Shown: positions 1 through 64,000 of the stretch, piece by piece
Numbering within the stretch: the first letter of the stretch is position 1
How the letters are laid out: each line of letters opens with the position of its first letter
DNA from: Thermoanaerobaculia bacterium
GTDB lineage: Bacteria > Acidobacteriota > Thermoanaerobaculia > Multivoradales > Multivoraceae
Direction: 5' to 3'
DNA length: 64,000 nt
Assembly (NCBI GenBank): GCA_963664405.1
Contig: OY761158.1
Span: forward strand, 1,984,001-2,048,000
The notes under the pieces: generated by a model
What the model saw: the letters and a program-made list of their open reading frames with translations, nothing else
Databases searched by the model: none
Told to the model about the DNA's origin: nothing
Position numbers and translations under genes: made by a program

Positions 1-270
1 TCAGACCATATCGGCGACATACCGCGGGTGGGGATGATCGCCGATCATGATGGCTTCGGCCTCACCTTCCGAGTGAATGGGAGCCCCGGCTTGAGCGGGG
101 CCCTGGGCTCGGTCGGCGAGTACAGCTGGGGTGGCGCGGCCGGCACCCGCTTCTGGATCGATCCGGCCGAAGAGATGGTGGGTCTCTTCATGGTACAGAT
201 CCTCCCGCATACGGGCATCACCCTCGGCACCGAGTTCAAGAATCTCGCCTACCAGGCGATCATCGACTAA
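1..270 (+). CDS. Serine hydrolase / beta-lactamase family protein, C-terminal part (5' truncated by window edge)
   Basis: Frame open from base 1; C-terminal motif GFGL...[28 protein letters not shown] typical of class C beta-lactamase-like hydrolases. Confidence 0.85.
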
Positions 271-289
271 CAGTGCACGGCTAATCGGC
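271..289 (-). repeat. REP-like 18-bp motif, copy left of the transposase
   Basis: Reverse complement GCCGATTAGCCGTGCACTG matches GCCGAATAGCCATGCACCG (1755) and GCCGAGTAGCCCTGCACCG (1651). Confidence 0.55.
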
Positions 290-475
290 ACCACAAGCCC
301 GAAATCGACCCGACTGGGGAACTTGCCCCCTCGGCAGCCGACTCTGCACTCCGCCGGGGATCTCAAGAGCGTCCATGAACCGCGACGACAGGCCTCCGTT
401 TGGGACGCCTGGACGGAGTCCTTCCGTAGCGCTTGCCGGACGCGATCAAGGTGTGGTCTGTCTGTAGTGTCTAAT

Positions 476-1468
476 CTAGCCGATCGCCACCGGTGGTGGA
501 AGATCCGCGTGTGTAGGAAGCAGAATGCCAGTGGGAACAAAAGCGTGCTCGGGAAACTCCGAGATGGCTTCGACTATCCCCAATCGAAGTCGCTGTGAGG
601 CCCTTCGATAGGCGTCCAGCCAACTCTGCCAGTTCTTCACATATTCGACCCACACCGCCATCGTCGCGGCGTGAGCCTTGGGGCGGTTGCCCTTCTTTGT
701 CTTTGCCGGCCGAAAGCAGAACTTGGATCGATCCATAATCCTCTTGCTATAGCCTTTGGCTACGGTAGCTCGAACCTCCGCGAACTCTTCTAGGAGCCCA
801 TCGCAAAGCCCACAAGACTGCTTGGTGATCTCTTCCCGGTCGAGATCATCCCAGCACGGAGGTGGGGAGAGGTCGAGACAGACCCGTTCTTCGAATCTCT
901 TCGGATTCGGCTTCTTGTGCCGGGTATGCTGCGCATCCCGACGTCGACGGTCATGAGCTCTCTCGACCTCATACAGCTCGGACCGGCGGACCCAGACACC
1001 CTCGAGCTTCATGTCCCCGGTCATCAGCGCTCGAGCCGAATGGACGCCTGGCCACTTCGCCGGGTGAGGGACGGCACCTTCCTTGAGGCCCTGGGACATC
1101 AGATAGCGAAGCCTGGCGATCTGGGCCTCTGACTCATGGCTCACGATCGTGATGTCGCAGTGGCTCTCGAAGATCCCGCCCGTCCAACCGCAGAGCCTCT
1201 GGACCTCCTTGGCGATTTGTGAATTGGCCAGACAGAAGAAGTTACTGACTTGCTTCGCGGAGTCCGCGCGAATCAGAAAGTGCGCATGATTGCTCATAAA
1301 GACGACGTAGCAGATCCTCATGCCGTACTTCTTCTGCGCGTACGCGAGAACGCCAATGATGAGCTCGTTGAGCCGCTTGGACGGAATGAAGAAGTACCTC
1401 CCCTGAAAGGTCTTGATCGTCACTTCGTACAGATTCCCCGGAAGAACGCAGCGTGGATGTCTTGGCAT
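476..1468 (-). mobile_element. HUH Y1 transposase (IS200/RAYT-like, long C-terminal extension)
   Basis: Likely start MPRHPR; HUH motif FMSNHAHFLI; downstream RLRYLMSQGLKEGAV..W.GVHS matches the Y1_Tnp catalytic Tyr region; visibly more AT-rich than the flanks. Confidence 0.85.
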
Positions 1469-1604
1469 ACTCTTACAAGACGCAAAACTCCCAGCTACCT
1501 TGCAGACTTGCCGATTTTCCCTGCACCATTGCTGCACCATTGCTCGGCATAGTGACCCCCGCCTGGCTCCTGCACCCCCAACCGCGACAGCTCGACGCCG
1601 CAGT

Positions 1605-1781
1605 CCCGAACAGCCATGCACCGACTCAACTTCACCGACTCAACTTGCCTGCCGAGTAGCCCTGCACCGAGAAGGAGAAGGAGAGAAGAAGGAGATCCGG
1701 GAAGGGAGCTCGGTGCAACCTCGGATGTGCCGAGTGGCTTAGCGGCGCCGCCGCGCCGAATAGCCATGCACCGAATCAACT
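1605..1781 (+). repeat. Cluster of REP-like repeats upstream of the transposase
   Basis: CCGAACAGCCATGCACCGACTCAACT (1606-1631), GCCGAGTAGCCCTGCACCGAG (1651-1671) and CCGAATAGCCATGCACCGAATCAACT (1756-1781); tandem CACCGACTCAACTT x2 (1619-1646); inverted CTCGGTGCA at 1709-1717. Confidence 0.7.
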
Positions 1782-1793
1782 CCTCTCCGAGAG

Positions 1794-2294
1794 CTACGCG
1801 GTGGGCGCTGCTTCCAGGGCCTCGGCGAGGAGCTCGAGCGCGTGCTCCGTGAAGCACCACATATTGGCCTCACGACTTGTATCGCCAGTCTCAATCCTCA
1901 CAGTCCGTGAGACGGGGCCGTCGATGGCAATCACGCTCAACCCCGGCGGATCTCCGTAGGGCGACCCCGTCGGCCCCGCGATTCCCAGCTCGCTGACTCC
2001 CCAAGTTGCGTGGAGTAAGGTGCGCACCCGCCGTGCGAAGTGCGCGGCAAGCTTCTCCCGATCTCCCATCAACTCGCGGAGCTCGTCACGATCTGTCTGG
2101 AGCAGCTGATACCTCGACCGGGCCGTATAGATGACGGTTCCACCCTTGAAGTAAGCCGACGCTCCGGGGACCGCGAGCAGCGTCGCTGCGATCAGTCCAC
2201 CGGTCGACGACTCCGCAACGGCAACGCTCTGTCCGACGGACTTCAGCCTCTGTCCGAGGTCGGAACCCATCGCGAGTGAGCAACCATCAGACAT
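1794..2294 (-). CDS. CinA-family protein (PncC-like NMN deamidase domain)
   Basis: VAVAESSTGGLIAA...VPGASAYFKGG...GIAGPTG motifs; start uncertain (2270, 2294 or 2309). Confidence 0.9.
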   Translation of the reverse strand: MSDGCSLAMGSDLGQRLKSVGQSVAVAESSTGGLIAATLLAVPGASAYFKGGTVIYTARSRYQLLQTDRDELRELMGDREKLAAHFARRVRTLLHATWGVSELGIAGPTGSPYGDPPGLSVIAIDGPVSRTVRIETGDTSREANMWCFTEHALELLAEALEAAPTA

Positions 2295-2338
2295 ATCCAT
2301 ATCGTACATAGTTCAGGGCCTGCATGCCTCGCGCTGGA

Positions 2339-2390
2339 TTGACAGCGTCGGGTTCACCTGCTAAATTTTCAGCATGCTAAATTTTCAGCA
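2339..2390 (+). promoter_or_regulatory. sigma70 promoter of blaI overlapped by two tandem palindromic operators
   Basis: TTGACA 2339-2344, 17 bp, TAAATT 2362-2367; TGCTAAATTTTCAGCA repeated exactly at 2359-2374 and 2375-2390, each an imperfect palindrome. Confidence 0.75.
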
Positions 2391-2401
2391 GGGGAGTCGC
2401 C

Positions 2402-2794
2402 ATGTCTGACCGGCGCGTGAGCGGCCTCAGCCGCCGTGAGCGCGAGATCATGGATATCGTTTTCCGACGCGGGCGGGCCGGCGTGCTCGAGGTGTTGGAA
2501 GACATGTCATCGCCACCGAGCTATTCAGCGGTCAGAGCCACGCTCCGGATCCTCGAAGACAAAGGTCACCTGAAGCACGAGCAGCAGGGTCAGCGCTATG
2601 TGTTCCTGAGCACAGTGCCGGTCGAGCGGGCGCGGGAGTCAGCTCTCGACCGCTTGGTGACCACCTACTTCGGAGGGTCACCCGAGCACGCGATCGTCGC
2701 ACTGCTCGATGTTTCGAAGGATGAACTAGACCCGGAGCGGCTCGCTCGAATCGAGCGGCGCATCGCGGACGCGAGAAAAGGAGAGCAGCAATGA
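2402..2794 (+). CDS. BlaI/MecI/CopY family transcriptional repressor
   Basis: LSRREREIMDIV...SYSAVRATLRILEDKGHL...YFGGS winged-helix signature; overlaps the downstream M56 gene. Confidence 0.95.
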   Translation: MSDRRVSGLSRREREIMDIVFRRGRAGVLEVLEDMSSPPSYSAVRATLRILEDKGHLKHEQQGQRYVFLSTVPVERARESALDRLVTTYFGGSPEHAIVALLDVSKDELDPERLARIERRIADARKGEQQ

Positions 2795-4404
2795 TGTGGG
2801 ATTCATCGATCGGCCTCGAGCTCGTTCTAAAGGTTCTTCTGCTTCCCGTCGCGACGTGCGCAATCGCACTACTCTCCCGTCGCCGCTCGGCTTCGGTCCA
2901 GCACTTGGCCCTGGCGGGAGGGCTGACGAGCCTGGTCGCGCTACCCCTTCTTGCGATGGTGATGCCAAACTGGGCTGTCAGCACGATCCCCGGCGCCCCC
3001 GACACCCTGGCGCGCTGGTCGAGCATCGACACCGCCATTGAGGGGCTGTCCGCAACGAGTCAAGGCGGCGCGACCCTCGGCTCGGGTGGGCTCGTCGGAT
3101 CTGTCGAAGTCGCTTGGATCGTCTGGTTCCTCGGGACCTTGGTCGTATCTCTGCGGTGGCTCGCCTCACATCTGCGCGGCCGACGCATTCTGCGAGAGAC
3201 CGATGTCGAGCAGTCACCGCAATTGCTCTTCGCGCTCCGCAAGATCTCGCGTCGGCTCGGTCTCCGTCGAGCTGTCGTCCTACTTCGCGGCGGCCCACAG
3301 CAGATGTCCTTCACCGTCGGTTCCGTCAGGCCGCGAATCGTCCTGCCCTCGAGCGCACAGGAGTGGCCGATCGAGCGCCTCGAGATGGTGCTCGCCCATG
3401 AGCTCTCACACGTCCTCAGACTCGACTCCCTCTCTCAGAATGTGGCGGCTATCGCGTCGGCGCTCTACTGGTTCCATCCATTAGTGTGGTGGATGGCGCA
3501 TCGCATGCGCGCGGTCGCGGAATGTGCAGCGGATGACGCCGTCCTCGCCGGCGGAGCCTCGCCACCCGACTATGCTGAGGAGCTCGTTCTGCTGGCGAGA
3601 AAGTATCGCGCAACTGCCCCGGGGAGCCCTGCCGTGCTAGGTGGCCCCTTCGAGAAGAGGATTGAGGCGCTTCTGGCTGAGAATCGTCATCGGGTCTCGC
3701 TCGGTTGCCAGAAGTCAGCTCTGGCCCTCGGCGCAGCACTCATGGCGACAATGGCGGTGTCGGCCTGCTCGAGCACAGAGGCGTCGCCAGCCGCCGAGAG
3801 TCGCGAGACCGCGCAAACAGAAACGACATTCGAATCGCAGGCAGCCACTACGTCTGGACGCCAGATCCTCTTCGACACGGTGATCGTCGAGACCCGAGAC
3901 GAGCTCGTCAACTGGGAAGCACTCGGAAGTGCGGCGCGAGGAGAGAATCTGAGCCTCCTCTCCATCGGCAACGACTTGCAGAGCCTGGAAGCTCGCCTAC
4001 GCCAGGGCGAGAACGAGGGCAGGCTCACGATTCTCTCCTCTCCCAAGATGCTGACGGTCGACGGAGAGCGCGCCTCAGCTCAGAGCGGTCTCCAGGTCCC
4101 GGTGCAGACGAAATCGGAAGGGAGGATCTCGACCCAGTTCGTCAACGCCACTCTGCGGCTCGACATGACGCCTAGGATCGTCGAGGACGACATCGTCGAG
4201 GTCCACCTGTCGCTACAGAAGCGAATCCCGCGGCTGGAGCTGGCCGAAGGCGGCGCTAATGCGCCGATCGCCACCACCGAGGCGAGCTCGGCCTTCCGAG
4301 TCCGACTCGGAGGTACCGTCGCCATCGCCGGTATGCGCGCCTCCGGGCAGGAAGGAAGTCCGGATCTGATCGCCTTTGTAACCGTTCGGGAGATTCGTCT
4401 CTAG
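2791..4404 (+). CDS. M56 (BlaR1-like) metallopeptidase fused to a secretin-like C-terminal domain
   Basis: TM segments, LAHELSHVLRLD (HExxH) and ECAADDAVL; C-terminus ILSSPKMLTVDGERASAQSGLQVPV...LRLDMTPRI resembles the PilQ/GspD secretin domain. Confidence 0.85.
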   Translation: MMWDSSIGLELVLKVLLLPVATCAIALLSRRRSASVQHLALAGGLTSLVALPLLAMVMPNWAVSTIPGAPDTLARWSSIDTAIEGLSATSQGGATLGSGGLVGSVEVAWIVWFLGTLVVSLRWLASHLRGRRILRETDVEQSPQLLFALRKISRRLGLRRAVVLLRGGPQQMSFTVGSVRPRIVLPSSAQEWPIERLEMVLAHELSHVLRLDSLSQNVAAIASALYWFHPLVWWMAHRMRAVAECAADDAVLAGGASPPDYAEELVLLARKYRATAPGSPAVLGGPFEKRIEALLAENRHRVSLGCQKSALALGAALMATMAVSACSSTEASPAAESRETAQTETTFESQAATTSGRQILFDTVIVETRDELVNWEALGSAARGENLSLLSIGNDLQSLEARLRQGENEGRLTILSSPKMLTVDGERASAQSGLQVPVQTKSEGRISTQFVNATLRLDMTPRIVEDDIVEVHLSLQKRIPRLELAEGGANAPIATTEASSAFRVRLGGTVAIAGMRASGQEGSPDLIAFVTVREIRL

Positions 4405-4429
4405 CTATAGCTAGGCTAGCTATAGCTAG
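4401..4429. repeat. Tandem perfect palindrome CTAGCTATAGCTAG x2
   Basis: 4401-4414 and 4416-4429, one G apart, between convergent genes; the first CTAG contains the M56 stop codon. Confidence 0.85.
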
Positions 4430-4446
4430 GGTCGTGTCTCACAAAC

Positions 4447-6396
4447 CTACATCGGGGGCACGAACCAGATCGGCGAGGTGAAGGCCCGCTCCTGAATCGT
4501 CGTCTGCAGGTCCGGCCGAGGCTCGACGCCGGCCCGGATCGCGTCCCAGGTCGACCAACGGCAGACCGGATTCTCGAGCACACGCACGTAGTAGAAGGCG
4601 CGCTGCGTTGGGTCGAACTCCGGGTCGGTCCAGAGCGTTTCGAGCTCTGAAGCGCCGAGGTCCGACGAGATGCTGCAGTCGCTGAGATCGACCGCCGCAC
4701 CGTTGTCGGGGCAGCGGTGAGTCTGCGCATCGGGCTCCAGGCCGTCTGAACAGGCGACGTCGAAGATGCGGTCGTGGGCCGCACCCTCCTCGACCCACCC
4801 CTTGATGACCTGCACCCGCTGCAGCGGCGCCGAGTCCGCGTCGCGAGCGGCCCAGACCAGGAAGCGCGGCGCCCGCTCACCGTCGGCGGCGAGATCGGCC
4901 CCCATCGGGACGCCGCCTTCGTAGGCCTTTGCGACCATGTCGCGATCGGAGGCGAGACCGTCGGGGTAGTCGTAACCGGCGAAGAAGCGCACCCGCATTC
5001 GCGGCCCGGTGGTCGCGAAGGTCTCCTTGCGCCGCATCGCGTCGTAGATCGACTCGCGAGTGTTCTCCTCGGCCCAGACGACAGCGAGACCGGAGGCGCC
5101 GAAGAAGCGAAGTGCCGAGTCCGTGTACACGTTGCCCTGCGCGTCGGGCTCGTCGAGAGGCACCGAGCCGCGCCGCTGCGGCGTGCCGTCGTTGATGCCG
5201 ACCTTGGAGTGAAAATTGTCCTCCTCGGGCGTCGGTCCGGCATTGTGAGTGTCGCTCGAGCCGATGAGGCCGAAGTGAAACGGATTGAAGCCCTGTTCCT
5301 CCTCGAGCAGGAGGCCGTTCATATAAGCCTCGCGAACATAGCCGTGCTTGGGCTCACTATAGAGATCGGTGCCGATGCGGTTGGGGTAGATCTCGAAGTC
5401 GGCCCACTCGTCGTTCGGAAAAAGGAGAGGATGGACCTCGGATGTGCCCTTGACCTGAGTCACTTCCACAATGGGCTCATTTCGCATCCGCAACTCGGCG
5501 TAGGCCGCGTCGAAGGGCTCTTCGCCAACCGTCTCGAGCTGGAACATGTGCCCATTCGAGCCGTTCGAGTTGTGGGGGATTGCGAGACCCTCGATACCCT
5601 GTTCGCGAAGGCCGTCGAGCCAACGCCAGAGGTCCTCTGGGTTTCTCGAGTCGGTCGATGCAAAGGGAGCCTCCGGAACCGCGCTCGAGCGAAAGATGAC
5701 GTTGCGGTGGAGGTTCCCCCGGTCCGCTGCCGAGGTCGTGTACTCGTAGCCGATCAGGGTCGTGAAGCGGCCGGGGTCGTTGTGCTGCTCTGCAGCCTCG
5801 ATGATGTCGCGCCAGGCCGCGAGCTTGGCGGAATGGATGGCGTCGGCACCCAACGCCGCGATCTCACCGCTTCTGAGTGCCTCTATCGAACGAGTGTAGC
5901 CGCCCGTATCCAGGTCTCGTAGCTCTTTGGCGAGGGGCGTTTCGCTGAGCGGGTTCTCGGGATCGTCCAAGGCGGGGAAGGTACCGAGGTAGAGACCATG
6001 GTCGGTGACCCCCATGAAGTCGAGAGGCCCGCTCTGGAGCTGAAGCGTGTGGCCACTGGGGTGGGCGACCGCTTCACCCTTGGCGTAGCGATAAGCGTCG
6101 TCGGGAGAGGCGCGGACTTTGAACATATAGGCGTCGAAAGAGTGGCGGGTGTGGACGTGAAGATCGCCGAAGTAAGCGTTGCGCAGAGAATTCGGCCCCG
6201 ATCCCTCTGAGAGGGCAGACGGGGACGAGCTCGCACCTTCCGGCTGGCGAACTTCCGTGCTCAGAGGAACAGGCGAGGGTCAAGGCAAAGATCGCCGCAG
6301 CAACACCAGGTGCAGGGGTATTCGGCGGCAGAAGTGCTCCGCCAGGTGCAGGGGTATTCGGCAGAAGAGAAGTGCCCCGGTCTTCCGATGCTTCAT
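4447..6396 (-). CDS. DUF3604 protein (PHP-like metallohydrolase motifs), 5' end disrupted
   Basis: Frame extends upstream of 6126 to NAYFGDLHVHT; TDH, GYEY, HRN, PHN, SDTH and ERAFTSPIW motifs. ATG 6396 with RBS meets an in-frame TGA (6280-6282), and the lipobox LTLAC lies in another frame. Confidence 0.8.
6306..6362 (-). repeat. Two direct copies of the transposase-associated REP-like motif
   Basis: CCAGGTGCAGGGGTATTCGGC at 6306-6326 and 6342-6362; reverse complement GCCGAATACCCCTGCACC is 16/18 identical to the 1755 and 1651 copies. Confidence 0.7.
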
Positions 6397-6401
6397 CGAC
6401 G

Positions 6402-7463
6402 TCACTCCCTCTCAAATACTTCCGCGACCGCGATGCCGCTTTCACCGGCAACGGCATAAAAGAGATAGACACGCCCCTCGTCCTCCAGAATCGCCGGGTC
6501 GCGAAGCTGATTCACATGCCCGTAGGCGGTGCTCCGCATCGACGGCTCGACCGGAGCGTCGGCGCCCTCCCAGTCGTATTCCGGCCTCAAGACCTCGACG
6601 TACTCGGTCTCCTTCCAATCGAGCCAGTCGCCGGAAAGGTCGATGCTGCTCAAACGAATGACCTCCGGGGCGGTACCGGCCTCGGTCCAGAACACCCACA
6701 ACCTATGGCCGCGCTTCAACAGCGCCGAGTGGCGCATGTTTGGGTTGAAGAGCATCGCGCCCTCTTCGAAATCGGTGAAGCCGTCTTTCGACCGGTAGAG
6801 CTGGCCTGGCATGGCCAAGGCATAGGTCATCTCGTCGTGATGAAAAATTCGCATGTAGGTGCGGCCAAGCACCTGCGGCTGCGCCGTGAAATCAATCCCG
6901 TTCTTCGAAGTGGCGACTCGAGATTTTTGAATCCCGACGCCGTCCAAGCCATGGAGATACATCACGATCTGGCGCCGGGCGAAGTCGACGTGAACGTCGG
7001 GCGAGGCTATGTGCGGCGTGGAGATCTCTTTGAGCATGTCGTGAGAGGCCTTCACACCCTTTCCGCTACTCGCGGCCTCCCTCTCGGCCACCATTTCCGG
7101 GGTGATCTCCGGTGGCTCGGTCAAGAAGCCCGAGTCTTCGATCTGCAAACTCCCCGGCGGGTGAATCGACCACGGGCCTGTAACTTTGTCTGCATAAGCC
7201 AATCTGATGTAGCGCCCTTTGTGATCGGCAAAGTAGAGGTAGTAGTTACCGAGTCGTCCCTCGATCCAGTCGGGAACTCGGATCACTGACGGGCCTTGAA
7301 TGTTCTGACCGATCGAAGGGTGAAGATCGGGCCCGACGATCGGTCGATCCAACAGCCGCTTGATGCGCACAGGTGACTCCCCAGCGGAAACAGTGGAGGT
7401 GATGCCGATCAGCACGATCGACGCGGCCAAGACAACCACAAGACCCTTCTTTCTCTCTCTCAT
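6402..7463 (-). CDS. Secreted hypothetical protein, probable glycoside-hydrolase-like beta-propeller
   Basis: Signal peptide MRERKKGLVVVLAA; motifs YYLYFADHKG, HIASPDVH and NQLRDPAI; paralog at 27890-28873. Confidence 0.7.
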   Translation of the reverse strand: MRERKKGLVVVLAASIVLIGITSTVSAGESPVRIKRLLDRPIVGPDLHPSIGQNIQGPSVIRVPDWIEGRLGNYYLYFADHKGRYIRLAYADKVTGPWSIHPPGSLQIEDSGFLTEPPEITPEMVAEREAASSGKGVKASHDMLKEISTPHIASPDVHVDFARRQIVMYLHGLDGVGIQKSRVATSKNGIDFTAQPQVLGRTYMRIFHHDEMTYALAMPGQLYRSKDGFTDFEEGAMLFNPNMRHSALLKRGHRLWVFWTEAGTAPEVIRLSSIDLSGDWLDWKETEYVEVLRPEYDWEGADAPVEPSMRSTAYGHVNQLRDPAILEDEGRVYLFYAVAGESGIAVAEVFERE

Positions 7464-7484
7464 CGGCCTAGGGTAGCAGCTCAT

Positions 7485-7648
7485 CTAGACCAGCGTTTCC
7501 AAAGTTCGTGTACATAGCTCGAGGTCATTCTGTTTGCTGGCAAGGCGCACCGACGCAGGCATATTGGGAATATGTCGAGGAGACGGAACGCCGCCAGCGA
7601 GCAGAAGGGGCCGAGATCTGTGCGCGAACTTTGGAAACGCTGGTCTAG
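7485..7648 (-). mobile_element. Palindromic MITE-like element, family A, copy 1
   Basis: TIR CTAGACCAGCGTTTCCAAAGTTCG / CGAACTTTGGAAACGCTGGTCTAG; 164 bp; opposite orientation to copies 2 and 3. Confidence 0.92.
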
Positions 7649-7699
7649 TCCATACACCGAGACAGCTTGTCGCGCAGGAACCTGGGCCAGGTCTCCTCC

Positions 7700-8809
7700 T
7701 CATGCCGCGGAACCGTCGCCCGCGTCCAGTTCCTGGTAGCGCGCAATGCCGACCCGCTTGCCGATGCGCTCGCGCGCTTCGGCGGTCGACTCGTCGAGAG
7801 GGATACCACTGGCGTCGGCAACGCGGACATTGCAGCTGAAGATCGCAACGATGCCGGCTGCATCAACAAGCGCCTCGGAACCAAGGGCCACCGACAGCTG
7901 GTCACGGACTGCGTCGAGCTCTTGGTCCGATCCAACCACGACAGCATCCGCAAAGCGCGCCAGTAGCCGCCCCTGAGGAACCCCGCCGTCGCCCTCGCCT
8001 TCGCCGGTCACCAGATCCAGGTCGGTCTTCGTCTCGCTCTCGTAGCCGCTCGCACGGAGCAGCGCGCTATGCGCTGTGGTTCAGTAAAAGCAGTCGTTGA
8101 GGTACGAGACTCGCGCGGCAAGCAGCTCGATCTGGGTGCGCGTCAACTGTCGACCCGAGTCGACATCCGGGCGCGCCACGATGTCGAAGGGGAGGTAGTA
8201 GGCCTGCTCGATGCGATCGAGGTTGTGCACCTCGTCCGGCACCAGACTCAAGGCCTGGCGCACATAGGGGACGTGGCTGTGGCCCCCATAAACCTCGCGC
8301 AAGCCGTCCTCGGGAGAAACCAGGGGCACCCAGGCGACATCGCGCCGCGCGTCGGCTGGCCGACGGCGGCTGGGCTCACCGGGCGACGGCGACGGGAGTT
8401 CTGCTACCGGCAGGTCGAGCGCGCGATGGAAGGTGTCGGTCGAGACCGTGGTGATGACCACGCCGATCAGCTCCACATAGCGCTCGTCTTCCAGACCTTC
8501 GGCGCGCAGCGAGTCGAGCCAGCTCTCGGTCAGCCGGCCCGGATCGGTGACGATACGGTGCACCGCGTCGACGTAGACTTCGGCGAGGGGGCCTGAGCCC
8601 GAGTGACGCCCAGGAACGCCGTAGGGAGAGAGAGCGGCCTTTCTCTTCCGGCACAGCTCACAGGAGTGGGCCTTTCGGCATTCCGACGCGATCGCGAGGC
8701 GCTCTTGCGCGGTCCACCAGGTGCCGGCGGTACCAAGCCGTTCCCAGGCCTCATTCTGCGCTTGGAGAAGGTCCGGACGGATCGGTATCTGGTCGCCCTG
8801 GTAGTTCAA
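7700..8809 (-). CDS. AhpD/CMD-like alkylhydroperoxidase-family selenoprotein (CxxU; Sec at 8081-8083)
   Basis: ORFs 8081..8890 and 7700..8011 are in the same frame separated by one TGA: IELLAARVSYLNDCFY*TTAHSALLRASG mirrors the AhpD E..A..VS..N.CxxC...H motif; likely TTG start 8809 after GGAG. Confidence 0.85.
8045..8063 (-). promoter_or_regulatory. Putative bacterial SECIS hairpin
   Basis: GCUGCUC-CGUGC-GAGCGGC, 7-bp stem starting 18 nt after the UGA. Confidence 0.7.
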
Positions 8810-8825
8810 ACGTCCCGCGACTCCT

Positions 8826-9977
8826 TCACAGGATGAAACCTTTGGTATCCAGGCCGACGAGAGTCCGTCCGTAAACCAGCGAAGCTTCATCGAAGTTGAC
8901 CGTCTGATGTTTCGTCGCCATCGTCACGTCGCGGAAAGCCTTCTGCAGCGGACTGTCGTCGAAGACCGATCTTGCACCGGTCGCAGCAATCAGACGGTTC
9001 ACAGATCGCCGACACAACTCCACCGCATAGCAGGCCTGGAACTTCGCCTCGGCGCGAAGCGGCAGCGAGTCGCTGCCGTTCGCCGCCTGCTCGAGCAGGT
9101 CGATGGCCGAATCCAGCAGCTTCTCCGCGCACAGGACTTCGGCCTTCGCCTCGGCAAAGCGAGTGTGGAGGCCGGGGCGGTCCAGCTTCTTCCTACCGGT
9201 GTATTTGTCGGACTGGACCCCCATCAGCTCACTCGCAGCATCGATCGCGCCGCGAGCGAGCCCGAGACTCGAGGCACCGGCGTGGACCGCCAGGCCCGGC
9301 ATGATCGGGATCTTGTAGGTATTCGTAGCATGCCTACTCGCCCACTCAGAACGCGCGCCGAAAAGGACGCCGCTGTCCATCACTCGGTGCTCGGGCACGA
9401 GGACCTTGTCCGCCACCACCTCGACGCTGCCGGTGCCGCGCAGGCCGAGGGCATGCCAGTTGTCGTCGAGCTCGAGATCGGAGCGCGGCACAATCGCGTG
9501 GTAGAGCCTCGGCCTCTCCTCACTGTGGTCGACCGTGCCCATCAGAAACCAGGAGCCATGGGCGGCACCGCTGACAAAACCCCAGCGGCCGGAAAGGGTC
9601 CATCCATCTTCGCGGCGCTCGATGACCCCGGCCGGAGCCAGCGAGCCCGCCGACACCAGATCCGGATCCGCCCACACCTCGTCCTGGGCCTGCTCCGGAA
9701 AGCTGGCCATGATCCAGTCATGCCCGGTGGAGACCATCAGCACCCAGGCGGCGGAGCTGCATCCTCTGGCACACTCGCTCACCATCTCGAGCATCACCCG
9801 CAAATCGCCCTCATCCCCACCGGCGCGGCGCGGAACCAGCGCGCGAAAAAGGCCCGCCTCGCGCATCGCCGCGACACTCTCATCGGCCAGGGATCGCGCA
9901 AGGTCCGAGGCTTCGGCGTGGGCGCTGAGGGTCTCGAGCAGTGTCGGACTGACAGAAGACGCGGCCGATACGTTCAT
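8826..9977 (-). CDS. Flavin-dependent monooxygenase of acyl-CoA dehydrogenase fold (HsaA/C2-like)
   Basis: LFRALVPRRAGG, LSGRWGFVSGAAH, DNWHALGLRGTGS and SPLQKAFRD motifs; start MNVSAA at 9977 after GGAG. Confidence 0.88.
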   Translation of the reverse strand: MNVSAASSVSPTLLETLSAHAEASDLARSLADESVAAMREAGLFRALVPRRAGGDEGDLRVMLEMVSECARGCSSAAWVLMVSTGHDWIMASFPEQAQDEVWADPDLVSAGSLAPAGVIERREDGWTLSGRWGFVSGAAHGSWFLMGTVDHSEERPRLYHAIVPRSDLELDDNWHALGLRGTGSVEVVADKVLVPEHRVMDSGVLFGARSEWASRHATNTYKIPIMPGLAVHAGASSLGLARGAIDAASELMGVQSDKYTGRKKLDRPGLHTRFAEAKAEVLCAEKLLDSAIDLLEQAANGSDSLPLRAEAKFQACYAVELCRRSVNRLIAATGARSVFDDSPLQKAFRDVTMATKHQTVNFDEASLVYGRTLVGLDTKGFIL

Positions 9978-10024
9978 TTCATGCTCCTGAATTGACCGGG
10001 GCCCTTCAATTTTCATGTCCTTGA

Positions 10025-10053
10025 TTGAATCCCAACCGGCCGACCGGTAGGAT
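10025..10053 (+). promoter_or_regulatory. sigma70 promoter, probably leaderless, with a palindromic operator in the spacer
   Basis: TTGAAT 10025-10030, 17 bp, TAGGAT 10048-10053, ATG at 10060 with no SD; imperfect palindrome CAACCGGCCGACCGGTAG at 10033-10050. Confidence 0.55.
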
Positions 10054-10059
10054 AACAGC

Positions 10060-11334
10060 ATGCTGACCGGAGCGACCACCACCATCACGGTCATCTCGTT
10101 GCTTCTCACCTGGGGAGGCGCCTTGCAGGAGCAGAGCGAACTGCGACCTGCGGTCATCCATCCGAAAGAGATGGTGGAGCGCCGCTTCGCCCCTAGCGCT
10201 CCGGAAGTAGGTGAGGCGATGCCGGACCTGCCGGTATACGACTCAGAGGGAGAAGAGCTGAGGTTTCGCGACCTGGTGCGAGGGCAGCACACGGTCGTGA
10301 TCCTCGGCTGTCTCACCTGACCCCCCTTCCTCTCTCTGGTCTCCCGGGTGGAGACCGTCGCGCGGGACTACACTCCGAAGGGAGTGCGCTTCTACTACCT
10401 GTACAAAGCGTTGGCGCATCCGGAGTACCACGGGTACATCACCCCTTTCACCCTGGAAGAGCGCCTGATGCACGCCAAGGAGGCGGAGCGCCGCCTGGGC
10501 TCCCGTATCCCCTGGATCGTCGACGCAATGACCAACGACCTGAAACACGCTTTGGGCTACGCACCCAACAGTGAGTTCGTCGTTGATCCCGAGGGCAAAG
10601 TGGTGCGTCGACGAGCCTGGAGCGACCCCGACGCCCTGCGAGCGGATCTCGAAGAGCTCGTCGGCGCGGTCGAAAGACCGACCCGCGTCGCGGATCTCGA
10701 CATGCCGACCCAACCGCCCCCGGCCCCCACTGTAGCCACGGGTGTAGTGCCAGGAGTCGAGGTCGCGGGGCACATGCGAGCGCTGCGCCTAACGCCCGAG
10801 CTCGAGGGCAACAAATACCCCTTCTACGTAAAGCTCCGCGCCGAGGCCGACCAGAGCTTCCTGGCCGAGGCCGAAGGTCAGATCTACCTCGGCTTCCATC
10901 TCGACCCCCTCTACGAGATGCACTGGAACAACCTCGCTCCACCTCTCGAGCTCGAGATCACGGCACCGGAAGGAGTGCGGGTGACGCCGACCAAGCTCGC
11001 GGCGACGACGCCGAAGGAAGAGGCGGACGCCGATCCTCGCGAGTTCCTCGTCCGCATCGAGGCCGACCCGGGCCAGCGAGATCCTCTGAAGCTCTCGGTT
11101 CTGTACTACGCCTGCGACAACGCCAACACTTTCTGCGTTCCGGTGCGGCAGAGCTACGCCGTGCACCTCACCGCCGACAGCGACGGTGGCAGCCCCTTCA
11201 GCCGCACCGCGATGCCGGCAGGAGAGGGCGTCCTCGGCGACATGGACACAAATGGAGATGGCACCATCGACCGCGATGAGCTGGAGGCGAAAGAAAGGGA
11301 GCTCGACGTTTTGCTCGAGCAGGCGCCCGACTAG
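10060..11334 (+). CDS. Secreted deiodinase-like thioredoxin-fold selenoprotein (Sec at 10318-10320) with C-terminal DsbD-N-like region and EF-hand
   Basis: ORFs 10060..10320 and 10348..11334 are in frame with one TGA: VVILGCLT*PPF (deiodinase GSCTUPPF type), then YLYKALAHP, ER and WIVDAMTN...GYAPNS; C-terminal YYACDNANTFCVP and DTNGDGTIDRDE. Confidence 0.88.
10338..10356 (+). promoter_or_regulatory. Putative bacterial SECIS hairpin
   Basis: GGUCUCC-CGGGU-GGAGACC, perfect 7-bp stem starting 18 nt after the UGA. Confidence 0.75.
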
Positions 11335-11345
11335 TACCAACCTCC

Positions 11346-12590
11346 ATGGACTTCAATGACTCCCCCACCGAGGCCGCCTTCCGAAACGAGGTCCGGGCCT
11401 GGCTCCAGGCCAATGCCGAGCCCAGGACCGGTCCCCCCGAGCACATCTTCACCCTTCGAGGCGACGAGGCCGAGTACGTCCGTCGCGCCAAAGTCTGGCA
11501 GGCGAAGAAGCACGACGCCGGTTACGCCGCCATCCACTGGCCGAAGGAGGACGGCGGTGGCGGCGGCACGCCGATGCAGGCCCTGATCTTCGGTGAGGAG
11601 GAATCCAGGTACCGAGTGCCACAGGGAGCCTTCACGGTCGGCATGGGGATGTGTGGACCGGTACTGAGGCTCTACGCGGACAAGCAGACCAAGGAACGCC
11701 TGCTTCCACCCCTGGTGCGGGGAGAGGACCTCTGGTGCCAACTCTTTTCAGAGCCTACCGCGGGTTCAGACCTCGCCGGTTTGCGAACCCGCGCCGAGCG
11801 CGACGGCGACTCGTGGGTAGTGAACGGCCAGAAGGTCTGGACCTCGATGGCGAACCACGCCAGCTACGGCATCCTGGTCGCGCGTCACGACCCCAGCCTG
11901 CTCAAGCATAAGGGCCTCACTTTCTTCTGGCTCGATATGAAAAGCCCCGGCATAGAGGTCAAACCGATCAAGCAGATCTCGGGCGCCGCGGGTTTCAACG
12001 AGGTCTTCTTCACCAACGTTCGCATTCCCGACTCCCAGCGCCTCGGTAAAGTCGGCGAGGGCTGGCAGGTCTCGCTGGCGACGCTGATGAACGAGCGAGT
12101 GGCGGTGTCCAGCCCTGGACCGCCTGACTTCGACGATATCTTCGCGTTGGCGCGAGATCTCGGCCTCGTCAACGGACCCGCCGGCACGGCGGTGCGATCC
12201 CGCCTCGCCGACTGGTACGTCGAGGCGCAAGGATTGCGCTTGACCGGTGCCCGCACCCTGACGCGACTCAGCCGCGGAGAGAATCCTGGGCCTGAGTCGT
12301 CGATCGAGAAAGTCGTCGCCTCCACCAAGCAGCAGGAGATTGCGTCGTTCGGCACCGACTTGCTCGAATATGCCGGCGTGCTCCTGAACCAGGAGACACT
12401 GCCGGGCGAGGGCTTGTTCCAAACCGGATATCTCTCGTCTCCCGGCCGTCGCATCGCCGGAGGAAGCACCGAGATCTTGCGCAACGTGATCGCCGAACGC
12501 GTCCTGGGCTTGCCGGGAGACATCCGCGTCGACCGCGATCTCCCTTTCAATGAGATCCCGACGGGGAACAGTCCCCCACCCTCGCGATGA
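11346..12590 (+). CDS. Acyl-CoA dehydrogenase
   Basis: WCQLFSEPTAGSDLA, VNGQKVWTS, FNEVFF and IAGGSTEILRNVIAERVLGLP. Confidence 0.95.
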   Translation: MDFNDSPTEAAFRNEVRAWLQANAEPRTGPPEHIFTLRGDEAEYVRRAKVWQAKKHDAGYAAIHWPKEDGGGGGTPMQALIFGEEESRYRVPQGAFTVGMGMCGPVLRLYADKQTKERLLPPLVRGEDLWCQLFSEPTAGSDLAGLRTRAERDGDSWVVNGQKVWTSMANHASYGILVARHDPSLLKHKGLTFFWLDMKSPGIEVKPIKQISGAAGFNEVFFTNVRIPDSQRLGKVGEGWQVSLATLMNERVAVSSPGPPDFDDIFALARDLGLVNGPAGTAVRSRLADWYVEAQGLRLTGARTLTRLSRGENPGPESSIEKVVASTKQQEIASFGTDLLEYAGVLLNQETLPGEGLFQTGYLSSPGRRIAGGSTEILRNVIAERVLGLPGDIRVDRDLPFNEIPTGNSPPPSR

Positions 12591-13216
12591 CCGACCACAA
12601 CGCCGACACTGCGGGCAGTGCCTCCGCCGGGCTTCCGAGTACGACGCGGACAGAGGAGATCTACCAGGCCGCCGTCGCCCTCTTCCTCGAGCGCGGCTAC
12701 GACGCAACGCCCCTGTCCGTCATCGCAGCGAAGCTCGGGCTCACCAAGGCCGGTCTCTACCACCACTTCGAGAGCAAAGAGGACCTGCTCTTCCACATCC
12801 ATCGCCACCTGATGACAGAGCGTCTGTTGCCAGTGATCGAGGCAGCCGAACGAGAGTCGGATCCGGAGCTCCGCCTGCGACAATACATCTGCGACTTCAC
12901 CGCGCTGATGGCCTCTGACCCCGCTATCCGCCTATTGATCGAAGAATCGAAGCGGCTCTCGCCCGAGCATCTCGATGCGATCCGTGCGGTTTGGAGACGG
13001 GGCTACCAGTTGATGCGAAGCTCGATCGAGGAGCTCAAACAATCGGGCCGCTGCAAGCAGACACTAGACCCGACCTACGCCGCCTTCGCGGCGATCGGGA
13101 TGTGTACCTGGACCCTCTACTGGTTCGATCACGACCGCCCAGACACGATTCACGAGATCTCGGAGGCTTTCTCGAGCATCTTTCTGAGCGGTGTTCTCGA
13201 AGATGAGGCCGGCTAG
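12587..13216 (+). CDS. TetR/AcrR family regulator
   Basis: AAVALFLERGYDAT...IAAKLGLTKAGLYHHFESKEDLL. Confidence 0.95.
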   Translation: MTDHNADTAGSASAGLPSTTRTEEIYQAAVALFLERGYDATPLSVIAAKLGLTKAGLYHHFESKEDLLFHIHRHLMTERLLPVIEAAERESDPELRLRQYICDFTALMASDPAIRLLIEESKRLSPEHLDAIRAVWRRGYQLMRSSIEELKQSGRCKQTLDPTYAAFAAIGMCTWTLYWFDHDRPDTIHEISEAFSSIFLSGVLEDEAG

Positions 13217-13227
13217 GGGCACAATCG

Positions 13228-13800
13228 TCACTCTTCGGCAGAGCTCAGAAACGTCTTCAGCCAGCCTCTCGCCCGCTGCCAGTCGCGCTGGGCGGTACGC
13301 AGAGAGATAGACAGAGCCTCCGCCGTCTCTTTCTCGGAGTAGCCTGCAAACAAGCGGCACTCCACGACCTGGACCAGGCGAGGATCGTAGGACGCGAGCT
13401 TCTCCAGCGCTTCGTCAACAGCGAGGAAGCCCTCCGCCTGTGCGGCGACGGCGACCCTGCCTTCGTCGAGCTCGAGATCTGGCTTGCCGCCACCACGCTT
13501 GTGCCGCGTCTTGCGTTTGGCGTAGTCCACCAGAATCTGACGCATAGCGCGGGCGGCGATGGCGAAGAAGTGGGAGCGGTCCGCGAAGGTGGCCGCCCTC
13601 TGTGCCACCAGCTTGATGTAGGCCTCGTGAACGAGCCCGGTGGTGTCGAGCGTGTGCCCTGGGCGCAATCGCCGCAGCTGCCCGCGGGCGATGCGCCGTA
13701 GGTCTTCGTAGATCAGTGGCACCAGCCGATCGAAGGCGCCCTCCTCACCGCGGACATGGGCTTGGAGGATCCCGGTCAGGTCTTCGCTGGACGATGACAT
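13228..13800 (-). CDS. ECF sigma factor (TIGR02999 type)
   Basis: LIYEDLRRIARGQLRR...TLDTTGLVHEAYIKL...AARAMRQILVDYA...RTAQRDWQRARGWL. Confidence 0.93.
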   Translation of the reverse strand: MSSSSEDLTGILQAHVRGEEGAFDRLVPLIYEDLRRIARGQLRRLRPGHTLDTTGLVHEAYIKLVAQRAATFADRSHFFAIAARAMRQILVDYAKRKTRHKRGGGKPDLELDEGRVAVAAQAEGFLAVDEALEKLASYDPRLVQVVECRLFAGYSEKETAEALSISLRTAQRDWQRARGWLKTFLSSAEE

Positions 13801-14564
13801 CAGCCTGGTTCTCCAGCGGTTTCAGTGGGCACTATAGCCGGTGCCAGAGGGCTCTCGAAGCTCTTCAAGAGTGCATCGACCTCACCCAGCGGTCGGCCCA
13901 CGCCACCCTGGCCTTCTCGGCTGTAGTGCCCGAGCCGCTCCGCTCTAGCCAGCTCGATGGGGGTCAGCCAGCTTGATCCCGCGGCAGCACACTCTGGCGC
14001 CGTGACAAAGCGGTTGTGTCGATTGTGAGGGGTGATGTGACCCATGATCTCGCGCCGGCAGCGATGGCGGTCGCTCACATGCCCCAGACCAAGCACGTGC
14101 CCGAGCTCGTGGGCCAAGTTCTGGGCCCGGCTGCCACACCACAGCTGCTCGCCACTCGAGTCGACCGCTCGGTTGTAGAGGGTGATCGTGCTCACCGCGA
14201 ACTCGCCGCAGGTCGTGCTTCCACTCGAGCCGTCGGAGAGCTCGATACGGATGGTCCGGAAACCTCCGGCGCCGTGGATGAACTGTGGAAAGTCCTGGCC
14301 ATAGCCGCTGCAGCTCCGCCACTGGCGTATCGCCTTCTCCACCACCTCGAAGGCAAGCTCGTCGCCGTAGTCGAGTCCGATCGATTCTCCGAGCCGGGTA
14401 AGGGAGTAAGGCGGCCGGCATGGGTCGTCGCCCGCGAAGCTCGACGCGCTGACCAGCTGTCCTGCCAGCAGAAGAGCAGGCCACCTCCAAGGTCGCGGCG
14501 GCGAACCGAGCGGTGCGACGCCTGGCGCTTTGTCCCGAGTGCGGTTGCGCGAGAATTGAGTCAT
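13800..14564 (-). CDS. Secreted metzincin zinc metalloprotease
   Basis: HELGHVLGLGH (HExxHxxGxxH) followed by Met-turn EIMG; signal-like N-terminus; stop abuts the ECF start. Confidence 0.8.
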   Translation of the reverse strand: MTQFSRNRTRDKAPGVAPLGSPPRPWRWPALLLAGQLVSASSFAGDDPCRPPYSLTRLGESIGLDYGDELAFEVVEKAIRQWRSCSGYGQDFPQFIHGAGGFRTIRIELSDGSSGSTTCGEFAVSTITLYNRAVDSSGEQLWCGSRAQNLAHELGHVLGLGHVSDRHRCRREIMGHITPHNRHNRFVTAPECAAAGSSWLTPIELARAERLGHYSREGQGGVGRPLGEVDALLKSFESPLAPAIVPTETAGEPG

Positions 14565-14762
14565 AGCGAGCCTCCTTGGTGAGGGTCCGACGGCTTAATC
14601 GAGGTCGTTATCGCCGCCAACCTCTGCAATACGACGAAGGGGTGGAAGACCCGCCATCCGAAGCGCGAGGCCTCGCTCGCCAGGCTGCAGCCATCTGGCA
14701 GACACTGCAGCGGTGCTAGCATGAGTTGCTCTGTCTGAGGCTGAGGTGAATGGGGGCCACTC

Positions 14763-17755
14763 ATGGCGGCTCGAAAAAAGCGCACCAACCCCACCCTTCG
14801 CAGGTGGTCGGAGGTCGACGCTCTCCTCCGTCAAGCCTTGGAGCGGCCCACGGAGGAGCGGCCTGAATTCCTGGCTGAGGCGTGTCGGGACGACACCGAG
14901 CTGCACGCAGCGGTCGGGGCCCTACTCGCCGCATCCGAGGAGGACACGAGCGGCCTCGCGACCGGAGCGGGCGTCGACGGTCCGTTATTGCAGGAGTTAC
15001 TCGAAGAGCTCGTGCCGGAAGCGTCCCCTCCCGGCTTCGGCGAAGGGAAAGCGAAGGCGATGGCCCTAGATTCGGGCACTCGTCTTGGCAACTACGAGGT
15101 TGTCTCCAGCCTCGGCGCCGGAGGAATGGGAGAGGTCTATCGTGCCCGCGACGAGAAGCTGGGGCGCGAGGTGGCGATCAAGCTCCTTCGCCAGGAAGTC
15201 TCGAACGACCCTGAGCGTCTTGCGCGATTCACTCGCGAGGCGCGAGTTCTCGCTTCTCTGAATCACCCCAACATCGCAACCCTGCACGGATTTGAGACCG
15301 CACAGGACACCCCGTTCCTTGTCATGGAGCTGGTCGAAGGAGAGACGCTGGCGGAGAGGATCAAGCGTGGAGCGATCCCGGTCGAGGAGGCGCTCGCACT
15401 CTTTCTGCAAATCGCCGATGGCTTGGAGGCTGCCCACGATAAGGGCGTCATCCATCGCGATCTCAAGCCGGCGAACATCAAAGTGACCGACGAGGGTGCT
15501 GCGAAGATTCTCGATTTCGGTCTGGCCAAGGCGATGACGGCAGAGTCGACGATGGGAGACCCGAACTCCTCGGAATCGCCGACGCTGACTGCGGCGGCCA
15601 CGAAGCCTGGGCAGATCCTCGGGACCACCGCCTACATGTCGCCAGAGCAGGCAAAGGGGGGCGCCGTCGACAAGCGGGCTGATGTATGGGCGTTCGGCGC
15701 GTGCCTCTACGAAGCCCTGACCGGCGAACGCGCTTTCCAGGGAGACAGTGCACAAGACGTTCTCGGCTCGGTGCTGAAGCTCGACCCGGCATGGGACGCT
15801 CTGCCGTCGGCCACTCCCACTCCGCTGCGGCGCCTCCTCCGCCGCTGCCTCGAGAAGAACCCCAACGACCGCCTGCGCGACATCGGTGATGCTCGCCTTG
15901 AGCTGTGTGAAGCCTTCGCGACTCCTGCGAGCGATGAGCCGACGACACGCGAGGTCAGCAAGGAGAGGCGCAGCCTCAGTCTGGCCCGCGCCTCCGTCGT
16001 CACCGGCGCGGTGACCGCCGCCATAGCGGTGATCGCCGGGCTCGCATTCTGGACCTCGAGGCCTGATCCTATTCCGCCCGAGCGCCTCGTGGTCCGCTCT
16101 GTGCTGAGCGCCGCTCCCAGCGCGTCGGTGACAGTTTCCCCTTTCGGGCGCGATCTGGCGGTGGGCCCCGACGGCCGGGTGGTCGTGTACCAGAGCGAAG
16201 GCTCTCTCTATGCTCGCCCTACAGACAGCCTCGTCGGATCCCAGCTGGCAGGGACGGAGGGCGCGTCGACTCCCTTCTTTTCGCCCGACGGGGCCTGGGT
16301 CGGCTTCGCAGCCGGCGGCAGTCTCAAGAAGGTCTCCCTTCTCGGGGGACCGACGGTGAGGCTGGCCGATCTAGCCGGCGGCATTCTCACCGGCGCAAGC
16401 TGGGGCGCTGACGACACCATCATCCTCGGCTTTTCCGACGGCCTCTATCGAGTGTCGGCAGAAGGGGGCAGGCCGGAGCTGCTTCTAGCGCCAGATCCGG
16501 AGAGAAGAGAGATATATCGCAGCCCTGAGCTATTACCCGGCGGCCAGACCGTACTTTTCACTCTCCGCCCGAGCACGAGCCCCGAACAAGAGCAGATCAT
16601 GGCCCTGTCTCTCTCTACCAGGAAGCAGAAAGTCCTGCTCTACGGTGGAGGCACTGCCCGGTACGTGCCCACGGGACACTTGGTCTACGGGCTCAACGGT
16701 GCGCTGCTAGCCGTGGCCTTCGATGCCGAGAGTTTGGAGGTCAGGGGAAATCCGGTTTCCGTCCTGGAAGGCGTCTCCAGCAAGGCCGCTGGTCGTACCG
16801 TAAGCTTCGACTTCTCGCAGAACGGGTCCTTGGCGTACGTCACGTCAGGCGGATGGTCACGAGCGACCTTGGCCTTGGTGGGGCGGGACGGACAGGAGGA
16901 GGTCCTCTCTACCCCCCCCCTCGGCGCTACCAGTATCCTCGCATCTCTCCGGACGGGCAACGGATAGCAGTCTCCTCTGCTGATGAAAACCAGGATGTGT
17001 GGATCTGGGACCTCGGTCGGGAGACGCTGGATCAGTTGACCCGCGATCCTGGACGAGACCTGACTCCGGTCTGGACTCCTGATAGTCGCGAAGTGGTGTT
17101 CAGCTCGAACCGTGGCGGGAGCTTCGACCTTTACCAGAGGGCGGCGGACGGCACGGGCCCTGTGAAGACTCTGACTGAGAGCAACGAGCCGCTATCTCCC
17201 TCGTCTTTTTCCCCTGATGGCAAGCTTCTCGTCTACCGTGTAGGCATGTTGGCAGGGTTCGATCTAGGGGTACTATCGTTCGAGGGCGAGGGGGCACAAG
17301 AGCCGCTTCTCGTAGCGGAGATCGATGAGTGGAACGGGGAGATCTCACCCGACGGTCGTTTCCTCGCCTACCAATCGGACGAATCAGGCGAGGACGAGAT
17401 CTATGTGAGGCCATTCCCAGAAGTCGAGAGCGGTCGCTTCCCGATCTCAGCTGGCGGCGGCACAGAACCGCTTTGGTCGCCAGACGGGAGCGAGATCTTC
17501 TATCGTGTCGACGATCGGGTGATGGCAGCGCCAATCCAGACCGACCTCGCGTTCGAAGCGGGGAACCCACAGGAGCTCTTGAGGGGGGTCCATGCCGGTG
17601 CCTCCCAAGGAGGCCGCAGTTACGACATCCACCCGGACGGTGAACGTTTTCTCACCATCCTCCCGGCGGAGACGAACGAGCAAGGATTGGGGATTCAGGT
17701 CATTCTGGTCGAGAACTGGTTCGAGGAGCTGAAACGCCTGGTGCCCGTCGACTGA
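14763..17755 (+). CDS. Ser/Thr protein kinase with TM and TolB-like beta-propeller (frameshift in C9 run 16912-16920)
   Basis: LGAGGMGEVY, VAIK, IHRDLKPANI, DFG and YMSPE; PD40-like SPDG repeats continue in ORF 16853..17755. Confidence 0.9.
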
Positions 17756-17775
17756 ACTGGGCTGAAGGAGACGCC

Positions 17776-17925
17776 ATGCCCTCAAAGCATCACAACATCC
17801 ACTTCGACGTGACGGAAGGTTGGGAGCATCTCCCGTAGGGCTGGTCGTTCACCGAAGTCGCCGGCGTGGCCTGCGACTCCCGCGATCGGGTCTAAGTCTT
17901 CTGCCGCGGCGAGCACCCGGTGATC
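17776..17925 (+). pseudogene. Degraded duplicate of the 5' end of the NHL-repeat gene at 23953
   Basis: MPSKHHNIHFDVTEGWEHLP*GWSFTEVAGVACDSRDRV*VFCRGEHP vs MPSQHHKIHFDVIEGWEQLPEGWSFTEVAGVACDSRDRVYVFCRGEHP; stops at 17836 and 17893. Confidence 0.9.
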
Positions 17926-17995
17926 CGGCCCCTCTCCCCTTGTCAGCACCGAAAATGAGCTCGGACTTTCCCGACAGGACTCACGAGTTGGTGCA

Positions 17996-18161
17996 CTAGA
18001 CCAGCGTTTCCAAAGTTCGCGCACATATCTCGGCCCCTTCTGTCCGCTGACGGCGTTTCGCCTCCTCGACATATTGCCCAATATGCCTGCGTCGGCGCGC
18101 CTGGCCAGCGAACAGAATGACCTCGAGCTATTGCACACGAACTTTGGAAACGCTGGTCTAG
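17996..18161 (+). mobile_element. Palindromic MITE-like element, family A, copy 2
   Basis: Same 24-bp TIRs, 166 bp; its right CTAG contains the stop codon of the CusA-like gene. Confidence 0.92.
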
Positions 18162-21100
18162 CTATCCGAGGCGACTCGCCGATCACCCCGCTCCCTCCTC
18201 CGGCTCCGGGCGCCGAAGCGAGCGTAGAGCGCGGGGATCACGAAGAGGTTGAGCAGCGTCGATGTGACCAGCCCCCCCAGGATCACCAGTGCCATCGGGT
18301 GCTCGATCTCGTAACCCGGCCGGTTGCCACCGACGACGATCGGCAGCAAGGCCAGCATGGTGGTCAGGGCGGTCATCAAGATCGGCGCAAGGCGCTCCTC
18401 CGCGCCGCGGAGTGCCAGCTCTCGGCCGAAGGGCAGGCCCTCCTCCAGCTGTAGATGCCGGTAATGGCTGATCAGCATGATGCCATTGCGGCCCGCGATC
18501 CCGAGAACGGTCACGAATCCCACGATCGCTCCCAGAGAGACGACACCGCCGCCGAGGGCGACCGCAACCACACCGCCAACCAGGGCGAAAGGCAGGCTCA
18601 GAAAGACGAGAAAAGTGAGCTGTGCGGACCGGAAGTCGGTGTGCAGGACGAGAAAGATTCCCAGAATCGAAAGCGCGGACAGAGAGAGCAGCCGATTTCT
18701 TGCCTTCTGTTGCTCGATGTACTCGCCCAGAAACTCGGGGTGGTAACCCTGCTCGAAGGCAACCGTTCCCACCCGATCTTCGATCTCGCGCGCCACGCTG
18801 CCGAGATCACGGCCGGCGACGTTGCAGATGACATCGATGCGTCGCGACGCATTCTCCCGCTCGATGGTGTTTGGCGTGGGCGCGATGAAAACGTCGGCCA
18901 CCTCGCCGAGAGGGACCTGCGCGCCGGACGGTGTGTCGATCTTCATCTCGCGGATTCTGGTGACGTCGTTACGCACCCCCGGGACACCCCAGACCACCAC
19001 GTCGAAAGTCATCTGGTCCTGGTAGATCTCCCCCACTTTGGTGCCCTTGACCAGGGTCGTGGTGGCCCGCCTTAGGTGCCCGGAGCTGAGCCCGAACTGC
19101 TCCGCGCTGCTCTCACGCAGCCGGATCACCAGCTGCGGCACCATCACCTGCTGCTCTACGTGCAGATCCACGACCCCCGGAACCTGCCCCATCTCCGCGG
19201 CGACCGCCTCGGCGTGGGCGTAGAGCTGTTCGAGGTCGGGACCGAAGATCCGGACCACGATCGACCCGCTGGCTCCGGTCAGAACCTCCTTGATCCTCTC
19301 CTTGAGATAGGTGAGCACATCCCGGTACAGACCGGGGTAACCGTTGACCACCTCCTGGATCTTCGCCACCGAGGCGTCATAGTCGACGTCCGGATCGAGA
19401 CTGATCCAGAGCTCGGTGAAGTTCGGCCCGACGACCTCGTCGGCCACTTCAGCACGACCGATGTGGGCGCCGAAGTTGCGGACCCCCGGGATCGCTCGAA
19501 GCTCCCGGCTCACTCGCTCGGTGATCCGGCGCATCGCAGCCAGCGAGGTCCCCGGCTTCTCGACCCAGTGCATCAGAAAATCGTACTCCTTGAACCTCGG
19601 CATGAACTCCTCGCCAAGCAGAGGCAGGCCGGCGACGGTAAGCCCCAGGACGACGGCCAGCCCTGCGAGCACCGTCTTCGGCCGGCGCATCAAGGCCGGC
19701 AGCGCCCGCCGATAGAGTCTCTTCAGGCCTCTCACCAGACGCGGCTCCGCATGCTTCTGGGCTGCACGGGGAAGCAACAGCAGAGACAGCGCCGGAGTGA
19801 CCGTCAGGGCGACCAGCAGCGAAGCGAGGATCGCGAGCACATAGGCTGAAGCCAGAGGCCGAAAGAACGATCCGGAGAGCCCGTCCAGAAAGAAGACCGG
19901 CAGGAACACCAGCACCACGATCACGCTGCCATAGACCACCGCACTACGAACCTCGAGGGAAGCTTCGAGGACGACGCGAAACACCGGTCGAGGCTCGCTC
20001 GCGGCTCGATTCAGCCGCAGGCGCCGAATGATGTTCTCGACGTCGATGATGGCATCGTCGACCACCTCTCCCAGCGCGATGATCAACCCGGCGAGGACCA
20101 TCGTGTTGATGGTCCAACCGAGCCAGTCGAGAATCAGCACCGCGGTGAGCAGCGACAGGGGGATCGCCAACACGCTGATGAGCCCCGTCCTCCACTCCTC
20201 GAGGAAGGCGAACAACACCACCGCCACCAAGAGACATCCCGCGAGGAGGGCAAAGCGCAGGTTGGACAACGACATTTCGATGAAGGTCGCGGGCCGGAAG
20301 ATCGTGGAGTCGATCGCAATGTCCGCCAGCCCCGGACCAAGTGCATCGAGCGCGGCCTCGACTCCGCGGGTCACCTCGAAGGTGTTGCCCCACGGCTGCT
20401 TCTCGACGATCAGCAACAGCCCGGGCCCGTCGTTGATCACCGCATCCCCGATCGGCTGCGCGAAACCCTCTACGACATCGGCGACGTCCCCCAGCTCGAG
20501 CGCCGCTCCGTCGCGAAAATCGATCGGCAGGCGGGCGAGATCCTCCTCGGTCTCGACCGCTTGCCGGTGCAGTATCGCGAGGCGCTGATTCGGCGTATCG
20601 ACAAAGCCACCCGCACCGACGAAGAGAGCGGAGCGCAGAGCCTCGACCAGGCCCTCGAGAGTCAGGCTGTGAGCCCTCAGACGCTCCGGATCCACCAGTG
20701 CCTGCAGCTGGCGGTCCTTCTGTCCCCAGATCGCCACGTTGGCGACGCCGGGAACCGCCATCATGCGCGGCCGCATCGTCCATACCGCAAGGGTGGTCAG
20801 CTCCATCTGCGAGAACTTCTCGGAGGTCACCCCGACCTTCAGTACGCGACTCGTTGCCGAAAGGGGCGGCACCATCACCGGCGGACTCGCGACTTCGGGT
20901 AGTCGGCCGGTCAAGGTCGTGAGCCTTTCCTGAACGACTTGGCGCGCCTGCCAAAGATCCGTGCCCTGCTCGAAAATCAGTACCACCGAAGACAGACCGA
21001 GGACCGATTTCGAGCGCACCGTCTCGAGGAATGAAATGCCGTTGACGACGCTCTCGATCGGCACACTGACCAGGCTCTCCACCTCTTCGGTCGAAAGGCC

Positions 21101-21262
21101 GGGAGCCTCGGTCTGAATCTCAACCAGGGTCGGCGCGAACTCGGGGAAGACGTCGAAGGGCATCGTGCGCGAAGCCCTGACACCCACCACGATCAGCACC
21201 GCCGCCAGGACCACCACCACCCCACGGTGGCGCAGAGAGATGGAAACGAGCCAATTCATCAT
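18158..21262 (-). CDS. CusA/CzcA-family RND efflux permease
   Basis: [34 protein letters not shown] and [12 protein letters not shown]; about 1030 aa. Confidence 0.93.
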
Positions 21263-21283
21263 GGTGAGCGGGGACCTTCGGCG

Positions 21284-22483
21284 CTAATGGCCGGCCTCGA
21301 ATTCGGTCCCGAAGAGCTCAGCCGCACCGGTGACCACCACGACGCTTCCAACAGCGGGACCTCGACTCAGAACCGCCCAATCGTCGACGGTGTGGCTCAC
21401 TTCCACCCGCCGGCGTTGAAAGACCTGAGGCGCCTTCACCTGATACACCCAGGTGCCGCCGTCGATGTCATAGAGGACCGCCGTGAGCGCTACCACCGGG
21501 CTCGTCTCCCCGACTCCACCGGATTCCAGAACAGGGACCGAGACACCGACCTTTCGGCCCGGCCGCAGCGCGCCATCGTCGTTCTCTATCTCGTAGAACA
21601 CATCGGCCGTCGCCGCCTCGGGATTCGCCGACGGCGGCCCTACGATCGGCTGTGCGCGACCCAGCGGGTCCTCGCGGACACCGAGTCGGTGCACCTCAGC
21701 GCTGCTGCTCAAGTCCAGCGACGCGAGCTCCCCTACGTAGACCGGAACCCGAATCCACAGCGGGTCTTCGGCGGAGACCTCGAACAGAGGTGCCGAAGCA
21801 GCGACCGTGTGACCCGGGCTGGCGAAGACCTCCCCCAAGCGGCCCTCGAAGGGCGCCTCGATCGCCAGCGCACCACTTCCGCCACTCGACTTCGGACTGC
21901 GCAGGAGGTCGAGCTGTCTTCGAGAGGCTTGCAGGTTGGCCTCGGCGACCTTCAACTCCGCTCTTGCCTGCTCGGCCTGTCTGACACTGCCTGCCCCTTC
22001 CAGGAGCAGCTGTTCGGCCCGTTCCGACTGCAAGCGGGCCGCCTCGGCACGAGCCAGACTCTCGGCTTCGAGCCTGACGAAATCCTGGTCTGGAGGGGTC
22101 AGAGGCACCAGCCCGAAAACCGGCTGCCCCTTACGAAGTCGATCTCCGGAACGGGGAGCCTCGCCCCCATCCAGCGCCGCCAGGGTGCCGCCAAGCGGCG
22201 CGGTAACGATGACCGAGCGCCCGGGAGCCGTCATCAGCTCACCCGCGTAAGAGTGGGCCCGACCCAGACTGCGCAGAACGACCTCGGCGGTCTCGATACC
22301 GAGCCTCTCAACGGCCTGCGGCGTCAGAGTGATCGTGGTGAGATCGCTCTCCGCGCGCGGATTCTCCACCCGCGAGGGAGCTTCGACAGATTTCACCGCG
22401 GGTGGCGGCTGACAGGCCAGGAAGAGACTCCAGCCAAGCGACCCCAAGATGAACGGAATCCATGTCTTTCGATTCGAGGTCAT
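21284..22483 (-). CDS. RND periplasmic adaptor (MFP), lipoprotein
   Basis: Lipobox FLAC; IEAPFEGRL and LRPG motifs; located in the RND operon. Confidence 0.9.
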   Translation of the reverse strand: MTSNRKTWIPFILGSLGWSLFLACQPPPAVKSVEAPSRVENPRAESDLTTITLTPQAVERLGIETAEVVLRSLGRAHSYAGELMTAPGRSVIVTAPLGGTLAALDGGEAPRSGDRLRKGQPVFGLVPLTPPDQDFVRLEAESLARAEAARLQSERAEQLLLEGAGSVRQAEQARAELKVAEANLQASRRQLDLLRSPKSSGGSGALAIEAPFEGRLGEVFASPGHTVAASAPLFEVSAEDPLWIRVPVYVGELASLDLSSSAEVHRLGVREDPLGRAQPIVGPPSANPEAATADVFYEIENDDGALRPGRKVGVSVPVLESGGVGETSPVVALTAVLYDIDGGTWVYQVKAPQVFQRRRVEVSHTVDDWAVLSRGPAVGSVVVVTGAAELFGTEFEAGH

Positions 22484-22485
22484 TT

Positions 22486-23814
22486 CTACTCACCCGCCTG
22501 TTGGTTCGCGGCCGGAAGCGACCTGAGATTCATCCCCACCGAAGCCTCGAGACGAGCCCACTCTGTCGCCACCTGATGAGCGAGCTCGGCCTCCTCTCTG
22601 TGGCCGCCAAGAGTCACCAGCTCGGCTCTCGTAACCTCGAGAGACGCGACCTCACCCATTTCATACGCCTTTCGGACCCGCCGCTCGGTCTCGCCGAGGA
22701 CGGGTAGCAGATCCCGCCGATGCCGCGCCAGCGCCTGGTCCGCAAGAGACAGTAGCGCATGGCACTCGCGAACTTCCAGAACGATGCGGCTCCGCGCCGC
22801 CGCATAGCGGTGACCCGCGCCTTCGATCAGAGCCGCGGCGCGAGCGATCTCCGCCTGACTTCGGTCGAAGATCGGCAGCTCGAAGTCCAACCCGGGACCG
22901 AGCAGGAGGCGATCCCCGTCTGTCTCGTCGGCGTCGATCGCGGCGGTGAGCTTGAGCCGCTCGCTCTTCGCCAGACCTACTCTGTTGGCCGCAGCCTCGA
23001 CTTCGAGCTCGGCGGCGCGAAGATCGGGACGCGCTGCCAGGGCGTCATCGAGAAGGCGCTCGAGAGCGGGCACCACCGCCGCTTCTGCCGTCGCGACGAC
23101 GGGGTCGAGAGCGACCCTGCGTTCCTGCTCACCGAGACCGAGAAGGGCCAGAAGGCGATCCTCTGCCAATGAGGCTCCACTCCGAGACCTGTGCTCCTGC
23201 TGGGCCGCCGCCACCGCCGCCTGGGTTGCCGCGCTCGCTTCGAGCTCGCTGATATCGCCGAGACGAAGGCGAACCCTCATCAAACGAGCGATCTCCTCCG
23301 CCTGCTCCGCAGCTAGAGAATCCAGATCTCGGAGTCTCTTCGCCAGAATGAGATCGGCAAAAGCCGTCTTCGAATCGCGCGCCACGCTCAACCCACTCTG
23401 AACCAAATTGGACGCGACGACCTCGACGTTGGTCTGCGCAATCGACACCCTCCTCGGTCTCTGCCAGAGAGCCTCCAACGGCCAACGAAGAGCGGCCTCC
23501 AATTGCTTCGGGCCGCTCGGAAAGAGCAGCGAGAGGACCGGGTTCTGCAGCAGCCCCGCGGCCAGGAGATCCGCCCTGGCGAGCCCCAGATCGCTCAGGT
23601 CGGCCAGGAAGTCGGGGTTGTTCCACAGCGCGATCGCGACCGACTCGTCCTCGGTCAGTCCGTCGGTGAGGACAACCCCTTCAGGCAAGCCGGTCGCCGA
23701 CTCGGGCTCTGGTGGCGCCAGGACGTGGCCCGTCCTCTCGCGCAGATCTTCGGAGACCGACTCCGTCGTCGTGTCCGAGGTCACACTGGTGCAGGCCGTG
23801 GACAACAGTGCCAC
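22486..23814 (-). CDS. TolC-family outer membrane efflux protein
   Basis: IALWNNPD, ALAARPDLRAA and ELPIFDR motifs; lipobox STAC; true start probably slightly upstream (about 23853). Confidence 0.88.
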   Translation of the reverse strand: MALLSTACTSVTSDTTTESVSEDLRERTGHVLAPPEPESATGLPEGVVLTDGLTEDESVAIALWNNPDFLADLSDLGLARADLLAAGLLQNPVLSLLFPSGPKQLEAALRWPLEALWQRPRRVSIAQTNVEVVASNLVQSGLSVARDSKTAFADLILAKRLRDLDSLAAEQAEEIARLMRVRLRLGDISELEASAATQAAVAAAQQEHRSRSGASLAEDRLLALLGLGEQERRVALDPVVATAEAAVVPALERLLDDALAARPDLRAAELEVEAAANRVGLAKSERLKLTAAIDADETDGDRLLLGPGLDFELPIFDRSQAEIARAAALIEGAGHRYAAARSRIVLEVRECHALLSLADQALARHRRDLLPVLGETERRVRKAYEMGEVASLEVTRAELVTLGGHREEAELAHQVATEWARLEASVGMNLRSLPAANQQAGE

Positions 23815-23952
23815 GACGAGTGAAGATCCCAGTGTTGAGTACCGGTAGCGCAGATCGGCTCCTTGACTGTGAGTACTCCGGAATTAGACCATGAGACCTC
23901 CCGAGCGCTCGAAGTGGCAGCGCGCGCCACCCTCTACGCCAAAGGAGAGACA

Positions 23953-24951
23953 ATGCCCTCACAGCATCACAAGATCCACTTCGACGTGATCGAAGGCTGG
24001 GAGCAGCTTCCGGAGGGCTGGTCTTTCACCGAAGTCGCCGGCGTGGCATGCGACTCCCGCGATCGGGTCTACGTCTTCTGTCGCGGCGAGCACCCGCTCA
24101 TCGTCTTCGACAAAGACGGCCACTTTCTAGACGCCTGGGGCGAGGGCATATTCGACATCCCGCACGGCATCTTCATCGACGGCGAAGACCAGGTTCATCT
24201 GGTCGACTCCGGCGATCACACCATCCGTTCCTTTTCGAGCCAGGGAAGCTTGCTCGGCATTCTCGGCGAACCGGGAGTCAGCTCTGACACCGGCTTCGAG
24301 GTCAATGCCTCTCCGGTCACTCACTCCGGTGGGCCGTTCAACCGAGTGACGAATGTCGCGGTCCGGCCCGACGGCAGCCGCTACGTGGCCGATGGCTACG
24401 GCAATGCGCGGGTGCACAAGTTCAACGCCTCCGGCGAGCACGTGCTCTCCTGGGGCGCGCCCGGGACCGGACCGGGTCAGTTCAACCTGCCCCACGGAAT
24501 CGCCGTCGACAGCGCCGGCACCGTCTACGTCGCGGACCGGGAGAACAGCCGGGTGCAGCTCTTCGGGCCTGAAGGCGAGCTCATCACCATCTGGGACTTC
24601 GTCAATCGACCCGACGACATCTTCATCGACGAGCAAGACATGGTGCATGTCGCGGAGCTCGGCTTTCGTTCCGGAGTTGGAACGGTCCCACACTTTCGAT
24701 TCATGAACGAGCCACCCGCCGGCCACGACCCGATCGCACGAGTCGGCATCTACGATCCGGACGGGAACGTTGTCGCTCGGATCGGCGGAGAAGAGGAAGT
24801 GCTCCCCGGCAACTTCATCGCCCCCCACGGGCTTTGGGCCGACTCTCACGGCGACCTCTACGTCGGTGAGGTGGTGGTCGCCTCGGGTGCTGCCGCCCGC
24901 CTGGCCCCTCTGCCCGCCACCTCGTTTCAGAAGTTCACGCGTTCCGGCTAG
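23953..24951 (+). CDS. NHL-repeat protein (peptidyl-alpha-hydroxyglycine lyase-like)
   Basis: YVADGYGNARVHKF and GPGQFNLPHGIAVD...VYVADRENSRVQ; SD AAGGAG before ATG 23953. Confidence 0.88.
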   Translation: MPSQHHKIHFDVIEGWEQLPEGWSFTEVAGVACDSRDRVYVFCRGEHPLIVFDKDGHFLDAWGEGIFDIPHGIFIDGEDQVHLVDSGDHTIRSFSSQGSLLGILGEPGVSSDTGFEVNASPVTHSGGPFNRVTNVAVRPDGSRYVADGYGNARVHKFNASGEHVLSWGAPGTGPGQFNLPHGIAVDSAGTVYVADRENSRVQLFGPEGELITIWDFVNRPDDIFIDEQDMVHVAELGFRSGVGTVPHFRFMNEPPAGHDPIARVGIYDPDGNVVARIGGEEEVLPGNFIAPHGLWADSHGDLYVGEVVVASGAAARLAPLPATSFQKFTRSG

Positions 24952-24987
24952 GAGCCTGCGCAGCAGGCGAGTAGTTCTCAGGTGGTG

Positions 24988-25859
24988 CTAGGAGGTCGGA
25001 TCTTCGGAGGAGGACCTCGCTCCGGGAAGGGGCGGAAGCTCCACGAAGTCGCCGGGTCGCTTCTCTTTGTTCGCCGTCATCGCCTCCATGACCTCCTCGT
25101 TCTGCGACATGCTGGCGTTCCAGATGGCGATGTAGTCGAGGGAGTCGGCCGTCGAGTGATCGCGGGCGTGGTTGATCATCCGCTTGCAGCCGTAGACCGC
25201 CAGCGGCGGTTTGCCGGCAATCTCTTGCGCAATCTGATCGACCTCGGCGAGCATCGTCTCCTGATCGGGAAAGACTCGGTTGACCAGACCAACCTCCCTC
25301 GCCTCCGCCGCCGACATTCGGCGACCGGTGTAGGCCAGCTCGCGGGCGATACCCTCCGGAATCAACTTCGCGATGCGCGGAAAAGTACCGACGTCGGCGG
25401 TCATCCCGATATTGATCTCGAAAATGGTGAAGAAGGCGTCCTCGGTCGCATAGCGCATGTCGCAAGCTGTAGACAGGTCGACGCCACCCCCGATCGCCCC
25501 CCCTGAATGCAGGCAAGCACCGGCACCCGGCAGTTCTCGAGGCAGGAAAAGGAATGCTGCATCTCGAGCACATTCCCGTAAAAGCGCGCGCCGTGCTGCA
25601 GGCGAGTCTTGCGTGCAGCCTCCGGGTCATCGTCCTTCGAGCCGCCGCCGAAGGACCCCAGATCGAGTCCCGCCGAAAAGTGCGGGCCTGTGGAAGAGAG
25701 GACGATCACCCTGGCCCTAGAGCTCGCGTCGATATCCTTCACGATCCGGGGCAGCTCGTCCCAGAAAGCGGGGATCATGCTGTTGCGCTTCTCGGGGCGA
25801 TTCAACACCACATGAGCGACCCGATCCGAAATGCGAACATCGAAACACTCGTAACTCAT
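24988..25859 (-). CDS. Enoyl-CoA hydratase/crotonase (frameshift in G run about 25497-25503)
   Basis: LNRPEKRNSM and HFSAGLDL in ORF 25401..25877; MRYATEDAFF..EINIGMTADVG in ORF 24988..25458; one extra G restores IQGGAIGGGVDL. Confidence 0.88.
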
Positions 25860-25873
25860 ATGTACCGCCTCCC

Positions 25874-27043
25874 TCAAGCCTCGAGAAACTTACCCATCCG
25901 GTCCAAGGCGGTGCGAATGTTCTCCACGCTGTTGGCATAGGAGAAGCGCACAAAGCCCTCGCCGAGAGCGCCGAAGCTGGTGCCCGCCACGGTCGCCACT
26001 CCGATCTCTTCGAGCAGCCGATTCTGAATGGTACGAGCGTCCAGGCCCGTCCCTTCGATATTGGGGAAGGCGTAGAACGCTCCGGCTGGGCGCCGGCAGC
26101 GCACCCCGGGGAGTGCATTGAGGCCGTCGACGATCACCTCGCGACGCTCGTCGAATGCCCGCACCATCTCGTCGACCGCGTCCTGCGGACCCTCCAGCGC
26201 AGCGATCCCGGCGAACTGGGCGGAGGCGTTGACGCAGGAGTGGCAGTTGACCGCCAAGCGGGTGGCACCTTCGACCAAGGTCTCGGGCCAGACCGCATAT
26301 CCCAAGCGCCAGCCGGTCATGGCAAAAGTCTTGCTCCAGCCATCGAGCAAGATGAGCTGGTCGACGAGCTCGGGATAGGCCAAGAGGGTGGTGTGCCCCA
26401 GCCCGTCGTAGGTGATGCGCGAGTAGATCTCGTCGCTAAGCACTGCCACATGGGGGTGCTCCGCCAGCCCCGCCACCAGGCGATCGATCTCGGCCTTCAG
26501 CACCGCGCCTCCGGTCGGATTGGCCGGTGAATTGAGGATGAGGAGCCGGGTGCGAGGAGTGATGAGACTCAGCACTTCGTCGGCGTCGAAGGAGAAGTCC
26601 TTATCCTCGAGGAGCGGCGTCGGGATCGCCTTGGCCCCGGAAAAGATGATCATCGACTCGTAGATCGGGAAGCCCGGATTTGGGTAGAGGATCTCCGCGC
26701 CAGGCTCTCCGAACATCAAAATGGCGAAGAACATCGTCGGCTTGCCGCCCGGCATGATCACGATGCGCTCAGGGCTGACCTCCACCCCACGGTACTTCAG
26801 AATGTCCGCGGCTACCGCTTCGCGCAGCGCGGGGATCCCCGGTGAAGGGGTGTAGCCATGGTGGCCATCGTGCAGCGCCTTGACCGCTGCCTCGACGATA
26901 TGCGGAGGGGTCTTGAAGTCCGGCTGGCCGATCCCGAGGTTGATGATGTCGCGCCCTTCGCGAGCGAGAGCCTCGGCCCGCGCCAGCACTTCGAAGGCGG
27001 TCTCGGTCCCCAGCCGCCCCATCTTTTCCGATAACTTGAGCAT
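25874..27043 (-). CDS. PLP-dependent aminotransferase class I/II (aspartate aminotransferase-like)
   Basis: LGIGQPDF, NSPANPTG, SDEIY and WSKTFAMTGWRLG. Confidence 0.95.
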   Translation of the reverse strand: MLKLSEKMGRLGTETAFEVLARAEALAREGRDIINLGIGQPDFKTPPHIVEAAVKALHDGHHGYTPSPGIPALREAVAADILKYRGVEVSPERIVIMPGGKPTMFFAILMFGEPGAEILYPNPGFPIYESMIIFSGAKAIPTPLLEDKDFSFDADEVLSLITPRTRLLILNSPANPTGGAVLKAEIDRLVAGLAEHPHVAVLSDEIYSRITYDGLGHTTLLAYPELVDQLILLDGWSKTFAMTGWRLGYAVWPETLVEGATRLAVNCHSCVNASAQFAGIAALEGPQDAVDEMVRAFDERREVIVDGLNALPGVRCRRPAGAFYAFPNIEGTGLDARTIQNRLLEEIGVATVAGTSFGALGEGFVRFSYANSVENIRTALDRMGKFLEA

Positions 27044-27101
27044 CTTCGAAACCCCTCACTGGTATCTACGCTGCGCGATGATAGCGAAACAAAGCGCTGG
27101 C

Positions 27102-27483
27102 TTAGGCCAGCGCCAGAGCCACCGCGATCTCGCGCTGGCGCTGATCGAGGGTAACGAAGCTTAGCTCTCCAACAGCGCCGCGCAGATACAACGCACAGGC
27201 GAGGTGCCACAGATCGGCACCACGGACGTCGCTGCGCGAGAGAACTTCGCGGCATTCGGCAGTCAGAGGGCGATCCGGGAACACCCAGGTCATCCACGAC
27301 AACAGGCTGTCCTGTTCTTGATCCAGCTTCTCGCGCTGAAGGGTGGCGCGGAACTCCGCCTCGAGCAGATTCGAGGCGATGCGCCGGTCAAAGCCACCTC
27401 AGCCTGCGCGCCAGCGCCTCATAGCCAGGCTCGGCAAAAGCCACGGCTATGAGTGCCGAAGCGTCGCCGTAGGTCGGCTTCAA
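27102..27483 (-). pseudogene. VapC/PIN-domain toxin, disrupted
   Basis: TTG 27483 gives KPTYGDASALIAVAFAEPG, then a stop or frameshift; second frame SNLLEAEFRA...RGADLWHLACALY...FVTLDQRQ. Confidence 0.75.
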
Positions 27484-27754
27484 TCGCGGGACTCCAGAAA
27501 TCTGGCCAGCGCTCCAATTGAGGTCGCGATCGGGGCCAACTCGGAGGTCGGCGATTCTCCCTAACTCACGCCTCCCCGATCCTCGAGCAACAGCAGGCGC
27601 TCCACGTCTGTCTTCTCCCGTCTGAGGGGCCGAATCTCTGCCACGCCTCTTCCTCTATACGAAATATAGACGGACTCACCGCCTCGAACCTTGCGCAGGA
27701 TCTCGCTGAATCTCGCCTTGGCATCATATGTGGTAAGTAGCTTCTACGCTTCAT
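27480..27754 (-). pseudogene. Phd/YefM antitoxin, disrupted
   Basis: Frame pieces TYDAKARFSEILRKVRGGESVYISYRGRGVAEIRP and GALARFLESRD*, separated by frameshifts and a stop. Confidence 0.75.
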
Positions 27755-27763
27755 CGATTAACC

Positions 27764-27788
27764 ATATAGCTAGTCAGACTAGTCATAT
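27764..27788. promoter_or_regulatory. Palindromic operator upstream of the TA pair
   Basis: ATATAGCTAGTC-A-GACTAGTCATAT (10/12 arm match) directly before the antitoxin start. Confidence 0.6.
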
Positions 27789-27889
27789 AAGTCCACGAAC
27801 AGGCAAGGAACACGACGGCGTTCAGCCCGAGGAGCAGATGGGACTTTGCGAGTGATACATTCGAGCGCTCCCATGATCCCGAGGACCCT

Positions 27890-28873
27890 TTGAAACAGAC
27901 GATAGCGGTCATCTCCGCCGTTCTTGCCCTCGGCATGGCCACCTTTCCGGCCTCGGGTCAGTCGGTGCGTGTCGAGCGCCTGCTCGATCATCCGATCATC
28001 CAACCCGATATGGATGGGTCGATGGGCAGCAATATCGCCGGCCCGTCACTGATCCGAGTGCCGGGCTGGATCGAGAAGCCACTCGGGCGCTACTACCTCT
28101 ACTTCGCCGACCACGAGGGCACCTACATTCGGCTCGCCTATGCCGACAATCTGCTGGGCCCGTGGAAAACGCATGAGCCAGGTACCCTGCGGCTCGAGGA
28201 CTCCCACTTCCCCACCACCTGCCCGCCTTGCTCCCCGTCGACGCCTGGGGGTCGGGCCTATGTGCACATCGCGTCGCCGGACGTACACGTTATCGACGAA
28301 CGGCATGAGATCGTCATGTACATCCACGGGCGAGACGCCGGCGCCCAGGTGACGCGGGTAGCAACCTCGAGCGACGGCCTACACTTCGAAGCACGTCCGG
28401 AGATTCTCGGCCGGCCCTACTTCCGCGCCTTCCCGCACCGCCACCACATCTACGCGATCTCCTCGCCAGGCGTTGTGGTGAGATCGACTGACGGTTTGGC
28501 GAGCTTCGAAGAGGGCCCCCAGCTCTTTACCCCGGATATGCGGCATTCGGCCGTGCTCAAGCGGGGGGACACCCTCTATGTCTTCTTCAGCGAGCGCAGG
28601 GCGGCGCCCGAGCGCATCCTGTTGGCGACGATCGACCTTTCCAAGGACTGGTCCCAGTGGAAGGAGAGCGAGCCGGCGGAGGTTCTCCGACCCCAGACAC
28701 CGTGGGAGGGAGCCGAGCTTCCGATCGAGCCCTCTCGAGGTGGCTCGATCAACGAGCCGGTCAACCAGCTCCGTGATCCGGCCATCTTTGAAGAGGGCGA
28801 ACGGATCTTCATGCTCTACTCGGTGGCCGGCGAGCGGGGAATCGCCATCGCCGAAGTGCACCTGGAACCGTAG
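27890..28873 (+). CDS. Secreted hypothetical protein, paralog of 6402-7463
   Basis: Signal peptide; YYLYFADHEG, HIASPDVH, MRHSA and NQLRDPAI. Confidence 0.75.
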   Translation: MKQTIAVISAVLALGMATFPASGQSVRVERLLDHPIIQPDMDGSMGSNIAGPSLIRVPGWIEKPLGRYYLYFADHEGTYIRLAYADNLLGPWKTHEPGTLRLEDSHFPTTCPPCSPSTPGGRAYVHIASPDVHVIDERHEIVMYIHGRDAGAQVTRVATSSDGLHFEARPEILGRPYFRAFPHRHHIYAISSPGVVVRSTDGLASFEEGPQLFTPDMRHSAVLKRGDTLYVFFSERRAAPERILLATIDLSKDWSQWKESEPAEVLRPQTPWEGAELPIEPSRGGSINEPVNQLRDPAIFEEGERIFMLYSVAGERGIAIAEVHLEP

Positions 28874-28966
28874 CGCCGCGGATGAACATCGATCGCAGAC
28901 CCATCGCGCCGGCCTCATAGCCCCTACACGGCTGCACGACACCGCGGAGACGAGGGAGATGGTTCT

Positions 28967-31900
28967 TTGATCAAATTCGCGATTCGCAATCCATATGCCA
29001 TGGCGGTAGCTGCCCTGACGACGATCGTTTTGGGGGTCACCGCCTTCGGCCTGATCCCCGCCGACCTATTGCCGATATTCAACACACCGGCGGTCCAGAT
29101 CGTCACCTTCTATCCGGGCATGCCACCGGAGGTGATGGAGCGCGACATCATGAGCCGGCTAGAGCGCTGGACCGGCCAGTCGGTGGGCATCGAGCATCAA
29201 GAAGCCAAGGCAATGCTCGGCGTCTCGGTGGTCAAGGACTTCTTTCGCGAGGGGATCAGCCTCGAAACCGCGATGAGCCAGGTCACTTCTTACGCCGTCA
29301 GCGACATGTTCTACCTGCCGCCCGGCACCATTCCGCCGATGGTCATGCCCTTTGATCCCACGGCGTCAGTGCCGCTCTGTCTGGTCGCAGTCTCCAGCGA
29401 CACCATGAATGAGAAGGAGCTCTACGACATCGCCTACTTCGAGTTGCGCAACCGGCTGCAGTCGATCCGGGGAGTGATTGCTCCTGCAGTCTACGGCGGC
29501 AAGCTGCGGCGGATCCTGGCCTACGTGGACCGGGAGAAGTTGGAGGCTCGGGGACTGTCGCCGATGGATGTCGTACGGGCGCTCAAAGAACAGAATGTCT
29601 TCATCCCCGCCGGCAACTTGAAGGCCGGAGACCTCGACTACCAGATCTTCGCCAACTCCATGCCCGCCAAAGTCGCCGAGCTCAACGACATGCCGGTCGC
29701 CATTCGCGGCGGCGTTCCGGTCATGGTCTCGGACGTCGCTCGGGTCGAGGACAGCAGTCAGATCCAGAGCAATGTGGTGCGGATCAACGGTCGCCGGCAG
29801 GTTTACATCCCGGTCTATCGGCAACCGGGAGCCAACACCATCGAGATCGTCGACTCGATCCAACGCAACCTCGAGCGAATCCTCCAGCGACTTCGCGAGA
29901 TGGACGAAAAAGCCGGCGACCTCACCCTCGAGGTGGTCCTCGACCAGTCGCAGTATGTGCGCGGATCGCTGCGGGCCCTCCAACTCGCCGGTCTCCTCGG
30001 CGCCGGCTTCGCCGCGCTGGTAGTGCTCGTTTTCCTACGCCGTCTTCGCTCAACGCTGCTCGTTCTGACCACCCTGCCTTTGGCGATCTTGGTTTCGATC
30101 GTCGGCCTTCACTTCTCCGGCGCCACTCTCAACGCGATGACCCTGGGCGGCCTGGCACTGGTCATCGGCATTCTCATCGACCAATCGATCGTCGTTGTCG
30201 AAGCCATCGTGCGTCACATCGACGAAGGCCGCGACCCCTTCGACGCCGCCCTTACCGGCACTCAGGAGGTCGCGTTTCCCGCCCTCATCTCGACGATCAC
30301 GTTCTGCATCGTCTTCTTTCCGGTGACTTTCCTCTCCGGAATGGCCAGCTATCTCTTCAGCCCCGTAGCTCTCGCTGCCTCCCTCGCCATGGGCGCGTCG
30401 TATCTCTTTGCCATCACCCTCGTTCCCGCCTTCGCTGCGCGCATTCTGAAGAAGCGCAAGGGCGACCGCGCCGACGGGGGTCTCTGGCTCGCAGGCCGTT
30501 ACGTCAGGCTGGTGCGCCAAGCCCTTCGCCTGCGCTGGCTCGTCCTGGGCGGAACCGCCGTCCTCTTCGCGCTCAGCGTTCTTTTGCTCACCCGAATCGG
30601 GAGCGAGCTCTTCCCCCAAGTCGACGCGGGCCAGTTCCAGATCAACGTGCGGCTCCCCTCGGGGACCCGTATCGAGAAGACCGAAGAAACTCTCAACCGG
30701 ATCGAAGCGCATCTCATCGAACAGATCGGCGCGCCGGACGCGGAGTACCCCAGGGTCGAGCGGCAACCGGACTCCAACCTACGGATGCTGATCACCAACA
30801 TCGGCGTGCTGATGGATTGGCCCGCCGCCTACACCCCCAACAGCGGTCCGATGGACGCCTTCATGCTGGTCCAGCTCAAGAACAAACGCGGAGCCCCAAC
30901 CACCTTCGAGTATGTGGACCAGCTACGGCGAGAGCTTCCACCGCTCTTTCCCTCGGTCGAGTTCTCTTTCGACACCGGCGGCATGCTTAGCGCGGCGCTC
31001 AACATGGGCGAGCCCGCGCCGATTCACATCCAGGTCTCGGGCTCCAACCTCGATACCTCGCACCAGATTGCCAGCTTGATGGTTAAAGAGATGCGGGCCG
31101 TCGAAGGCGCGACCGACGTGCGGATCGCCCAGCGCATGGACTATCCGATCCTCGATCTCCAGATCGACCGGGTCAAGGCGGCGATGGCCGGCGTCTCGGT
31201 CGAGAACGTGATGAAGAACCTGGTCACCGCCACCAACTCCAGCATCGGCTTCGACCCCGCGTTCTGGATCGATGAGAACAACGGGAACCACTACTTCATC
31301 GGCGCTCAATACGCAGAATCCGATCTGGTCTCGGTCGATACGCTCCTCAACATTCCGGTAACGGGCGCCAACGGGGTCGTTCCGGTGGCTCTCGGCACCT
31401 TGGTCGATGTCCAGCGCAAGACCGGACCCGCGTCCATCAGCCACATGAACATCACTCGCGTGATCGACGTCTACGCCTCTGTCCTGCCCGGCTACGACAT
31501 CGGATCGGTCGTGGCGCGCATCGAGCAGCGACTTTTCGATTCTGCCGATATCCAGCCGGTCGAGAACGAGTCGGATCGAGGGATCTACTACGACATCACC
31601 GGGCCGGCCTTCGCGGGCAAGGGCTACAGCTACACCACCACCGGCGAGGTCGCTACGATGCGCGAGACCTTGCGCCAGTTCGGGCAGGGCTTCGTTCTCG
31701 CCCTGGTCCTGGTCTACCTGGTCCTGGTGCTGCAGTTCCGCTCCTTCTTAGACCCCTTCATCGTGCTCCTGACCGTTCCGCTGGGCCTGATCGGGGTGTC
31801 AGTCATGCTGCTGGTGACCGGAACCAATCTGAGCATCATGGCGGCGATGGGCATCATCATGATGGTCGGACTGGTTGTCGCCTACAGCATTTTGTTGGTC

Positions 31901-32191
31901 GATTACGCCAATACCACGCTGGTGCGGGTCGGCTCGACCATCGAGGCAATCTGCGGAGCCGCCAGAGTACGACTCAGACCGATCCTGATGACCTCGCTGA
32001 CCACCGTTCTGGCGTTGACACCGATGGCGATCGGGGGACAGGGCGCCGAGGCAAACGCACCCCTCGCGCGAGCCATCATCGGTGGGACGCTCAGCGCAGC
32101 GGTGATGTCGTTGCTTGTTGTGCCCTGTCTCTACGTCGTCTTCAAGCGCGTACCGAGTAGCCCACAGCCACTGCAGGGAGAGATGAGATGA
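28967..32191 (+). CDS. RND efflux permease (AcrB/AcrD/AcrF family)
   Basis: LNAMTLGGLALVIGILIDQSIVVVE and RLRPILMTSLTT; 1074 aa. Confidence 0.93.
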   Translation: MIKFAIRNPYAMAVAALTTIVLGVTAFGLIPADLLPIFNTPAVQIVTFYPGMPPEVMERDIMSRLERWTGQSVGIEHQEAKAMLGVSVVKDFFREGISLETAMSQVTSYAVSDMFYLPPGTIPPMVMPFDPTASVPLCLVAVSSDTMNEKELYDIAYFELRNRLQSIRGVIAPAVYGGKLRRILAYVDREKLEARGLSPMDVVRALKEQNVFIPAGNLKAGDLDYQIFANSMPAKVAELNDMPVAIRGGVPVMVSDVARVEDSSQIQSNVVRINGRRQVYIPVYRQPGANTIEIVDSIQRNLERILQRLREMDEKAGDLTLEVVLDQSQYVRGSLRALQLAGLLGAGFAALVVLVFLRRLRSTLLVLTTLPLAILVSIVGLHFSGATLNAMTLGGLALVIGILIDQSIVVVEAIVRHIDEGRDPFDAALTGTQEVAFPALISTITFCIVFFPVTFLSGMASYLFSPVALAASLAMGASYLFAITLVPAFAARILKKRKGDRADGGLWLAGRYVRLVRQALRLRWLVLGGTAVLFALSVLLLTRIGSELFPQVDAGQFQINVRLPSGTRIEKTEETLNRIEAHLIEQIGAPDAEYPRVERQPDSNLRMLITNIGVLMDWPAAYTPNSGPMDAFMLVQLKNKRGAPTTFEYVDQLRRELPPLFPSVEFSFDTGGMLSAALNMGEPAPIHIQVSGSNLDTSHQIASLMVKEMRAVEGATDVRIAQRMDYPILDLQIDRVKAAMAGVSVENVMKNLVTATNSSIGFDPAFWIDENNGNHYFIGAQYAESDLVSVDTLLNIPVTGANGVVPVALGTLVDVQRKTGPASISHMNITRVIDVYASVLPGYDIGSVVARIEQRLFDSADIQPVENESDRGIYYDITGPAFAGKGYSYTTTGEVATMRETLRQFGQGFVLALVLVYLVLVLQFRSFLDPFIVLLTVPLGLIGVSVMLLVTGTNLSIMAAMGIIMMVGLVVAYSILLVDYANTTLVRVGSTIEAICGAARVRLRPILMTSLTTVLALTPMAIGGQGAEANAPLARAIIGGTLSAAVMSLLVVPCLYVVFKRVPSSPQPLQGEMR

Positions 32192-33324
32192 AGCAACAGC
32201 GTAATTCCCGATCGGCCGCCCTCGGCCTGATGGTAACGATGCTCGCCCTTGACGCAGCGGCCGCGCAGGAGCCGGTCACCGTCATCGTCGGCCAACCTCG
32301 AGCCACCGCAGCCCGCACGGTCGAGCTGCCCGGCAGTTTCGAGCCTTACGAAGACGCCTTCCTCTACGCCAAGATCACCGGCTATGTCTCCAAGGTTCAG
32401 GTCGACATCGGAGACCGAGTTTCGGCCGGCGCTGCGTTGGTCCGGCTCGAAATACCGGAGATGGAGCCTGCCCTCGGTCGTGCCCAGGCGGATGTCCTTG
32501 CCGCCGAAGCGGCCTCGGAACAGGTCGCGGCCCAGATCAGTCGCGACAGCATCACCTATGAGCGGCTCTCCCAGCTCAAGGCCGAGGAGCCCCTCGCCGT
32601 CACCCAGCAAGACGTCGACATGGCGGCCGCCGATCTGCAGGTCTCTGAGGCCGCCGCGCGTAGCGCCGAAGCCGAGATCTCGGTGGCCGAGGCCAAGCTC
32701 GAAGAGCTCGAGGCGATGATGGCCTACGCCGTCATTCGCGCCCCCTTCGACGGCGTCGTCGCCCAACGCCTGGTAGATCCGGGGGCCCTGGTCGTCGCCG
32801 GCTCCGACGGCGGCACTCCAGTCCTCGAGGTTGCACGGGAGGATCGACTCCGCCTCGTCCTCGCCGTGCCCGAGTCGCTGGTTGCTCAGACCAACCCCGG
32901 CCTGCCCGCGAAGATCACGGTGGACGCCCTACCCGGCCGCATCTTCGAAGCTGAAGTCAGTCGCTGCGCAGGCCAGCTGTCGCAAGACACTCGCACCATG
33001 CGTGCCGAGATAGACATGGACCACAAAGGAGGCCTGCTCCGACCCGGCATGTATGCCACCGTCGCGCTCCAGCTGGGCAGCGGCCCGGGCAGCCTCAGTG
33101 TGCCCGCATCGCTGGTCCATCGCGAGGCGGAGGGACAGTCCTTCGTGTGGACGGTCGAGAACGGCAGGGCGGTCAAGACGCGGGTCGAGATCGTGCGCGA
33201 TGACGGCGCCTCGGCAGTCATCCAGACCGGCCTCGATGCCGGCAGCTCCATCGTGCTCGAAGGTCCAGCCGATCTCGAGGAAGGCCAGCCGGTGCGGGTC
33301 GCCGCGACTGCGGGGGACCGGTAG
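32188..33324 (+). CDS. RND periplasmic adaptor (MFP)
   Basis: AKITGYV..VDIGDRV, IRAPFDGVV and LRPGMY. Confidence 0.93.
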   Translation: MKQQRNSRSAALGLMVTMLALDAAAAQEPVTVIVGQPRATAARTVELPGSFEPYEDAFLYAKITGYVSKVQVDIGDRVSAGAALVRLEIPEMEPALGRAQADVLAAEAASEQVAAQISRDSITYERLSQLKAEEPLAVTQQDVDMAAADLQVSEAAARSAEAEISVAEAKLEELEAMMAYAVIRAPFDGVVAQRLVDPGALVVAGSDGGTPVLEVAREDRLRLVLAVPESLVAQTNPGLPAKITVDALPGRIFEAEVSRCAGQLSQDTRTMRAEIDMDHKGGLLRPGMYATVALQLGSGPGSLSVPASLVHREAEGQSFVWTVENGRAVKTRVEIVRDDGASAVIQTGLDAGSSIVLEGPADLEEGQPVRVAATAGDR

Positions 33325-34664
33325 TGAGAACTATGCTCGCTATTCTCCTGCTGGTCGCCGCCTCGGCCAGCTCGGGCCAGGAGGATCTCGACCGTTTCGT
33401 CGTCGAGATGAACCTCCAGGAAGCAATTGGATCTCTGGAACGGCAGCCGATTCGCCTCAGCGAAGCGCTCGACGAGGCCCTCGAGCAGAGCATCGAGATG
33501 GCCCTAGCTCGAGCCGACGCCCAGAGCGCTCGTGACAGTCGATGGGCGTCGGATGCTTCGCTCTTCCCCTCCGTCGAGGTCGGTCTCTCGGCGAGCTCCA
33601 CCAACGGCCGGGTACAAGGCAGCTTCGGCGAGCTTCGTGATGTCGACTTCAACACCCGCTACCGAGGGGCCGCTTTGGTCTATCGAGCGAACATCGCGGC
33701 GAGACTCAAGGAGGCTTTCGCGTACCGACAGAGCGTGCAGGCCGCCCAATTCGACCAGCTCAATACCGAACAGCGTCTGATTCTGCGCGTTGTCGAGCTT
33801 TACCAGGACCTACTCCTGGCCGGCGTCGCAGTCGACATCACTCACGACGTGGTCGAAGGCAGCGAGCAGTTTCGAAGACTCATTCAGGCGCGAGCTTCCG
33901 GTGGCCTGGCGATTGGCGCCGACGTAGCTCGTGCCGAGGCGAAATTGGCGGTAGATCGCCAGGAGCTGATCCGCGCCCGCAACGAGTTGGTGAAAGCGAG
34001 CACGCGCCTAGCGGTGGTGCTCAGGCGTGACGTCGATGTTCTACTCGTACCCTTTGAGGATCGCTTAGCTCCGTCTTCGTTCGCCAAACCCTCCACTCTG
34101 GACCCACTGTCGAGGCCCGATGTTCAAGCGGCGGATCGACGAGCCGAAGCCGCCGGACGGCTCGTATCGTCAGCCAAGTGGGAGCTCTATTCTCCCGAGC
34201 TGCGAGCGGAGCTCCGGGCGTTGGAGATCGGTGAGAGCACCGACAATCTCGAAGGCGGTGACGAGAGCGCCGCCTTGGTGCTGTGGAACCTGTCGCCGGT
34301 AGCTTTCGGCCACATCCGCGAGCGCCGAGCGGAGGAGAGCCGGGCCCAGTTGGAGCTCGCCGAGATCGAAGATCGCGCAGCAGGAGAGATCCGTCGAGCG
34401 GAAGAGGATCTTGCCGGCGCACGGGATCGCATTCCCCTTGCCGGCGACGGATTCCGTGCCGCCAACGACACACTCAGACTCAGCGAGGCCCGCTTCAGGG
34501 CCGGCACCGCGATCGCACTAGAAGTTCTCGACGCCCAGGATGTACTCGCGCAGGCGCGCTTCAACCTCGCCCGCGCGATCATCGACTACAACTCGGCCCA
34601 GGCTCACCTGCTCGCGGCCTCCGGCACGCTCGATCGCTCCTCGATCCTAGCCAACCAGGATTAG
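33324..34664 (+). CDS. TolC-family outer membrane protein
   Basis: RFRAGTAIALEVLDAQ...DYNSAQ motif; last gene of the RND operon. Confidence 0.88.
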   Translation: MRTMLAILLLVAASASSGQEDLDRFVVEMNLQEAIGSLERQPIRLSEALDEALEQSIEMALARADAQSARDSRWASDASLFPSVEVGLSASSTNGRVQGSFGELRDVDFNTRYRGAALVYRANIAARLKEAFAYRQSVQAAQFDQLNTEQRLILRVVELYQDLLLAGVAVDITHDVVEGSEQFRRLIQARASGGLAIGADVARAEAKLAVDRQELIRARNELVKASTRLAVVLRRDVDVLLVPFEDRLAPSSFAKPSTLDPLSRPDVQAADRRAEAAGRLVSSAKWELYSPELRAELRALEIGESTDNLEGGDESAALVLWNLSPVAFGHIRERRAEESRAQLELAEIEDRAAGEIRRAEEDLAGARDRIPLAGDGFRAANDTLRLSEARFRAGTAIALEVLDAQDVLAQARFNLARAIIDYNSAQAHLLAASGTLDRSSILANQD

Positions 34665-36319
34665 AAGAAGAGCTGTACCCACTCTCCGTCGAACTCCGCG
34701 AGGCGCGATCGGATGGGTCCTTGGATCGGCTCCCCAAGCCCCTTGCGCCAACTGTTGACCGCCGCCTCCAGTCGCTTGACCACCTTGGGGTTCTCTTTCG
34801 CCAGATTCGTCGACTCGCCGGGGTCCGCATCGAGGTCGTAGAGCAGCGTCACTTGGCCGAGAGTGGGCTCTGTCGACCAACCGTCGGCGGGAGGGGTCAA
34901 TCGCTGCCCAGCATTGTCCATGTCCGCAGGCCTCAGGTCTGTCCGGTTGTGCTTGATCAGTTTCCAGCGCTTGTCTCTGACCGCGAGGGTGGGTCCCGAT
35001 CTCCAATAGAGATACTCGTGCGGCCTCCCCTTTCGCTTACCCTCGACAAAAGGTAGCAGGTTGACGCTGTCCTCGGTCTTGACCTCTTTACCAGCGGCCG
35101 CGGTGAACGTAGCCAGCAGGTCGAGTGTGCTCACCGGCTCGGAGTAGACCTTTCCCGAGGGGAGCCGGGCCGGCCAGCTCATGATGAGGGGCACCCGCAC
35201 GCCACCCTCGTGGTGGTACGCCTTGAAGCCACGGAGCGGCGCGTTCGAGCAGGCACCACGGTTGGAGTCGGTACAACCATTATCGCTGGCAAAGACGATC
35301 AGAGTGTTCTCGAGCTGATCGATGGTCTCGAGCGCCGCCACTACGCGGCGTACGCTTTCGTCTAGCGAGGAGACCATAGCCGCAAACACACGGGTCCGCT
35401 GGTCCGCGACGTCGCGGTAATTCTCCAGATAACGCGCCGTCGCCTGCAGGGGCGTATGCGGTGTCGTGTGACTGAGATAGAGAAAGAACGGCTCATTCGG
35501 GTGGCCTTTGATGAAGTCGACGGCCTCGGCGCTGAAGACGTCGGTCAGATAGGCCTCGACCTGCACTTCGTCGAAACCGCGAAGCACTTTGTTGCCCCGC
35601 TTCGTCGGCCCGGATTCCCCACGCAGAGAACCGTATTCAACCCCCGGCTTTCGCGAGTCGATAAAGATGCTGCCCCCCTCGAGCACACCGAAGTACTCGT
35701 CGAAGCCGCGACTCATCGGATGGTAGGGCCTGGGCTGGCCCAGATGCCACTTGCCGACCATGCCGGTGGCGTAGCCCAACGGCTTCAACCGGTCCGCAAG
35801 GGTGCGCTCCTCGAGTCGTAGACCGACCGAGCGATCGCGCCCCACCGGGTTGAACTCCCAGCCATGGCGCTGCTGATGGCGCCCGGTGATCAGGCCCGCG
35901 CGCGACGGGCTGCACACCGGATGACTCACATACCCCTCGGTGAATCGAACACCTCTGCGGGCCAGGGCATCGATCGCGGGTGTCTCGTTGATCTTGCTGC
36001 CGTAGATGCCGACATCCCCGTAGCCGAGGTCGTCAGCGAGAATCAGCACGATATTGGGCGCGCGATCTTCTTGGAGCCCCGCGAGGGGGGCCACGGCGAG
36101 GACGCCCACCGAAAGGGCAACCAAGATGGGAAGAGACTTGGGCCATCTAGACCAGCGTTTCCAAAGTTCGCGCACAGATCTCGGCCCCTTCTGCCCGCTG
36201 GCGGCGTTGCGCCTCCTCGATATATTGCCCAATATGCCTGCGTCGGCGCGCCTGGCCAGCGAACAGAATGACCTCGAGCTATTGCACACGAACTTTGGAA
36301 ACGCTGGTCTAGTCATCAT
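34661..36319 (-). CDS. Sulfatase (formylglycine type) carrying an in-frame 54-aa MITE insertion
   Basis: PNIVLILADDLGYGD, CSPSRAGLITGR and GKWHLG; start MMTR at 36319 after GGGGAG. Confidence 0.93.
   Translation of the reverse strand: MMTRPAFPKFVCNSSRSFCSLARRADAGILGNISRRRNAASGQKGPRSVRELWKRWSRWPKSLPILVALSVGVLAVAPLAGLQEDRAPNIVLILADDLGYGDVGIYGSKINETPAIDALARRGVRFTEGYVSHPVCSPSRAGLITGRHQQRHGWEFNPVGRDRSVGLRLEERTLADRLKPLGYATGMVGKWHLGQPRPYHPMSRGFDEYFGVLEGGSIFIDSRKPGVEYGSLRGESGPTKRGNKVLRGFDEVQVEAYLTDVFSAEAVDFIKGHPNEPFFLYLSHTTPHTPLQATARYLENYRDVADQRTRVFAAMVSSLDESVRRVVAALETIDQLENTLIVFASDNGCTDSNRGACSNAPLRGFKAYHHEGGVRVPLIMSWPARLPSGKVYSEPVSTLDLLATFTAAAGKEVKTEDSVNLLPFVEGKRKGRPHEYLYWRSGPTLAVRDKRWKLIKHNRTDLRPADMDNAGQRLTPPADGWSTEPTLGQVTLLYDLDADPGESTNLAKENPKVVKRLEAAVNSWRKGLGEPIQGPIRSRLAEFDGEWVQLFF
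36147..36312 (+). mobile_element. Palindromic MITE-like element, family A, copy 3 (intragenic)
   Basis: Same TIRs, 166 bp; removing 162 bp restores ATG ATG ACT AGA TGG (MMTRWPKSLPILVAL). Confidence 0.93.
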
Positions 36320-36338
36320 GCGACTCCCCCTTGTAAAG

Positions 36339-36956
36339 TCACGGCGACGAGGCTCGGTCCAAGGCCTCACGAAGCGCACGGGCTCGCTCCCAGGCCGGGC
36401 CCGGCGACTTTGGTGTAGCGTTCTCGTAGACGGGTTGGGCATGCAGACAGCCGAAGACGGGGCCCTCCGCATTCAAGACTTCGTGAACCTGACTCGCCCA
36501 CGCCTCGAGATCGGAAAACTCGAATACCGACTCAAAGCCGCAAGTGCGAGCCATCTGCGCAAAATCCACCGCCCTGCCACCGCGAAGCGCGGCAGAACCG
36601 GGCGTATCCTGCGCCCCGGTGACCTCGTAGACGCCGTTGTCGAAGAGAAGCACGATCAAGTTCTTCGGCCGCTGCGAGGTGATCGTCACCAGCGAACCCA
36701 GATTCATCAGCATCGATCCGTCCCCGTTACAGACGACAACTCGCCGATCCGGCTGCGCCAGAGCCAACCCCAGCCCCACCGATGTCGCCTGACCCATGCT
36801 CGAGGGGACATAGACCAGATCGAGCGGGTGGCTGCCGAGCCGCATCCACTCGCGGGCGCAGCCCATGGTTGTGACCACGATCTCGTCGCGTCGAGCCGTG
36901 TGCAAGACGCCGATAACCTCGGCCAGCGGCATCGCACCACGCTGCGCGGCAGTCAT
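36339..36956 (-). CDS. TPP-dependent decarboxylase beta subunit (ComE / phosphonopyruvate decarboxylase-like)
   Basis: SSMGQATSVGLGLALA and NGDGSMLMNLGSL...DNGVYEVTG TPP motif; start MTAAQ at 36956. Confidence 0.85.
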   Translation of the reverse strand: MTAAQRGAMPLAEVIGVLHTARRDEIVVTTMGCAREWMRLGSHPLDLVYVPSSMGQATSVGLGLALAQPDRRVVVCNGDGSMLMNLGSLVTITSQRPKNLIVLLFDNGVYEVTGAQDTPGSAALRGGRAVDFAQMARTCGFESVFEFSDLEAWASQVHEVLNAEGPVFGCLHAQPVYENATPKSPGPAWERARALREALDRASSP

Positions 36957-37438
36957 GCCTTGCCCTCCGCGATCAACGCGACACCGGAGCGGCCCTCGTC
37001 CCTGCAACTTCGGTAGAGCCCGGCGATCTCGGCAAATTGCTCCGGTGCTGCGATCAGGCGGTACTCGAGCTTCCAGGCGTCGAGGATCGGCTCGGTGAAG
37101 GTGAGGCAGGTGTCGCCTGGCAGGGTGTCCTGGCTGAGGTAGCTGCGATAGCCGACGATCGCGAACAGCGGCAGCCGATAGTCGTGGAGCAGATTTCGCA
37201 GCGCGTCGCCTGACTCGAAGAGTCCGGTGCACTGAATCATCACCACCGGGCTCGCACCGCCCATATATAACCCGGCCGCAACTCCCCAGGCCTCGCCTTC
37301 GCGGCAGACCTGAATCACCTGGACCTGGGTCTCAGTGATCTCGCTCAACCACGGCCCCAGAGTGCTGTCGGGGATGGTGACGACATGAGTCACCTCGAGC
37401 TCTTCCAGCAGCGTAGCGATCTGGGCTCCTTCAAACAC
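36953..37438 (-). CDS. TPP-dependent decarboxylase alpha subunit (ComD-like)
   Basis: VVTIPDSTL, CREGEAWGVAAGLYMGG..PVVMIQCTGL and IVGYR. Confidence 0.85.
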   Translation of the reverse strand: MFEGAQIATLLEELEVTHVVTIPDSTLGPWLSEITETQVQVIQVCREGEAWGVAAGLYMGGASPVVMIQCTGLFESGDALRNLLHDYRLPLFAIVGYRSYLSQDTLPGDTCLTFTEPILDAWKLEYRLIAAPEQFAEIAGLYRSCRDEGRSGVALIAEGKA

Positions 37439-37450
37439 GGTCGGAGTTCT

Positions 37451-38971
37451 CTAGAAGAAGAGCTGGACCCACTCTCCGTCAATCTCAGCGAGAGTCGATC
37501 GAATGGGCCCCTGAATCGGATCCACCAAATCCTTACGCCAAGTATCGAGCGCCGCTTCCAGGCGCTCGACCACCTTGGGGTTCTCTTTCGCCAGATTCTT
37601 CGCTTCGCCGACATCGCCTTCGAGATCGTAGAGCAGCGTCAACTGACCGTGAGGTGAGTCGGTCGACCAGCCACCCGCGGGAGGTGCCATTCGCCCATCC
37701 GCCCCGAGATCGGCGGGGCGGAAGTCGGTCCGATTGAACTTGATCAGCTTCCAGCGGTGGTCTCTCACGGCAACAGTCGGTCCCGATCGCCAGTAGAGAT
37801 AGTCGTGGGGTCGGCCCGCTCTCTTACCCTCGAGATAAGGCAGCAAGTTGACGCTGTCTTCGGTCGTGATCTCCTTGCCCGCGGCCGCGGTGAAGGTCGA
37901 TAAGAGGTCGAGGGTGATCACCGGCTCTGAGTAGATCTGACCCGCGGGAAGTCTCGCCGGCCAGCTCGCGATAAAAGGCACCCGCACCCCACCTTCGTGG
38001 TGATAGCGCTTGAAACCCCGAAGCGGCTCGTTCGAGCACGCACCGAGGATGTAGCCCGCACAGCCATTGTCGCTCGAGAAGACGAGCAGAGTGTTGTCGT
38101 ACTGGTCGATGGCCACCAGAGCCTCCACCACTCGGCGCACGCTCTCGTCCAGGGAGGCGACCATCGCGGCATAAACGCGCGTCCTCTGGTCGCTGATGTG
38201 GCGATAGTCCTCGAGGTAGCGCGCGGTTGCCTGCAGAGGTGTGTGCGGCGTGGTGTGGCTCAGATAAAGAAAAAAGGGCTCCTCGGCGTGACCCTTGATG
38301 AAGTCGACCGCCTCGGCGGTGAACACGTCGGTGAGGTAGCGCTCGACCTCGACCTCGTCGAACCCCCGAAGCACCTTATTGGGACGCACCGTCGGCGCCG
38401 GCTCGCCACTCAGAGAGCCGTACTCCACCCCCGGCTTGCGGGAGTCGATGAAGGTGCTGCCGCCCTCGAGCACACCGAAATACTGATCGAAGCCGCGGCT
38501 CATCGGATGGTAGGGCCTCTTCTGTCCCAGGTGCCACTTGCCGACCATCCCGGTGGCGTATCCCATCGATCTGAGGTGATCGGCAATCGTGCGCTCTTCG
38601 AGCCGCATGCCGGCGGAGGCATCGCGTCCGGCGGGGTTGAACTCCCAGCCGTGCCGCTGCTGATAGCGGCCCGTTACCAGCCCCGCCCGCGAAGGGCTGC
38701 AGACCGGGTGACTCACGTACCCCTGGGTGAATCGCACACCTCCAGCCGCTAAAGCGTCGATATTGGGGGTCTTGATGGTCTTGCTACCGTAGACACCGAT
38801 GTCGCCGTAGCCCAGATCGTCACCGAGGATCAGCACGATGTTGGGCGGTCGGGTCGCCTCAGCGGGTGCTTGCGCCGCTGCCCCCGCGATACCGAAGGCG
38901 GGACCGATGGCCAATGCAGTGAAGACGAGAGCCGCGCAGCGAAGGAAGATGCGGACCGAGATCAAACCCAT
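37451..38971 (-). CDS. Sulfatase (formylglycine type), paralog of 34661-36319
   Basis: Signal peptide; PNIVLILGDDLGYGD and CSPSRAGLVTGR. Confidence 0.95.
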   Translation of the reverse strand: MGLISVRIFLRCAALVFTALAIGPAFGIAGAAAQAPAEATRPPNIVLILGDDLGYGDIGVYGSKTIKTPNIDALAAGGVRFTQGYVSHPVCSPSRAGLVTGRYQQRHGWEFNPAGRDASAGMRLEERTIADHLRSMGYATGMVGKWHLGQKRPYHPMSRGFDQYFGVLEGGSTFIDSRKPGVEYGSLSGEPAPTVRPNKVLRGFDEVEVERYLTDVFTAEAVDFIKGHAEEPFFLYLSHTTPHTPLQATARYLEDYRHISDQRTRVYAAMVASLDESVRRVVEALVAIDQYDNTLLVFSSDNGCAGYILGACSNEPLRGFKRYHHEGGVRVPFIASWPARLPAGQIYSEPVITLDLLSTFTAAAGKEITTEDSVNLLPYLEGKRAGRPHDYLYWRSGPTVAVRDHRWKLIKFNRTDFRPADLGADGRMAPPAGGWSTDSPHGQLTLLYDLEGDVGEAKNLAKENPKVVERLEAALDTWRKDLVDPIQGPIRSTLAEIDGEWVQLFF

Positions 38972-39120
38972 TAGTTCTCCTTTTCAACACCGTCCGAGAG
39001 CCTGCTGTAGAAGCGTCAAGCGTGTCACGATCGCTCAGGCTCAGCAATCGTCCCGCCACTCGAAGTCGGCGCGACGGGCTTGCCCCCGCTCCGTAAAAAT
39101 GCACAATAGGGCACACTGAA

Positions 39121-40089
39121 ATGCGAGCCATACAAATCCAATCTCTCACTGGCCCGGAAGGTCTGGCCCTGGTCGACCTTCCGGAACCGGAGGCCGACGG
39201 CGGCCTCCTCATCGACGTTCATGCGGCAGGAGTCTCCTTCGCCGACCTCCTGGTCTCGCAAGGGCTCTATCAAATGACCCAGCCTCCCCCGTTTGTGCCG
39301 GGAATGGAGGCCGCCGGTATCGTCCGCCAGGTGCCTCCAGACAGTAACCTCTCGGTCGGCGACCGGGTGTGCACCCATGGCACAGGGACCTTCGTCGAGG
39401 TGATCCGGGCATCTCCCGAGCAAACTTTCCGGCTCCCCGACAGCATGAGCTTCGAGCAGGGCGCCGGCTTCATTCTCAACTTCCAGACTGCGATGTTCGC
39501 GCTGAGGCACCGCGGCGGCCTAGGCGAGGGGGAGACCGTACTCGTCTTCGGCGCCTCGGGTGGGGTTGGCACCGCGGCGATCCAGGTGGCCAAGGGTCTG
39601 GGCGCGGCCCGCGTCATCGGGCTGGTCTCGACCCCGGCCAAGGCGGAGATCGCGAGCGCGGCCGGCGCCGACGACGTGGCCTTGATCAGCGACAAGTGGA
39701 AGAACGACGTTCTCGAGCTCAGCTCCGGCGTCGATCTGGTCTACGACCCGGTAGGGGGTGACTACTTCCTCGACGGTCTGCGCTGCCTGAAGCCCAACGG
39801 CCGATTGGTGGTTGTCGGCTTTGCTGCCGGCTCGATTCCCGAGGTCAGGGTCAACCGTCTACTGCTCAAGAACATCGCTGTGGTCGGCGCCGCTTGGGGC
39901 TCGGCGATCCAAATCGATCGATCGTTACCGGGGAGGATCCACGACGAGCTGATGCCTCTGATCGAAAGCGGCGCGATCGACCCACCGGTAGGACAATCGC
40001 TTCCCCTCGAACAGGCCGCCGATGCCCTTCGCCTGTTTCAAAAGCGCGAGGCCGTCGGCAAGGTCGTGCTACGGGTAGCCGCCGACTAG
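39121..40089 (+). CDS. NADPH:quinone oxidoreductase (MDR family)
   Basis: PPFVPGMEAAG, LVFGASGGVG and YDPVGG. Confidence 0.93.
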   Translation: MRAIQIQSLTGPEGLALVDLPEPEADGGLLIDVHAAGVSFADLLVSQGLYQMTQPPPFVPGMEAAGIVRQVPPDSNLSVGDRVCTHGTGTFVEVIRASPEQTFRLPDSMSFEQGAGFILNFQTAMFALRHRGGLGEGETVLVFGASGGVGTAAIQVAKGLGAARVIGLVSTPAKAEIASAAGADDVALISDKWKNDVLELSSGVDLVYDPVGGDYFLDGLRCLKPNGRLVVVGFAAGSIPEVRVNRLLLKNIAVVGAAWGSAIQIDRSLPGRIHDELMPLIESGAIDPPVGQSLPLEQAADALRLFQKREAVGKVVLRVAAD

Positions 40090-40598
40090 ACCGGCAGCAC
40101 TGCCAGAGTCTCTTCGACCAGCCTCATGATGGGAGGAGCCATGCGCTCGGTCGCACCCACCAAGGCACCACCGAGCCCGAGCTCGTCATCCGCAAGCGCC
40201 AAGATCCGTCGGTTGGGAATGGCATAGGGCGCCGCTTGTCGCAAGGCCCTCGCCGAGAGATCCGCATCACCGGTCTTGAGGAAGTGGGCGATCAAAGCCG
40301 TCGCGGTCGAGCGCGAGATCCCCGCAAAGCAGTGCACCAAGAGGCCGCCGAGATCAGGATCCCACTCTCGAGCGAAGTCCACCAAGTCGCGAACGTCGTC
40401 CCCCTCCGGCAACACCCCGAATCCGTCCGGCTCGGAGATATCATGCACCGCCACTCGGAGGTGGCGCTCGGCCACGATCTCTCGCGGGCGTATCGGCTGA
40501 AACTCAGGTTGAATGATCGAGATCAAATGTGTCGGCTCGAGCTCGCGAACGTAACGCGGCATATCGAAGAGACCGCTGATGTAGATGTGGCCAGGCAT
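40086..40598 (-). CDS. Protein-tyrosine-phosphatase-like protein
   Basis: LVHCFAGISRSTA (HCxxGxxR) and PNRRILALAD. Confidence 0.88.
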   Translation of the reverse strand: MPGHIYISGLFDMPRYVRELEPTHLISIIQPEFQPIRPREIVAERHLRVAVHDISEPDGFGVLPEGDDVRDLVDFAREWDPDLGGLLVHCFAGISRSTATALIAHFLKTGDADLSARALRQAAPYAIPNRRILALADDELGLGGALVGATERMAPPIMRLVEETLAVLPV

Positions 40599-40624
40599 CG
40601 AGCTGGAAGGGCTTCGTCGCCACG

Positions 40625-41923
40625 ATGAATCTCGCGAGCGCGATTCTACTTTGGGTGCTCATCTCCGTGCTGGGAGGGCCGGTCTTCCCTCCTGTGCTTG
40701 GCGCACAGGACAGCCCTGCTGAGAGGAGCGGCGGGGCGACCCAGACTCCTGCCAAGTGGACGCTCAGCTGGGACGGGAGTACGAAGCTCGACAGTGCAGA
40801 CGGCCGATTCGAGCTCGAGCTCGGGGGGCGACTGCTCATGGACTCCACCTGGATCGAATCGCAGGAGCTGAGCTCCGAAGAAGACTTCCGCTTCGAAGAC
40901 GGCGGCGAGATCCGCAGTGGGCGCCTGTACGTCGAGGGAACGATGTACGACGACATCGTCTTCATGGCCGAGTACGATTTCGCGGTCGACAGAGAGTTCA
41001 AAGACGTGTGGCTCGGCTTCGACCGCGGGGTCTACAGAGCCCGAGTGGGGCATCAAAAGGAGCCCTTCAGTCTCGGTGAGCTGACTTCCGGGAAATACAC
41101 CGCCTTTCTCGAGCGAGCGTTGATCAGCGCGTTCTCCCCGGGCCGGAACACGGGCATCTCGGTGGACGGCGGCAACGATCGCTTGACCTACGGCTTCGGC
41201 ATCTTTCACGAAAGTGACGACTTCCGCGCCGATTTCGACAGTGATCGCCGGAACATCACCGGTCGCTTCGCCTACCGACCGATCTGGAAGGACGGTGGGA
41301 GGCGGATGTTGCACCTTGGCGTCGCAGCCACCGACAAAGACACTTTCGGCCTCTCCGACGAGTTCCACATAGGCTCTCGCGCCGAGTTCCATTTCGGCTC
41401 CGAGCGTCCGGCGGACACCGGCGGCTTCGCAACCGACGGCCAGCGTTCTCTCGGCTTCGAGCTCGCTGGTGTGGCCGGTCCCTTCTGGTTCTCGGGCGAG
41501 TACATGATCTCGGAGGTCGAACACTTCGACGACCCCGAGACGCCGACCACGACCACCAACCTCGACTTCGGCGGCAGCTACCTGCAGGCGGGCTACTACC
41601 TGACCGGCGAGCACCGGCGCTTCGAGACGCCGATCGGAAGCTGGGACCAGCAGCACCCGAACAACAGCGTAGGCAAGGGTGGCAAGGGAGCCTGGGAGCT
41701 GGCCCTGCGCCTGTCGAAGCTGGATCTCAGCGACCAGAGCATCGATGGCGGCGTGATCGAGTCCGTCACGCTGGGAGTCAACTGGTACTTGAATCCGCTG
41801 ACCCGCATCGTGGTGAACTACATCGCGAGCGACCGCTCCCCCGGCATCTTTCTCGAGCCAGGCGAGATACCCCGCGAGATCTCGGCCGACGCGATTGCCC
41901 TCCGCGCCCAGATCGAATTCTAG
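40625..41923 (+). CDS. Phosphate-selective porin OprO/OprP family
   Basis: GHQKEPFSL..LTS...FLER, YYLTGEHR, GAWELALR and TLGVNWYLNP; C-terminal Phe. Confidence 0.9.
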   Translation: MNLASAILLWVLISVLGGPVFPPVLGAQDSPAERSGGATQTPAKWTLSWDGSTKLDSADGRFELELGGRLLMDSTWIESQELSSEEDFRFEDGGEIRSGRLYVEGTMYDDIVFMAEYDFAVDREFKDVWLGFDRGVYRARVGHQKEPFSLGELTSGKYTAFLERALISAFSPGRNTGISVDGGNDRLTYGFGIFHESDDFRADFDSDRRNITGRFAYRPIWKDGGRRMLHLGVAATDKDTFGLSDEFHIGSRAEFHFGSERPADTGGFATDGQRSLGFELAGVAGPFWFSGEYMISEVEHFDDPETPTTTTNLDFGGSYLQAGYYLTGEHRRFETPIGSWDQQHPNNSVGKGGKGAWELALRLSKLDLSDQSIDGGVIESVTLGVNWYLNPLTRIVVNYIASDRSPGIFLEPGEIPREISADAIALRAQIEF

Positions 41924-42064
41924 CCGGCCGTCCAGGGCACCCCACCTCACCGCGTGCTCGTCGCTCGGCTCCTCAACGTACGCCAGAGTACGCCTGGCCG
42001 GCCGCGCCTGCGTCGCCTCGCTCCTGTGTTGCGGCGATCTGGGGCACCCTGAACGGCCGGCAAG
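41920..42064 (+). repeat. Palindromic element, family B (core related to family A)
   Basis: Ends CTAGCCGGCCGTCCAGGG / CCCTGAACGGCCGGCAAG; internal CTCCTCAACGTAC-GCCAGA-GTACGCCTG...CGTCG. Confidence 0.75.
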
Positions 42065-42118
42065 ATTCCGCTCCGAGGGCAGCTTGACTCATGAGTTGCG
42101 AATGCGAGCTGGAGACAT

Positions 42119-43765
42119 CTAGCGTTCGGCCTTTGGCGGCAGACCACCGCCCTCGTAGTAAGCCTGCCAGAGAGCCACTTTTTCGGCGCGAAGGCCGGTG
42201 TCGGTGTGGATGTCATTGCCGAACTCGAGGTAGTTCTCGTCGTCGGCCGTGAACGGTAGCCATCGCGGCAGGTCGCCACCGTTGGGATCGCCACTGTCCG
42301 CAAAGCGCACCCAGGCCTCCGACATCGCCGCCGAGATCCTGCGATCTCTCGGTGTATAGCGGGGCGCGTCGACCGTGGCAAAAACGTAAGGGATCTCAGC
42401 CGCATGGTACGCGCCGAGGATGTGGCTCTGCTCCCCAGGAGGAACGCGCGAAAAGTAGTAGAGGTAGGCGGGGGCACTGCCACTATCGGTCGCACTCGCC
42501 CACGCTTGCATCGCCCAGGTGAAGAGCTCATCGCAGACCAGGTTGCTCAAGGCATCGGCGACATCTCCGTCAGCCGCGGCAGGGTAAAGCTCGAGAGCAC
42601 GCGAGCCATGCTCGCCAAGGCGCTCGCGCACCCAAGTTTCGTAGGCTTGCTTCGACGCCAGTGCGCCGGGCGCGACCGCCGGGGCGATGGCGCTTCCTTC
42701 GTCGGCATTCGACCCGAGCATCAAAGGCACGTCGTTGTGTCGTCCCTGGGCAAAGATCTCGGCGGCGGTCGCCGGGAAGACCCGCCCGTCGATGGTAGGC
42801 AAGGTGAAGTAGTTGGTGAAAGCCGGATCACTATTCCATGCAGCGAGGACCTCGTCGGCGGAGCGCTCGCGCATCGAAGTGAGTGGATCGCCGCTGTCGG
42901 CCTCGAGCGCCTCGGCCAGCCCAACTCCCAGTGCTTCGGCCGAGACGAAAGTGGATTCCGAACGCGGCTCGCCTTCCTCGGCTCGTAATGGAAAGCGATT
43001 GGCAAAGATCGACCCGCTTTGACCGATCGCACGATGAAAGAGACCGCCGGCGAGCGGCGAGGTCATCAGCGCCGAGACACTGAGTGACCCAGCCGACTCG
43101 CCAAAGATTGTGACCCGGCCCGGATCGCCTCCGAACGCAGCGATGTTGCCCCGGACCCACTCGAGCGCCTGGATCTGATCGAGAAGACCCTGGTTGCCCG
43201 AAACTCTATGCTCGGAGGCCGCCGACAGGCTTGGATGGGCAAGAAAACCGAACGGGCCCAGACGATAATTGATCGACACCACGACGGCACCCTTACGTGC
43301 CAGCGGTGCACCGTCGGTGCTGGAGCCGGTGCCGTAGATCAGTGCCCCACCGTGAATCCACACCATCACCGGCCGGCGCTCGCGAGCCTCCGCGGCGGCT
43401 GTCCAAACATCGAGAGTCAGGCAGTCCTCGTCCTGTACGAGATCTTCCCTGGCGTAAAGCTCGATCTCCAACTTCGGCTGCACACAAGCCGGCCCTGCGA
43501 CGGTGGCGTCACGCGTGCCTTCCCACCCCAAAACCGGCTGGGGAGGCGCCCAGCGTAGGTCGCCTATCGGAGGCGCGGCGAACGGGATCCCCCGGTAGGC
43601 GTGCACCTCCCCATCGTCGAAAGCGAGACCACGGATCCGCCCACCGCTGACTTCGATCTCCTCGTCCAAGAGGACGGGGGTGGGGGGCGCAGCCTCGCGA
43701 CAGGCGGTGAAAACCGATAACAGAAGCAGGGAGAGGGCAATGGGTAGACTCGAGAGCGACCTCAT
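42119..43765 (-). CDS. Carboxylesterase type B, lipoprotein
   Basis: Lipobox FTAC; GIPFAAPP, EDCL, WIHGG, GESAG and AYHAAEI. Confidence 0.95.
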   Translation of the reverse strand: MRSLSSLPIALSLLLLSVFTACREAAPPTPVLLDEEIEVSGGRIRGLAFDDGEVHAYRGIPFAAPPIGDLRWAPPQPVLGWEGTRDATVAGPACVQPKLEIELYAREDLVQDEDCLTLDVWTAAAEARERRPVMVWIHGGALIYGTGSSTDGAPLARKGAVVVSINYRLGPFGFLAHPSLSAASEHRVSGNQGLLDQIQALEWVRGNIAAFGGDPGRVTIFGESAGSLSVSALMTSPLAGGLFHRAIGQSGSIFANRFPLRAEEGEPRSESTFVSAEALGVGLAEALEADSGDPLTSMRERSADEVLAAWNSDPAFTNYFTLPTIDGRVFPATAAEIFAQGRHNDVPLMLGSNADEGSAIAPAVAPGALASKQAYETWVRERLGEHGSRALELYPAAADGDVADALSNLVCDELFTWAMQAWASATDSGSAPAYLYYFSRVPPGEQSHILGAYHAAEIPYVFATVDAPRYTPRDRRISAAMSEAWVRFADSGDPNGGDLPRWLPFTADDENYLEFGNDIHTDTGLRAEKVALWQAYYEGGGLPPKAER

Positions 43766-43811
43766 GTCGAAACTCCTTCTCGGCGTAGCGTCTGATTCCT
43801 CAGCGCCCGAT

Positions 43812-45479
43812 TCAACGAAGCGCGAAGGTCGCGAGGATGTTCCCCGAGATCACGGCGACGTACTGAGTCTCGCCCAGCTGGTAGGTGATCGGGGCCATCA
43901 CGATCTGGCCGCCCAGGCTGGCCTTCCACAGCAGATCGCCGGTGCGTGCGTCGAGGGCGTGGAAGTGGCCTTCGCGGCCGCCGGTGAAGAGAAGATCCGT
44001 GGCGGTCGTGAGCATGCCGCTGTCACTGACGTCGAACTGCTCGAACTTCCACTTCTGCTCACCCGTCTTGGGGTCGATCGCCATGACGGCGCCGCTGCCG
44101 ACCTCGTTGGTCCAGTAGTTGATCGGGCCGCGGCGGCCGATCCCGACACCCGGTGCGCCGGGCGCCGGCACCAGAACGTCGAAGCCGCCGCCGAGAAACT
44201 GGCGACCAGGCTCGTAGGTAGACTCTTCCTTCTTGTAGATGGTTGCGTAGTTCTCCCACGCGGCGAAGTAGACGAGGCCGGTGCGCGGGCTGAACGAGGG
44301 TGGATACCAGTTGGTGCCACCCTGGTTGCCAGGCCAGGTGGGCTGGCCCGCCGGCTGAGGTGTCGCGATCGGCCGACCGAGCTCGTCGAGACCGCTCGCC
44401 CAGTTGACCTTGACGAAGGGCGTGCCGGTCAAAAACTCACCGGTGACGCGATCGAGAACGTAGAAGTAGCCGTTGCGGTTGGCCCAGAGCATCAGCTTGG
44501 CCGGTCGCCCCTGCCAGTCGATGTCGACAAGCACTGGGACCTGGACCGCGTCGTAGTCGTAGCCGTCGTTCGGCGTGAACTGGAAGTGCCACTTGAGCTC
44601 TCCAGTGTCCGGGTCGAGCGCGACCACCGAGTCGGAGTAGAGGTTGTCGCCGGGCCTCTGATCGGCGTTCCAGTCAGGCCCAGGATTGCCGATGCCCCAA
44701 TAGGTGAGGTCGAGCTCGGGATCGTAGGAGCCGGTGATCCACACCGACGCGCCGCCGTGCTCCCAGTCGTCGCCCTCCCAGGTCTCGTGGCCTGGCTCGC
44801 CCGGTCCTGGAATGGTGTAGAAGCGCCACGCCTCTTCGCCGGTCTCGGCGTAGTAGGCGACAATGTACCCGCGGATTCCATACTCGCCGCCGCCGACACC
44901 GACCACGACTTTGTCCTTGATGACCAGGGGCGCCATGGTGATGGAGTAGGCGAGCTTCGGGTCCCCCACTTCGACCTTCCAGATCGGTGTGCCGCTCGTC
45001 GCGTCGATGGCGATGAGTCTCGCGTCCAGCGTGCCCATGAAGAGCGTGTTGCCGAGCATCGCCAGGCCGCGATTATTCGAGCCGCAGCAGACCCTCGCCT
45101 CGGTCGACGGCGTGTGCCGGTAGAGCCAGAACGCGCGCCCGGTCTTGGCATCGACGGCCATGGCGTCGTTGGGACGCTGGGTGAGATACATGATCCCGTC
45201 GACCACGAGCGGGTTGGACTGCCAAGCCCCGGCCACCCGATTCTGCAGCACCCACACGAGCTCGAGATCGGTCACGTTCTGCGGCGTAATCTGGTCGAGC
45301 CGGCTGTAGCGCTGGCTGTTGTAGGTCCCGTTGTAGGTCAACCAGTTGTGGGGCTCCGCCGCGGCCTCGCGAATGCGGTCGAATGACAACTGCCCTTCGA
45401 CCCGATCGGTCGCTGCCAGCCCAACAACAAGGGAGCCTAGGAGCAGCAAGTTCGAGACGCGGACTACGGCCATTCTCAT
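43812..45479 (-). CDS. PQQ-dependent alcohol dehydrogenase family protein
   Basis: WLTYNG...RYSRLDQI, vicinal CC (VCCGSNNRG), GGGEYGIRG and YDYDAVQ. Confidence 0.92.
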   Translation of the reverse strand: MRMAVVRVSNLLLLGSLVVGLAATDRVEGQLSFDRIREAAAEPHNWLTYNGTYNSQRYSRLDQITPQNVTDLELVWVLQNRVAGAWQSNPLVVDGIMYLTQRPNDAMAVDAKTGRAFWLYRHTPSTEARVCCGSNNRGLAMLGNTLFMGTLDARLIAIDATSGTPIWKVEVGDPKLAYSITMAPLVIKDKVVVGVGGGEYGIRGYIVAYYAETGEEAWRFYTIPGPGEPGHETWEGDDWEHGGASVWITGSYDPELDLTYWGIGNPGPDWNADQRPGDNLYSDSVVALDPDTGELKWHFQFTPNDGYDYDAVQVPVLVDIDWQGRPAKLMLWANRNGYFYVLDRVTGEFLTGTPFVKVNWASGLDELGRPIATPQPAGQPTWPGNQGGTNWYPPSFSPRTGLVYFAAWENYATIYKKEESTYEPGRQFLGGGFDVLVPAPGAPGVGIGRRGPINYWTNEVGSGAVMAIDPKTGEQKWKFEQFDVSDSGMLTTATDLLFTGGREGHFHALDARTGDLLWKASLGGQIVMAPITYQLGETQYVAVISGNILATFALR

Positions 45480-46249
45480 TCCAGGCCCCTGAGCGAAAGA
45501 AGGTACGCCACAACATGGGAGACTTCTTCCGCCGAGAAGGTACCTTCGACCGAAGGCATTGGCGAAGTCTTGCCATGCTCGAGCTCGACAAGATCGGACT
45601 TGTCCAGCGAGACCAGCCGCTCCTGCTCGTCGATCATCTGTAGGGTGTAGGTGTCCTCGTTGAGCCGCCGTCCCCGGATCGTCCGGCCGTCACGCGTCAC
45701 CGCTCGCACCGGACGATTGATCGGACGCATCGAAGCGGTCGGATCAAGCAGCGATAGCTGCAAGGTCGCCGGCGTCCGAATGGCTCCGATGTCGCTGAGG
45801 TCGGGAGCCGTTAGCGGACCCCGACCGTTGACGCGATGGCAAGTCGTGCACTCTCCCTTGCCTTCGAAGAGCGCCTGGCCGCGCTCGGGGTTGCCGACCT
45901 TCACCGCGACGCCGCTGGGATCGAAACCGGCACGAATGAAAGCGACGATCCCGTCGAGCTCGGCAGAAGACAGATCGAGCCCCGGCATGCCGACATCGGG
46001 AATCCCGGTCGTGATCACTTCTCGAAGATCCTCGTCCGATCGCGCGCGGGGGAAACGTCCGGCGCGAAGATCGACGCCGTCGATGTCGTCGCCGTTGGTG
46101 CCGTGGCACAAGGCGCACTCGTTGGTGTAGATCCGCGAGCCCGCTTCGATGTCCTCACTGCTGTAGGTATGACCCTGGCCTTGAGCCAGAGTCAGCCCAG
46201 GAATGGCCGCAACCAGAGTGAAGGTGGCGAGCAGGGTCAGGATACGCAT
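45476..46249 (-). CDS. Di-heme c-type cytochrome
   Basis: CALCH and CTTCH; signal peptide from MRILTL; overlaps the PQQ dehydrogenase start. Confidence 0.9.
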   Translation of the reverse strand: MRILTLLATFTLVAAIPGLTLAQGQGHTYSSEDIEAGSRIYTNECALCHGTNGDDIDGVDLRAGRFPRARSDEDLREVITTGIPDVGMPGLDLSSAELDGIVAFIRAGFDPSGVAVKVGNPERGQALFEGKGECTTCHRVNGRGPLTAPDLSDIGAIRTPATLQLSLLDPTASMRPINRPVRAVTRDGRTIRGRRLNEDTYTLQMIDEQERLVSLDKSDLVELEHGKTSPMPSVEGTFSAEEVSHVVAYLLSLRGLE

Positions 46250-46302
46250 GATCAGCTTAGAAACCTGGAGACGGGATAATACCCGCTGCGAGGGTCCGGC
46301 CG

Positions 46303-47565
46303 TCAACTCACATTGCGCTTGATATCGCGGAACGGCCCTCTATCCGAGCGATGGCCCTTCGGCATACCGAGAACACGCTCGGAGATGATGTTTCTCTGAA
46401 TCTCGTCCGTGCCACCGGCGATGGAGATGGCCGGTACTGAGATCAGGATCTCGGCAATCGTGCCCTGCTCCGCTGATTCGGCACCACTCAGCATCGCGTC
46501 TGCGCCCGCGATCATCGTATGTACGTGCGAAGCCTGGCGCGCGATCACACTTGCCGCCAGCTTCCCGATCGATCCAGCTGGAATGATCTCCGTTGTCCCC
46601 GCCATCCGCTTCGCCTCGACACTGGCCGAGGCGAGGGCGGCTCCAGTGGACATGCCGATGAGCCTTGCGATCTCCTGGCGGATCGCCGGATCTTTGATTG
46701 CACCAGTTTCCCTGGCACGCGGCAACACGAGATCGACCCGGCCCTCGCGCTGCGGATACCAGGTGTAGGGCTCCGTTGCGATCGCCAGTTCCGCCTTGAG
46801 CTCCTCGTAAACGCGACCCTTCTTCGGCCCCTGGATGCCACCGCCGGTGGGTCGCCTACCGAACCCGCGCCGCTCAAATGACAGAGTCGTCGTGGCGACG
46901 GCCCAGCCATTGCCCTCTCCGCCGATCAGATCTTCGGCAGGAACCTCGGCGTTGGCGAGGAAGACCTCATTGAAAGACTGATGCCCGTTCATCTGCTTCA
47001 GCGGCCGCACCTCCACCCCCGGCTGGCGCATGTTGAGCAGGAAGTAGCTCAGGCCCTGATGCTTGGGCAGATCCCAATCGCTTCTGGCGAGCAGAATCCC
47101 GAAATCGGCGTGGTGGGCACTGGTGTTCCAAACCTTCTGCCCGTTGAGAATCCACTTGCCGTGGTGGAGCTCGGCCCGAGTGCTCGCGCCGGCGAGATCT
47201 GAGCCACTGCCCGGTTCGCTGAACAGCTGGCACCACGTATGCTCCCCCGTGAGTATCGGTCGAAGGTAGCGCCGCTTCTGGTCGTCAGATCCACACGCGA
47301 GAATGGTCTCTGACGCAAGGCGACGCGGCCCGACCTGTGCTGCGCCGACAGCGCCCTTCTCGTTGAAGACGGCCGTCACCGCCGCCGCTTGGTCGGTGGT
47401 GAAGCCGCGTCCAAAATACTCCTCAGGCCAGTGGGGAGCAGCCCAGCCACCATCGACGAGAATGTTCCGCCACTCGATCAGCGAGCGATCGGAGGACCAG
47501 TTCTCGTCGAGCCACTGAGTGACTTCGTTTCTGATCTCCTCGTCGGTCAGTCCAGACCGCGTCAT
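46303..47565 (-). CDS. Acyl-CoA dehydrogenase
   Basis: WCQLFSEPGSGSDLA and IAGGTDEIQRNIISERVLG; start MTRSG at 47565. Confidence 0.93.
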   Translation of the reverse strand: MTRSGLTDEEIRNEVTQWLDENWSSDRSLIEWRNILVDGGWAAPHWPEEYFGRGFTTDQAAAVTAVFNEKGAVGAAQVGPRRLASETILACGSDDQKRRYLRPILTGEHTWCQLFSEPGSGSDLAGASTRAELHHGKWILNGQKVWNTSAHHADFGILLARSDWDLPKHQGLSYFLLNMRQPGVEVRPLKQMNGHQSFNEVFLANAEVPAEDLIGGEGNGWAVATTTLSFERRGFGRRPTGGGIQGPKKGRVYEELKAELAIATEPYTWYPQREGRVDLVLPRARETGAIKDPAIRQEIARLIGMSTGAALASASVEAKRMAGTTEIIPAGSIGKLAASVIARQASHVHTMIAGADAMLSGAESAEQGTIAEILISVPAISIAGGTDEIQRNIISERVLGMPKGHRSDRGPFRDIKRNVS

Positions 47566-48662
47566 TACAGACCCTCCACAACCGTCATCATGCGTTCGCG
47601 GTGCAGATGCGGGGTGCCCAAGAACACTTCCGAGCTCTTCGCCCGTTTGAACCACAGATGAGTGTCATCTTCCCAGGTGAACCCGATGCCGCCCCGTAGC
47701 TGGATTCCGGCCTTCGCGGCGTTCATGTAGGTCTCGCTCGCCATCGCTTTCGCCATGCTCGCCGCATAGGGCTCGCCCTCATCCGCGTCGAGGCAGCGGG
47801 CGGCGTGATGTACCACCGCTCTTGCCAGCTCCAATTCCATCAGCAGATCGGCACATCGATGCTTGAGCGCCTGAAACGATCCGATCGGCCTGCCGAATTG
47901 AACACGCACCTTGGTGTATTCGACCGTGGACTCGAGCAGATGTTGCGCACCGCCGATCATCTCGTGAGCGAGCGCCACACACATCTGATCCCAGATTCGA
48001 TGCAGCGCTTCATCGCTCACCTCCCCGACCTTCTCGCCGGGAGCACTGTCGAGAATCACACGAGAGAGTTTTCGAGTTGGGTCCAGCACTTCGAGCGAGT
48101 CGATGGACACGCCAGGGGCATGTCGATCGACCGCGTAGAGTCCCCGTCCATCCCTGGTCTTCGCAACGACGATCAGAAGGTCGGCGACATGCGCATCCAC
48201 GACGATGCCGGCCGTCCCGGTGAGTCTTCCGTGATCGCTTGCCTGGGTCGATCGCCCGGCCTGATCCGGATCGTTGAGATCGTCGAGCACTAGCGTAGCT
48301 AGCGTGGAACCCGAGGCAATACCCGGCAGAAGCGCTTCCTTCTGCACCTCGGTTGCCGCATTCAATAGAGCAAGCCCTGCCATTACCGGAGACGCAAAGA
48401 AAGGCCCACAGTAGAGTGTTCGCCCCATCTCCTCGGCAACGATACCGAGCTCGATCAGACCGAATCCTGTGCCCCCATATGCCTCCGGGATGTGGATCCC
48501 CCCCAATCCCACCTCGCCGCAAAGCTGCTGCCACACGGCAGGGTCATAGCCCCGATCCGAGGCCATCAAATCCCTGACCGCGCTGGAGGGCGAATTGTCC
48601 TTCAGGGCGCGAGCTACCACCTGTCTGAACAACTGCTGCTCTTTCGAGAACTCTGCCTGCAT
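47565..48662 (-). CDS. Acyl-CoA dehydrogenase (short partner subunit type)
   Basis: RVQFGRPIGSFQALKH and GGIGFTWE; coupled to the downstream ACAD like heterotetrameric FadE pairs. Confidence 0.92.
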   Translation of the reverse strand: MQAEFSKEQQLFRQVVARALKDNSPSSAVRDLMASDRGYDPAVWQQLCGEVGLGGIHIPEAYGGTGFGLIELGIVAEEMGRTLYCGPFFASPVMAGLALLNAATEVQKEALLPGIASGSTLATLVLDDLNDPDQAGRSTQASDHGRLTGTAGIVVDAHVADLLIVVAKTRDGRGLYAVDRHAPGVSIDSLEVLDPTRKLSRVILDSAPGEKVGEVSDEALHRIWDQMCVALAHEMIGGAQHLLESTVEYTKVRVQFGRPIGSFQALKHRCADLLMELELARAVVHHAARCLDADEGEPYAASMAKAMASETYMNAAKAGIQLRGGIGFTWEDDTHLWFKRAKSSEVFLGTPHLHRERMMTVVEGL

Positions 48663-48686
48663 TGCGCCGAGCCGAAGAAGCCGGAT

Positions 48687-50504
48687 TCACTCGGCGGGCT
48701 TGTACCAGATCGGCGAGCTCCAGGCCCGCTCCTGAAGCGTCGCGGCGATGTCGGGATTCGGCTCGATGCCCAGCCGGATCGCATCGAAGGTCGACCAGCG
48801 GCAGGTGGGATTCTCCATCACACGCAGGTAGTAAAAAGAGCGCTGGTCGGGATCGAAATCCGGGTCGGTCCACACCGTCTGTAGCTCGACCGCGCCTTTG
48901 TCGCGACTTATCGAGCAGTCGGCGAGATTCACCCTGGCACCGTTGTCGCCGCAGCGATGCGTTTTCGGGTCCGGCTCGAGGCCGTCGGAGCAGGTGACAT
49001 CGAAGATCTGCTCTTGCGCCTCGCCGTCTTTCACCCAGCCTTTGATGATCTGGGCGCGCTGCAGCCATCCGGCGTGCGGGTCGCGCAAGGCCCAGACCAG
49101 AAAGCTCGGGGCGCCCTTCGCCTCGGTGAGAACCCCGCCCATCGGAACTCCTTGGGCATAGGCCTCGGCGACCTGATCGTTGACGACCGCGAGCTTCTCG
49201 GCGAGGCCGAAGCCGCCCATGAGCCTCACCCGAATCCGCGGTCCCGAGGTCGCAAAGGTCTCGCGACGGCGCATGGCATCGAAGATCGAGGCCCGAGTGT
49301 TCTCTTCCGCCCACACTCCGGCGAGACCGCCGCTGCCGTGGGTCGATGTCCTGGGGGTCCAGAAGCCTTCCCAATCGGCGTCGTCTTCGGGGTAGGCCGA
49401 ACCGCTTCTTATCGCCCGCGCGCGGGTCGTGTCCAGGTTGTCCTCCTGATACCAACCGGCGCTGGTGTGGCTGTCGCTGGAGCCGATCGCACCGAGCTCG
49501 TAGGGGTTGAAGCCGCTGTTCTCCTGCATCTCGAGACCGGTCTTGAGGGCGTCGCGCCAGTAGCCTCCTTTGAAGATCGAGATCGGGTCGGTGTTTGTGG
49601 CTCGGTTGAGGAAGTACTGGACGATCTGGAAATCGGCCCACTCGTCGTTCGGTGACAGGGACGGGTGGACCTCCGAGGTCCCCTTCTGCTGACTGATCTC
49701 GGCGATGGGCTCGTTGCGCATCCGCTTCTCGGCGAAGGCCTTGTCGATCGGCCGGCCCTTCCAGGTCTCCATCGGAAAGGCGCGCCCGTCGCTCTGGTTC
49801 GTATTGTGGGGAATGGCGAGGCCCTCGATACCCCGAGCCCGTTGCTCATCGAGCCAGGTCCACAGATCCTCCGGATCGCCGTCGCGCGAGCTAAAAGGCC
49901 TCGTCGGAACGTTGCTGCCGCGAAACATCACGTTGCGGTGCAGATGTCGACCGCCTTGCGACATCGTGTATTCGTAGCCGATCATCGCAGTGAATTTGCC
50001 TGGCTCATTGTGCCGATCCGCCGCCTCGATGCTCTTCATCCAAGCGTCCTCGATCACCGCGTGGCCGAGAAGCGCATGGTCTTCCTCGATCAGCTGCCTC
50101 ATAGTGGAGATGTTGCTGACCAGCTCCTGACTCGCCGACGGCGGGACCAGCCGATCCGCGTCCGGATGACCATAGGTCGGGCTGGAAGGATCGAGCATGG
50201 CGGCGTGGGCGCCGAGGTACTCGGCGTGATCGCTGACGGCGAGAAAGTCGAGAGGCGGTCCCGAGATTCTCAAGAAACCACCGGCCGGCGTTGGAATCGC
50301 CTCGCCCTTGGCGTAGCGATAGGCATCATCCGGGCCGGTGCGTATCTGTCCGCCAGTGAAGGCGTCGAAGGAGTAGGTTGTATGGATGTGAACATCGCCG
50401 AAGAGGGCCACTCGGGGGGCTGCTGCGGGCTGGGAAAGGGACGCGCCGGCGGCGAGCGTCGATATCACTACCACCGATACGCAATGCATACGTGTTGAGC
50501 TCAA
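48687..50504 (-). CDS. DUF3604 protein
   Basis: FGDVHIHT, SDHAEY, GYEY, HRN, SDSH and ERAWSSPIW. Confidence 0.9.
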   Translation of the reverse strand: MSSTRMHCVSVVVISTLAAGASLSQPAAAPRVALFGDVHIHTTYSFDAFTGGQIRTGPDDAYRYAKGEAIPTPAGGFLRISGPPLDFLAVSDHAEYLGAHAAMLDPSSPTYGHPDADRLVPPSASQELVSNISTMRQLIEEDHALLGHAVIEDAWMKSIEAADRHNEPGKFTAMIGYEYTMSQGGRHLHRNVMFRGSNVPTRPFSSRDGDPEDLWTWLDEQRARGIEGLAIPHNTNQSDGRAFPMETWKGRPIDKAFAEKRMRNEPIAEISQQKGTSEVHPSLSPNDEWADFQIVQYFLNRATNTDPISIFKGGYWRDALKTGLEMQENSGFNPYELGAIGSSDSHTSAGWYQEDNLDTTRARAIRSGSAYPEDDADWEGFWTPRTSTHGSGGLAGVWAEENTRASIFDAMRRRETFATSGPRIRVRLMGGFGLAEKLAVVNDQVAEAYAQGVPMGGVLTEAKGAPSFLVWALRDPHAGWLQRAQIIKGWVKDGEAQEQIFDVTCSDGLEPDPKTHRCGDNGARVNLADCSISRDKGAVELQTVWTDPDFDPDQRSFYYLRVMENPTCRWSTFDAIRLGIEPNPDIAATLQERAWSSPIWYKPAE

Positions 50505-50550
50505 TGAGCTTCTCCCTTCGAGTATGGAGGCGTTCTAGACAACGCCTAAA

Positions 50551-52275
50551 TCAGTCCGACCCGGGCAGAGCGAAGACCCAGAGCACACCGCCAACGGGTA
50601 TGTAGGTCGACGTGCCGAGAAAACGATTGATGCCCCGGGTGTTGCGCTGAGCGTCGACTCCCCAGCCCGATTGGACGGCGACGTACTGCACACCATCGAT
50701 CTCGTAGGAAGAGGGAACGCCGGTGATTCCCGAGTTGGTGCGCTGCTTCCACAAGATCTCGCCCGTCTTGGCGTCGAAGGCGCGGAAGAATCGGTCGCCG
50801 GTGCCGCCCATGAAGACCAGGCCACCGCCGGTGGTGAGGACCGGCCCCCAGAGCTGGAGGTCGAACTCCTGGGTCCAGACTCTCTTGCCGGCATCGATGT
50901 CCCAGGCCTGGAGCTCGCCGACGTGATCCCAGCCGTCGCGCAACCTCATCTTCCCTTCCACGCCGGTGAACGTGCGACCGGGAACGTACTCGACCTCTTC
51001 GCCCTCCATGGTGGTGCAGGTGTTCTCGTTCGCCGGAATATAGAGCAGGCCCGTCTTCGGATTGTAGGCTGCCGGTGGCCAGTTCTTGCCACCCGAGAGA
51101 GACGGGCAGAAAGTGACTTCCTTGCCGGTACCGGGGGTGTGGTCGGGATCGTAGGAGGGTCGTCCCGACTTCGGATCGATCGACGTGAATGCATTCTGGT
51201 AGACGTAGGGTGCCGCGTCGATGAAGCCGATGGACTTCTTCTTGCGCTCGAGGATCCACAGATAACCGTTGCGGCCCGGATGAACCAGCGCCTTGCGAGT
51301 CCGGCCGTCCCGCTTGACGTCCATCAGGATCGGCGGGTCGACTTCGTCCCAGTCCCAAGAGCCGTTCTGGTGGTACTGGTGATGTCCGCGTAGCTTGCCC
51401 GTGTCGGCGTCGAGCGCGATGACCGAAGTGGCGTAGAGGTTGTCGCCGGGGCGCGTGTCGCCCATCCAGGGGCCGCCGTTACCAGTGCCCCAGTAGGTCA
51501 GATTCAGCTTAGGGTCGTAGGTGCCGGTGACCCACACCGGAGCTCCGCCGGTGCGCCAGGTGTCGCCGGGCCAGCTCTCGTTTCCCGGCTCGCCGGGGCC
51601 GGGGATGGTGTAGGTCTTCCAGACCTCGTCTCCCGAGTCGGCATCGAGCGCGGTGACGAAGCCGCGAATCCCCCACTCCCCTCCGGAGACGCCGACCATG
51701 ATCTTGCCGTCCACCGCCAGCGGCGCCATCGTCATGTAGTAGCCGATGGAGTAGTCCTCCACTGCCTTGTTCCACACCACCTTGCCGGTTGCCGCGTCGA
51801 GAGCGACGACCTGGGCATCCACCGTCGCAATGTAGACCTTGTCCTCCCACAGAGCGACACCCCGGTTGGTTGGGTGCATCTGCTGCAGGTCCTCGGGGAG
51901 GTCGTGTACGTAGCGCCACAGCGGGTTGCCGGTGCGAGCGTCGAGCGTGATGATCCGGCTGCCAGGGGTGGTGATGAACATGATCCCGTCGTTGACGATC
52001 GGTGGCGACTGGTGGCCTTCGTTGGCGCTGGTCGAGAAGGTCCACAGCGGCTGGAGGGAAGCGACGTTGGAGGTGTCGATCTGCTCCAAGGGGCTGTAGC
52101 CCCAGCCGTCGTAGGTGCGCCGATACATGAGCCAGTTTTCCGGCTCCGGTGCGAGCAGCCTCTTCTGGGTCACCGGGCGATAGGCGGGCGCCTCCGCAGC
52201 GACAAGCGAGGAGGCGACAAACGACGAGGTGACCAGTGCCACAGCGGGCAGGACGACTTTAGTGATGGGCAACAT
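50551..52275 (-). CDS. PQQ-dependent dehydrogenase (alcohol type, no vicinal disulfide)
   Basis: NWLMYRRTY, GGEWGIRG and WDWDEV; QQMHPTNRG where the CC normally lies. Confidence 0.9.
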   Translation of the reverse strand: MLPITKVVLPAVALVTSSFVASSLVAAEAPAYRPVTQKRLLAPEPENWLMYRRTYDGWGYSPLEQIDTSNVASLQPLWTFSTSANEGHQSPPIVNDGIMFITTPGSRIITLDARTGNPLWRYVHDLPEDLQQMHPTNRGVALWEDKVYIATVDAQVVALDAATGKVVWNKAVEDYSIGYYMTMAPLAVDGKIMVGVSGGEWGIRGFVTALDADSGDEVWKTYTIPGPGEPGNESWPGDTWRTGGAPVWVTGTYDPKLNLTYWGTGNGGPWMGDTRPGDNLYATSVIALDADTGKLRGHHQYHQNGSWDWDEVDPPILMDVKRDGRTRKALVHPGRNGYLWILERKKKSIGFIDAAPYVYQNAFTSIDPKSGRPSYDPDHTPGTGKEVTFCPSLSGGKNWPPAAYNPKTGLLYIPANENTCTTMEGEEVEYVPGRTFTGVEGKMRLRDGWDHVGELQAWDIDAGKRVWTQEFDLQLWGPVLTTGGGLVFMGGTGDRFFRAFDAKTGEILWKQRTNSGITGVPSSYEIDGVQYVAVQSGWGVDAQRNTRGINRFLGTSTYIPVGGVLWVFALPGSD

Positions 52276-52838
52276 CAGAGCTCCTTCTGGAAACGGATCG
52301 TGGCGCTGAAGCCGCCGGCAGCGATGAGGACGCCCTCCTCGTGCTTCAAAGGCAGGTAGGGCAGCTTCCGTGGCGCCGGGCCGGACACCACCACCGCGCT
52401 ATCGCGGGGATCGAACTCGGTCTCGTGGCAGGAGCAGAGCATGTACGGCTCCTCCCACATCGAAATATCGCAGCCGGTATGGGTGCAGATCGCTGAGTAG
52501 GCGACAGCTCCGTCGGCCGAGACCTGACGGGTCTCCTCGGCGAGCTGCTCCGGGTCGAAGCGGAGAACGAGGACCTGATTGAGCCGCGAGCCGTCCCGTA
52601 CGACACCCGTGGCAGGGTCTTTCGCGTAACAGGTCACCTGCTCGCTGCTCACGGCGAGATCGTCGACTCGGACCGTCTCCCCCTTCTTCTCACCGAAAGC
52701 GTAGACGAGGACGTCGCCTTCTTGCGGCCGCGCCTTGCGCGCATCCACCGCTGTGTCCTGGGCGCGGGCTCGCCCGACGGCACGAAGGCCAAACCACCAG
52801 GCCAGCGTTGACTTGAAGAGCGTACGGCGATCTTTCAT
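52275..52838 (-). CDS. Tat-exported Rieske [2Fe-2S] protein
   Basis: MKDRRTLFK twin-Arg signal; CTHTGC...CSCH; GPAPRKL. Confidence 0.9.
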   Translation of the reverse strand: MKDRRTLFKSTLAWWFGLRAVGRARAQDTAVDARKARPQEGDVLVYAFGEKKGETVRVDDLAVSSEQVTCYAKDPATGVVRDGSRLNQVLVLRFDPEQLAEETRQVSADGAVAYSAICTHTGCDISMWEEPYMLCSCHETEFDPRDSAVVVSGPAPRKLPYLPLKHEEGVLIAAGGFSATIRFQKEL

Positions 52839-53122
52839 AGCGACGAGCGCGGAGCATATCTCACCGAATGCGCCAGATCGCGACAGCACCTCCTCTCCCC
52901 GGGCGGCACGCGTCGAAGAGACAGAGGGCGTGATGCCGGTGGCCAACTCGCCGAAGGATGCTCCCCTCCGACCGATCAGCTGTTCTGAGCGCCTGATCCA
53001 GGCGAACAGCGGATAAGATCCCGCTTAAGGATCGTTTGCTGCAGAAGCTGATCAAGCCGCTAAGCTGACTCGGGAACGGATGCTCGCTACCGCCGGCCAA
53101 GCAGAATCACTAGGAACGCTTG

Positions 53123-53962
53123 ATGAAAACGGCAAAGGCTCTCTTCTTAGTGATCTTGGTCAGCAACGTCTTGGCAGATGCCCAGGGCCAATGGAAGGCG
53201 CCACGCGGACCCGGCGGCGTGAACCCGGATCTGAACGGTATCTGGCAGGCTTTGAACGAAGCCAATTGGGACATCGAGCGGCATATGGCGCGGGCGTCGA
53301 CGCAATTGAGAGAGGGTCCGATGGGCCCGGTGCCGAGTATTCCTACTTTGCACATGGGCGCGGTCGCAGCGGTCCCGCCCAGCCTGGGTGTGGTGGTGGG
53401 CGGCAACCTGCCCTACAAGCCCGAAGCGCTGGCCAGGCGTGACGAAAACCGGGCCAAGTGGAGCGAGCTCGACCCGGAAGTGAAGTGTTTTCTGCCTGGC
53501 ATCCCCAGAGCCAACTATCTCCCGCAGCCGTTCCAGATCTTCCAAAGCCCGGGGCAGATCGAGTTCGTCTATCAATTCGCAGGCGCCAACCGCAACATTT
53601 TGATGAAAGATCCGGGCCCGGCGCCGGCGGACTCCTGGATGGGCCAGTCGGTGGCAAGGTGGGAGGGTGACACCTTGGTAATCGAGGTGACCTCGCTGCG
53701 CCCTGACACCTGGTTCGATCGAGCCGGCAATCACCACAGCGCGGCGATGACGGTGGTCGAGCGATTCACCCCGATGGGCCCGAATCATCTGCAATACGAG
53801 GCCACGATCGACGATCCCGAGACCTACACCCGGCCGTGGACGATCAAGATGCCGCTCTATCGACGCATGGAGCCCGATGCCATGTTGCTCGATTTCAAGT
53901 GCGTGGAATTCGTTGAAGAGCTGATGTACGGCCCTTTGCGGAGCCACCCGCTGCCTCGCTAG
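53123..53962 (+). CDS. Secreted hypothetical protein (family co-occurring with DUF6152)
   Basis: Signal peptide; PDLNGIW, DPEVKC..PG.PR, WMGQS..RWEGDTLV and DP.TYTRPW. Confidence 0.75.
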   Translation: MKTAKALFLVILVSNVLADAQGQWKAPRGPGGVNPDLNGIWQALNEANWDIERHMARASTQLREGPMGPVPSIPTLHMGAVAAVPPSLGVVVGGNLPYKPEALARRDENRAKWSELDPEVKCFLPGIPRANYLPQPFQIFQSPGQIEFVYQFAGANRNILMKDPGPAPADSWMGQSVARWEGDTLVIEVTSLRPDTWFDRAGNHHSAAMTVVERFTPMGPNHLQYEATIDDPETYTRPWTIKMPLYRRMEPDAMLLDFKCVEFVEELMYGPLRSHPLPR

Positions 53963-53989
53963 TGACCTTTGGTTGTTTGGAGTAGAGCT

Positions 53990-54421
53990 ATGAGATTCAT
54001 GAGTTTTTCTATCTTGATCGCCCTCCTCTCGTTGGTGCTGCCGCCGTCGGCCAGTGCGCATCACGCCTTTGGCGCCGAATTCGACCCCAACGCTCCCGTA
54101 CAATTGAAAGGGCCGATCGAGCGCATCGAATGGGTCAATCCGCACTCCTGGTTTCACGTCGAGCACACCTCGGAGGACGGCACGAAAACGGTGTGGATGG
54201 TTGAAGCCGGCACGCCGAACACCTTGTTTCGGCGCGGCATCAACAGGAACACGGTTCCGATCGGGACCGTTGTCATTATTGACGGCTTTCAGGCCAAGGA
54301 CGGGGCCAATCGCGCCAACGGCCGGCGCATGACGCTGACGAATGGCGAGACGTTGTTCATGGGCTCGAGCGGCACCGGCGCGCCATCCGATGGCACCGAT
54401 CCGACCGAAGGCCGGCGCTGA
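53990..54421 (+). CDS. DUF6152 family protein
   Basis: AHHAFGAEFD...EWVNPHSW...W.VEAG.P..L.RRG. Confidence 0.85.
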   Translation: MRFMSFSILIALLSLVLPPSASAHHAFGAEFDPNAPVQLKGPIERIEWVNPHSWFHVEHTSEDGTKTVWMVEAGTPNTLFRRGINRNTVPIGTVVIIDGFQAKDGANRANGRRMTLTNGETLFMGSSGTGAPSDGTDPTEGRR

Positions 54422-54437
54422 TGCAGGAGGCAATGCG

Positions 54438-55565
54438 ATGACGAAACAGTGCTTTTTCCGAGGTTCGATTCGATCTTTCGTAATGCTGGGGCTTGTTGGT
54501 GCGGCCCTGGGGGGTGCCGCCTTCGTAGGCGCCGAGACACCCAGAATGGACAGCGGCAAGCCGGATTTTTCGGGGACCTATGAACTCACCACTTTGACAC
54601 CGTTCACACGCGATCCGAAGCTGGGTGAGACGAAGACGTTCACACCGGAGGAGGTGGAGGAGCTCAAGCGTCTCTCGCATTCGCGCGTCGACCAAGCCGC
54701 GGCGGTGATCGATCCCGATCGTGATGCGCTTGCGGCGCTCGAAGGGAAGGCGCGCGAGGGAGGAGTCGATCGCTCAGGCAGTTTTACCCCAGGTAGTCAT
54801 GACTTCTTCTGGTTCGACTGTGGCGGGCAATACTGCGACCTGTCCCAGGTCAACGGCGAATACCGCACTTCGATCATCATCGATCCGCCGAACGGTCAGT
54901 TGCCTGCCGTCACCGAGGAAGGCAAGGCACGGCGAGCGGCCATGAGATCTCCGGGCCGGCCGGGGAAGTACCCGGGTGAAGCATGGTGGCTGGAAGAAGG
55001 GCTGGATCCCTTTGGAAATCCCGAGGGCATGGGGCTGGGCGACAGGTGTATCTACTCAGGCGTTACGGTGCCCATGCGTCCCGTTGTTTACAACAACATG
55101 AAAACCATCGTGCAATCCGACGATCACGTGCTGATCATGGTTGAGTGGATGCATTGGGGAAGGGTGGTCAGACTCAGGTCCGAGGGGCGCCCCGCCGAGC
55201 ACCTGCCGGAGTACATGCGCTCCCTTGGCGGCGATTCCATCGGCTGGTGGGAAGGGGATACCTTGGTGGTGGAGACGACGAACTTCCTGGCAGGGCCAAG
55301 GGTCCCGCGAGAGGGCTTGCGCGTCGTTGAACGCTTCAGTCCTCACGATGAGGGCAGTCTGCTCTACAACTTCACGGTGTATGACTCCGACTACGAATCG
55401 CCCTACACCGGTGAGTTCGCGTGGCCCAAGAGTGAAAAACGGTTGTATGAGTACGCTTGTCACGAGGGCAACTACGCGATGTCGAACACCTTGCGCGGCG
55501 CGCGAGTGCTCGAGCAAAAGTGGATCGAGAAGAATGGCCCGCCAAAGGCAAGGAAAGCGGAGTGA
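54438..55565 (+). CDS. Secreted hypothetical protein (same family as 53123)
   Basis: GKPDFSG, RTSIIIDPPNGQLP, GDSIGWWEGDTLVVET and YEYACHEGNY. Confidence 0.75.
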   Translation: MTKQCFFRGSIRSFVMLGLVGAALGGAAFVGAETPRMDSGKPDFSGTYELTTLTPFTRDPKLGETKTFTPEEVEELKRLSHSRVDQAAAVIDPDRDALAALEGKAREGGVDRSGSFTPGSHDFFWFDCGGQYCDLSQVNGEYRTSIIIDPPNGQLPAVTEEGKARRAAMRSPGRPGKYPGEAWWLEEGLDPFGNPEGMGLGDRCIYSGVTVPMRPVVYNNMKTIVQSDDHVLIMVEWMHWGRVVRLRSEGRPAEHLPEYMRSLGGDSIGWWEGDTLVVETTNFLAGPRVPREGLRVVERFSPHDEGSLLYNFTVYDSDYESPYTGEFAWPKSEKRLYEYACHEGNYAMSNTLRGARVLEQKWIEKNGPPKARKAE

Positions 55566-55611
55566 ACATCTCCAAGTCGCGCGGCGTCGAGAGCGTCATG
55601 CAAGGTGGACG

Positions 55612-57585
55612 ATGGCGAACGGCGCCTCGATAGCCTGCACGGTAGCCGCTCTGGTGGGCTCCGCCGCCGTCTCCGCCCAGTACGGCGCGCAAAACGGTGA
55701 GTGGCCGCATCACGGCGGCGACCAAGGCTCGACGAGATACTCGGCGCTGAGCGAGATCGACGCCGGCGGCTTCTCTCGACTCGAAGTCGTGTGGCGGTGG
55801 GAGTCGGCCGACGAGCGACTCGGAGACGGCATCCCTTATGAGTCCGGAAACTTCCGATCCACGCCACTGGTGCTCGGTGACCTGATGTACGTGGTGACCT
55901 CCCACGGCCAGGTCGCCTCGTTGAGACCGGACACGGGTGAGGAACTGTGGGTCTACGACCCGAAGAGCTACGAGCGCTCACGCCCGACAGCCATGCCGCT
56001 CATCACCCGCGGCATCGAGTACTGGACCGACGGCGAAGAGGAGCGCATCTTCGTCGCGACGCTCGGGAAGCAGCTGGTCTCGATCGACGCCAAGAGCGGA
56101 CGAGTAGATCGCCGCTTCGGCGAAGACGGCATCGTCGACCTCTCCCAGGACCTGACCTCGCGCCCCTTCGTCGAGCGCGACATCACTAACGGAGCCCCGC
56201 CGATCGTGGTCGGCGATAGCGTCATCGTCGGCTCCAAGATCTTCGACTTCATGCTCAGAAACAACAGTCCGCCAGGACACATCCGCGCCTACGACGTGCG
56301 TAGCGGCAAACTCAAATGGCGCTTTCACACCATCCCGCAGGAAGGTGAAGAGTTCACCGAGACTTGGGAGGGTGACTCGTGGAAGAAGGCGGGCAATGCC
56401 AACGCCTGGGCGCCGTTGAGTGCCGACCCCGAGCTCGGTTATGTCTACATCCCCACCTCGACCCCGACCAACGACTATTGGGGGGGCGAGCGCCATGGTG
56501 ACAATGTCTACGCCGAGAGTCTGGTGTGCCTCGACGCCGAGACCGGCGAGCGAATCTGGCACTTTCAAACCGTCCATCACGGAATCTGGGACTACGACAT
56601 CGCCTCGGCAGCCAATCTGATCGACGTGGTGGTCGAGGGTCGGCTTATCAAAGCGGTGGCGCAGGTTTCGAAGACCGGCTTTACCTACGTCTTCGACCGA
56701 GCGACCGGTGAGCCGTTATGGCCAATTGAAGAGCGGCCCGTAAACAGCGCAACCACGGTACCGGGAGAGAAGCTGTCGAAAACGCAGCCCTTTCCGACCA
56801 AACCGCCGCCCTTCGACCGCCAGGGCATGAGCGGGGACGATCTCATCGACTTCACGCCGGAGCTCAGAGCGGAGGCTCTCGAGGCCACGAGGGACTACAT
56901 CCTGGCTCCGATGTTTCCTCCTCTGATCGTCATCGGCGACGGCGGCAAACTCGCCACCATCGTCATGCCCGGGGCCGGAGGCGGTGCCGACTGGCCCGGG
57001 GCCTCGATCGACCCGGACACCGGCCTTCTCTACGTCCTGTCGCAAACGCGCCCGAGCGGCATGGCCCTGGCCGAGCCGGACCCCGCTCGCTCGGATTGGA
57101 GATACGTCATCAGCCGTTCGCGGCCGGAAGGCCTCCAAGGCCTACCCTTCTTCAAGCCACCGTACACGCGCATCACCGCCCTCGATCTCGGCACCGGCGA
57201 GCTCGCCTGGCAGGTTCCGCATGGTCGGGGCCCCACTGAGCACCCCGCCCTAAAGCATCTGGAGCTGGGGCCTCTCGGGACCTTGGGCCCTCGCGAAGGC
57301 GGCCTGTTGGTGACCAAGACGCTGCTTGTGACCATCCTCGCCAAAGTCGATGAGAGCGCCTACTTTGGCCGAACATCGAGCGACCGAGGGAGGGTAGACG
57401 GCTCCACCCTGCAGGCCTACGACAAGACGACAGGGGAGCTCCTGGCCGAGGTCGACGTCGACACCCATCTGCACGGCGCACCGATGACCTACCTACACCA
57501 GGGCCGCCAATACATTGCGGTCGCCGGCGGCGGGAGCGGGGAAGAGAAGGCGGAGCTGGTCGTCTTCGCCCGTCCTCGAGACTGA
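55612..57585 (+). CDS. PQQ-dependent dehydrogenase (glucose/quinate/shikimate type, soluble)
   Basis: EWPHHGGD..STRYSAL, WHFQTVHHGIWDYD and SKTQPFPTKP; start MANG at 55612. Confidence 0.9.
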   Translation: MANGASIACTVAALVGSAAVSAQYGAQNGEWPHHGGDQGSTRYSALSEIDAGGFSRLEVVWRWESADERLGDGIPYESGNFRSTPLVLGDLMYVVTSHGQVASLRPDTGEELWVYDPKSYERSRPTAMPLITRGIEYWTDGEEERIFVATLGKQLVSIDAKSGRVDRRFGEDGIVDLSQDLTSRPFVERDITNGAPPIVVGDSVIVGSKIFDFMLRNNSPPGHIRAYDVRSGKLKWRFHTIPQEGEEFTETWEGDSWKKAGNANAWAPLSADPELGYVYIPTSTPTNDYWGGERHGDNVYAESLVCLDAETGERIWHFQTVHHGIWDYDIASAANLIDVVVEGRLIKAVAQVSKTGFTYVFDRATGEPLWPIEERPVNSATTVPGEKLSKTQPFPTKPPPFDRQGMSGDDLIDFTPELRAEALEATRDYILAPMFPPLIVIGDGGKLATIVMPGAGGGADWPGASIDPDTGLLYVLSQTRPSGMALAEPDPARSDWRYVISRSRPEGLQGLPFFKPPYTRITALDLGTGELAWQVPHGRGPTEHPALKHLELGPLGTLGPREGGLLVTKTLLVTILAKVDESAYFGRTSSDRGRVDGSTLQAYDKTTGELLAEVDVDTHLHGAPMTYLHQGRQYIAVAGGGSGEEKAELVVFARPRD

Positions 57586-57675
57586 GCGCTCGGCAGCCGC
57601 CGTGGCATTCGCGCTCGCAACGGGCGGTCCCCGTTTCCTGGTAGATTACGGCCAACCAAGCCTGGAGGGCGAAAG

Positions 57676-59601
57676 ATGAGATGTATGGCGACATTGGTGG
57701 TAGGAGTATTTCTGCTCGGCGGCTGCGGCGCGGGCGACGAACCGGCAGTCGAAGCACCGGCAGCAGGATCCGCCTCGGAATCGGCGATGGCGCCACCCAA
57801 TCCGAATCGCAACGCCTACTTCGGCGATATTCACGTCCACACCAAGAACTCCTTCGACGCCTTCGCCTTCGGCACTACCGAAGACGCCAATGCCGCCTAT
57901 GAGTTCGCCAAGGGTGCAGGAATCATGCATCCGGCCGGCTTCGAGATGAAGCTCGACCGGCCACTCGACTTCCAGATGGTGGCCGATCACGGCATGTATC
58001 TCGGCATGCTGCCGGCGATGACCGATCCCGACTCTCCGGCTTACAATCACCCCGAAGCCGAAGATATTCGCAAGGGCGGAGGAGCCGAGGCACGGCGGGC
58101 GAACTTCCTCGGAATGTTCCCCTACCTGGCCGGAGAGCCGGGAACCGAAGAGCATCTCAATATGGATGTCGTGCGCGGCGCATGGCAGGAGAACATCGCG
58201 GCTGCCGAGCGGCATAACGATCCCGGCAAGTTCACGGCCTTGATCGGCTACGAATACACTTCTGCGGGCGGAGAGCGGGACAATCTGCATCGCAACGTGG
58301 TCTTTCGCGGCTCCGCCGCTCCGCCGGCACCGTTCACCCGCCTCGACTCCCACAACCCCGAAGATCTATGGGCCACCATGGACCAGTGGCGGGCCCAGGG
58401 CATCGACGCGCTGGCCGTCCCGCACAACTCGAACGGCTCCGGTGGTCGCATGTTCGAGCGCGAGTACTTCGACGGTGGCGCCATCGACACTGCCTACGCC
58501 GAGTTGCGGATGCGCAATGAGCCAGTCGTCGAGACGACACAGGTCAAGGGCACCTCCGAGGCACACCCGGGGCTCTCGCCCAATGACGAGTTCGCCGATT
58601 TCGAGATCATGCCCTACAAGATCGCCACCACGATCATCAGTCAGCCGGAAGGCAGCTACGTGCGCGACGCTTATCGCCGCGGTCTCGAGATCGAGGACGG
58701 CGGGGTCACAAACCCTTACAAATTCGGTCTCATCGGTTCGAGCGATACCCACGTCTCCGCCGGCTCTTTCGACGAAGAGAACTACTGGTCGAAAGTCGCC
58801 CTCCTCGACTCGACACCGGAGAACCGCGGGTCGGTACCAGGCACAGGGGTGAACGCCACATCCGGCGATCCCTCGGAGCAGTCGGACTCCTCCATGCGAA
58901 CCGATGACGGCTCCGGCCGCACCTACCGCGACACCTATTACTACACCTGGGGCGCGTCGGGGCTCGCCGGCGTCTGGGCCGAGGAGAACACGCGTGAAGC
59001 GATCTTCCAGGCCTTCCGGCGCAAGGAGACTTTCGCCACTTCCGGGCCGCGCATTCGGGTACGTTTCTTCGCTGGACAGGGACTCACGACTGAGAGTCTG
59101 GAGGACTCGGACTTCCTCACCAAGGCCTACGCGGGAGGCGTGCCGATGGGTGGGGATCTCTCCGCTTCGGACGTGGGCTCCGCCCCCACCTTCGCCACCT
59201 GGGCGCTGCGTGATCCCCTCGCTGCCCCGCTCGACCGGGTGCAGATCGTCAAAGGTTGGTCGGACAACGGCAAGAGCGACGAGCGGGTCTACGACGTAGC
59301 GTGCTCGGACGGCGCCAGCGTCGACCCCGCCACCCACCGCTGCCCAGACAACGGCGCCAGCGTCGACCTCAGTAACTGCCAGGTCAGCGCGGACTCGGGC
59401 GCGGACGAGCTCAAGGCGGTGTGGACCGACCCGGATTTCGCTGCGAGTCAGCGCGCCTTCTACTACGTACGGGTGCTCGAGAACCCGACCTGCCGCTGGT
59501 CGACCTGGGATGCGATCCGCGAAGGCGTCGAGCCGCGACAGGATGTGTCGGCAGCCATCAAGGAGCGCGCCTGGTCGTCACCGATCTGGTACACCCCGTA
59601 G
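57676..59601 (+). CDS. DUF3604 lipoprotein, tandem copy 1
   Basis: Lipobox LGGC; NAYFGDIHVHT...ERAWSSPIW. Confidence 0.92.
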   Translation: MRCMATLVVGVFLLGGCGAGDEPAVEAPAAGSASESAMAPPNPNRNAYFGDIHVHTKNSFDAFAFGTTEDANAAYEFAKGAGIMHPAGFEMKLDRPLDFQMVADHGMYLGMLPAMTDPDSPAYNHPEAEDIRKGGGAEARRANFLGMFPYLAGEPGTEEHLNMDVVRGAWQENIAAAERHNDPGKFTALIGYEYTSAGGERDNLHRNVVFRGSAAPPAPFTRLDSHNPEDLWATMDQWRAQGIDALAVPHNSNGSGGRMFEREYFDGGAIDTAYAELRMRNEPVVETTQVKGTSEAHPGLSPNDEFADFEIMPYKIATTIISQPEGSYVRDAYRRGLEIEDGGVTNPYKFGLIGSSDTHVSAGSFDEENYWSKVALLDSTPENRGSVPGTGVNATSGDPSEQSDSSMRTDDGSGRTYRDTYYYTWGASGLAGVWAEENTREAIFQAFRRKETFATSGPRIRVRFFAGQGLTTESLEDSDFLTKAYAGGVPMGGDLSASDVGSAPTFATWALRDPLAAPLDRVQIVKGWSDNGKSDERVYDVACSDGASVDPATHRCPDNGASVDLSNCQVSADSGADELKAVWTDPDFAASQRAFYYVRVLENPTCRWSTWDAIREGVEPRQDVSAAIKERAWSSPIWYTP

Positions 59602-59671
59602 CATCGCGGTCGTTAACGGGCGGTCCCGTTTGCTGGTAGATTGCGGCCCTACCAAGCTTGGAGGCCGAAGA

Positions 59672-61597
59672 ATGAGATGCACAATGACATTGGTGCTAGG
59701 AGCACTTCTGTTCGCTGGCTGCGGCGCGGGGGACGGACCGACAGCGGAAGCTCCCGCACCGGGATCCGGTTCGGAATCGACGATGCCGCCACCCAATCCG
59801 AACCGCAACGCCTACTTCGGCGATATCCACGTCCACACCAAGAACTCCTTCGACGCCTTCGCCTTCGGCACTACCACCGACGCGAACGCCGCCTATGAGT
59901 TCGCCAAAGGCACAGCCATCCAGCATCCCGGTGGATTCGAGATGAAGCTCGACCGGCCACTCGACTTCCAGATGGTGGCCGATCACGGCATGTATCTCGG
60001 CATGATGCCGGCAATGACCGATCCCGACTCGCCGGCCTACCATCACCCCGAAGCCGAAGCGGTTCGCAGGGGCGGAGACGCGGAGCAACGGCGGGCGAAC
60101 TTCCTCGGCATGTTCCCCTACCTCATGGGAGAACCGGGAACCGAGGAGCATCTCAACATGGATATCGTCCGCGGCGCCTGGCAGGAGGACATCGAGGCTG
60201 CCGAGCGGCACAACGATCCGGGCACGTTCACCGCTCTGATCGGCTATGAATACACTTCAACGGGCGGGGACGTGGACAATCTGCATCGCAACGTGATCTT
60301 TCGAGGCTCCGCTGCTCCGCCGGCACCCTTCACCCAGCTCGACTCCTATAACCCCGAAGATCTCTGGGCAACCATGGATCAGTGGCGGGCCCAGGGCATC
60401 GACTCGCTCGCGGTCCCCCACAACTCGAACGGCTCCGGCGGTCGGATGTTCGAGCGCGAGTATTTTGACGGTAGCGCCATCGACATTGCCTATGCCGAGC
60501 TGCGGATGCGCAATGAGCCGGTCGTCGAGGCCACACAGGTCAAGGGGACCTCCGAGACCCATCCGGCACTCTCGCCCAATGACGAGTGGGCCGATTTCGA
60601 GATCATGCCCTACAAGATCGCGACCACGATCATCAGTCAGCCCGAGGGCAGCTACGTGCGCGACGCCTATCGCCGCGGTCTCGAGATCGAGGACGGCGGT
60701 GTCACAAACCCCTATAAGTTCGGTCTCATCGGTTCGAGTGATACCCACGTCTCCGGCGGCGCTTTCAGCGAAGACAACTATTGGTCGAAGGCCGGTCTCC
60801 TCGACTCGACACCGCAGAGGCGCGGCTCGGTGCCGGGAACCGGGGTCACTGCGACAGCACAAGATGCATCGCTGCAATCCGACTCTTCGATGCGTACCAG
60901 TGACGGCTCCGGTCGCACCTACCGCGACACCTACTACTACACCTGGGGCGCGTCGGGGCTCGCCGGCGTGTGGGCCGAGGAGAATACGCGCGAGGCGATC
61001 TTCCAGGCCTTCCGGCGCAAGGAGACTTTCGCCACTTCGGGACCGCGCATTCGGGTACGTTTCTTCGCTGGACAGGGACTCACGAGTGAGAGTCTGGAGG
61101 ACTCGGACTTCCTCACCAAGGCCTATGCGGGAGGCGTGCCGATGGGCGGAGATCTCTCCGCCTCGGACGTGGGCTCGGCGCCCACCTTCGCCACCTGGGC
61201 TCTGCGAGATCCCCTCGCTGCAGCGCTCGACCGGGTGCAGATCGTCAAAGGTTGGTCGGACAACGGCAAGAGCGACGAGCGGGTCTACGACGTAGCGTGC
61301 TCGGACGGCGCCAGCGTCGACCCCGCCACCCACCGCTGCCCGGACAACGGCGCCAGCGTCGACCTCAGTAACTGCCAGGTCAGCGCGGACTCGGGCGCGG
61401 ACGAGCTCAAGGCGGTGTGGACCGACCCGGATTTCGATGCGAGTCAGCGCGCCTTCTACTATGTGCGGGTGCTCGAGAACCCGACCTGCCGCTGGTCAAC
61501 CTGGGATGCGATCCGCGAAGGCGTCGAGCCGCGACAGGATGTGTCGGCAGCCATCAAGGAGCGCGCCTGGTCCTCGCCCATCTGGTTCACACCCTGA
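59672..61597 (+). CDS. DUF3604 lipoprotein, tandem copy 2
   Basis: Lipobox FAGC; same length as copy 1, offset 1996 bp; start MRCT at 59672. Confidence 0.92.
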   Translation: MRCTMTLVLGALLFAGCGAGDGPTAEAPAPGSGSESTMPPPNPNRNAYFGDIHVHTKNSFDAFAFGTTTDANAAYEFAKGTAIQHPGGFEMKLDRPLDFQMVADHGMYLGMMPAMTDPDSPAYHHPEAEAVRRGGDAEQRRANFLGMFPYLMGEPGTEEHLNMDIVRGAWQEDIEAAERHNDPGTFTALIGYEYTSTGGDVDNLHRNVIFRGSAAPPAPFTQLDSYNPEDLWATMDQWRAQGIDSLAVPHNSNGSGGRMFEREYFDGSAIDIAYAELRMRNEPVVEATQVKGTSETHPALSPNDEWADFEIMPYKIATTIISQPEGSYVRDAYRRGLEIEDGGVTNPYKFGLIGSSDTHVSGGAFSEDNYWSKAGLLDSTPQRRGSVPGTGVTATAQDASLQSDSSMRTSDGSGRTYRDTYYYTWGASGLAGVWAEENTREAIFQAFRRKETFATSGPRIRVRFFAGQGLTSESLEDSDFLTKAYAGGVPMGGDLSASDVGSAPTFATWALRDPLAAALDRVQIVKGWSDNGKSDERVYDVACSDGASVDPATHRCPDNGASVDLSNCQVSADSGADELKAVWTDPDFDASQRAFYYVRVLENPTCRWSTWDAIREGVEPRQDVSAAIKERAWSSPIWFTP

Positions 61598-61884
61598 TAC
61601 CGGGTCGCAGGCTCTCTTCCTGCGCCGACACGACAGTGGACAGTGCTACGGAGACTGGTCACCAGGAGTGACCTCCTGAAGTGGACGAGAGTGGCGCGAT
61701 TCACCATGGTCGATCTCCTTGCAAAGCCCTCGGCTGGTCGTCTGCGGAAATAACCAGTCCATAAGGTGCTCTTGATAGGGAGGGTTGCAGGCCGTCCTCA
61801 TCCCAGAAAGTGACGCCGGTCACACCCAGACAGCGAGGTCGGAACGCCTGGCGGTGACGGGCGAAGATATAGTTCCTATTCGCG

Positions 61885-62660
61885 ATGACTTGGCTGCCGG
61901 ATAGATTCGCCAGAACGGCCCTCGGGCTGTGTCTCGCCTGTCTCCCGGCTGGTGACGCGACCGCGCAGGAGCGGGCCGCCGAGCCGGAAGTCTTCGCGGA
62001 AACCATCGACGTCAGAGTCGTGAACGTCGATGTGGTGGTAACCGACAAGAACGGGAACCCGGTGAGCGGGCTTACAGTGGACGACTTCGAGCTGCGAGAA
62101 GACGGACGCCCGGTCACGATCGGCAACTTCTACGAGTATGTCGAGGGTCTCGAGGTCACCGAGTCCCAGCCCGACCCCACTCGGGAACAACAACCCCAAA
62201 AGTCGCCAAGAGGCGAGCCGGGCGCGGCGCCGAGCGAGGTTCCGTCAGATCAACGACTCAGCCTGATGGTCTACATCGACCAGTTCAACTTGACCCCGCA
62301 AGGTCGTAGCGCAGTCCTGCCCATTCTGCGAGACTTTCTGACCACGAAGCTCCGCCCCGGGGATCAGGTGATGCTGGCTACCTACGCCAACCGGTCCGCC
62401 GGTGGAGGTCGTCCGACCGTTCACTACCGACACCGCCGCGATCGCCGAGGCCACACTCGAGTTGGCGGAAGAGGTGACTGGGCGTACGAGGACCATGTCG
62501 GAACGGAGCAGAATCCTCCGCGAGCTCAACCGAACCGAGATCACCTACGACGAAGCCATCAGCCAGGTGATGGACTATGCCGACGGAGTCACCAGCGATC
62601 TCTACGCCTCGCTCGAAGGGATTCGCGAGGCGGTCACGATGATGGCACGGAGCCGAGGAT
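61885..62660 (+). pseudogene. Acidobacterial VWFA-domain protein, frameshifted and truncated
   Basis: FAETIDVRVVNVDVVVTDKNGNPVSGLTVDDFELREDG N-terminus; frameshift near 62400 (continues VEVVRPFTTD); similarity lost after about 62655. Confidence 0.75.
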
Positions 62661-62708
62661 TATCTGGACATCGCCACTACCCACTACCGAGACTCGGAGC
62701 TGGACACC

Positions 62709-63125
62709 ATGGAGGCGGCGGTTCGCACGGCGTTGGCGCTGACGGACGACATCCGACTCCAAGCTCGTGCCTACGGGCTCCTGGGAGTCGCACTCGTCGA
62801 CAAGCCGGAGAGGACTGCGGAGGATCTGGACGAGGCAGAGCAAGCCTTCAGGCAAGTTATCGCTCTCGTTGGAGACGAGTCCCCCTCGCCGGCTCACTAC
62901 AGCCTTGCGAAAGTGCTCCAAGAGTCGGGTGAGGTTGCGGAGGCGGCGGCGCTCGCCAAAGTCATTTTCGAGGAGTCTCCAGAGGGGCCGCTCGAGCGCC
63001 CCAGCTACGAACAACGACCCCTGGGAGGAGATGGTAACGTCCGTCACCCTAAGACGACCTTCACCGCCAAGGAGCCACCATGCTCGATCGCTTCAAAGTT
63101 CCCGATGACATCGCCATCCGCGTGA
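62709..63125 (+). pseudogene. TPR-like fragment
   Basis: ARAYGLLGVAL...AEQAFRQVIAL...AHYSLAKVLQESGEVAEA helical repeats; no clear start; overlaps the next gene. Confidence 0.5.
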
Positions 63126-64000
63126 CCGCGGACGACATGCGCGCGACGGTCGAGAACCTCTTCAGGGCGCTCGGCATGCCGGAAGAGGACGCTGTTCAGG
63201 CAGCAGACGTCCTGATCTACGCCGACGTGAGGGGTATCGACTCGCACGGGGTCAGCAACATGACTCGCGCCTATGTGAAGGGCTTCGAGGGTGGCTACCT
63301 CAACCCGACGCCGAAGCGCACCATCACTCGGGACTCGGGCGCCACTTTCACGGTCGATTGCGACAAGGGTCTCGGCCTGGCGGTGGGGCCGCCGGTGATG
63401 GATCTGGCGATCGAGCGAGCCAAACAACACGGAGTAGGCGTTGCCGTCGCCGTCAATGCCGGCCACTACGGGCCTTCCGCATACCACGCCCACAGAGCGC
63501 TCGACCACGACATGATCGGCCTCTCCATGACCACCGGGGGCGTGCAGGTGGTGCCGACTCACGGCGCCGAGCCACTGTTGGGGCTCAACCCTCTCGGTAT
63601 CGCGGTGCCGGCCAATCAAGAGGTGCCCTTCCTTTTCGACGCCGCCATGAGCGGCGTTGCCGGCAACAAAATCCGTTTACTCGAGCGTGTGGGAGGTGAC
63701 GTTCTCCCCGGCTGGGTGAGCGAAGCGGACGGGTCACCGGTAATGGAGGAAGGCCCGGTCCCCGAGGACTTCATGATGCTGCCACTGGGCGGCACTCGAG
63801 AGATCGGCTCGCACAAGGGCTTCGGCCTGATGATGATGGTCGAGATCCTTACCTCCTTGCTCGGCGGCACCGGCGGCGGACCCTTCCGACGCGCCGGCTC
63901 AGCCCACTACTTCATGGCCTACAACGTCGAAGCCTTCACCGACCTCGAGAGCTTCAAGGCCGACATGGACGAGTATCTGAAGCGGCTGCGCGAATGCCGA
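63080..64000 (+). CDS. Ldh_2-family oxidoreductase (malate/L-lactate/sulfolactate dehydrogenase-like), 3' truncated by window edge
   Basis: Not in the ORF track; AAGGAG then ATG 63080: MLDRFKVP...ADVRGIDSHG...GHYG...GLNPL...PLGG...SHKGFGL, open to the end. Confidence 0.92.
   Translation, partial: MLDRFKVPDDIAIRVTADDMRATVENLFRALGMPEEDAVQAADVLIYADVRGIDSHGVSNMTRAYVKGFEGGYLNPTPKRTITRDSGATFTVDCDKGLGLAVGPPVMDLAIERAKQHGVGVAVAVNAGHYGPSAYHAHRALDHDMIGLSMTTGGVQVVPTHGAEPLLGLNPLGIAVPANQEVPFLFDAAMSGVAGNKIRLLERVGGDVLPGWVSEADGSPVMEEGPVPEDFMMLPLGGTREIGSHKGFGLMMMVEILTSLLGGTGGGPFRRAGSAHYFMAYNVEAFTDLESFKADMDEYLKRLRECR

Follow-up and report, generated by a model that had tools for sequence, protein, structure and literature searches.

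In-frame TGA codons at the redox-active positions of two neighbouring genes, one AhpD-related and one deiodinase-like, very probably encode selenocysteine

The region 7700..13216 of the window (the whole 64-kb stretch of DNA that was analysed) carries five genes on both sides of a short divergent intergenic region. The annotated features are as follows:

7700..8809, minus strand: AhpD-related selenoprotein gene (369 aa plus stop)
8045..8063, minus strand: putative bacterial SECIS hairpin downstream of the TGA (8063..8057 paired with 8051..8045; loop CGUGC, 8056..8052)
8081..8083, minus strand: in-frame TGA as predicted selenocysteine codon (U of CFYU), assigned from homologue ends, Cys forms and the related loci L045 and L079
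8826..9977, minus strand: flavin monooxygenase gene, oxygenase subunit of the two-component type (ATG at 9977, stop at 8828..8826)
9978..10059, no strand: divergent intergenic region (82 bp)
10060..11334, plus strand: deiodinase-like selenoprotein gene (ATG at 10060, stop at 11332..11334; 424 aa plus stop)
10318..10320, plus strand: in-frame TGA as predicted selenocysteine codon (U of GCLTUPPF), assigned from its conservation in related loci
10337..10357, plus strand: putative bacterial SECIS hairpin downstream of the TGA (GGUCUCC at 10338..10344, loop CGGGU at 10345..10349, GGAGACC at 10350..10356)
10672..11199, plus strand: DsbD-N-like beta-sandwich domain of the deiodinase-like protein (motif YYAC-x6-C-VPV)
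11346..12590, plus strand: acyl-CoA dehydrogenase (ACAD) gene (PimC-large-like, under the cut-off)
12587..13216, plus strand: TetR-family regulator gene (4-nt overlap with the ACAD stop)

On the minus strand, a gap of 16 nt separates the monooxygenase gene from the AhpD-related gene that follows it; on the plus strand, the ACAD gene begins 11 nt past the deiodinase-like gene. No terminator-like site was found between the genes on the coding strand. The spacing suggests two divergent operons, monooxygenase to AhpD-related and deiodinase-like to ACAD to TetR, in which the selenoprotein genes would be co-transcribed with their neighbours. The monooxygenase has an ACAD fold (Pfam Acyl-CoA_dh_2, 95.6 bits) and is HsaA/HpaH-like, yet falls under both cut-offs (NCBIfam HsaA, 228 bits against a cut-off of 450). 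A sequence check located the 82-bp intergenic region where the original prediction had placed it. The promoter assumed to lie within it was not recovered: the number of sigma-70-like sites in 7500..13400 is zero, and the intergenic region holds SD-like motifs (AGGAG at 9988..9984, minus strand; AGGA at 10049..10052, plus strand) and inverted repeats of only 6 nt, namely AATTGA-N10-TCAATT (9990..10011) and TTCAAT-N13-ATTGAA (10005..10029).

As originally described, a single in-frame TGA splits the AhpD-related and the deiodinase-like gene, each at its redox-active position, and all features lie at the places given for them. A six-frame scan of the 64 kb found ten places where a TGA has coding-like codon-position GC on both sides; only the two in these genes fall in Cys-containing redox motifs. 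Up- and downstream of both, the GC1/GC2/GC3 pattern is that of the window's other genes, and TGA is otherwise an ordinary stop here, closing 24 of the 54 heuristically called genes. In the rare full-length homologues, Cys stands opposite both codons, which agrees with the expectation of Cys or Sec at these sites. The predicted splitting by gene callers is visible in the databases, where the AhpD-related product is stored as a 242-aa fragment (P0123, from MNYQGDQ to NDCFY) and the deiodinase-like product as a 328-aa fragment (P0003, starting METVARDY). The two are thus hidden from plain gene callers but not from the literature: the AhpD-related family has its own curated model, NF041238, and published descriptions of both families date back to 2005 (PMC1088965). 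Judged from sequence, both TGAs are very probably Sec codons, and the source organism would insert Sec at both.

The AhpD-related frame (8809..7700, minus strand) probably starts with the TTG at 8809, preceded by AGGAG (8825..8821); its one internal TGA, 8083..8081, falls within the motif NDCFY-U-TTAH. The protein is built of tandem CMD/AhpD-like halves, the first with C-x-x-C (aa 77/80 of P0001) and the second with C-F-Y-U-T-T-A-H. The Pfam CMD match crosses the TGA (aa 247-305 of P0001; 31 bits, cut-off 23), and a PDB profile search matched AhpD-type chains in two separate stretches. With 438.2 bits against a cut-off of 175, the protein is by its score a member of NF041238 (AhpD_rel_CFYUT), a curated NCBIfam selenoprotein model named 'alkylhydroperoxidase-related (seleno)protein'; according to a 2026 review, this is the 'hypothetical protein 1' that the Sargasso Sea study of 2005 described. 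Among the 120 homologous matches listed, 117 stop exactly at C-x-x and one shifts frame ahead of the motif; the remaining two are full-length, with Cys where the TGA stands, and their alignment extends over the C-terminal 126 aa. The loci L045 and L079 carry a TGA at the same site, with ~40% identity continuing past it. The hairpin downstream (-11.6 kcal/mol) is equalled in stability by 5 of 200 shuffles. It could be compared across only three DNA sequences, with stems of 6, 5 and 4 pairs as read by eye; the hairpins of L045 and L079 are weak, 56 and 68 of 200 shuffles, respectively, folding as well.

For the deiodinase-like gene, 80 related loci were available, which by a hand count of their titles comprise 28 Acidobacteriota, 28 Planctomycetota, 20 (Gamma)proteobacteria and 4 others. 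The codon at the Sec site is TGA in 77 of them and TCA in one, and two are unalignable. Of 120 protein matches listed, 116 start just past the Sec site, three span it with Cys (P0008, P0065 and P0097, reading GCLTCP.F) and one with Ser. Since Ser is found in one locus (L025) and one protein (P0007), either the Sec-site residue is not strictly indispensable or these copies are inactive or error-bearing.

The hairpin in this gene (-12.5 kcal/mol) is matched in stability by 7 of 200 shuffles. In both selenoprotein genes, the five loop nucleotides occupy positions 28-32 counted from the U of the UGA, and the second of them is G. Across 78 sequences of the deiodinase-like gene, this loop G29 is invariant, and the closing pair is CG in 58, GC in 12, AU in 2, UA in 1, UG in 2 and broken in 3, with 15 double changes. 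The covariation score was reached by none of 500 shuffles, and pairing holds in 88.5% of the cells but in only 34-57% once the 3' partner is shifted. These compensatory changes support conservation of the hairpin in the deiodinase-like gene only. The double changes are confined to one pair, the other pairs being invariant or changed on one side, and the majority form of the stem contains a C-A mismatch or a bulged A. Near the TGA, the third-codon-position columns 33 and 36 are invariant and columns 24 and 27 are at least 90% conserved across phyla. Longer folds, 60-92 nt past each TGA, showed no stability excess over shuffles; only the short hairpins stand out, and mildly.

The deiodinase-like protein combines an N-terminal hydrophobic helix (aa 6-19), a thioredoxin fold (aa ~48-201) with C84-L-T-U87, a beta-sandwich (aa ~205-380) with the invariant C352/C359, and one EF-hand loop (aa ~394-409). 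Its AlphaFold2 model has a pLDDT of 88.6 (92.1 for the beta-sandwich) and a pTM of 0.82. For the beta-sandwich, Pfam DsbD_N is the only recurring family (E <= 0.1 in 33 of the 56 relatives, with 3 of 56 reaching the gathering score); it did not match the window's own copy, and the Foldseek similarity to nDsbD (1l6p, 1jpe, 3pfu) is weak (E about 5e-3) and lies among generic Ig-like folds. The signal-peptide-like hydrophobic N-terminus is shared, as judged by eye, with most of 72 relatives, and on this ground the protein is probably exported and would act outside the cytoplasm, apart from the other four products. It belongs to the 'deiodinase-like' bacterial selenoproteins, a family that the databases store as truncated 'EF-hand' proteins and that no NCBIfam model covers.

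The family name raises the reading that the protein is exported and reductively dehalogenates naturally occurring phenolics (bromo- or iodophenols, halotyrosines), with chemistry as in the animal deiodinases: Sec would take the halogen, C84 would resolve the Se-X/Se-S species and the DsbD-N-like domain would re-reduce the centre. Mouse Dio3 is the best match in the PDB sequence-profile search (E 3.1e-6), with the motifs T-U-P-P-F, Y...A-H-P (Dio3 Tyr197/His202, counted from the alignment) and D-T-M-x-N aligned; Pfam T4_deiodinase has matches with E <= 0.01 in 51 of the 60 family members, and many of the related loci come, to judge by their titles, from marine MAGs. The Thr, Tyr and His of the Dio proton relay, as proposed in PMC11592359, are invariant in the family, but an invariant Leu occupies the position of Dio3 Glu200 and the Dio-specific loop-D is shortened, leaving gaps in the Dio3 alignment, so that neither the proton relay nor the substrate lid is intact. 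Unlike the deiodinases, which have Ser at position -3 from the Sec, the protein has Cys there, giving a thioredoxin-type CxxU. Redoxin and AhpC-TSA match as many members as T4_deiodinase (55 and 53 of 60), for which the window's protein stays under the gathering score (25 against 27). Structurally, ResA/TlpA-type reductases are at least equally good matches: Foldseek returned DipZ C-terminal domains at E 2e-10 and ResA with a TM of about 0.8, compared with 0.75/0.69 for mouse Dio2/Dio3 at 20% identity. The authors who named the family foresaw a general redox role (PMC1088965), and the one tested non-animal deiodinase homologue that we found, Dictyostelium didA, proved not to be the DIF dechlorinase (PMC3205185). 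No dehalogenation-related gene, and no redox partner gene, recurs beside the family in the related loci. Nothing beyond family resemblance argues for reductive dehalogenation by this protein, and we regard it as unlikely.

The original prediction went further and united all five genes in one co-regulated, Se-dependent catabolic module under the TetR, in which the deiodinase-like protein would dehalogenate an aromatic, the monooxygenase hydroxylate it, the ACAD oxidise the CoA ester and the AhpD-like protein provide thiol redox chemistry. The tight spacing around one divergent region and the lack of terminator-like sites would fit such a module, the short inverted repeats could be an operator, and in L045 and L079 the two selenoprotein genes are no more than about 5 kb apart. 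Conserved synteny, set beforehand as the test, did not emerge: homologues of the monooxygenase, ACAD or TetR were found near the deiodinase-like gene in none of the 80 related loci (tblastn, E <= 1e-5; of the 78 whose site was mapped, 47 have flanks of at least 3 kb on both sides), a survey that covered the neighbourhood of the deiodinase-like family. TetR and ACAD pairs are common on their own. A signal-peptide-like N-terminus was seen on none of the other four proteins, which speaks against a shared pathway with an apparently exported one. In L045 and L079 it is not catabolic genes that separate the two selenoprotein genes; the order there is AhpD-related gene, selC, selB, selA and then the divergent deiodinase-like gene. 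The module is accordingly improbable. More widely, tRNA-Sec adjoins the deiodinase-like gene in 13 of the 80 loci, with SelB-like ORFs in 13 and SelA-like ORFs in 12; in L079 and L032, SelB and SelA score above the cut-offs of TIGR00475 and TIGR00474, and the selABC linkage is limited to Gammaproteobacteria-type loci.

That both TGAs are real stops in a genome without Sec machinery, leaving truncated remnants or short ORF pairs with perhaps near-cognate read-through, would fit the common use of TGA as a stop and the absence of selA, selB, selD and tRNA-Sec from the 64-kb window and of any Rfam SECIS match at these sites (at gathering scores or at E <= 10), but is exceedingly improbable, as both downstream segments have coding-type codon-position GC and retain every family-invariant residue, the hairpin kept at the family position in both would mean two independent survivals in one genome, and neither an 86-aa pre-catalytic N-terminal piece nor a thioredoxin fold without its first strand-helix would be functional.

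In our judgement it is highly likely that the two selenoprotein genes of the region are separate units, each conserved in its own right, that stand back to back with ordinary catabolic genes here by happenstance. Both UGAs would be decoded by SelB and tRNA-Sec, guided by the short hairpin with its G-containing loop. The AhpD-related selenoprotein is most likely cytoplasmic, cycling between selenol/thiol and selenenyl-sulfide, and may reduce a peroxide or an oxidised partner protein. For the deiodinase-like protein, the likeliest working model is a periplasmic selenol/thiol redox relay, in which U87 would attack and C84 resolve as a Se-S bond, and the EF-hand tail would bind Ca; candidate substrates are peroxides, disulfides or sulfenates of proteins, and halogenated phenolics. 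For both proteins, the substrates and the path of the electrons are proposals.

By analogy with known systems, the Cys pair C352/C359 of the beta-sandwich may exchange electrons with the CxxU centre, as DsbD-gamma does with DsbD-alpha. AhpD has the signature C-x-x-C-x-x-x-H; the AhpD-related protein differs from it in reading C-x-x-U-x-x-x-H, with Sec replacing the second Cys. Both genes are most likely intact, and their products redox selenoproteins from families already known in ocean metagenomes.

The five genes, both in-frame TGA codons and the divergent intergenic region were located in the sequence with the layout described in the original prediction.

Features of the divergent gene cluster
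ATG at 9977 to stop codon 8828..8826, minus strand: ACAD-fold flavin monooxygenase (Pfam Acyl-CoA_dh_2, 95.6 bits)
TTG at 8809 to 7700, minus strand: AhpD-related gene, 16 nt past the monooxygenase, with AGGAG in front
8083..8081, minus strand: sole internal TGA of the AhpD-related gene, context ...SYLNDCFY-TGA-TTAHSALL...
9978..10059: divergent intergenic region between the monooxygenase and the deiodinase-like gene
ATG at 10060 to 11334, plus strand: deiodinase-like gene, sole internal TGA at 10318..10320, context ...VVILGCLT-TGA-PPFLSLVS...
11346..12590, plus strand: acyl-CoA dehydrogenase (ACAD), 11 nt beyond the deiodinase-like gene
12587..13216, plus strand: TetR regulator, 4-nt overlap with the end of the acyl-CoA dehydrogenase

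The monooxygenase scores below the equivalog cut-offs of HsaA (228 vs. 450) and HpaH (209 vs. 650) and belongs, judged by its sequence, to the ACAD-fold monooxygenases only in the wider sense. A six-frame scan of the window yields ten TGAs with coding-like composition on both sides, and a Cys-containing redox motif is found at these two only. In codon-position GC, the four half-genes follow the same pattern as the other genes of the window. Pfam CMD spans the TGA of the AhpD-related gene, while T4_deiodinase, Redoxin and AhpC-TSA span that of the deiodinase-like gene. A genome-wide reassignment of TGA is rejected because the codon serves as an ordinary stop: of 54 heuristic gene calls, 24 end in it, among them those of the monooxygenase and the AhpD-related gene. 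Ordinary gene calling splits both genes, as had been expected: the database copies of the window products are fragments of 242 aa and 328 aa.

Among the 120 best database homologues of the AhpD-related protein, 117 stop precisely at C-x-x (mostly ...CFY) and one shifts frame just ahead of the motif. The two full-length homologues, the proteins P0139 and P0164, have CFYC at the site, and their alignment continues through the C-terminal 126 residues. TGA is also found at this site in L045 and L079, two of the genomic loci related to the deiodinase-like gene, with ~40% identity beyond the codon. The product matches the NCBIfam model NF041238 (AhpD_rel_CFYUT) with 438.2 bits (cut-off 175) over profile positions 1-356 of 357, including the motif C-F-Y-U-T. 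Sec forms dominate in this family and Cys forms are rare. Pfam CMD (PF02627) is matched across the TGA at aa 247-305 with 31 bits (gathering score 23). In a PDB profile search, AhpD-type chains match in two separate stretches, and the protein can be read as two AhpD/CMD-like halves. The first half has an invariant C-x-x-C, the second the motif C-F-Y-U-T-T-A-H. The signature of AhpD is C-x-x-C-x-x-x-H, and the second half carries this signature with a predicted Sec as its second residue. No signal peptide is seen in the protein, and a tblastn search of it against plasmids gave no match. Membership in AhpD proper (TIGR00777, 16.4 vs. a cut-off of 191.95) and in the peroxidase-related family TIGR01926 (58 vs. 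81.8) is rejected; only the fold and the active-site signature are shared with them.

For the deiodinase-like protein, 116 of the 120 best protein hits start within a few residues after the TGA (92 by sequence anchor and 24 judged from printed N-termini). The site is spanned with Cys (GCLTCP.F) in three hits and with Ser in one. At the nucleotide level, 80 related genomic loci were compared, which by hand count of record labels comprise 28 Acidobacteriota, 28 Planctomycetota, 20 (Gamma)proteobacteria and 4 others. At the site, 77 loci have TGA and one (L025) has TCA; two loci (L052, L065) are unalignable here. Among one-genome-per-species contigs, 260 relatives were confirmed. Sequence comparison thus describes a widespread family that is almost always predicted to carry Sec. 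Those hits that bear a name in their sources are called 'EF-hand domain-containing protein', 'Ca2+-binding EF-hand superfamily protein' or 'hypothetical protein', and no NCBIfam model matches the window protein at or above its cut-off. The TCA codon of the Acidobacteriota locus (L025:10154-10156) lies one base from TGA in an otherwise intact gene, and one database protein, P0007, likewise has Ser here; this may reflect either a genuine replacement of Sec by Ser or a base error. P0065, a Cys form of 684 aa, carries a fused esterase/lipase domain. Both TGAs are in-frame and aligned with Cys or Sec of homologues at the redox position, and the coding sequence is conserved on both sides. Both window genes are therefore, as originally predicted, very probably selenoprotein genes.

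A hairpin follows each of the two TGAs. The 72 nt from the deiodinase-like TGA were aligned for 78 sequences, in which a stem-loop occupies nt 21-39 (GGUCUCC-CGGGU-GGAGACC in the window, 10338..10356). As closing pair, 58 sequences have CG, 12 have GC, two AU, one UA and two UG; in three the pair is broken. Of the stem cells, 88.5% pair, as compared to 34-57% with the 3' partner slid, and none of 500 column shuffles reached the covariation score. Double changes occur in the closing pair only, and the majority form of the stem contains a C-A mismatch, or a bulged A according to RNAalifold. The second loop base, G29, is invariant, as are the third codon positions at columns 33 and 36; two further third positions, columns 24 and 27, are at least 90% conserved across phyla. 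In the AhpD-related gene, the hairpin CUGCUC-CGUGC-GAGCGG (8062..8046) has its loop at the same nt 28-32, again with G at loop position 2. Taken alone, the window hairpins have folding energies of -12.5 kcal/mol (deiodinase-like; 7 of 200 shuffles as stable) and -11.6 kcal/mol (AhpD-related; 5 of 200). Longer folds of 60-92 nt after each TGA are not distinguishable from shuffles (z +0.53, -1.31, -0.56, -0.04). Rfam returned nothing at gathering scores over the window and no SECIS at E <= 10 over 7600..10600, where two chance snoRNA matches were the only hits. In the available text of PMC1088965, a bacterial SECIS is characterized as a stem-loop that lies shortly downstream of the UGA and has a G in its small apical loop. 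The deiodinase-like hairpin has this form across the 78 sequences. The AhpD-related hairpin shares the geometry and is less secure, because three sequences were compared and the hairpins of two of them (L045 and L079) are weak. The conserved, covarying deiodinase-like hairpin is a clean SECIS example and could seed a model.

The 64-kb window contains no tRNA and no sel gene. A tRNA-Sec is located beside the deiodinase-like gene in 13 of the 80 related loci, all of them Gammaproteobacteria-type records (L024, L027, L028, L032, L037, L043, L045, L046, L047, L048, L053, L074 and L079). SelB-like ORFs are found in 13 and SelA-like ORFs in 12 of the 80 loci; in L079 and L032 both proteins score above the cut-offs of TIGR00475 (SelB) and TIGR00474 (SelA). 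The gene order in L045 and L079 is AhpD-related gene (with TGA), selC, selB, selA and the divergent deiodinase-like gene (with TGA). Hence, the two selenoprotein families occur together elsewhere too, there flanking the Sec machinery instead of catabolic genes. L047 has two copies of tRNA-Sec, selB and selA within 14.9 kb (L047:169-3600 and L047:8697-12179), a duplication or an assembly artefact. In eight Gammaproteobacteria-type loci, a class-V aminotransferase of one family is encoded 2-3 kb upstream of the deiodinase-like gene (e.g. L024:5284-6780, minus strand). Its fold is that of cysteine desulfurases and selenocysteine lyases, and the same genomes have selABC downstream.

The original prediction had also joined the five genes into a co-regulated Se-dependent catabolic module, for which a conserved neighborhood was sought in the related loci. 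At E <= 1e-5, tblastn finds neither the monooxygenase nor the ACAD nor the TetR regulator in any of the 80 loci, and the AhpD-related gene is near the deiodinase-like gene in two loci only; the site could be mapped in 78 loci, of which 47 extend for at least 3 kb on either side. Clustering of the neighbors in the 77 TGA loci identified only selA/selB, their antisense ORFs and lineage-specific unrelated genes as recurrent, and no recurring redox partner (CcdA/DsbD-beta, thioredoxin reductase or cytochrome). In addition, the deiodinase-like protein, in contrast to the products of the other four genes, is probably extracytoplasmic. The spacing in the window genome is compatible with two divergent operons, and support for the module ends there. 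A scan for sigma-70-like promoters around the gene cluster gave 0 sites, and repeats in the intergenic region 9978..10059 are only 6 nt long. At the proposed operator 10033..10050, a short near-palindrome is present (CCGACCGGT / ACCGGTAGG) and nothing longer. By these comparisons of loci around the deiodinase-like gene, the reading as a Se-dependent catabolic module is not supported; a link of the monooxygenase with the AhpD-related gene alone may exist.

Several other loci of the window were recorded. Next to the cluster, 13228..16967 encodes a PF07638-type ECF sigma factor (173.7 bits); the next gene on that strand specifies a 254-aa protein that has a HELGH-type motif but no Pfam hit, and a Ser/Thr protein kinase of 734 aa is divergent from this pair. 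At 2402..4404 (plus strand), a BlaI-type repressor precedes a BlaR1-type M56 peptidase with a C-terminal secretin domain, an unusual fusion. Two RND efflux operons, each complete with pump, membrane-fusion protein and outer-membrane factor, lie within 17 kb at 18158..23814 (minus strand) and 28967..34664 (plus strand). An enoyl-CoA hydratase at 24988..25877 (minus strand) is distributed over two overlapping ORFs in different frames, 25401..25877 with ECH_1 profile positions 3-70 and 24988..25458 with positions 113-248, which suggests a frameshift, a pseudogene or an error in sequencing. Three DUF3604 and three PQQ-dependent dehydrogenase paralogues are located at 4447..6126, 43812..45479 and 48687..52275 (all minus strand) and 55141..59601 (plus strand). 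Two PQQ-dehydrogenase-plus-DUF3604 pairs are directly adjacent tandems, with a di-haem cytochrome c and a Rieske-domain protein close by; we know of no joint function of such a pair.

The structure of the deiodinase-like protein was modeled with AlphaFold2 on 60 aligned relatives (pLDDT 88.6, pTM 0.82).

Predicted domains of the deiodinase-like protein (AlphaFold2 model)
aa 6-19: N-terminal hydrophobic helix
aa ~48-201: thioredoxin fold
aa ~239-372: beta-sandwich
C-terminal: short helical EF-hand tail

A Foldseek search with the whole model ranks the C-terminal domains of M. tuberculosis DipZ first (2hyx, E 2e-10), followed by ResA/TlpA-type extracytoplasmic reductases (TM ~0.8), mouse Dio2 and Dio3 (TM 0.75 and 0.69, 20% identity) and peroxiredoxins. 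By sequence profile, mouse Dio3 is the best solved relative (E 3.1e-6), with the motifs G-x-x-T-[U]-P-P-F, Y...A-H-P and D-T-M-x-N aligned. In the alignment with Dio3 and Dio2, Sec lies within T-U-P-P-F at the beta1-alpha1 turn, and the conserved Tyr/His ('AHP') that borders the Dio insertion is present; T86, U87, P88, F90, Y115 and H120 are invariant or nearly so. PF00837 matches 51 of the 60 family members at E <= 0.01 (best 1.4e-9). The relay residues of the deiodinases are, according to the accessible text of PMC11592359, Ser at -3, Glu200 and a loop-D with Trp207. Here, proton relay and loop-D are incomplete: position -3 is Cys, Glu200 is replaced by an invariant Leu, and the alignment is gapped over loop-D. 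Full deiodinase membership of the window protein is also argued against by its scores, which narrowly miss the gathering score of PF00837 (25 vs. 27 bits) and fall far short of the cut-off of NF038285 deiodinase_rel (59.1 vs. 250).

The beta-sandwich (pLDDT 92.1 when modeled as a domain) contains C352 and C359 in the context Y-Y-A-C-x6-C-V-P-V, both invariant in 60 sequences. DsbD_N (PF11412) is the sole recurring Pfam family for this domain: it matches 33 of 56 relatives at E <= 0.1, three of them at or above the gathering score of 25 bits and covering approximately positions 15-115 of 119. The window's own beta-sandwich gives no DsbD_N hit at E <= 0.1. In a Foldseek search with the domain, nDsbD appears at ranks 3, 7 and 14 with weak scores (E ~5e-3, TM ~0.5) amid generic Ig-like folds, and its sequence profile yields only chance hits in the PDB (E ~0.17, glutaminyl cyclase). 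EF-hand_5 reaches 22.1 in the window protein (gathering score 25.9) with a visible loop D-T-N-G-D-G-T-I-D-R-D-E, and clear EF-hand pairs are present in ~28 of 60 relatives. Judged by eye, most of the 72 relatives with printed N-termini have a signal-peptide-like hydrophobic N-terminus. The C-terminal tails vary in the protein alignment of 60 family members (e.g. L012, L013, L016, L056, L067-L069 and L076): several Planctomycetota copies have a different domain of ~100 aa, and some have no tail.

From these features, a mechanism can be proposed. SelB with tRNA-Sec would decode both UGAs. The AhpD-related protein would be a cytoplasmic selenol/thiol oxidoreductase or peroxidase working through a C267-U270 selenenyl-sulfide cycle. 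The deiodinase-like protein would be exported, U87 attacking the substrate and C84 resolving. C352/C359 of the DsbD-N-like domain may trade electrons with the C84/U87 center, as DsbD-gamma does with DsbD-alpha, and the EF-hand may couple the protein to Ca2+.

A general thiol-disulfide or peroxide role appears most likely for the deiodinase-like protein. That it is an exported Se-dependent reductive dehalogenase with the DsbD-N-like domain as a built-in electron shuttle is improbable in our estimate. If it were one, the enzyme would be a bacterial counterpart, and possibly an evolutionary forerunner, of the animal thyroid-hormone deiodinases, with natural halogenated phenolics as substrates. 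The deiodinase-like and AhpD-related proteins would then be among the core selenoproteins for which selABC is kept in aerobic Acidobacteriota, Planctomycetota and sediment Gammaproteobacteria. In a more modest form of this reading, the deiodinase-like protein would serve a DsbD-type reducing pathway of the periplasm as its soluble 'gamma-alpha' half with Sec. The accessible parts of the literature contain no experimental characterization of the function of a bacterial deiodinase-like protein. The fused DsbD-N-like domain together with the predicted export provides a concrete, testable idea for these proteins. The practical meaning is an annotation correction: both TGA-cut genes are to be read through as selenoproteins, and the deiodinase-like family is widely mis-called by gene callers. 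The finding leaves the known kinds of biology unchanged.

Both families are known already, the AhpD-related one with a curated NCBI model. Computational descriptions date from 2005 and 2008, and reviews up to 2026 list both families (PMC1088965, PMC2398784, PMC9312934, PMC13188914; available text). According to a table in the accessible part of PMC13188914, a review from 2026, NF041238 corresponds to 'hypothetical protein 1' of the Sargasso Sea selenoproteome published in 2005 (PMC1088965). Compared to other NF041238 members, the window protein itself is ordinary and shows no difference. Among the window, L045 and L079, an HsaA-like monooxygenase lies directly upstream in the window only; selC is beside the gene in L045 and L079. 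M. tuberculosis AhpD and 'peroxidase-related' CMD proteins (6k40, 2oyo) have the CMD fold and the C-x-x-[C/U]-x-x-x-H signature in common with the window protein. The latter, in contrast, is about twice as long, has an extra N-terminal AhpD-like half with its own CxxC and carries a predicted Sec instead of the second Cys.

Bacterial 'deiodinase-like' selenoproteins related to PF00837 are represented by four sequences in the Sargasso Sea data (PMC1088965); the GOS data (PMC2398784) contain 22 Sec and 21 Cys forms. The accessible descriptions presume a general redox role for these selenoproteins. The window family shares with these the thioredoxin fold, Sec in the deiodinase-type T-U-P-P-F context, Cys homologs and the bacterial SECIS-like hairpin with a loop G. 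It differs by the fused DsbD-N-like beta-sandwich with its Cys pair, the signal-peptide-like N-terminus and the variable tails (EF-hands in ~28 of 60). It also has CxxU instead of the UxxC of the representative in the available text of two reviews (PMC13188914, PMC9312934), a comparison by description only. Accounts of a fused DsbD-N-like domain, export and EF-hand tail, of a near-universal Sec state across three phyla, or of a deiodinase-like gene beside selABC were not found in the accessible, incomplete literature. Because this coverage is incomplete and the representatives given in the reviews (MFL2763324.1 and MBO99264.1) were compared by description only, these features are regarded as a lead and not as a claim of absence from print.

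Among eukaryotic homologs, a role of the Dictyostelium deiodinase homolog as DIF dechlorinase is contradicted by PMC3205185, where the dechlorinase is a GST-like enzyme and the knock-out of the deiodinase homolog is normal. The animal deiodinases (mouse Dio3 4tr3, Dio2 9h48) have Sec at the same position and share G-x-x-T-U-P-P-F, Y...A-H-P and D-T-M-x-N with the window protein. They are membrane-anchored dimers, whereas the bacterial protein is soluble and predicted to be exported. Moreover, the latter has Cys and not Ser at -3, Leu at the position of Dio3 Glu200 and a shortened loop-D, and its beta-sandwich and EF-hand are extra. The bacterial hairpin is in-frame, in contrast to the 3'-UTR SECIS of the animal genes.

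In the window protein as in the DsbD/DipZ/ScsB relays, a Cys pair lies in the context [YF]-x-[AG]-C-x(5-6)-C-x-P. In both, a thioredoxin fold, extracytoplasmic by prediction in the window protein, is combined with an Ig-like beta-sandwich, although the likeness to nDsbD (1l6p, 1jpe) is weak for the window's own copy. Unlike these relays, the window protein lacks the membrane (beta/CcdA) domain, and none recurs nearby. Its domain order is also its own, the thioredoxin fold preceding the sandwich, and its redox center is a CxxU with predicted Sec.

Follow-up and report, generated by a model that had tools for sequence, protein, structure and literature searches.

What does a reading frame encode that is crossed by a single TGA and otherwise open from end to end, and what kind of enzyme would result if this TGA stands for selenocysteine (Sec)? 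The locus that raises these questions lies in a 64,000-nucleotide stretch of contig OY761158.1 from a Thermoanaerobaculia bacterium (assembly GCA_963664405.1), here called the window, and all coordinates below count from its first letter. A preliminary description, made from the letters and their open reading frames, proposed a secreted deiodinase-like selenoprotein extended by a DsbD_N-like domain and an EF-hand. By combining surveys of homologous loci with profile searches, fold comparisons and AlphaFold2 models, we find that the TGA is almost certainly a Sec codon, that the Sec residue sits in a deiodinase-like thioredoxin fold, and that this fold is joined in one chain to a DsbD_N-like domain with an invariant cysteine pair of its own.

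Results

The frame opens at ATG 10060, the first start past an in-frame TAG (10048-10050), and closes at the TAG of 11332-11334 (Table 1). Translation with TGA as Sec bears out the earlier reading of one 424-residue frame that is open on both sides of the TGA, and full-length homologues align end to end with this product of 10060-11334. The active site that had been pointed out, GGC TGT CTC ACC TGA CCC CCC TTC, read as GCLT-U-PPF, occupies 10306-10329, with the TGA at 10318-10320. All the other named blocks were found as well: Y115-KAL-AHP121, E134-R135, V154-D-A-M-T-N159 and G166-Y-A-P169, followed by the Cx6C pair C352-DNANTF-C359 and the EF-hand loop at residues 396-407. AlphaFold2 returns a confident model of the full-length protein (mean pLDDT 89.6, pTM 0.82). 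In this model the N-terminus contains a hydrophobic helix (residues 5-19) of low pLDDT. Most homologues, inspected by eye, start with basic residues, continue with a hydrophobic run and end it in A-x-A or AQ; the n-region of this copy holds no Lys or Arg. From such signal-peptide-like N-termini across the family we infer export from the cytoplasm. The data thus strongly support a single gene at 10060-11334 for a selenoprotein that is, by inspection of its sequence, predicted to be exported.

Table 1. Features of the selenoprotein locus, in window coordinates
Feature	Coordinates	Strand	Details and basis
Shine-Dalgarno-like AGGA	10049..10052	+	7 nt 5' of the start codon; read from sequence
Selenoprotein gene	10060..11334	+	424 codons, then the TAG stop; codon 87 is Sec; translation with TGA=U open throughout
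Probable signal peptide, residues 1 to about 23	10060..10128	+	MLTGATTTITVISLLLTWGGALQ; judged by eye
Thioredoxin-fold, deiodinase/peroxiredoxin-like domain, residues about 35-205	10162..10674	+	Pfam, PDB profile search, Foldseek, hhalign
Cys84 codon TGT, the C of CxxU	10309..10311	+	Invariant in 61/61 members and likewise in the Cys-form alignment
Sec codon TGA, residue 87	10318..10320	+	Conserved TGA, Cys homologues, contigs from 4 runs
SECIS-like hairpin	10338..10356	+	GGUCUCC / loop CGGGU / GGAGACC, 7 bp; begins 17 nt past the UGA
DsbD_N-like beta-sandwich, residues about 236-375	10765..11184	+	AlphaFold2, hhalign
Cys352-x6-Cys359 pair (CDNANTFC)	11113..11136	+	Both Cys invariant in 61/61; aligned with the Cys pair of DsbD_N
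EF-hand calcium-binding loop, residues 396-407, then helix 405-421	11245..11280	+	DTNGDGTIDRDE; Pfam, model

Several lines of evidence converge on the decoding of the TGA. Among 80 related genome loci the triplet is TGA in 78 of the 78 that are informative at the aligned site, two matches stopping short of it, and the same holds for 79 of 79 informative metagenome loci (80 loci, one not parsed); the metagenome scan was seeded with a 16-sequence alignment of Cys forms and still returned TGA loci. Genomes and metagenomes together make 157 informative loci, spread over several phyla, and all 157 have TGA. Residues 40-96, on the upstream side of the TGA, are strongly conserved, as are residues 40-135 overall. 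Cysteine takes the Sec position (GCLTCP) in P0007, P0064 and P0096 and also in numerous cluster representatives, among them P0126, P0129, P0130 and P0133. A different codon at 10318 (TGC, TGT or TGG), which the preliminary description had named as refuting its reading, does not appear: the TGA is kept in contigs from four sequencing runs belonging to four coded studies. No RNA run is found among the sequencing runs listed for the locus. A strain of about 97% identity shows 31 listed differences affecting 27 codons and 12 amino acids, with no stop or frameshift. The genome also encodes the machinery for Sec insertion, namely SelA (343.6 bits), tRNA-Sec with anticodon TCA (72.4 bits), SelB (SelB-wing_3 at 63.5 bits in a 669-residue frame) and SelD (362.1 bits), the gene for SelD itself containing one TGA.

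Downstream of the UGA lies a hairpin of the kind expected for a bacterial selenoprotein, a stem-loop close to its 3' side whose small apical loop contains G/U. It is the minimum-free-energy structure of 10318-10362, at a stability no better than that of shuffled sequence (z 0.22). Across 79 sequences 89.5% of the cells pair and four of the seven pairs show changes on both sides; none of 500 shuffles reaches the observed pairing, and controls slid along the alignment pair at 34-56%. Pair 21-39 illustrates the covariation, with CG in 52, GC in 8, UA in 5, UG in 3 and AU in 1 of 75 distinct rows, and RNAalifold recovers the identical helix. Because the hairpin overlaps coding sequence (V-S/P ... 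E-T), part of its conservation reflects constraint on the protein. An Rfam scan of 10200-10500 gave chance-level matches only and no SECIS family. With conserved TGA, a covarying hairpin, the Sec machinery and Cys homologues all in agreement, we regard it as close to certain that the UGA at 10318-10320 encodes Sec, as first proposed. One readable locus departs from TGA: G075 (P0006) carries TCA at the site and keeps all seven hairpin pairs, as a recent change or an error would explain.

To which family does the Sec-containing domain belong? The Pfam deiodinase model T4_deiodinase (PF00837) matches this copy with E 1.3e-5 and 25.0 bits, below its gathering cut-off of 27, and 51 of 61 relatives at E <= 0.01 (best 2.3e-6). 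Just as many family members match the models Redoxin and AhpC-TSA; this copy scores 17.5 bits with Redoxin (PF08534, cut-off 26.6) and 16.6 bits with AhpC-TSA (PF00578, cut-off 26). NCBIfam NF038285, the bacterial deiodinase-like family, gives 59.1 bits, under a curated cut-off of 250. In a profile search of PDB sequences, Dio3 (4tr3) ranks first (E 1.4e-5) and ResA/TlpA-like proteins come second (ResA, E 8.2e-4). Aligned by hhalign with the bacterial FGSYT-U-PPF deiodinase-like selenoproteins, the family reaches 99.6% and E 4.9e-24 over 161 columns at 27% identity, with Sec on Sec. The deiodinase-like fold of the preliminary description is thereby upheld. Structural comparison by Foldseek gives TMt values of 0.82-0.84 for ResA, 0.75 for Dio2 and 0.72 for Dio3. 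A similarity search with residues 40-96 yielded 12 candidates, none at E <= 0.001, and was uninformative.

At the active site, T86-U87-P-P-F90 aligns with the TCPPF of the Sec-to-Cys Dio3 crystal construct. The HMMER alignment sets U87 on the first Cys of the ResA CxxC, and in the model Sec87 caps the N-terminus of helix 88-107, where ResA and Dio3 carry their nucleophilic Cys or Sec. The arrangement of the second thiol is distinct. Cys84 lies three residues ahead of Sec87 and is invariant in 61 of 61 aligned members, in line with the CxxU site described earlier, so that the TlpA/ResA-type CxxC is absent (second thiol at -3, Phe90 at +3), and so is the peroxiredoxin motif P-x-x-x-T-x-x-C/U, with Cys84 rather than Thr at -3 from Sec. 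His120, which aligns with the His of the deiodinase EAHP block, is invariant (61/61). The Glu of that block had been noted as missing, and L118-A-H-P indeed stands in its place, with L118 likewise invariant in 61 of 61. In the aligned homologues Cys84, Cys352 and Cys359 are each invariant (61/61), and the Sec site has Cys forms.

The middle domain, modelled alone, reaches a pLDDT of 93.0. When the family profile is aligned by hhalign with 25 genuine DsbD_N domains, the match is 95.8% (E 6.8e-9, 116 columns) and the Cys pairs coincide, which supports the DsbD_N-like assignment of the preliminary description; Pfam and fold alone do not single it out. The Pfam model DsbD_N (PF11412) matches 9 of 61 relatives (best 6.9e-5) and gives no match to this copy at E <= 1. 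Foldseek finds nDsbD (1l6p, 1jpe) at E about 1e-3 and 19% identity, and VIA-align scores nDsbD at Z 6.6-6.9, under adaptin ears at Z 8, Ig-like folds not being separated. The middle-domain profile retrieved no PDB sequence at E <= 10. Elsewhere the genome holds eight further DsbD_N matches, some within frames of 659-864 residues.

The C-terminal loop D396-T-N-G-D-G-T-I-D-R-D-E407 fits the pattern D-x-[DN]-x-[DN]-G-x-[ILV]-x-x-x-E, and the EF-hand seen at the outset is thus canonical by sequence, though this copy scores below the Pfam cut-off (EF-hand_5, E 9.9e-5, 22.1 bits against 25.9). EF-hand models (PF13202, PF00036) match 33-35 of 61 relatives, and the number of loops per relative ranges from 0 to 6. 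EF-hands usually act in pairs; the single loop of this copy is unpaired. It probably binds calcium, which could serve folding, anchoring or regulation.

The gene neighbourhood was also surveyed. No partner emerges from conserved neighbours: the best non-self cluster occurs in 9 of 79 loci, and the two larger neighbourhood clusters were discarded as antisense shadow ORFs of the selenoprotein gene itself. A scan of 9800-13400 for promoters and terminators gave no promoter-like and two terminator-like sites, not above shuffled sequence.

Discussion

How does this protein relate to selenoproteins already described? Its closest relatives, the bacterial deiodinase-like proteins (NF038285), share the T-U-P-P-F, AHP, TLEER, D-x-M-x-N and V-I-D-x-x-G blocks and a UGA-encoded Sec. 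They differ in the motif, which is G-S-Y-T-U there and G-C-L-T-U (CxxU) here, in EAHPEDGW, which becomes LAHPE, and in P-E-R, which becomes P-N-S. The N-terminus is signal-peptide-like here and hydrophobic and anchor-like in some of the bacterial deiodinase-like proteins, and the DsbD_N-like domain and the EF-hand are additions relative to them. Against Dio1-3 (PF00837; 4tr3 for Dio3, 9h48 for Dio2), the best sequence relatives of solved structure, T-U-P-P-F and AHP align, and Foldseek superposes Dio2 and Dio3 at TMt 0.72-0.75 with 20-21% identity over 176-179 columns. In the animal enzymes, however, the Cys stands at -2 and not at -3, and the Leu found here in the AHP block is a Glu. Animal deiodinases are membrane-anchored, whereas the present protein is predicted to be exported and soluble and has extra domains; a thyroid-hormone substrate is not expected in bacteria.

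The middle domain is homologous to the N-terminal domain (nDsbD) of the DsbD/ScsB system (PF11412; 1l6p, 1jpe, 1vrs, 1jzd, 1z5y), with the Cys pair aligned, but there is no membrane domain here, and a Sec enzyme fused in cis takes the place of the partner. The Cys spacing is Cx6C, in contrast to the Cx4C of the 25 aligned DsbD_N domains, and H-W-N-N replaces the G-W-H of DsbD_N. nDsbD swaps disulfides with thioredoxin-fold partners, and the protein described here joins both types in one chain. The top Foldseek match of the full model (E 1.7e-10) is the C-terminal ectodomain of DipZ (Rv2874) from Mycobacterium tuberculosis (2hyx, 5cyy), in which a thioredoxin-like domain is likewise followed by a beta-sandwich domain. 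With TM-scores of only 0.31-0.41, an rmsd of about 14 Å and 10-12% identity, the two are alike in the types of domain and not in their arrangement. To our knowledge DipZ has no Sec, and we know of no Cys pair in its second domain.

The family has already been predicted computationally, and the novelty of the present gene is modest in this respect. Bacterial deiodinase-like selenoproteins were described in a 2005 survey (Zhang, Fomenko & Gladyshev, PMC1088965) and again in GOS data in 2008 (PMC2398784). A 2021 paper (PMC9402790) reports, from marine microbial data, fusions of the types "deiodinase-like + EF-hand" and "Prx-like + Pfam11412", and also remarks on further conserved Cys of no assigned function. 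The building blocks are shared, as two separate fusions in that paper, and the passages and figure legend compared do not state the combined deiodinase-like, DsbD_N and EF-hand architecture. The catalogue table of a 2026 review gives "UxxC" for the deiodinase-like family, which does not fit the CxxU protein here, and contains neither the three-domain architecture nor the CxxU motif. A literature search for the motif CLTUP returned no relevant paper, and the literature searched holds no experimental datum for any family member.

Could the TGA nonetheless be a real stop, which would leave two genes (86 and 328 residues), a pseudogene or a sequencing error? The public gene call (P0002) is of this form, with 328 residues starting at GTG 10348, past the TGA; most of the 120 matches listed span only 65-77% of the query, and G075 with its TCA may be counted on the same side. 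Yet the TGA shared by all 157 informative loci across several phyla, the strong conservation of residues 40-96, the covarying hairpin, the Sec machinery, the Cys forms that read through and the agreement of four independent assemblies make a two-gene or pseudogene reading extremely improbable, and we reject it. Very unlikely, too, is a selenoprotein that works as an extracytoplasmic chaperone or detoxification factor, its CxxU site holding a soft metal or metalloid (Hg, Cu, As, Se/Te) without redox catalysis. Four invariant thiol or selenol groups and a metal-binding EF-hand would suit such a role, and Sec in several bacterial selenoproteins may serve as a metal ligand according to the 2026 review; the fold and motifs, however, are those of catalytic Sec/Cys enzymes, and no conserved metal-resistance genes lie nearby.

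Among catalytic roles, a true reductive dehalogenase is one candidate, in which Sec87 would strip iodine or bromine from halogenated phenolics outside the cell and the resulting selenenyl halide would be recycled through Cys84 and the DsbD_N-like pair. Homology of the catalytic domain to deiodinases and bacterial deiodinase-like proteins, with T-U-P-P-F identical and AHP, TLEER and D-x-M-x-N conserved, argues for it, as do the invariant His120 and the Foldseek result, in which no single-domain match aligns over a greater length than Dio2 and Dio3 and only 2ywi (23%) exceeds them in identity. We nevertheless consider this role unlikely: the Glu of EAHP is replaced by an invariant Leu118, the P-E-R block, whose Arg in the Dio3 structure reportedly helps to clamp the iodothyronine, reads P-N-S, the Pfam deiodinase score is below cut-off with Redoxin and AhpC-TSA matching as many members, and the bacterial homologues were judged unlikely to act on thyroid hormones (Zhang et al. 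2005, PMC1088965). Also unlikely, if slightly less so, is an envelope thiol-disulfide oxidoreductase of the TlpA/ResA/CcmG type that would reduce or isomerise exported proteins, with the DsbD_N-like domain as electron entry port or substrate docking site. The top target-normalised TM-scores (0.79-0.84) and the second-best PDB sequence matches belong to ResA and other TlpA-like reductases, the known partners of nDsbD are thioredoxin-fold proteins, and nDsbD complexes (1jzd, 1vrs, 1z5y) are among the fold matches of the middle domain. The register, however, is not CxxC, since Sec takes the first-Cys position with Phe90 at +3 and the second thiol at -3, and the deiodinase-like relation (E 4.9e-24) is far stronger than that to ResA (E 8.2e-4).

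We set out a Sec-based internal relay as a working mechanism. The UGA at 10318-10320 is almost certainly decoded by SelB and tRNA-Sec, helped by the hairpin at 10338-10356, and the mature protein consists of three modules, a thioredoxin fold of the deiodinase/peroxiredoxin type, a beta-sandwich of the DsbD_N type and one EF-hand. Outside the cytoplasm, Sec87 may attack an oxidising small molecule, for which a hydroperoxide is our first choice and a halogenated aromatic our second. The invariant Cys84 would then resolve the oxidised selenium to a selenenyl-sulfide, the invariant Cys352 and Cys359 of the fused DsbD_N-like domain would reduce this bond, and a membrane electron transporter of the DsbD/ScsB/CcdA type could re-reduce the pair in trans; proteins of this type are encoded elsewhere in the genome. 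For the relay as a whole, whose internal step is read from the architecture, we see the chances as evenly poised. A bolder suggestion, which we put forward as improbable, takes the protein for a deiodinase-type Sec enzyme that is recycled by a dedicated disulfide relay and not by a free small thiol; it would be self-contained and calcium-dependent, and would act outside the cytoplasm of marine and sediment bacteria as a reductive dehalogenase or peroxidase. If the suggestion were true, the fusion would be a 'Rosetta stone' for the deiodinase superfamily and an experimentally tractable model for the question, still under debate, of what regenerates deiodinases. The architecture suggests, in concrete and testable form, how a deiodinase-type selenoenzyme may be recycled outside the cytoplasm.

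The family is widespread: at least 1451 protein clusters match, and matching stretches were confirmed 271 times in species-representative genomes and 403 times in metagenome contigs. Among the matches listed, public gene calls cut the present gene, and likewise most relatives, at the Sec codon and name them 'EF-hand domain-containing protein' or 'hypothetical protein', and the protein passes no Pfam or NCBIfam model; as a result, the active site of a widespread, predicted-exported enzyme is missing from protein databases. The genome has three copies of the family, the gene described here among them and one apparently split, and elsewhere it holds four genuine deiodinase-like selenoprotein genes. 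Together with the Sec-containing SelD, these copies suggest an unusually large selenium investment of this Acidobacteriota-like genome.

Results

Our analysis shows or strongly supports a single gene at window positions 10060-11334 with selenocysteine (Sec, U) at residue 87, three homologous modules and four invariant redox residues, C84, U87, C352 and C359. The letters that encode the motif GCLT-U-PPF lie at 10306-10329, and when the TGA among them (10318-10320) is read as U the frame stays open on both sides, as the preliminary description stated, from ATG 10060 to TAG 11332-11334 (424 residues). This ATG is the first start past an in-frame TAG at 10048-10050 and has AGGA 7 nt upstream. Under translation table 11 the stretch yields two ORFs, of 86 aa (10060-10320) and of 328 aa from GTG 10348, and the 328-aa piece is present in public collections (homologue P0002). 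The other blocks named in that description are also found, namely YKALAHP (residues 115-121), ER (134-135), VDAMTN...GYAP (154-169), CDNANTFC (352-359) and a canonical EF-hand loop (see table), and we confirm the observation made on this stretch.

The TGA is almost certainly a selenocysteine codon, as five lines of evidence agree. A scan for relatives, in which each species was represented by one genome, confirmed 271 loci, and among the best 80 of these the aligned codon is TGA in 78, within G-C-(L/F)-(T/S)-U-(P/G)-x-(F/Y) and with conserved protein sequence on either side; the matches of the remaining two, L078 and L083, stop short of the Sec site. The MAGs that contain these loci are labelled Acidobacteriota/Vicinamibacteria, Planctomycetota, Gammaproteobacteria, Verrucomicrobiota, Gemmatimonadales, Latescibacterota and Krumholzibacteriia. 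With Cys-form proteins as seeds, a metagenome scan yielded 80 loci, 79 with TGA and one unparsed by the pattern. Cysteine occupies the Sec position (GCLTCP) in homologues P0007, P0064 and P0096, and a search of 1.84 billion representatives with a profile of residues 36-135 returned 1525 proteins (E <= 0.001); many of these, such as P0126, P0129, P0130 and P0133, are full-length Cys forms that share the downstream domain. Contigs from four sequencing runs, one from each of four coded studies, span the Sec site: two are identical to the window across 10060-10912, and two represent a strain ~97% identical, with 34 differing letters, of which 31 are listed and none of those listed falls in 10318-10320. 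In the gene these 31 listed differences affect 27 codons and alter 12 residues, introducing no stop and no frameshift. Given the five lines of evidence, neither was TGC, TGT or TGG found at 10318, where the contigs of all four runs keep TGA, nor do homologues end at this codon as separate proteins, their flanks being conserved and the Cys forms reading through.

A hairpin, GGUCUCC / CGGGU / GGAGACC, starts 17 nt past the UGA (10338-10356). In an alignment of 79 sequences, 75 of them distinct, 89.5% of cells are paired and four of the seven pairs vary on both sides; none of 500 column shuffles matched the real hairpin on any of five measures, pairing fell to 34-56% when the partner was shifted by 1-3 columns, and RNAalifold recovered the identical helix. 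The outermost pair, both columns of which are third codon positions, is CG in 52 rows, GC (the pair of the window) in 8, UA in 5, UG in 3 and AU in 1. As caveats, the arms code for conserved V-(S/P) and E-T, the window hairpin as a single sequence folded no better than shuffles, and no Rfam model matched the region.

Some individual sequences depart from the common pattern. At the Sec position, locus L140 (G075:C7:448300-449950, minus strand; protein P0006) has a Ser codon, TCA, together with a perfect hairpin (7/7 pairs) identical to that of the window; either TGA mutated recently to TCA, or an error arose in sequencing or polishing. The 140-aa cluster representative P0127 reads GCLTWPPF, with Trp in the Sec/Cys place, which may stem from a TGA translated as Trp by some pipeline or from TGG. 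A minor contig in runs X1 and X4 has a C inserted after 10913 and one base missing at 10918, a compensating indel pair that stems from a variant or else from a related organism.

The own genome, a single contig of 6.78 Mb, encodes SelA, a tRNA-Sec with anticodon TCA and a SelB wing domain within a 669-aa frame. Its best SelD match (L011, G000:C1:388007-388930), with one in-frame TGA, is a probable selenophosphate synthetase that contains Sec; another SelD-like match (C1:565727-566650) has no in-frame TGA. Four deiodinase-like selenoprotein genes (see table) continue downstream of their Sec motif with EAHP(E/S)DGW and score 164-180 bits on the NCBIfam model deiodinase_rel (NF038285), short of its cut-off of 250 bits since the match is confined to the C-terminal half of the model. 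Two further copies belong to the CLT-U-PPF family studied here, and the split in one of them, L139, suggests a frameshift or a misassembly. Over the N-terminal stretch compared, L139 closely resembles locus L026, from a MAG labelled Gammaproteobacteria. Eight other DsbD_N matches occur in the genome, some within long frames.

Coordinates of the EF-hand loop in the window and of related genes in the own genome (G000, contig C1)
Feature	Location	Strand	Description
EF-hand loop DTNGDGTIDRDE	window 11245-11280	+	residues 396-407, translated sequence
Deiodinase-like selenoprotein gene L133	G000:C1:3119653-3120165	-	FGSYT-U-PPF, one in-frame TGA
Deiodinase-like selenoprotein gene L136	G000:C1:5870624-5871109	-	FGSYT-U-PPF, one in-frame TGA
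Deiodinase-like selenoprotein gene L137	G000:C1:1582518-1583036	+	FGSYT-U-PPF, one in-frame TGA
Deiodinase-like selenoprotein gene L138	G000:C1:2219521-2220000	+	FGSYT-U-PPF, one in-frame TGA
Family copy L135	G000:C1:2329806-2331131	+	intact, CLT-U-PPF, two EF-hand loops
Family copy L139	G000:C1:1238355-1239679	-	CLT-U-PPF, split over two frames near 1239203-1239212

The catalytic domain (about residues 35-205) matches Pfam T4_deiodinase with 25.0 bits against a cut-off of 27, ahead of Redoxin and AhpC-TSA, and deiodinase_rel with 59.1 bits against the cut-off of 250; the 61 aligned full-length relatives give weak matches to Redoxin (57), AhpC-TSA (55) and T4_deiodinase (51). Among PDB sequences the family profile ranks mouse Dio3 first (E 1.4e-5) and ResA next (E 8.2e-4). 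With the confident AlphaFold2 model (pLDDT 89.6, pTM 0.82), the top Foldseek match is the two-domain DipZ ectodomain at E 1.7e-10, yet with TM 0.31-0.41 and an rmsd of ~14 Å, followed by ResA (TMt 0.82-0.84) and then Dio2 (TMt 0.75) and Dio3 (TMt 0.72) at 20-21% identity. Compared with a profile of nine FGSYT-U-PPF proteins, drawn from the own genome and from others in the phylum, two from genomes flagged unpublished being left out, the family profile aligns with 99.6% probability (E 4.9e-24, 161 columns, 27% identity), Sec on Sec. This match, which bears out the proposed likeness to deiodinases, and the family-wide differences indicate, at the level of sequence, that the domain is a genuine yet distinct branch of the deiodinase-like group.

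Where the bacterial deiodinase-like proteins have Ser at -3 from Sec, the family has Cys84; the Glu of EAHP, reported missing from the window copy, is replaced by Leu118 consistently across the family, and P-E-R is replaced by P-N-S. The site had also been described as CxxU, and Cys84 is indeed invariant at -3 from Sec87, but the register is not that of thioredoxin CxxC: the HMMER alignment to ResA places Sec87 on the first Cys and Phe90 at +3, so that "CxxU" falls outside it. Compared with the peroxiredoxin motif PxxxTxxC/U (2026 review), Cys84 stands at the Thr position.

The middle domain (about 236-375), modelled alone, is a confident beta-sandwich (pLDDT 93.0). Its fold matches include the DsbD_N domain, nDsbD (Foldseek E ~1e-3, 16-20% identity; VIA Z 6.6-6.9), and the solved nDsbD complexes 1vrs, 1jzd and 1z5y, but adaptin ears score equally or higher and the fold by itself is thus indecisive. 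A search of PDB sequences with this domain found nothing, and Pfam DsbD_N matches 9 of the 61 relatives, the window copy not being among them. Set against 25 genuine DsbD_N domains from the own genome and 20 relatives, the family profile aligns with 95.8% probability (E 6.8e-9, 116 columns), placing Y-F-A-C-D-D-A-x-T-F-C-x-P on Y-Q-A-C-D-E-x-x-C-L-P and V-H-W-N-N on G-W-H. Cys352 and Cys359 are invariant (61/61) and, with the Cys pairs aligned, we accept the DsbD-N-like extension proposed earlier.

Residues 1 to ~23 are modelled, with low confidence, as a hydrophobic helix and, judged by eye, are a predicted signal peptide; most relatives begin with a basic residue and a hydrophobic run with an A-x-A or AQ end, and the window copy is without the basic residue. 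In sequence and model the tail consists of the single EF-hand loop, which falls below Pfam cut-offs, and a helix, and relatives carry 0 to 6 loops, C-terminal or N-terminal. Among the architectural variants (P0064, P0122, P0128, P0136, P0138 and P0139), P0064 carries an esterase/lipase fused at its C-terminus, P0122 (808 aa) repeats the entire two-domain module in tandem, and some forms have long N-terminal EF-hand regions. Among PDB sequences, the EF-hand tails of the family best match lanmodulin (6mi5) and the related lanthanide-binding EF-hand proteins 8fns, 8dq2 and 9pi2 (E 1e-3 to 6e-2), a likeness that may reflect nothing more than tandem bacterial EF-hands.

Discussion

The preliminary reading of the protein is supported, and we further infer its export and a relay cycle. 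In this cycle, Sec87, which caps the N-terminus of helix 88-107, would attack an oxidant, the oxidised selenium would be resolved by Cys84 to give a selenenyl-sulfide, the Cys pair of the DsbD_N-like domain would reduce it, and a DsbD/ScsB/CcdA-type membrane system would recharge this pair in trans. The last step is proposed by analogy with the DsbD system, in which nDsbD exchanges disulfides with thioredoxin-fold partners. We regard the case for the mechanism as a whole as evenly balanced.

What might the substrate be? A hydroperoxide is our favoured, though tentative, candidate, and protein disulfides seem unlikely. Halogenated aromatics, as for a deiodinase, appear more doubtful again, as the Glu and Arg positions are replaced in the family; a Dio3 structure paper reportedly ascribes a role to the Arg of the P-E-R block in that enzyme.

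By sequence comparison the family is real and mis-annotated, and its kind was already predicted computationally. In 2005, bacterial deiodinase-like selenoproteins were described from Sargasso Sea data (4 sequences and Cys homologues, with a redox function suggested; PMC1088965). The GOS survey counted 22 sequences in 2008 (PMC2398784), and a 2021 paper lists "deiodinase-like + EF-hand" and "Prx-like + Pfam11412" as two fusions. Table 1 of the 2026 review has the entry 'Deiodinase-like protein, PF00837, UxxC' and none combining CxxU, DsbD_N and EF-hand.

The selenoprotein gene sits between acyl-CoA dehydrogenase genes. The upstream one is divergent, on the minus strand, and ends at ATG 9977; the downstream one starts 11 nt past the selenoprotein stop and is followed by a TetR-family gene (together 11346-13216) that overlaps it by 4 nt (12587 vs 12590), and both possibly form an operon with the selenoprotein gene. 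Conservation of the neighbourhood was not found among 79 loci, the commonest neighbour cluster, once the gene itself and antisense shadow ORFs are set aside, occurring in 9. Long antisense ORFs, which look like shadow ORFs of a GC-rich gene, overlap the selenoprotein gene (8826-10316, 10243-10773 and 10448-10942, all minus strand) and have similar counterparts opposite the homologues (neighbour clusters 2 and 3). Elsewhere in the window, 4447-6126 on the minus strand encodes a 559-aa DUF3604 protein (E 3.5e-212), of a family of unknown function.

Of 201 genomes sampled evenly from the phylum, at least ten match at E <= 1e-20, a floor set by a stricter first look, and none of the sampled genomes of the same family or order is among them. 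The ten carry TGA in nine cases and TCA in one (G075). The distribution of the gene is thus patchy.

Follow-up and report, generated by a model that had tools for sequence, protein, structure and literature searches.

A Cys-type sulfatase gene in the window (the whole stretch of 64,000 nucleotides analysed here) carries a MITE in its signal-peptide coding region, in frame and free of stop codons. The probable explanation, in our judgement, is that the element is translated from the native start and tolerated as a near-neutral passenger that is lost with the signal peptide, rather than acting as a functional peptide donor. The 6.78 Mb genome has 137 paired-end copies of the family. Sixteen of these, representing 15 independent loci, sit in frame after a start codon with its n-region and ahead of a hydrophobic core, and in all 16 the restored N-terminus resembles a Sec or lipoprotein signal peptide, as called by our own hydrophobicity heuristic on home-made gene calls and not by SignalP or annotation.

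We propose that a non-autonomous transposon entered the TA of the CTAG made by codons 3–4 (ACT AGA) of this periplasmic enzyme. Because the main form of the element adds exactly 162 bp and its frame is stop-free, translation would continue through it, from the native Shine-Dalgarno sequence and ATG through 54 basic codons and on to the hydrophobic core and cleavage region, both of them intact. The added residues would merely lengthen the n-region of the signal peptide. We infer from the sequence that translation does begin at the native start, that export continues and that signal peptidase cuts the extra peptide off on export; since it would be removed with the signal peptide, the mature sulfatase is probably unchanged.

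Table 1. Coordinates of the sulfatase gene, its neighbours and the MITE copies in the window
Feature	Position	Strand	Basis or remark
Cys-type sulfatase, 552 aa including 54 element codons, CSPSR motif	34661..36319	-	Pfam and translation
Native translation start region	36314..36332	-	Read from sequence
Signal-peptide remainder: WPKS and hydrophobic core LPILVALSVGVLAVAPLAG	36078..36146	-	Kyte-Doolittle
MITE with flanking CTAGs	36147..36312	.	166 bp, CTAG to CTAG
Left TIR, GACCAGCGTTTCCAAAGTTCG	36150..36170	+	Exact match, 21 bp
Right TIR	36289..36309	-	Perfect reverse complement of left TIR
Candidate internal start in MITE	36173..36190	-	Inferred from sequence only
Split thiamine-pyrophosphate enzyme, two overlapping ORFs (TPP_enzyme_N, TPP_enzyme_C)	36339..37438	-	Between the paralogs
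Tandem sulfatase paralog without insert	37451..38971	-	Pfam domain from residue 43
Second full MITE copy in the window	17996..18161	.	Exactly on the TAG stop of an AcrB-family gene, 18158-21262 (-)
Third MITE copy in the window, 164 bp	7485..7648	.	Abuts the ATG of ORF 6402-7484 (-)

The element and its setting in the sulfatase gene

The sulfatase MITE is flanked by CTAG at 36147-36150 and 36309-36312. With a duplicated TA (see below) the element proper would span 36150-36309 (160 bp), with the TA copies at 36148-36149 and 36310-36311. The 21-mer TIR has six matches (three pairs) in the window versus none expected (100 shuffles). Read on the minus strand, the junctions are ATG ATG ACT AGA / element / TGG CCC AAG, with no stop and with the insertion after codon 3-4. 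The net gain is 162 bp, or 54 codons with zero stops in the window sequence, and the encoded segment is strongly basic (13 K+R versus 2 D+E). An earlier note on this DNA had described an in-frame, stop-free insert, and our translation is the same peptide. It had also placed the insertion within the signal-peptide coding region, and this holds: a Shine-Dalgarno-like AAGGGGGAG (36324-36332), the ATG (36317-36319) and a second ATG (36314-36316) all lie directly upstream of the MITE. The hydrophobic core begins five residues past the element, with a Kyte-Doolittle window of 2.91 at offset 7. In-silico excision that keeps one CTAG gives MMTRWPKSLPILVALSVGVLAVAPLAG-LQEDRAPNIV, a normal signal peptide, as the note had predicted. 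The sulfatase domain itself is intact (PF00884, residues 88-410, E=4e-60, Pfam).

The sulfatase transcript is predicted to fold into a hairpin that starts 7 nt past the ATG (+8), with an energy of -107.6 kcal/mol (z=-9.4). Rfam gave no match on the MITE; a sub-threshold ASdes match (16.8 bits versus a threshold of 40) adjoins it at 36038-36102. A scan of 35900-36700 for sigma-70-like promoters found none, with a consensus that may not suit the host phylum. The layout is operon-like, with 19 nt between the end of the upstream thiamine-pyrophosphate ORF and the sulfatase ATG. The uninterrupted paralog, whose lack of an insert the earlier note had pointed out correctly, lies 1.1 kb upstream and shares 79% DNA identity with the sulfatase across the first 361 bp of the mature part.

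Distribution of the family in the genome

The identification as a MITE is borne out by the 21-bp TIRs and by the 137 paired-end copies. TIR searches gave 139 left/right pairs at ≤4 mismatches, and blastn aligned 129 copies over at least 150 bp at 85-100% identity. The elements measure 158-160 bp and have no transposase gene inside. ORF 6402-7484 (-), next to the third copy in the window, has no Pfam match.

Of the signal-peptide loci, 15 were searched with Pfam (the duplicate locus 1641948 was omitted), and 13 of these have intact periplasmic-type domains: three sulfatases, three DUF3604 proteins, and one each of M20 peptidase, metallo-beta-lactamase fold, amidohydrolase, SBP_bac_5, GSDH with cytochrome c, PD40 and TPR. 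Between 54 and 84 residues are added per case. The gain is a multiple of three in 16/16 signal-peptide copies versus 60/121 others (Fisher p=5.5e-5; p=1.2e-4 with 15 loci), the frame bias that the earlier note had asked about. The 165-, 167- and 179-bp subfamilies account for none of the 16 signal-peptide copies versus 61 of the 121 others. These out-of-frame classes are amplified subfamilies (one deletion is common to 18 of 20 copies of 165 bp, and one pattern to 11 of 16 copies of 167 bp), so such copies were available to insert, yet none is found in a signal peptide.

The copies also show an orientation bias. Frame A2 carries a TGA stop, and frame-2 sites hold only the stop-free orientation B (8 to 0; 7 to 0 independent), whereas frame-0 sites, open in either orientation, split 5 B to 3 A; in total, orientation B is found in 13 of the 16 signal-peptide copies and A in three. 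Three distinct peptides (frames A0, B0 and B2) are encoded at the same position, one of them with a net charge of about -1. The absence of stops might itself be taken as a sign of selection. We rejected this, because stops are lacking from each of these frames in 96-98% of the copies that lie elsewhere (A0 in 47/49, B0 in 47/49 and B2 in 48/49 non-signal-peptide 166-bp copies); stop-free frames characterise the family as a whole and do not point to selection.

Occupancy of CTAG sites, tabulated with our own gene calls, is 50/821 at stop codons, 53/2481 in intergenic DNA, 8/126 plus 3/71 (about 6%) in signal-peptide N-termini and 15/3416 in gene interiors, just 2-4 of the latter being truly deep. 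In-frame cases number 18, namely the 16 in signal peptides and two deep ones (a PIN domain and a membrane protein); the added peptide therefore precedes the hydrophobic core of a predicted cleavable signal peptide in 16 of 18. The family persists in cleavable signal peptides, TAG stop codons and intergenic DNA, and signal peptides seem to be among the few intragenic places where the MITE survives. Signal-peptide copies differ from the consensus at a median of 4.5 positions versus 6 for other 166-bp copies; that they are younger is unsupported (p=0.21).

CTAG flanks both sides of 114 of the 137 copies. The earlier note had described a duplicated CTAG, and its presence on both sides stands, but duplication of all four bases is less likely than that of the TA. 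In eight informative copies the 4-mers at the two ends differ while the inner G and C are kept; 8/8 fit a TA duplication and 0/8 a 4-bp duplication, with eight outer versus two inner changes, some of which may be post-insertion mutations. The duplicated target is probably the TA within CTAG. This target rule suggests an element of IS630/Tc1-mariner type: IS630 reportedly prefers TA within 5'-CTAG-3' (Tenzen & Ohtsubo 1991, cited in PMC2170065). Two transposases of the IS630 type (DDE_3) occur in the genome, and the IS of one of them is flanked by CTAG. This IS (L145) has 41-nt imperfect inverted ends unlike those of the MITE. TIR pairs 300-6000 bp apart were checked for enclosed transposases, but no autonomous partner whose ends match was found in this genome. 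Two long copies considered as parents (2.7 and 3.6 kb) turned out to be MITE copies into which an IS91-like element (tyrosine recombinase) and an IS21 had inserted, and five further candidate end pairs were chance matches. The RUP element of Streptococcus pneumoniae is an IS630/Tc1-mariner-derived (Stowaway-like) MITE. Like such IS630-derived MITEs, the present family is small, with inverted ends and CTAG flanks whose variants are compatible with a TA duplication; it differs in that we found no autonomous element with matching ends in its genome.

Relatives and competing explanations

In three related populations (X8, X9 and X12), contigs run across the sulfatase locus and contain no MITE there. 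X12, the sole readable junction, retains ATGATGACTA, which leads in frame into the hydrophobic core; a further 12 nt differ and there is no CTAG, so that the search for an empty allele proposed in the earlier note gave a MITE-free locus in all three populations but no exact empty site. Because related populations carry the locus without the MITE, the sulfatase insertion is recent. Among family-level relatives (there is no same-genus genome) no empty site was found, the matches starting at the mature part (query 637-643 onwards), and in metagenome contigs, where the best relative is 65% identical, there was no orthologous empty site at letter level. Six metagenomic sulfatase homologs have short N-termini without the element segment. 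The TPR gene carries the same MITE also in the contig of a related strain (92% identical), where it remains in frame despite a 4-codon indel within the element. A protein search with the element-encoded N-terminus covered 13 candidates 303-966 aa long and gave only three matches, namely two proteins of this genome and the TPR protein of the related strain; the form of the sulfatase with the element-encoded N-terminus is missing from the protein-database matches, which reflect the models of the database's gene caller. In species-representative genomes the exact 24-nt end occurs at seven loci in three MAGs, none of them informative on signal peptides.

A recent insertion could also mark a gene on its way to being silenced. 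On such a reading the allele is a mildly harmful knock-down or incipient pseudogene, the hairpin from +8 blocks initiation or triggers RNase III, and the intact paralog 1.1 kb upstream covers the function; the MITE-free alleles in the three related populations are consistent with this. Two observations count against a harmless passenger for the same reasons: the hairpin could lower initiation or attract RNase III, and with a recent insertion and an adjoining paralog a mildly harmful or silencing allele could be segregating. That the database's gene models lack the element-encoded N-terminus of the sulfatase likewise counts against the passenger reading. We nevertheless regard a knock-down as unlikely. 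Dead genes would take any length of insert, whereas the 16 signal peptides hold only 3n copies in stop-free orientations, and these copies are as old as the others. The sulfatase ORF and domain are fully intact, and the TPR insertion, common to the 92%-identical strain, has been kept in frame.

The element might instead donate a start codon. Each open frame of orientation B has a start about 10 codons before the element end, 8-10 nt past AAGGGG, which is ATG in frame 0 and GTG in frame 2; in the sulfatase, AAGGGG (36185-36190) precedes an in-frame GTG (36173-36175) by 9 nt. Initiation there would yield a signal peptide of normal length with a basic n-region (MRELWKRWSRWPKS...), so that the MITE would serve as a portable 5' leader and the native ATG would not matter. 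The preponderance of orientation B in signal peptides would fit, as would the database matches, which lack the full element-encoded N-terminus of the sulfatase and whose gene model may start elsewhere. Length would be free, however, if the last 30 nt sufficed, and the absence of the 165-, 167- and 179-bp subfamilies from signal peptides speaks against this, the common 165-bp deletion lying upstream of the internal start in orientation B. The three orientation-A cases have no such Shine-Dalgarno sequence and start, the TGA in frame A2 fully explains the excess of orientation B (compare the frame-0 sites), and the fold prediction pairs the candidate Shine-Dalgarno sequence and GTG within the hairpin stem. 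We consider this reading rather less plausible than a knock-down. An adaptive role, in which the 54-residue basic extension was recruited for targeting (export route or timing, membrane retention) or the hairpin for regulation, appears very improbable. The strongly basic character of the peptide would suit it, as would the main form being a multiple of three with three of its four usable frames open, for which our own base-composition estimate gives a chance of about 0.03. Yet three different peptides, one of them slightly acidic in net charge, occupy the same position, the relatives of the sulfatase do without the insert, and signal-peptide occupancy equals that of stop codons, so that positive selection is not needed.

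Known systems and biological meaning

The effect of the insertion, translated from the native start and tolerated, is best read as RPE-like, but the MITE is probably not an RPE. The original RPE paper is reportedly that of Ogata et al. (2000). RPEs are described in PMC10969869 as palindromic repeats of about 150 bp, present in many copies and inserted in coding genes in frame and without stops, where they add a conserved peptide. Repeated in-frame, stop-free insertion into ORFs with addition of a peptide is common to both. The present host, however, probably belongs to the Acidobacteriota, going by the labels of MAGs with the same TIR, and not to Rickettsia; the sequence family is presumably unrelated, and the element has clear TIRs and targets TA/CTAG. 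Insertions of this MITE concentrate in the part predicted to be cleaved off as signal peptide instead of the mature protein, with two clear deep in-frame cases, and about half of the copies lie on stop codons or between genes. The earlier note had seen here the same protein-modifying strategy in an unrelated lineage. RPE-like in-frame insertion is indeed present, although it is not new in itself, as in-frame fusions of MITEs have already been published from outside Rickettsia (PMC10969869; Delihas 2007, PMC2759123). 'Protein-modifying' is an overstatement: the peptide lies in a part that is normally removed, and the genome pattern looks like one of tolerance rather than donation.

ERIC/RU elements (Delihas 2007, PMC2759123) and QMITE1/2 of Coxiella (PMC5896051) are described as intragenic bacterial MITEs that make in-frame fusions. 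Like the present family they are mostly intergenic and occasionally in ORFs, encode basic peptides, overlap stop codons or C-termini and form stable RNA hairpins. The available text of these reports deals with C-terminal overlaps or scattered copies and does not describe a systematic niche in the signal-peptide n-region; the word 'signal' has no occurrence in the main text of PMC10969869 and PMC5896051. Our literature search returned no paper linking bacterial MITEs to signal peptides, and none on MITEs of Acidobacteria that target CTAG.

Long extensions ahead of a signal peptide have a precedent in the ESPR of autotransporters, an N-terminal extension that precedes a normal n/h/c signal and still allows export and cleavage. 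The arrangement is similar, but the ESPR did not arise as a transposon insertion, being a conserved protein motif passed on by inheritance, and there is no sequence relationship.

In-frame MITEs are known, RPEs being the classic case, and why certain coding positions tolerate them is poorly understood. This one genome provides 15 independent natural experiments in which both length and orientation bear clear marks of selection. We tentatively raise the possibility, which we hold to be somewhat less likely than not to apply in general, that signal peptides are a safe harbour for MITEs within genes, that the family (a multiple of three, mostly basic, stop-free in three of four usable frames) has been shaped, as an element, to exploit this harbour, and that such elements are a recurrent but unrecognised source of long n-regions across phyla and of evolutionary change in signal-peptide length. 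MITE-encoded N-termini should be annotated neither as new domains nor necessarily as pseudogenes, and, should the pre-proteins be exported, automated gene calling will frequently put the start of a MITE-bearing gene in the wrong place. Export would also mean that the n-region can absorb very long, highly charged extensions, and that signal peptides are a refuge for selfish DNA within genes.

The insertion in the sulfatase signal peptide

On the minus strand the sequence leading into the sulfatase gene consists of a Shine-Dalgarno-like motif, four bases and ATG ATG ACT AGA, followed by the element and then by TGG CCC AAG TCT CTT CCC ATC TTG GTT (feature positions are tabulated below). Measured from one CTAG to the other, the insert is 166 bp long and so adds 162 bp net; the resulting 54 codons contain no stop, and their translation is identical to the peptide given in the earlier note. 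The inverted ends are perfect over 21 bp (six matches, forming three pairs, within the window versus none by chance). Excision in silico yields MMTRWPKSLPILVALSVGVLAVAPLAG and then LQEDRAPNIV. The Sulfatase domain is intact (Pfam PF00884, residues 88-410, E=4e-60); in the tandem paralog, which lacks an insert, that domain starts at residue 43, and in six metagenomic homologs (54-65% identity) the N-termini are short and the element-encoded stretch is unaligned throughout. Anatomy, excision, paralog and homologs therefore confirm the earlier note in placing a MITE in frame within a sulfatase signal peptide. Between the two paralogs lie the TPP_enzyme_N and TPP_enzyme_C ORFs of a split TPP-dependent enzyme; the genes of this region (36339-38971) are all encoded on the minus strand, separated by short gaps, and together may form an operon for organosulfur catabolism.

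Positions of the features discussed; unprefixed coordinates of up to five digits refer to the window, those with G000:C1 or seven digits to the whole genome
Feature	Position	Strand	Remarks
Sulfatase gene	34661-36319	minus	
Shine-Dalgarno-like motif AAGGGGGAG	36324-36332	minus	
CTAG bounding the element	36147-36150 and 36309-36312		
Tandem sulfatase paralog	37451-38971	minus	
MITE copy	17996-18161		coincides exactly with the TAG stop that ends an AcrB-family gene (18158-21262, minus)
MITE copy, 164 bp	7485-7648		abuts the ATG of ORF 6402-7484 (minus), which has no Pfam match
Deep in-frame copy	1662917		ORF G000:C1:1662645-1663262 (L052); PIN_3 (VapC-like) split in frame, Pfam matching two stretches that flank the insert
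Deep in-frame copy	2808100		ORF G000:C1:2807195-2808661 (L058); between hydrophobic segments of what looks like a multi-pass membrane protein
5' exception, 167 bp	5396393		directly ahead of a GTG start
5' exception, frame A2	2497115		most likely in a 5' leader
5' exception, frame A2	1440627-1440792		stop-containing; extreme N-terminus of an acetoacetyl-CoA-synthetase-like gene (judged by eye)

Contigs from public sequencing runs were compared with the locus over 35500-37000. Two contigs of run X1 show no differences; starting in the unique flanks, they reach 29 nt and 25 nt respectively inside the element before they stop, and are the filled allele, split at the repeat by assembly. In both X8 (contig of 10.3 kb) and X9 a single contig spans 35500-36079 and resumes at 36311, and 231 letters (the 162-bp element and 69 bp of signal-peptide sequence) are replaced by 60 others. 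A 2.1-kb contig of X12 joins 36135 straight to 36310; its junction, ATGATGACTA followed by CTCTTCCC, encodes MMTTLPILV, is in frame, lies 12 nt below the length of the excised allele and lacks CTAG. Since the flanks of the element-free contigs are 95-98% identical, the upstream TPP-enzyme gene included, X8, X9 and X12 represent orthologous loci without the element. The sulfatase insertion is therefore recent and limited to this lineage, and the conserved ATGATG, with the in-frame indel, also supports ATGATG as the native start. The insertion in a TPR gene (6461667), by contrast, recurs in a protein of 92% identity encoded on a different contig, and each of the two alleles keeps its reading frame despite a 4-codon indel within the element.

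The MITE family and its target

A blastn search of the 6.78-Mb single-contig genome with the element gave 392 HSPs at 261 places, with 129 aligned over at least 150 bp at 85-100% identity. Its 24-nt end, allowing up to four mismatches, matched 299 times genome-wide, giving 139 left/right pairs and 21 singles; the 137 pairs that span at least 150 bp were used as paired copies. The main lengths are 166 bp (n=63), 165 (n=20), 167 (n=16), 179 (n=14), 178 (n=7), 244 (n=5) and 257 (n=4), besides rarer ones. The exact end also occurs in MAGs labelled Acidobacteriota, Vicinamibacteria and, in one case, Alphaproteobacteria, in line with a host that is probably an uncultured member of the Acidobacteriota. 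The whole element is a near-palindrome, and the RNA fold of its region reaches -107.6 kcal/mol (z=-9.4), with a stem that starts 7 nt past the ATG; an Rfam search with the element gave no match.

CTAG is present on both flanks of 114 of the 137 copies. Eight more retain TA on both sides with a non-canonical outer base; their two-sided 4-mers are never equal (0/8) and the inner G and C are kept in all eight. Such flanks speak for a 160-bp element (G...C) whose insertion duplicates TA inside a CTAG target, although mutation after insertion may also account for them (8 outer versus 2 inner changes). TA duplication within CTAG is the IS630 target rule; a paper cited in PMC2170065 has as its title subject the preference of an IS630-associated composite transposon for TA in 5'-CTAG-3', and TA duplication by the IS630 family is described in PMC2170065 itself. 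Two IS630-type (DDE_3) transposases are present in the genome, and the IS of one has CTAG at its own flanks; the ends of both showed no resemblance to the MITE ends, and no autonomous element with matching ends was found in the genome.

Long copies of the MITE were rejected as parent elements, being MITEs struck by an IS91-like element and IS21. Two 2.7-kb elements (G000:C1:6272417-6275124 and 6758843-6761549), each with a tyrosine-recombinase-like ORF of 308 aa and an IS91/Y2-type-transposase-like ORF of 399 aa (both named by eye), are inserted at about base 80 of MITE copies; the common position suggests that they prefer one specific site in the MITE core. Another copy holds a 3.6-kb element (G000:C1:6281697-6285337) with IS21-like IstA- and IstB-like ORFs, again by eye. 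The inner 70-120 bp also recurs without the ends, at 76-88% identity, in about 130 partial matches in this genome and in many copies in the relatives G004, G009, G034 and G039 (other genera and another family of the same order), which points to a superfamily of hairpin repeats with a common core and differing termini.

Copies in signal peptides and elsewhere in genes

For each copy we examined the flank that runs straight into a coding ORF. In 16 cases the element is preceded by a start codon and a short run of mostly basic residues and is followed, no more than about 12 residues further on, by the beginning of a hydrophobic core. Since 1277111 and 1641948 arose by duplication of one locus, these copies count as 15 independent loci. 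With the element removed, each of the 16 N-termini resembles an ordinary Sec or lipoprotein signal peptide, and five contain a lipobox-like L-x-x-C. When 15 of these genes were searched against Pfam (the duplicate locus omitted), 13 had intact domains typical of exported enzymes: sulfatase (three, this one included), DUF3604 (three), and one each of M20 peptidase, metallo-beta-lactamase fold, amidohydrolase, SBP_bac_5, GSDH with a cytochrome c domain, PD40/DPPIV and TPR.

Every signal-peptide copy adds a multiple of 3 bp (162 in 14, 174 and 252 in one each), versus 60 of the 121 others (Fisher p=5.5e-5; 1.2e-4 with 15 loci). The length classes that are not multiples of three are genuine amplified subfamilies: 18 of 20 165-bp copies have one common deletion, 11 of 16 167-bp copies one pattern and 9 of 14 179-bp copies one common 13-nt insertion. 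With orientation given as A or B and frame as a number, A0, B0 and B2 of the consensus are open and A2 contains a TGA; copies at frame-2 sites are oriented 8 B to 0 A (7 to 0 by independent loci) and those at frame-0 sites 5 B to 3 A. Such filtering by length and by orientation argues for translation of the entire element, within genes that still serve a function. Stop freedom was rejected as evidence of selection; it is a family property, since copies that lie elsewhere than in signal peptides also have the three frames open (47/49, 47/49 and 48/49). Nor were the copies in signal peptides found to be younger than the remaining 166-bp copies (median 4.5 versus 6 differences, p=0.21). In one 166-bp subfamily (G000:C1:4969290-4969455), seen also in a different MAG (L041), the peptide passes from the B2 reading to B0 and back, and hence by two compensating 1-bp indels with total length unchanged.

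Site occupancy was counted on home-made, crude gene calls (5193 genes with a coding share of 85%; a hydrophobicity rule marked 30% as 'signal-peptide-like'). The element occupies 50/821 CTAG sites at stop codons, 53/2481 between genes, 8/126 plus 3/71 at the N-termini of signal peptides and 15/3416 in gene interiors. Most of the 15 interior copies are misfiled: four belong to stop codons whose flank has mutated, and six to N-terminal zones, the longest ORF having been taken as the gene, which leaves 2-4 truly deep copies. On these counts, export signals and stop codons are almost the only positions inside genes at which the element persists. Only two are clearly deep and in frame; a Pfam search of the ORF holding the 2808100 copy gave no match. 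If ORF 6402-7484 is real, the 164-bp copy parts it from any upstream ribosome-binding site. The 1440627 copy contains, 10 codons ahead of the element end, an ATG that shares the gene's reading frame and may have become its start.

Readings of the insertion and known systems

The best reading, which we consider probable, is that the element is a tolerated passenger in the sulfatase signal peptide. Translation would begin at the native Shine-Dalgarno motif and ATG and continue through 54 basic codons (13 K+R, 2 D+E); the intact hydrophobic core and cleavage region would still direct export, and the N-terminal extension would be cut away together with the signal peptide. That the hairpin instead knocks down the sulfatase is unlikely, though the copy is young and a paralog adjoins the locus, both in keeping with it. 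Still less likely, the element donates a start codon, the GTG at 36173-36175 that follows AAGGGG after 9 nt, giving MRELWKRWSRWPKS...; copies that are not multiples of three are absent from signal peptides, three cases are in orientation A and the AAGGGG/GTG site is paired in the stem, all of which speak against such a start. An adaptive role for the lengthened n-region, with no positive evidence in its favour, is very improbable.

In-frame MITE fusions are on record: PMC10969869 describes RPEs as the extreme and also ERIC, QMITE1 and Anabaena MITEs, PMC5896051 QMITE overlapping C-termini, and Delihas 2007 further fusions. Our literature search found no signal-peptide niche of bacterial MITEs, and the word 'signal' is missing from the main text of PMC10969869 and PMC5896051. 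Like RPEs, the element adds a peptide in frame; however, it probably lies outside the RPE families, and whereas the RPE peptide stays in the mature protein, this one probably would not. The main point of the earlier interpretation stands, but its claim of protein modification is probably wrong because the mature enzyme is likely unchanged. The MITE family is new and its kind already known; the niche that it occupies is specific and quantifiable.
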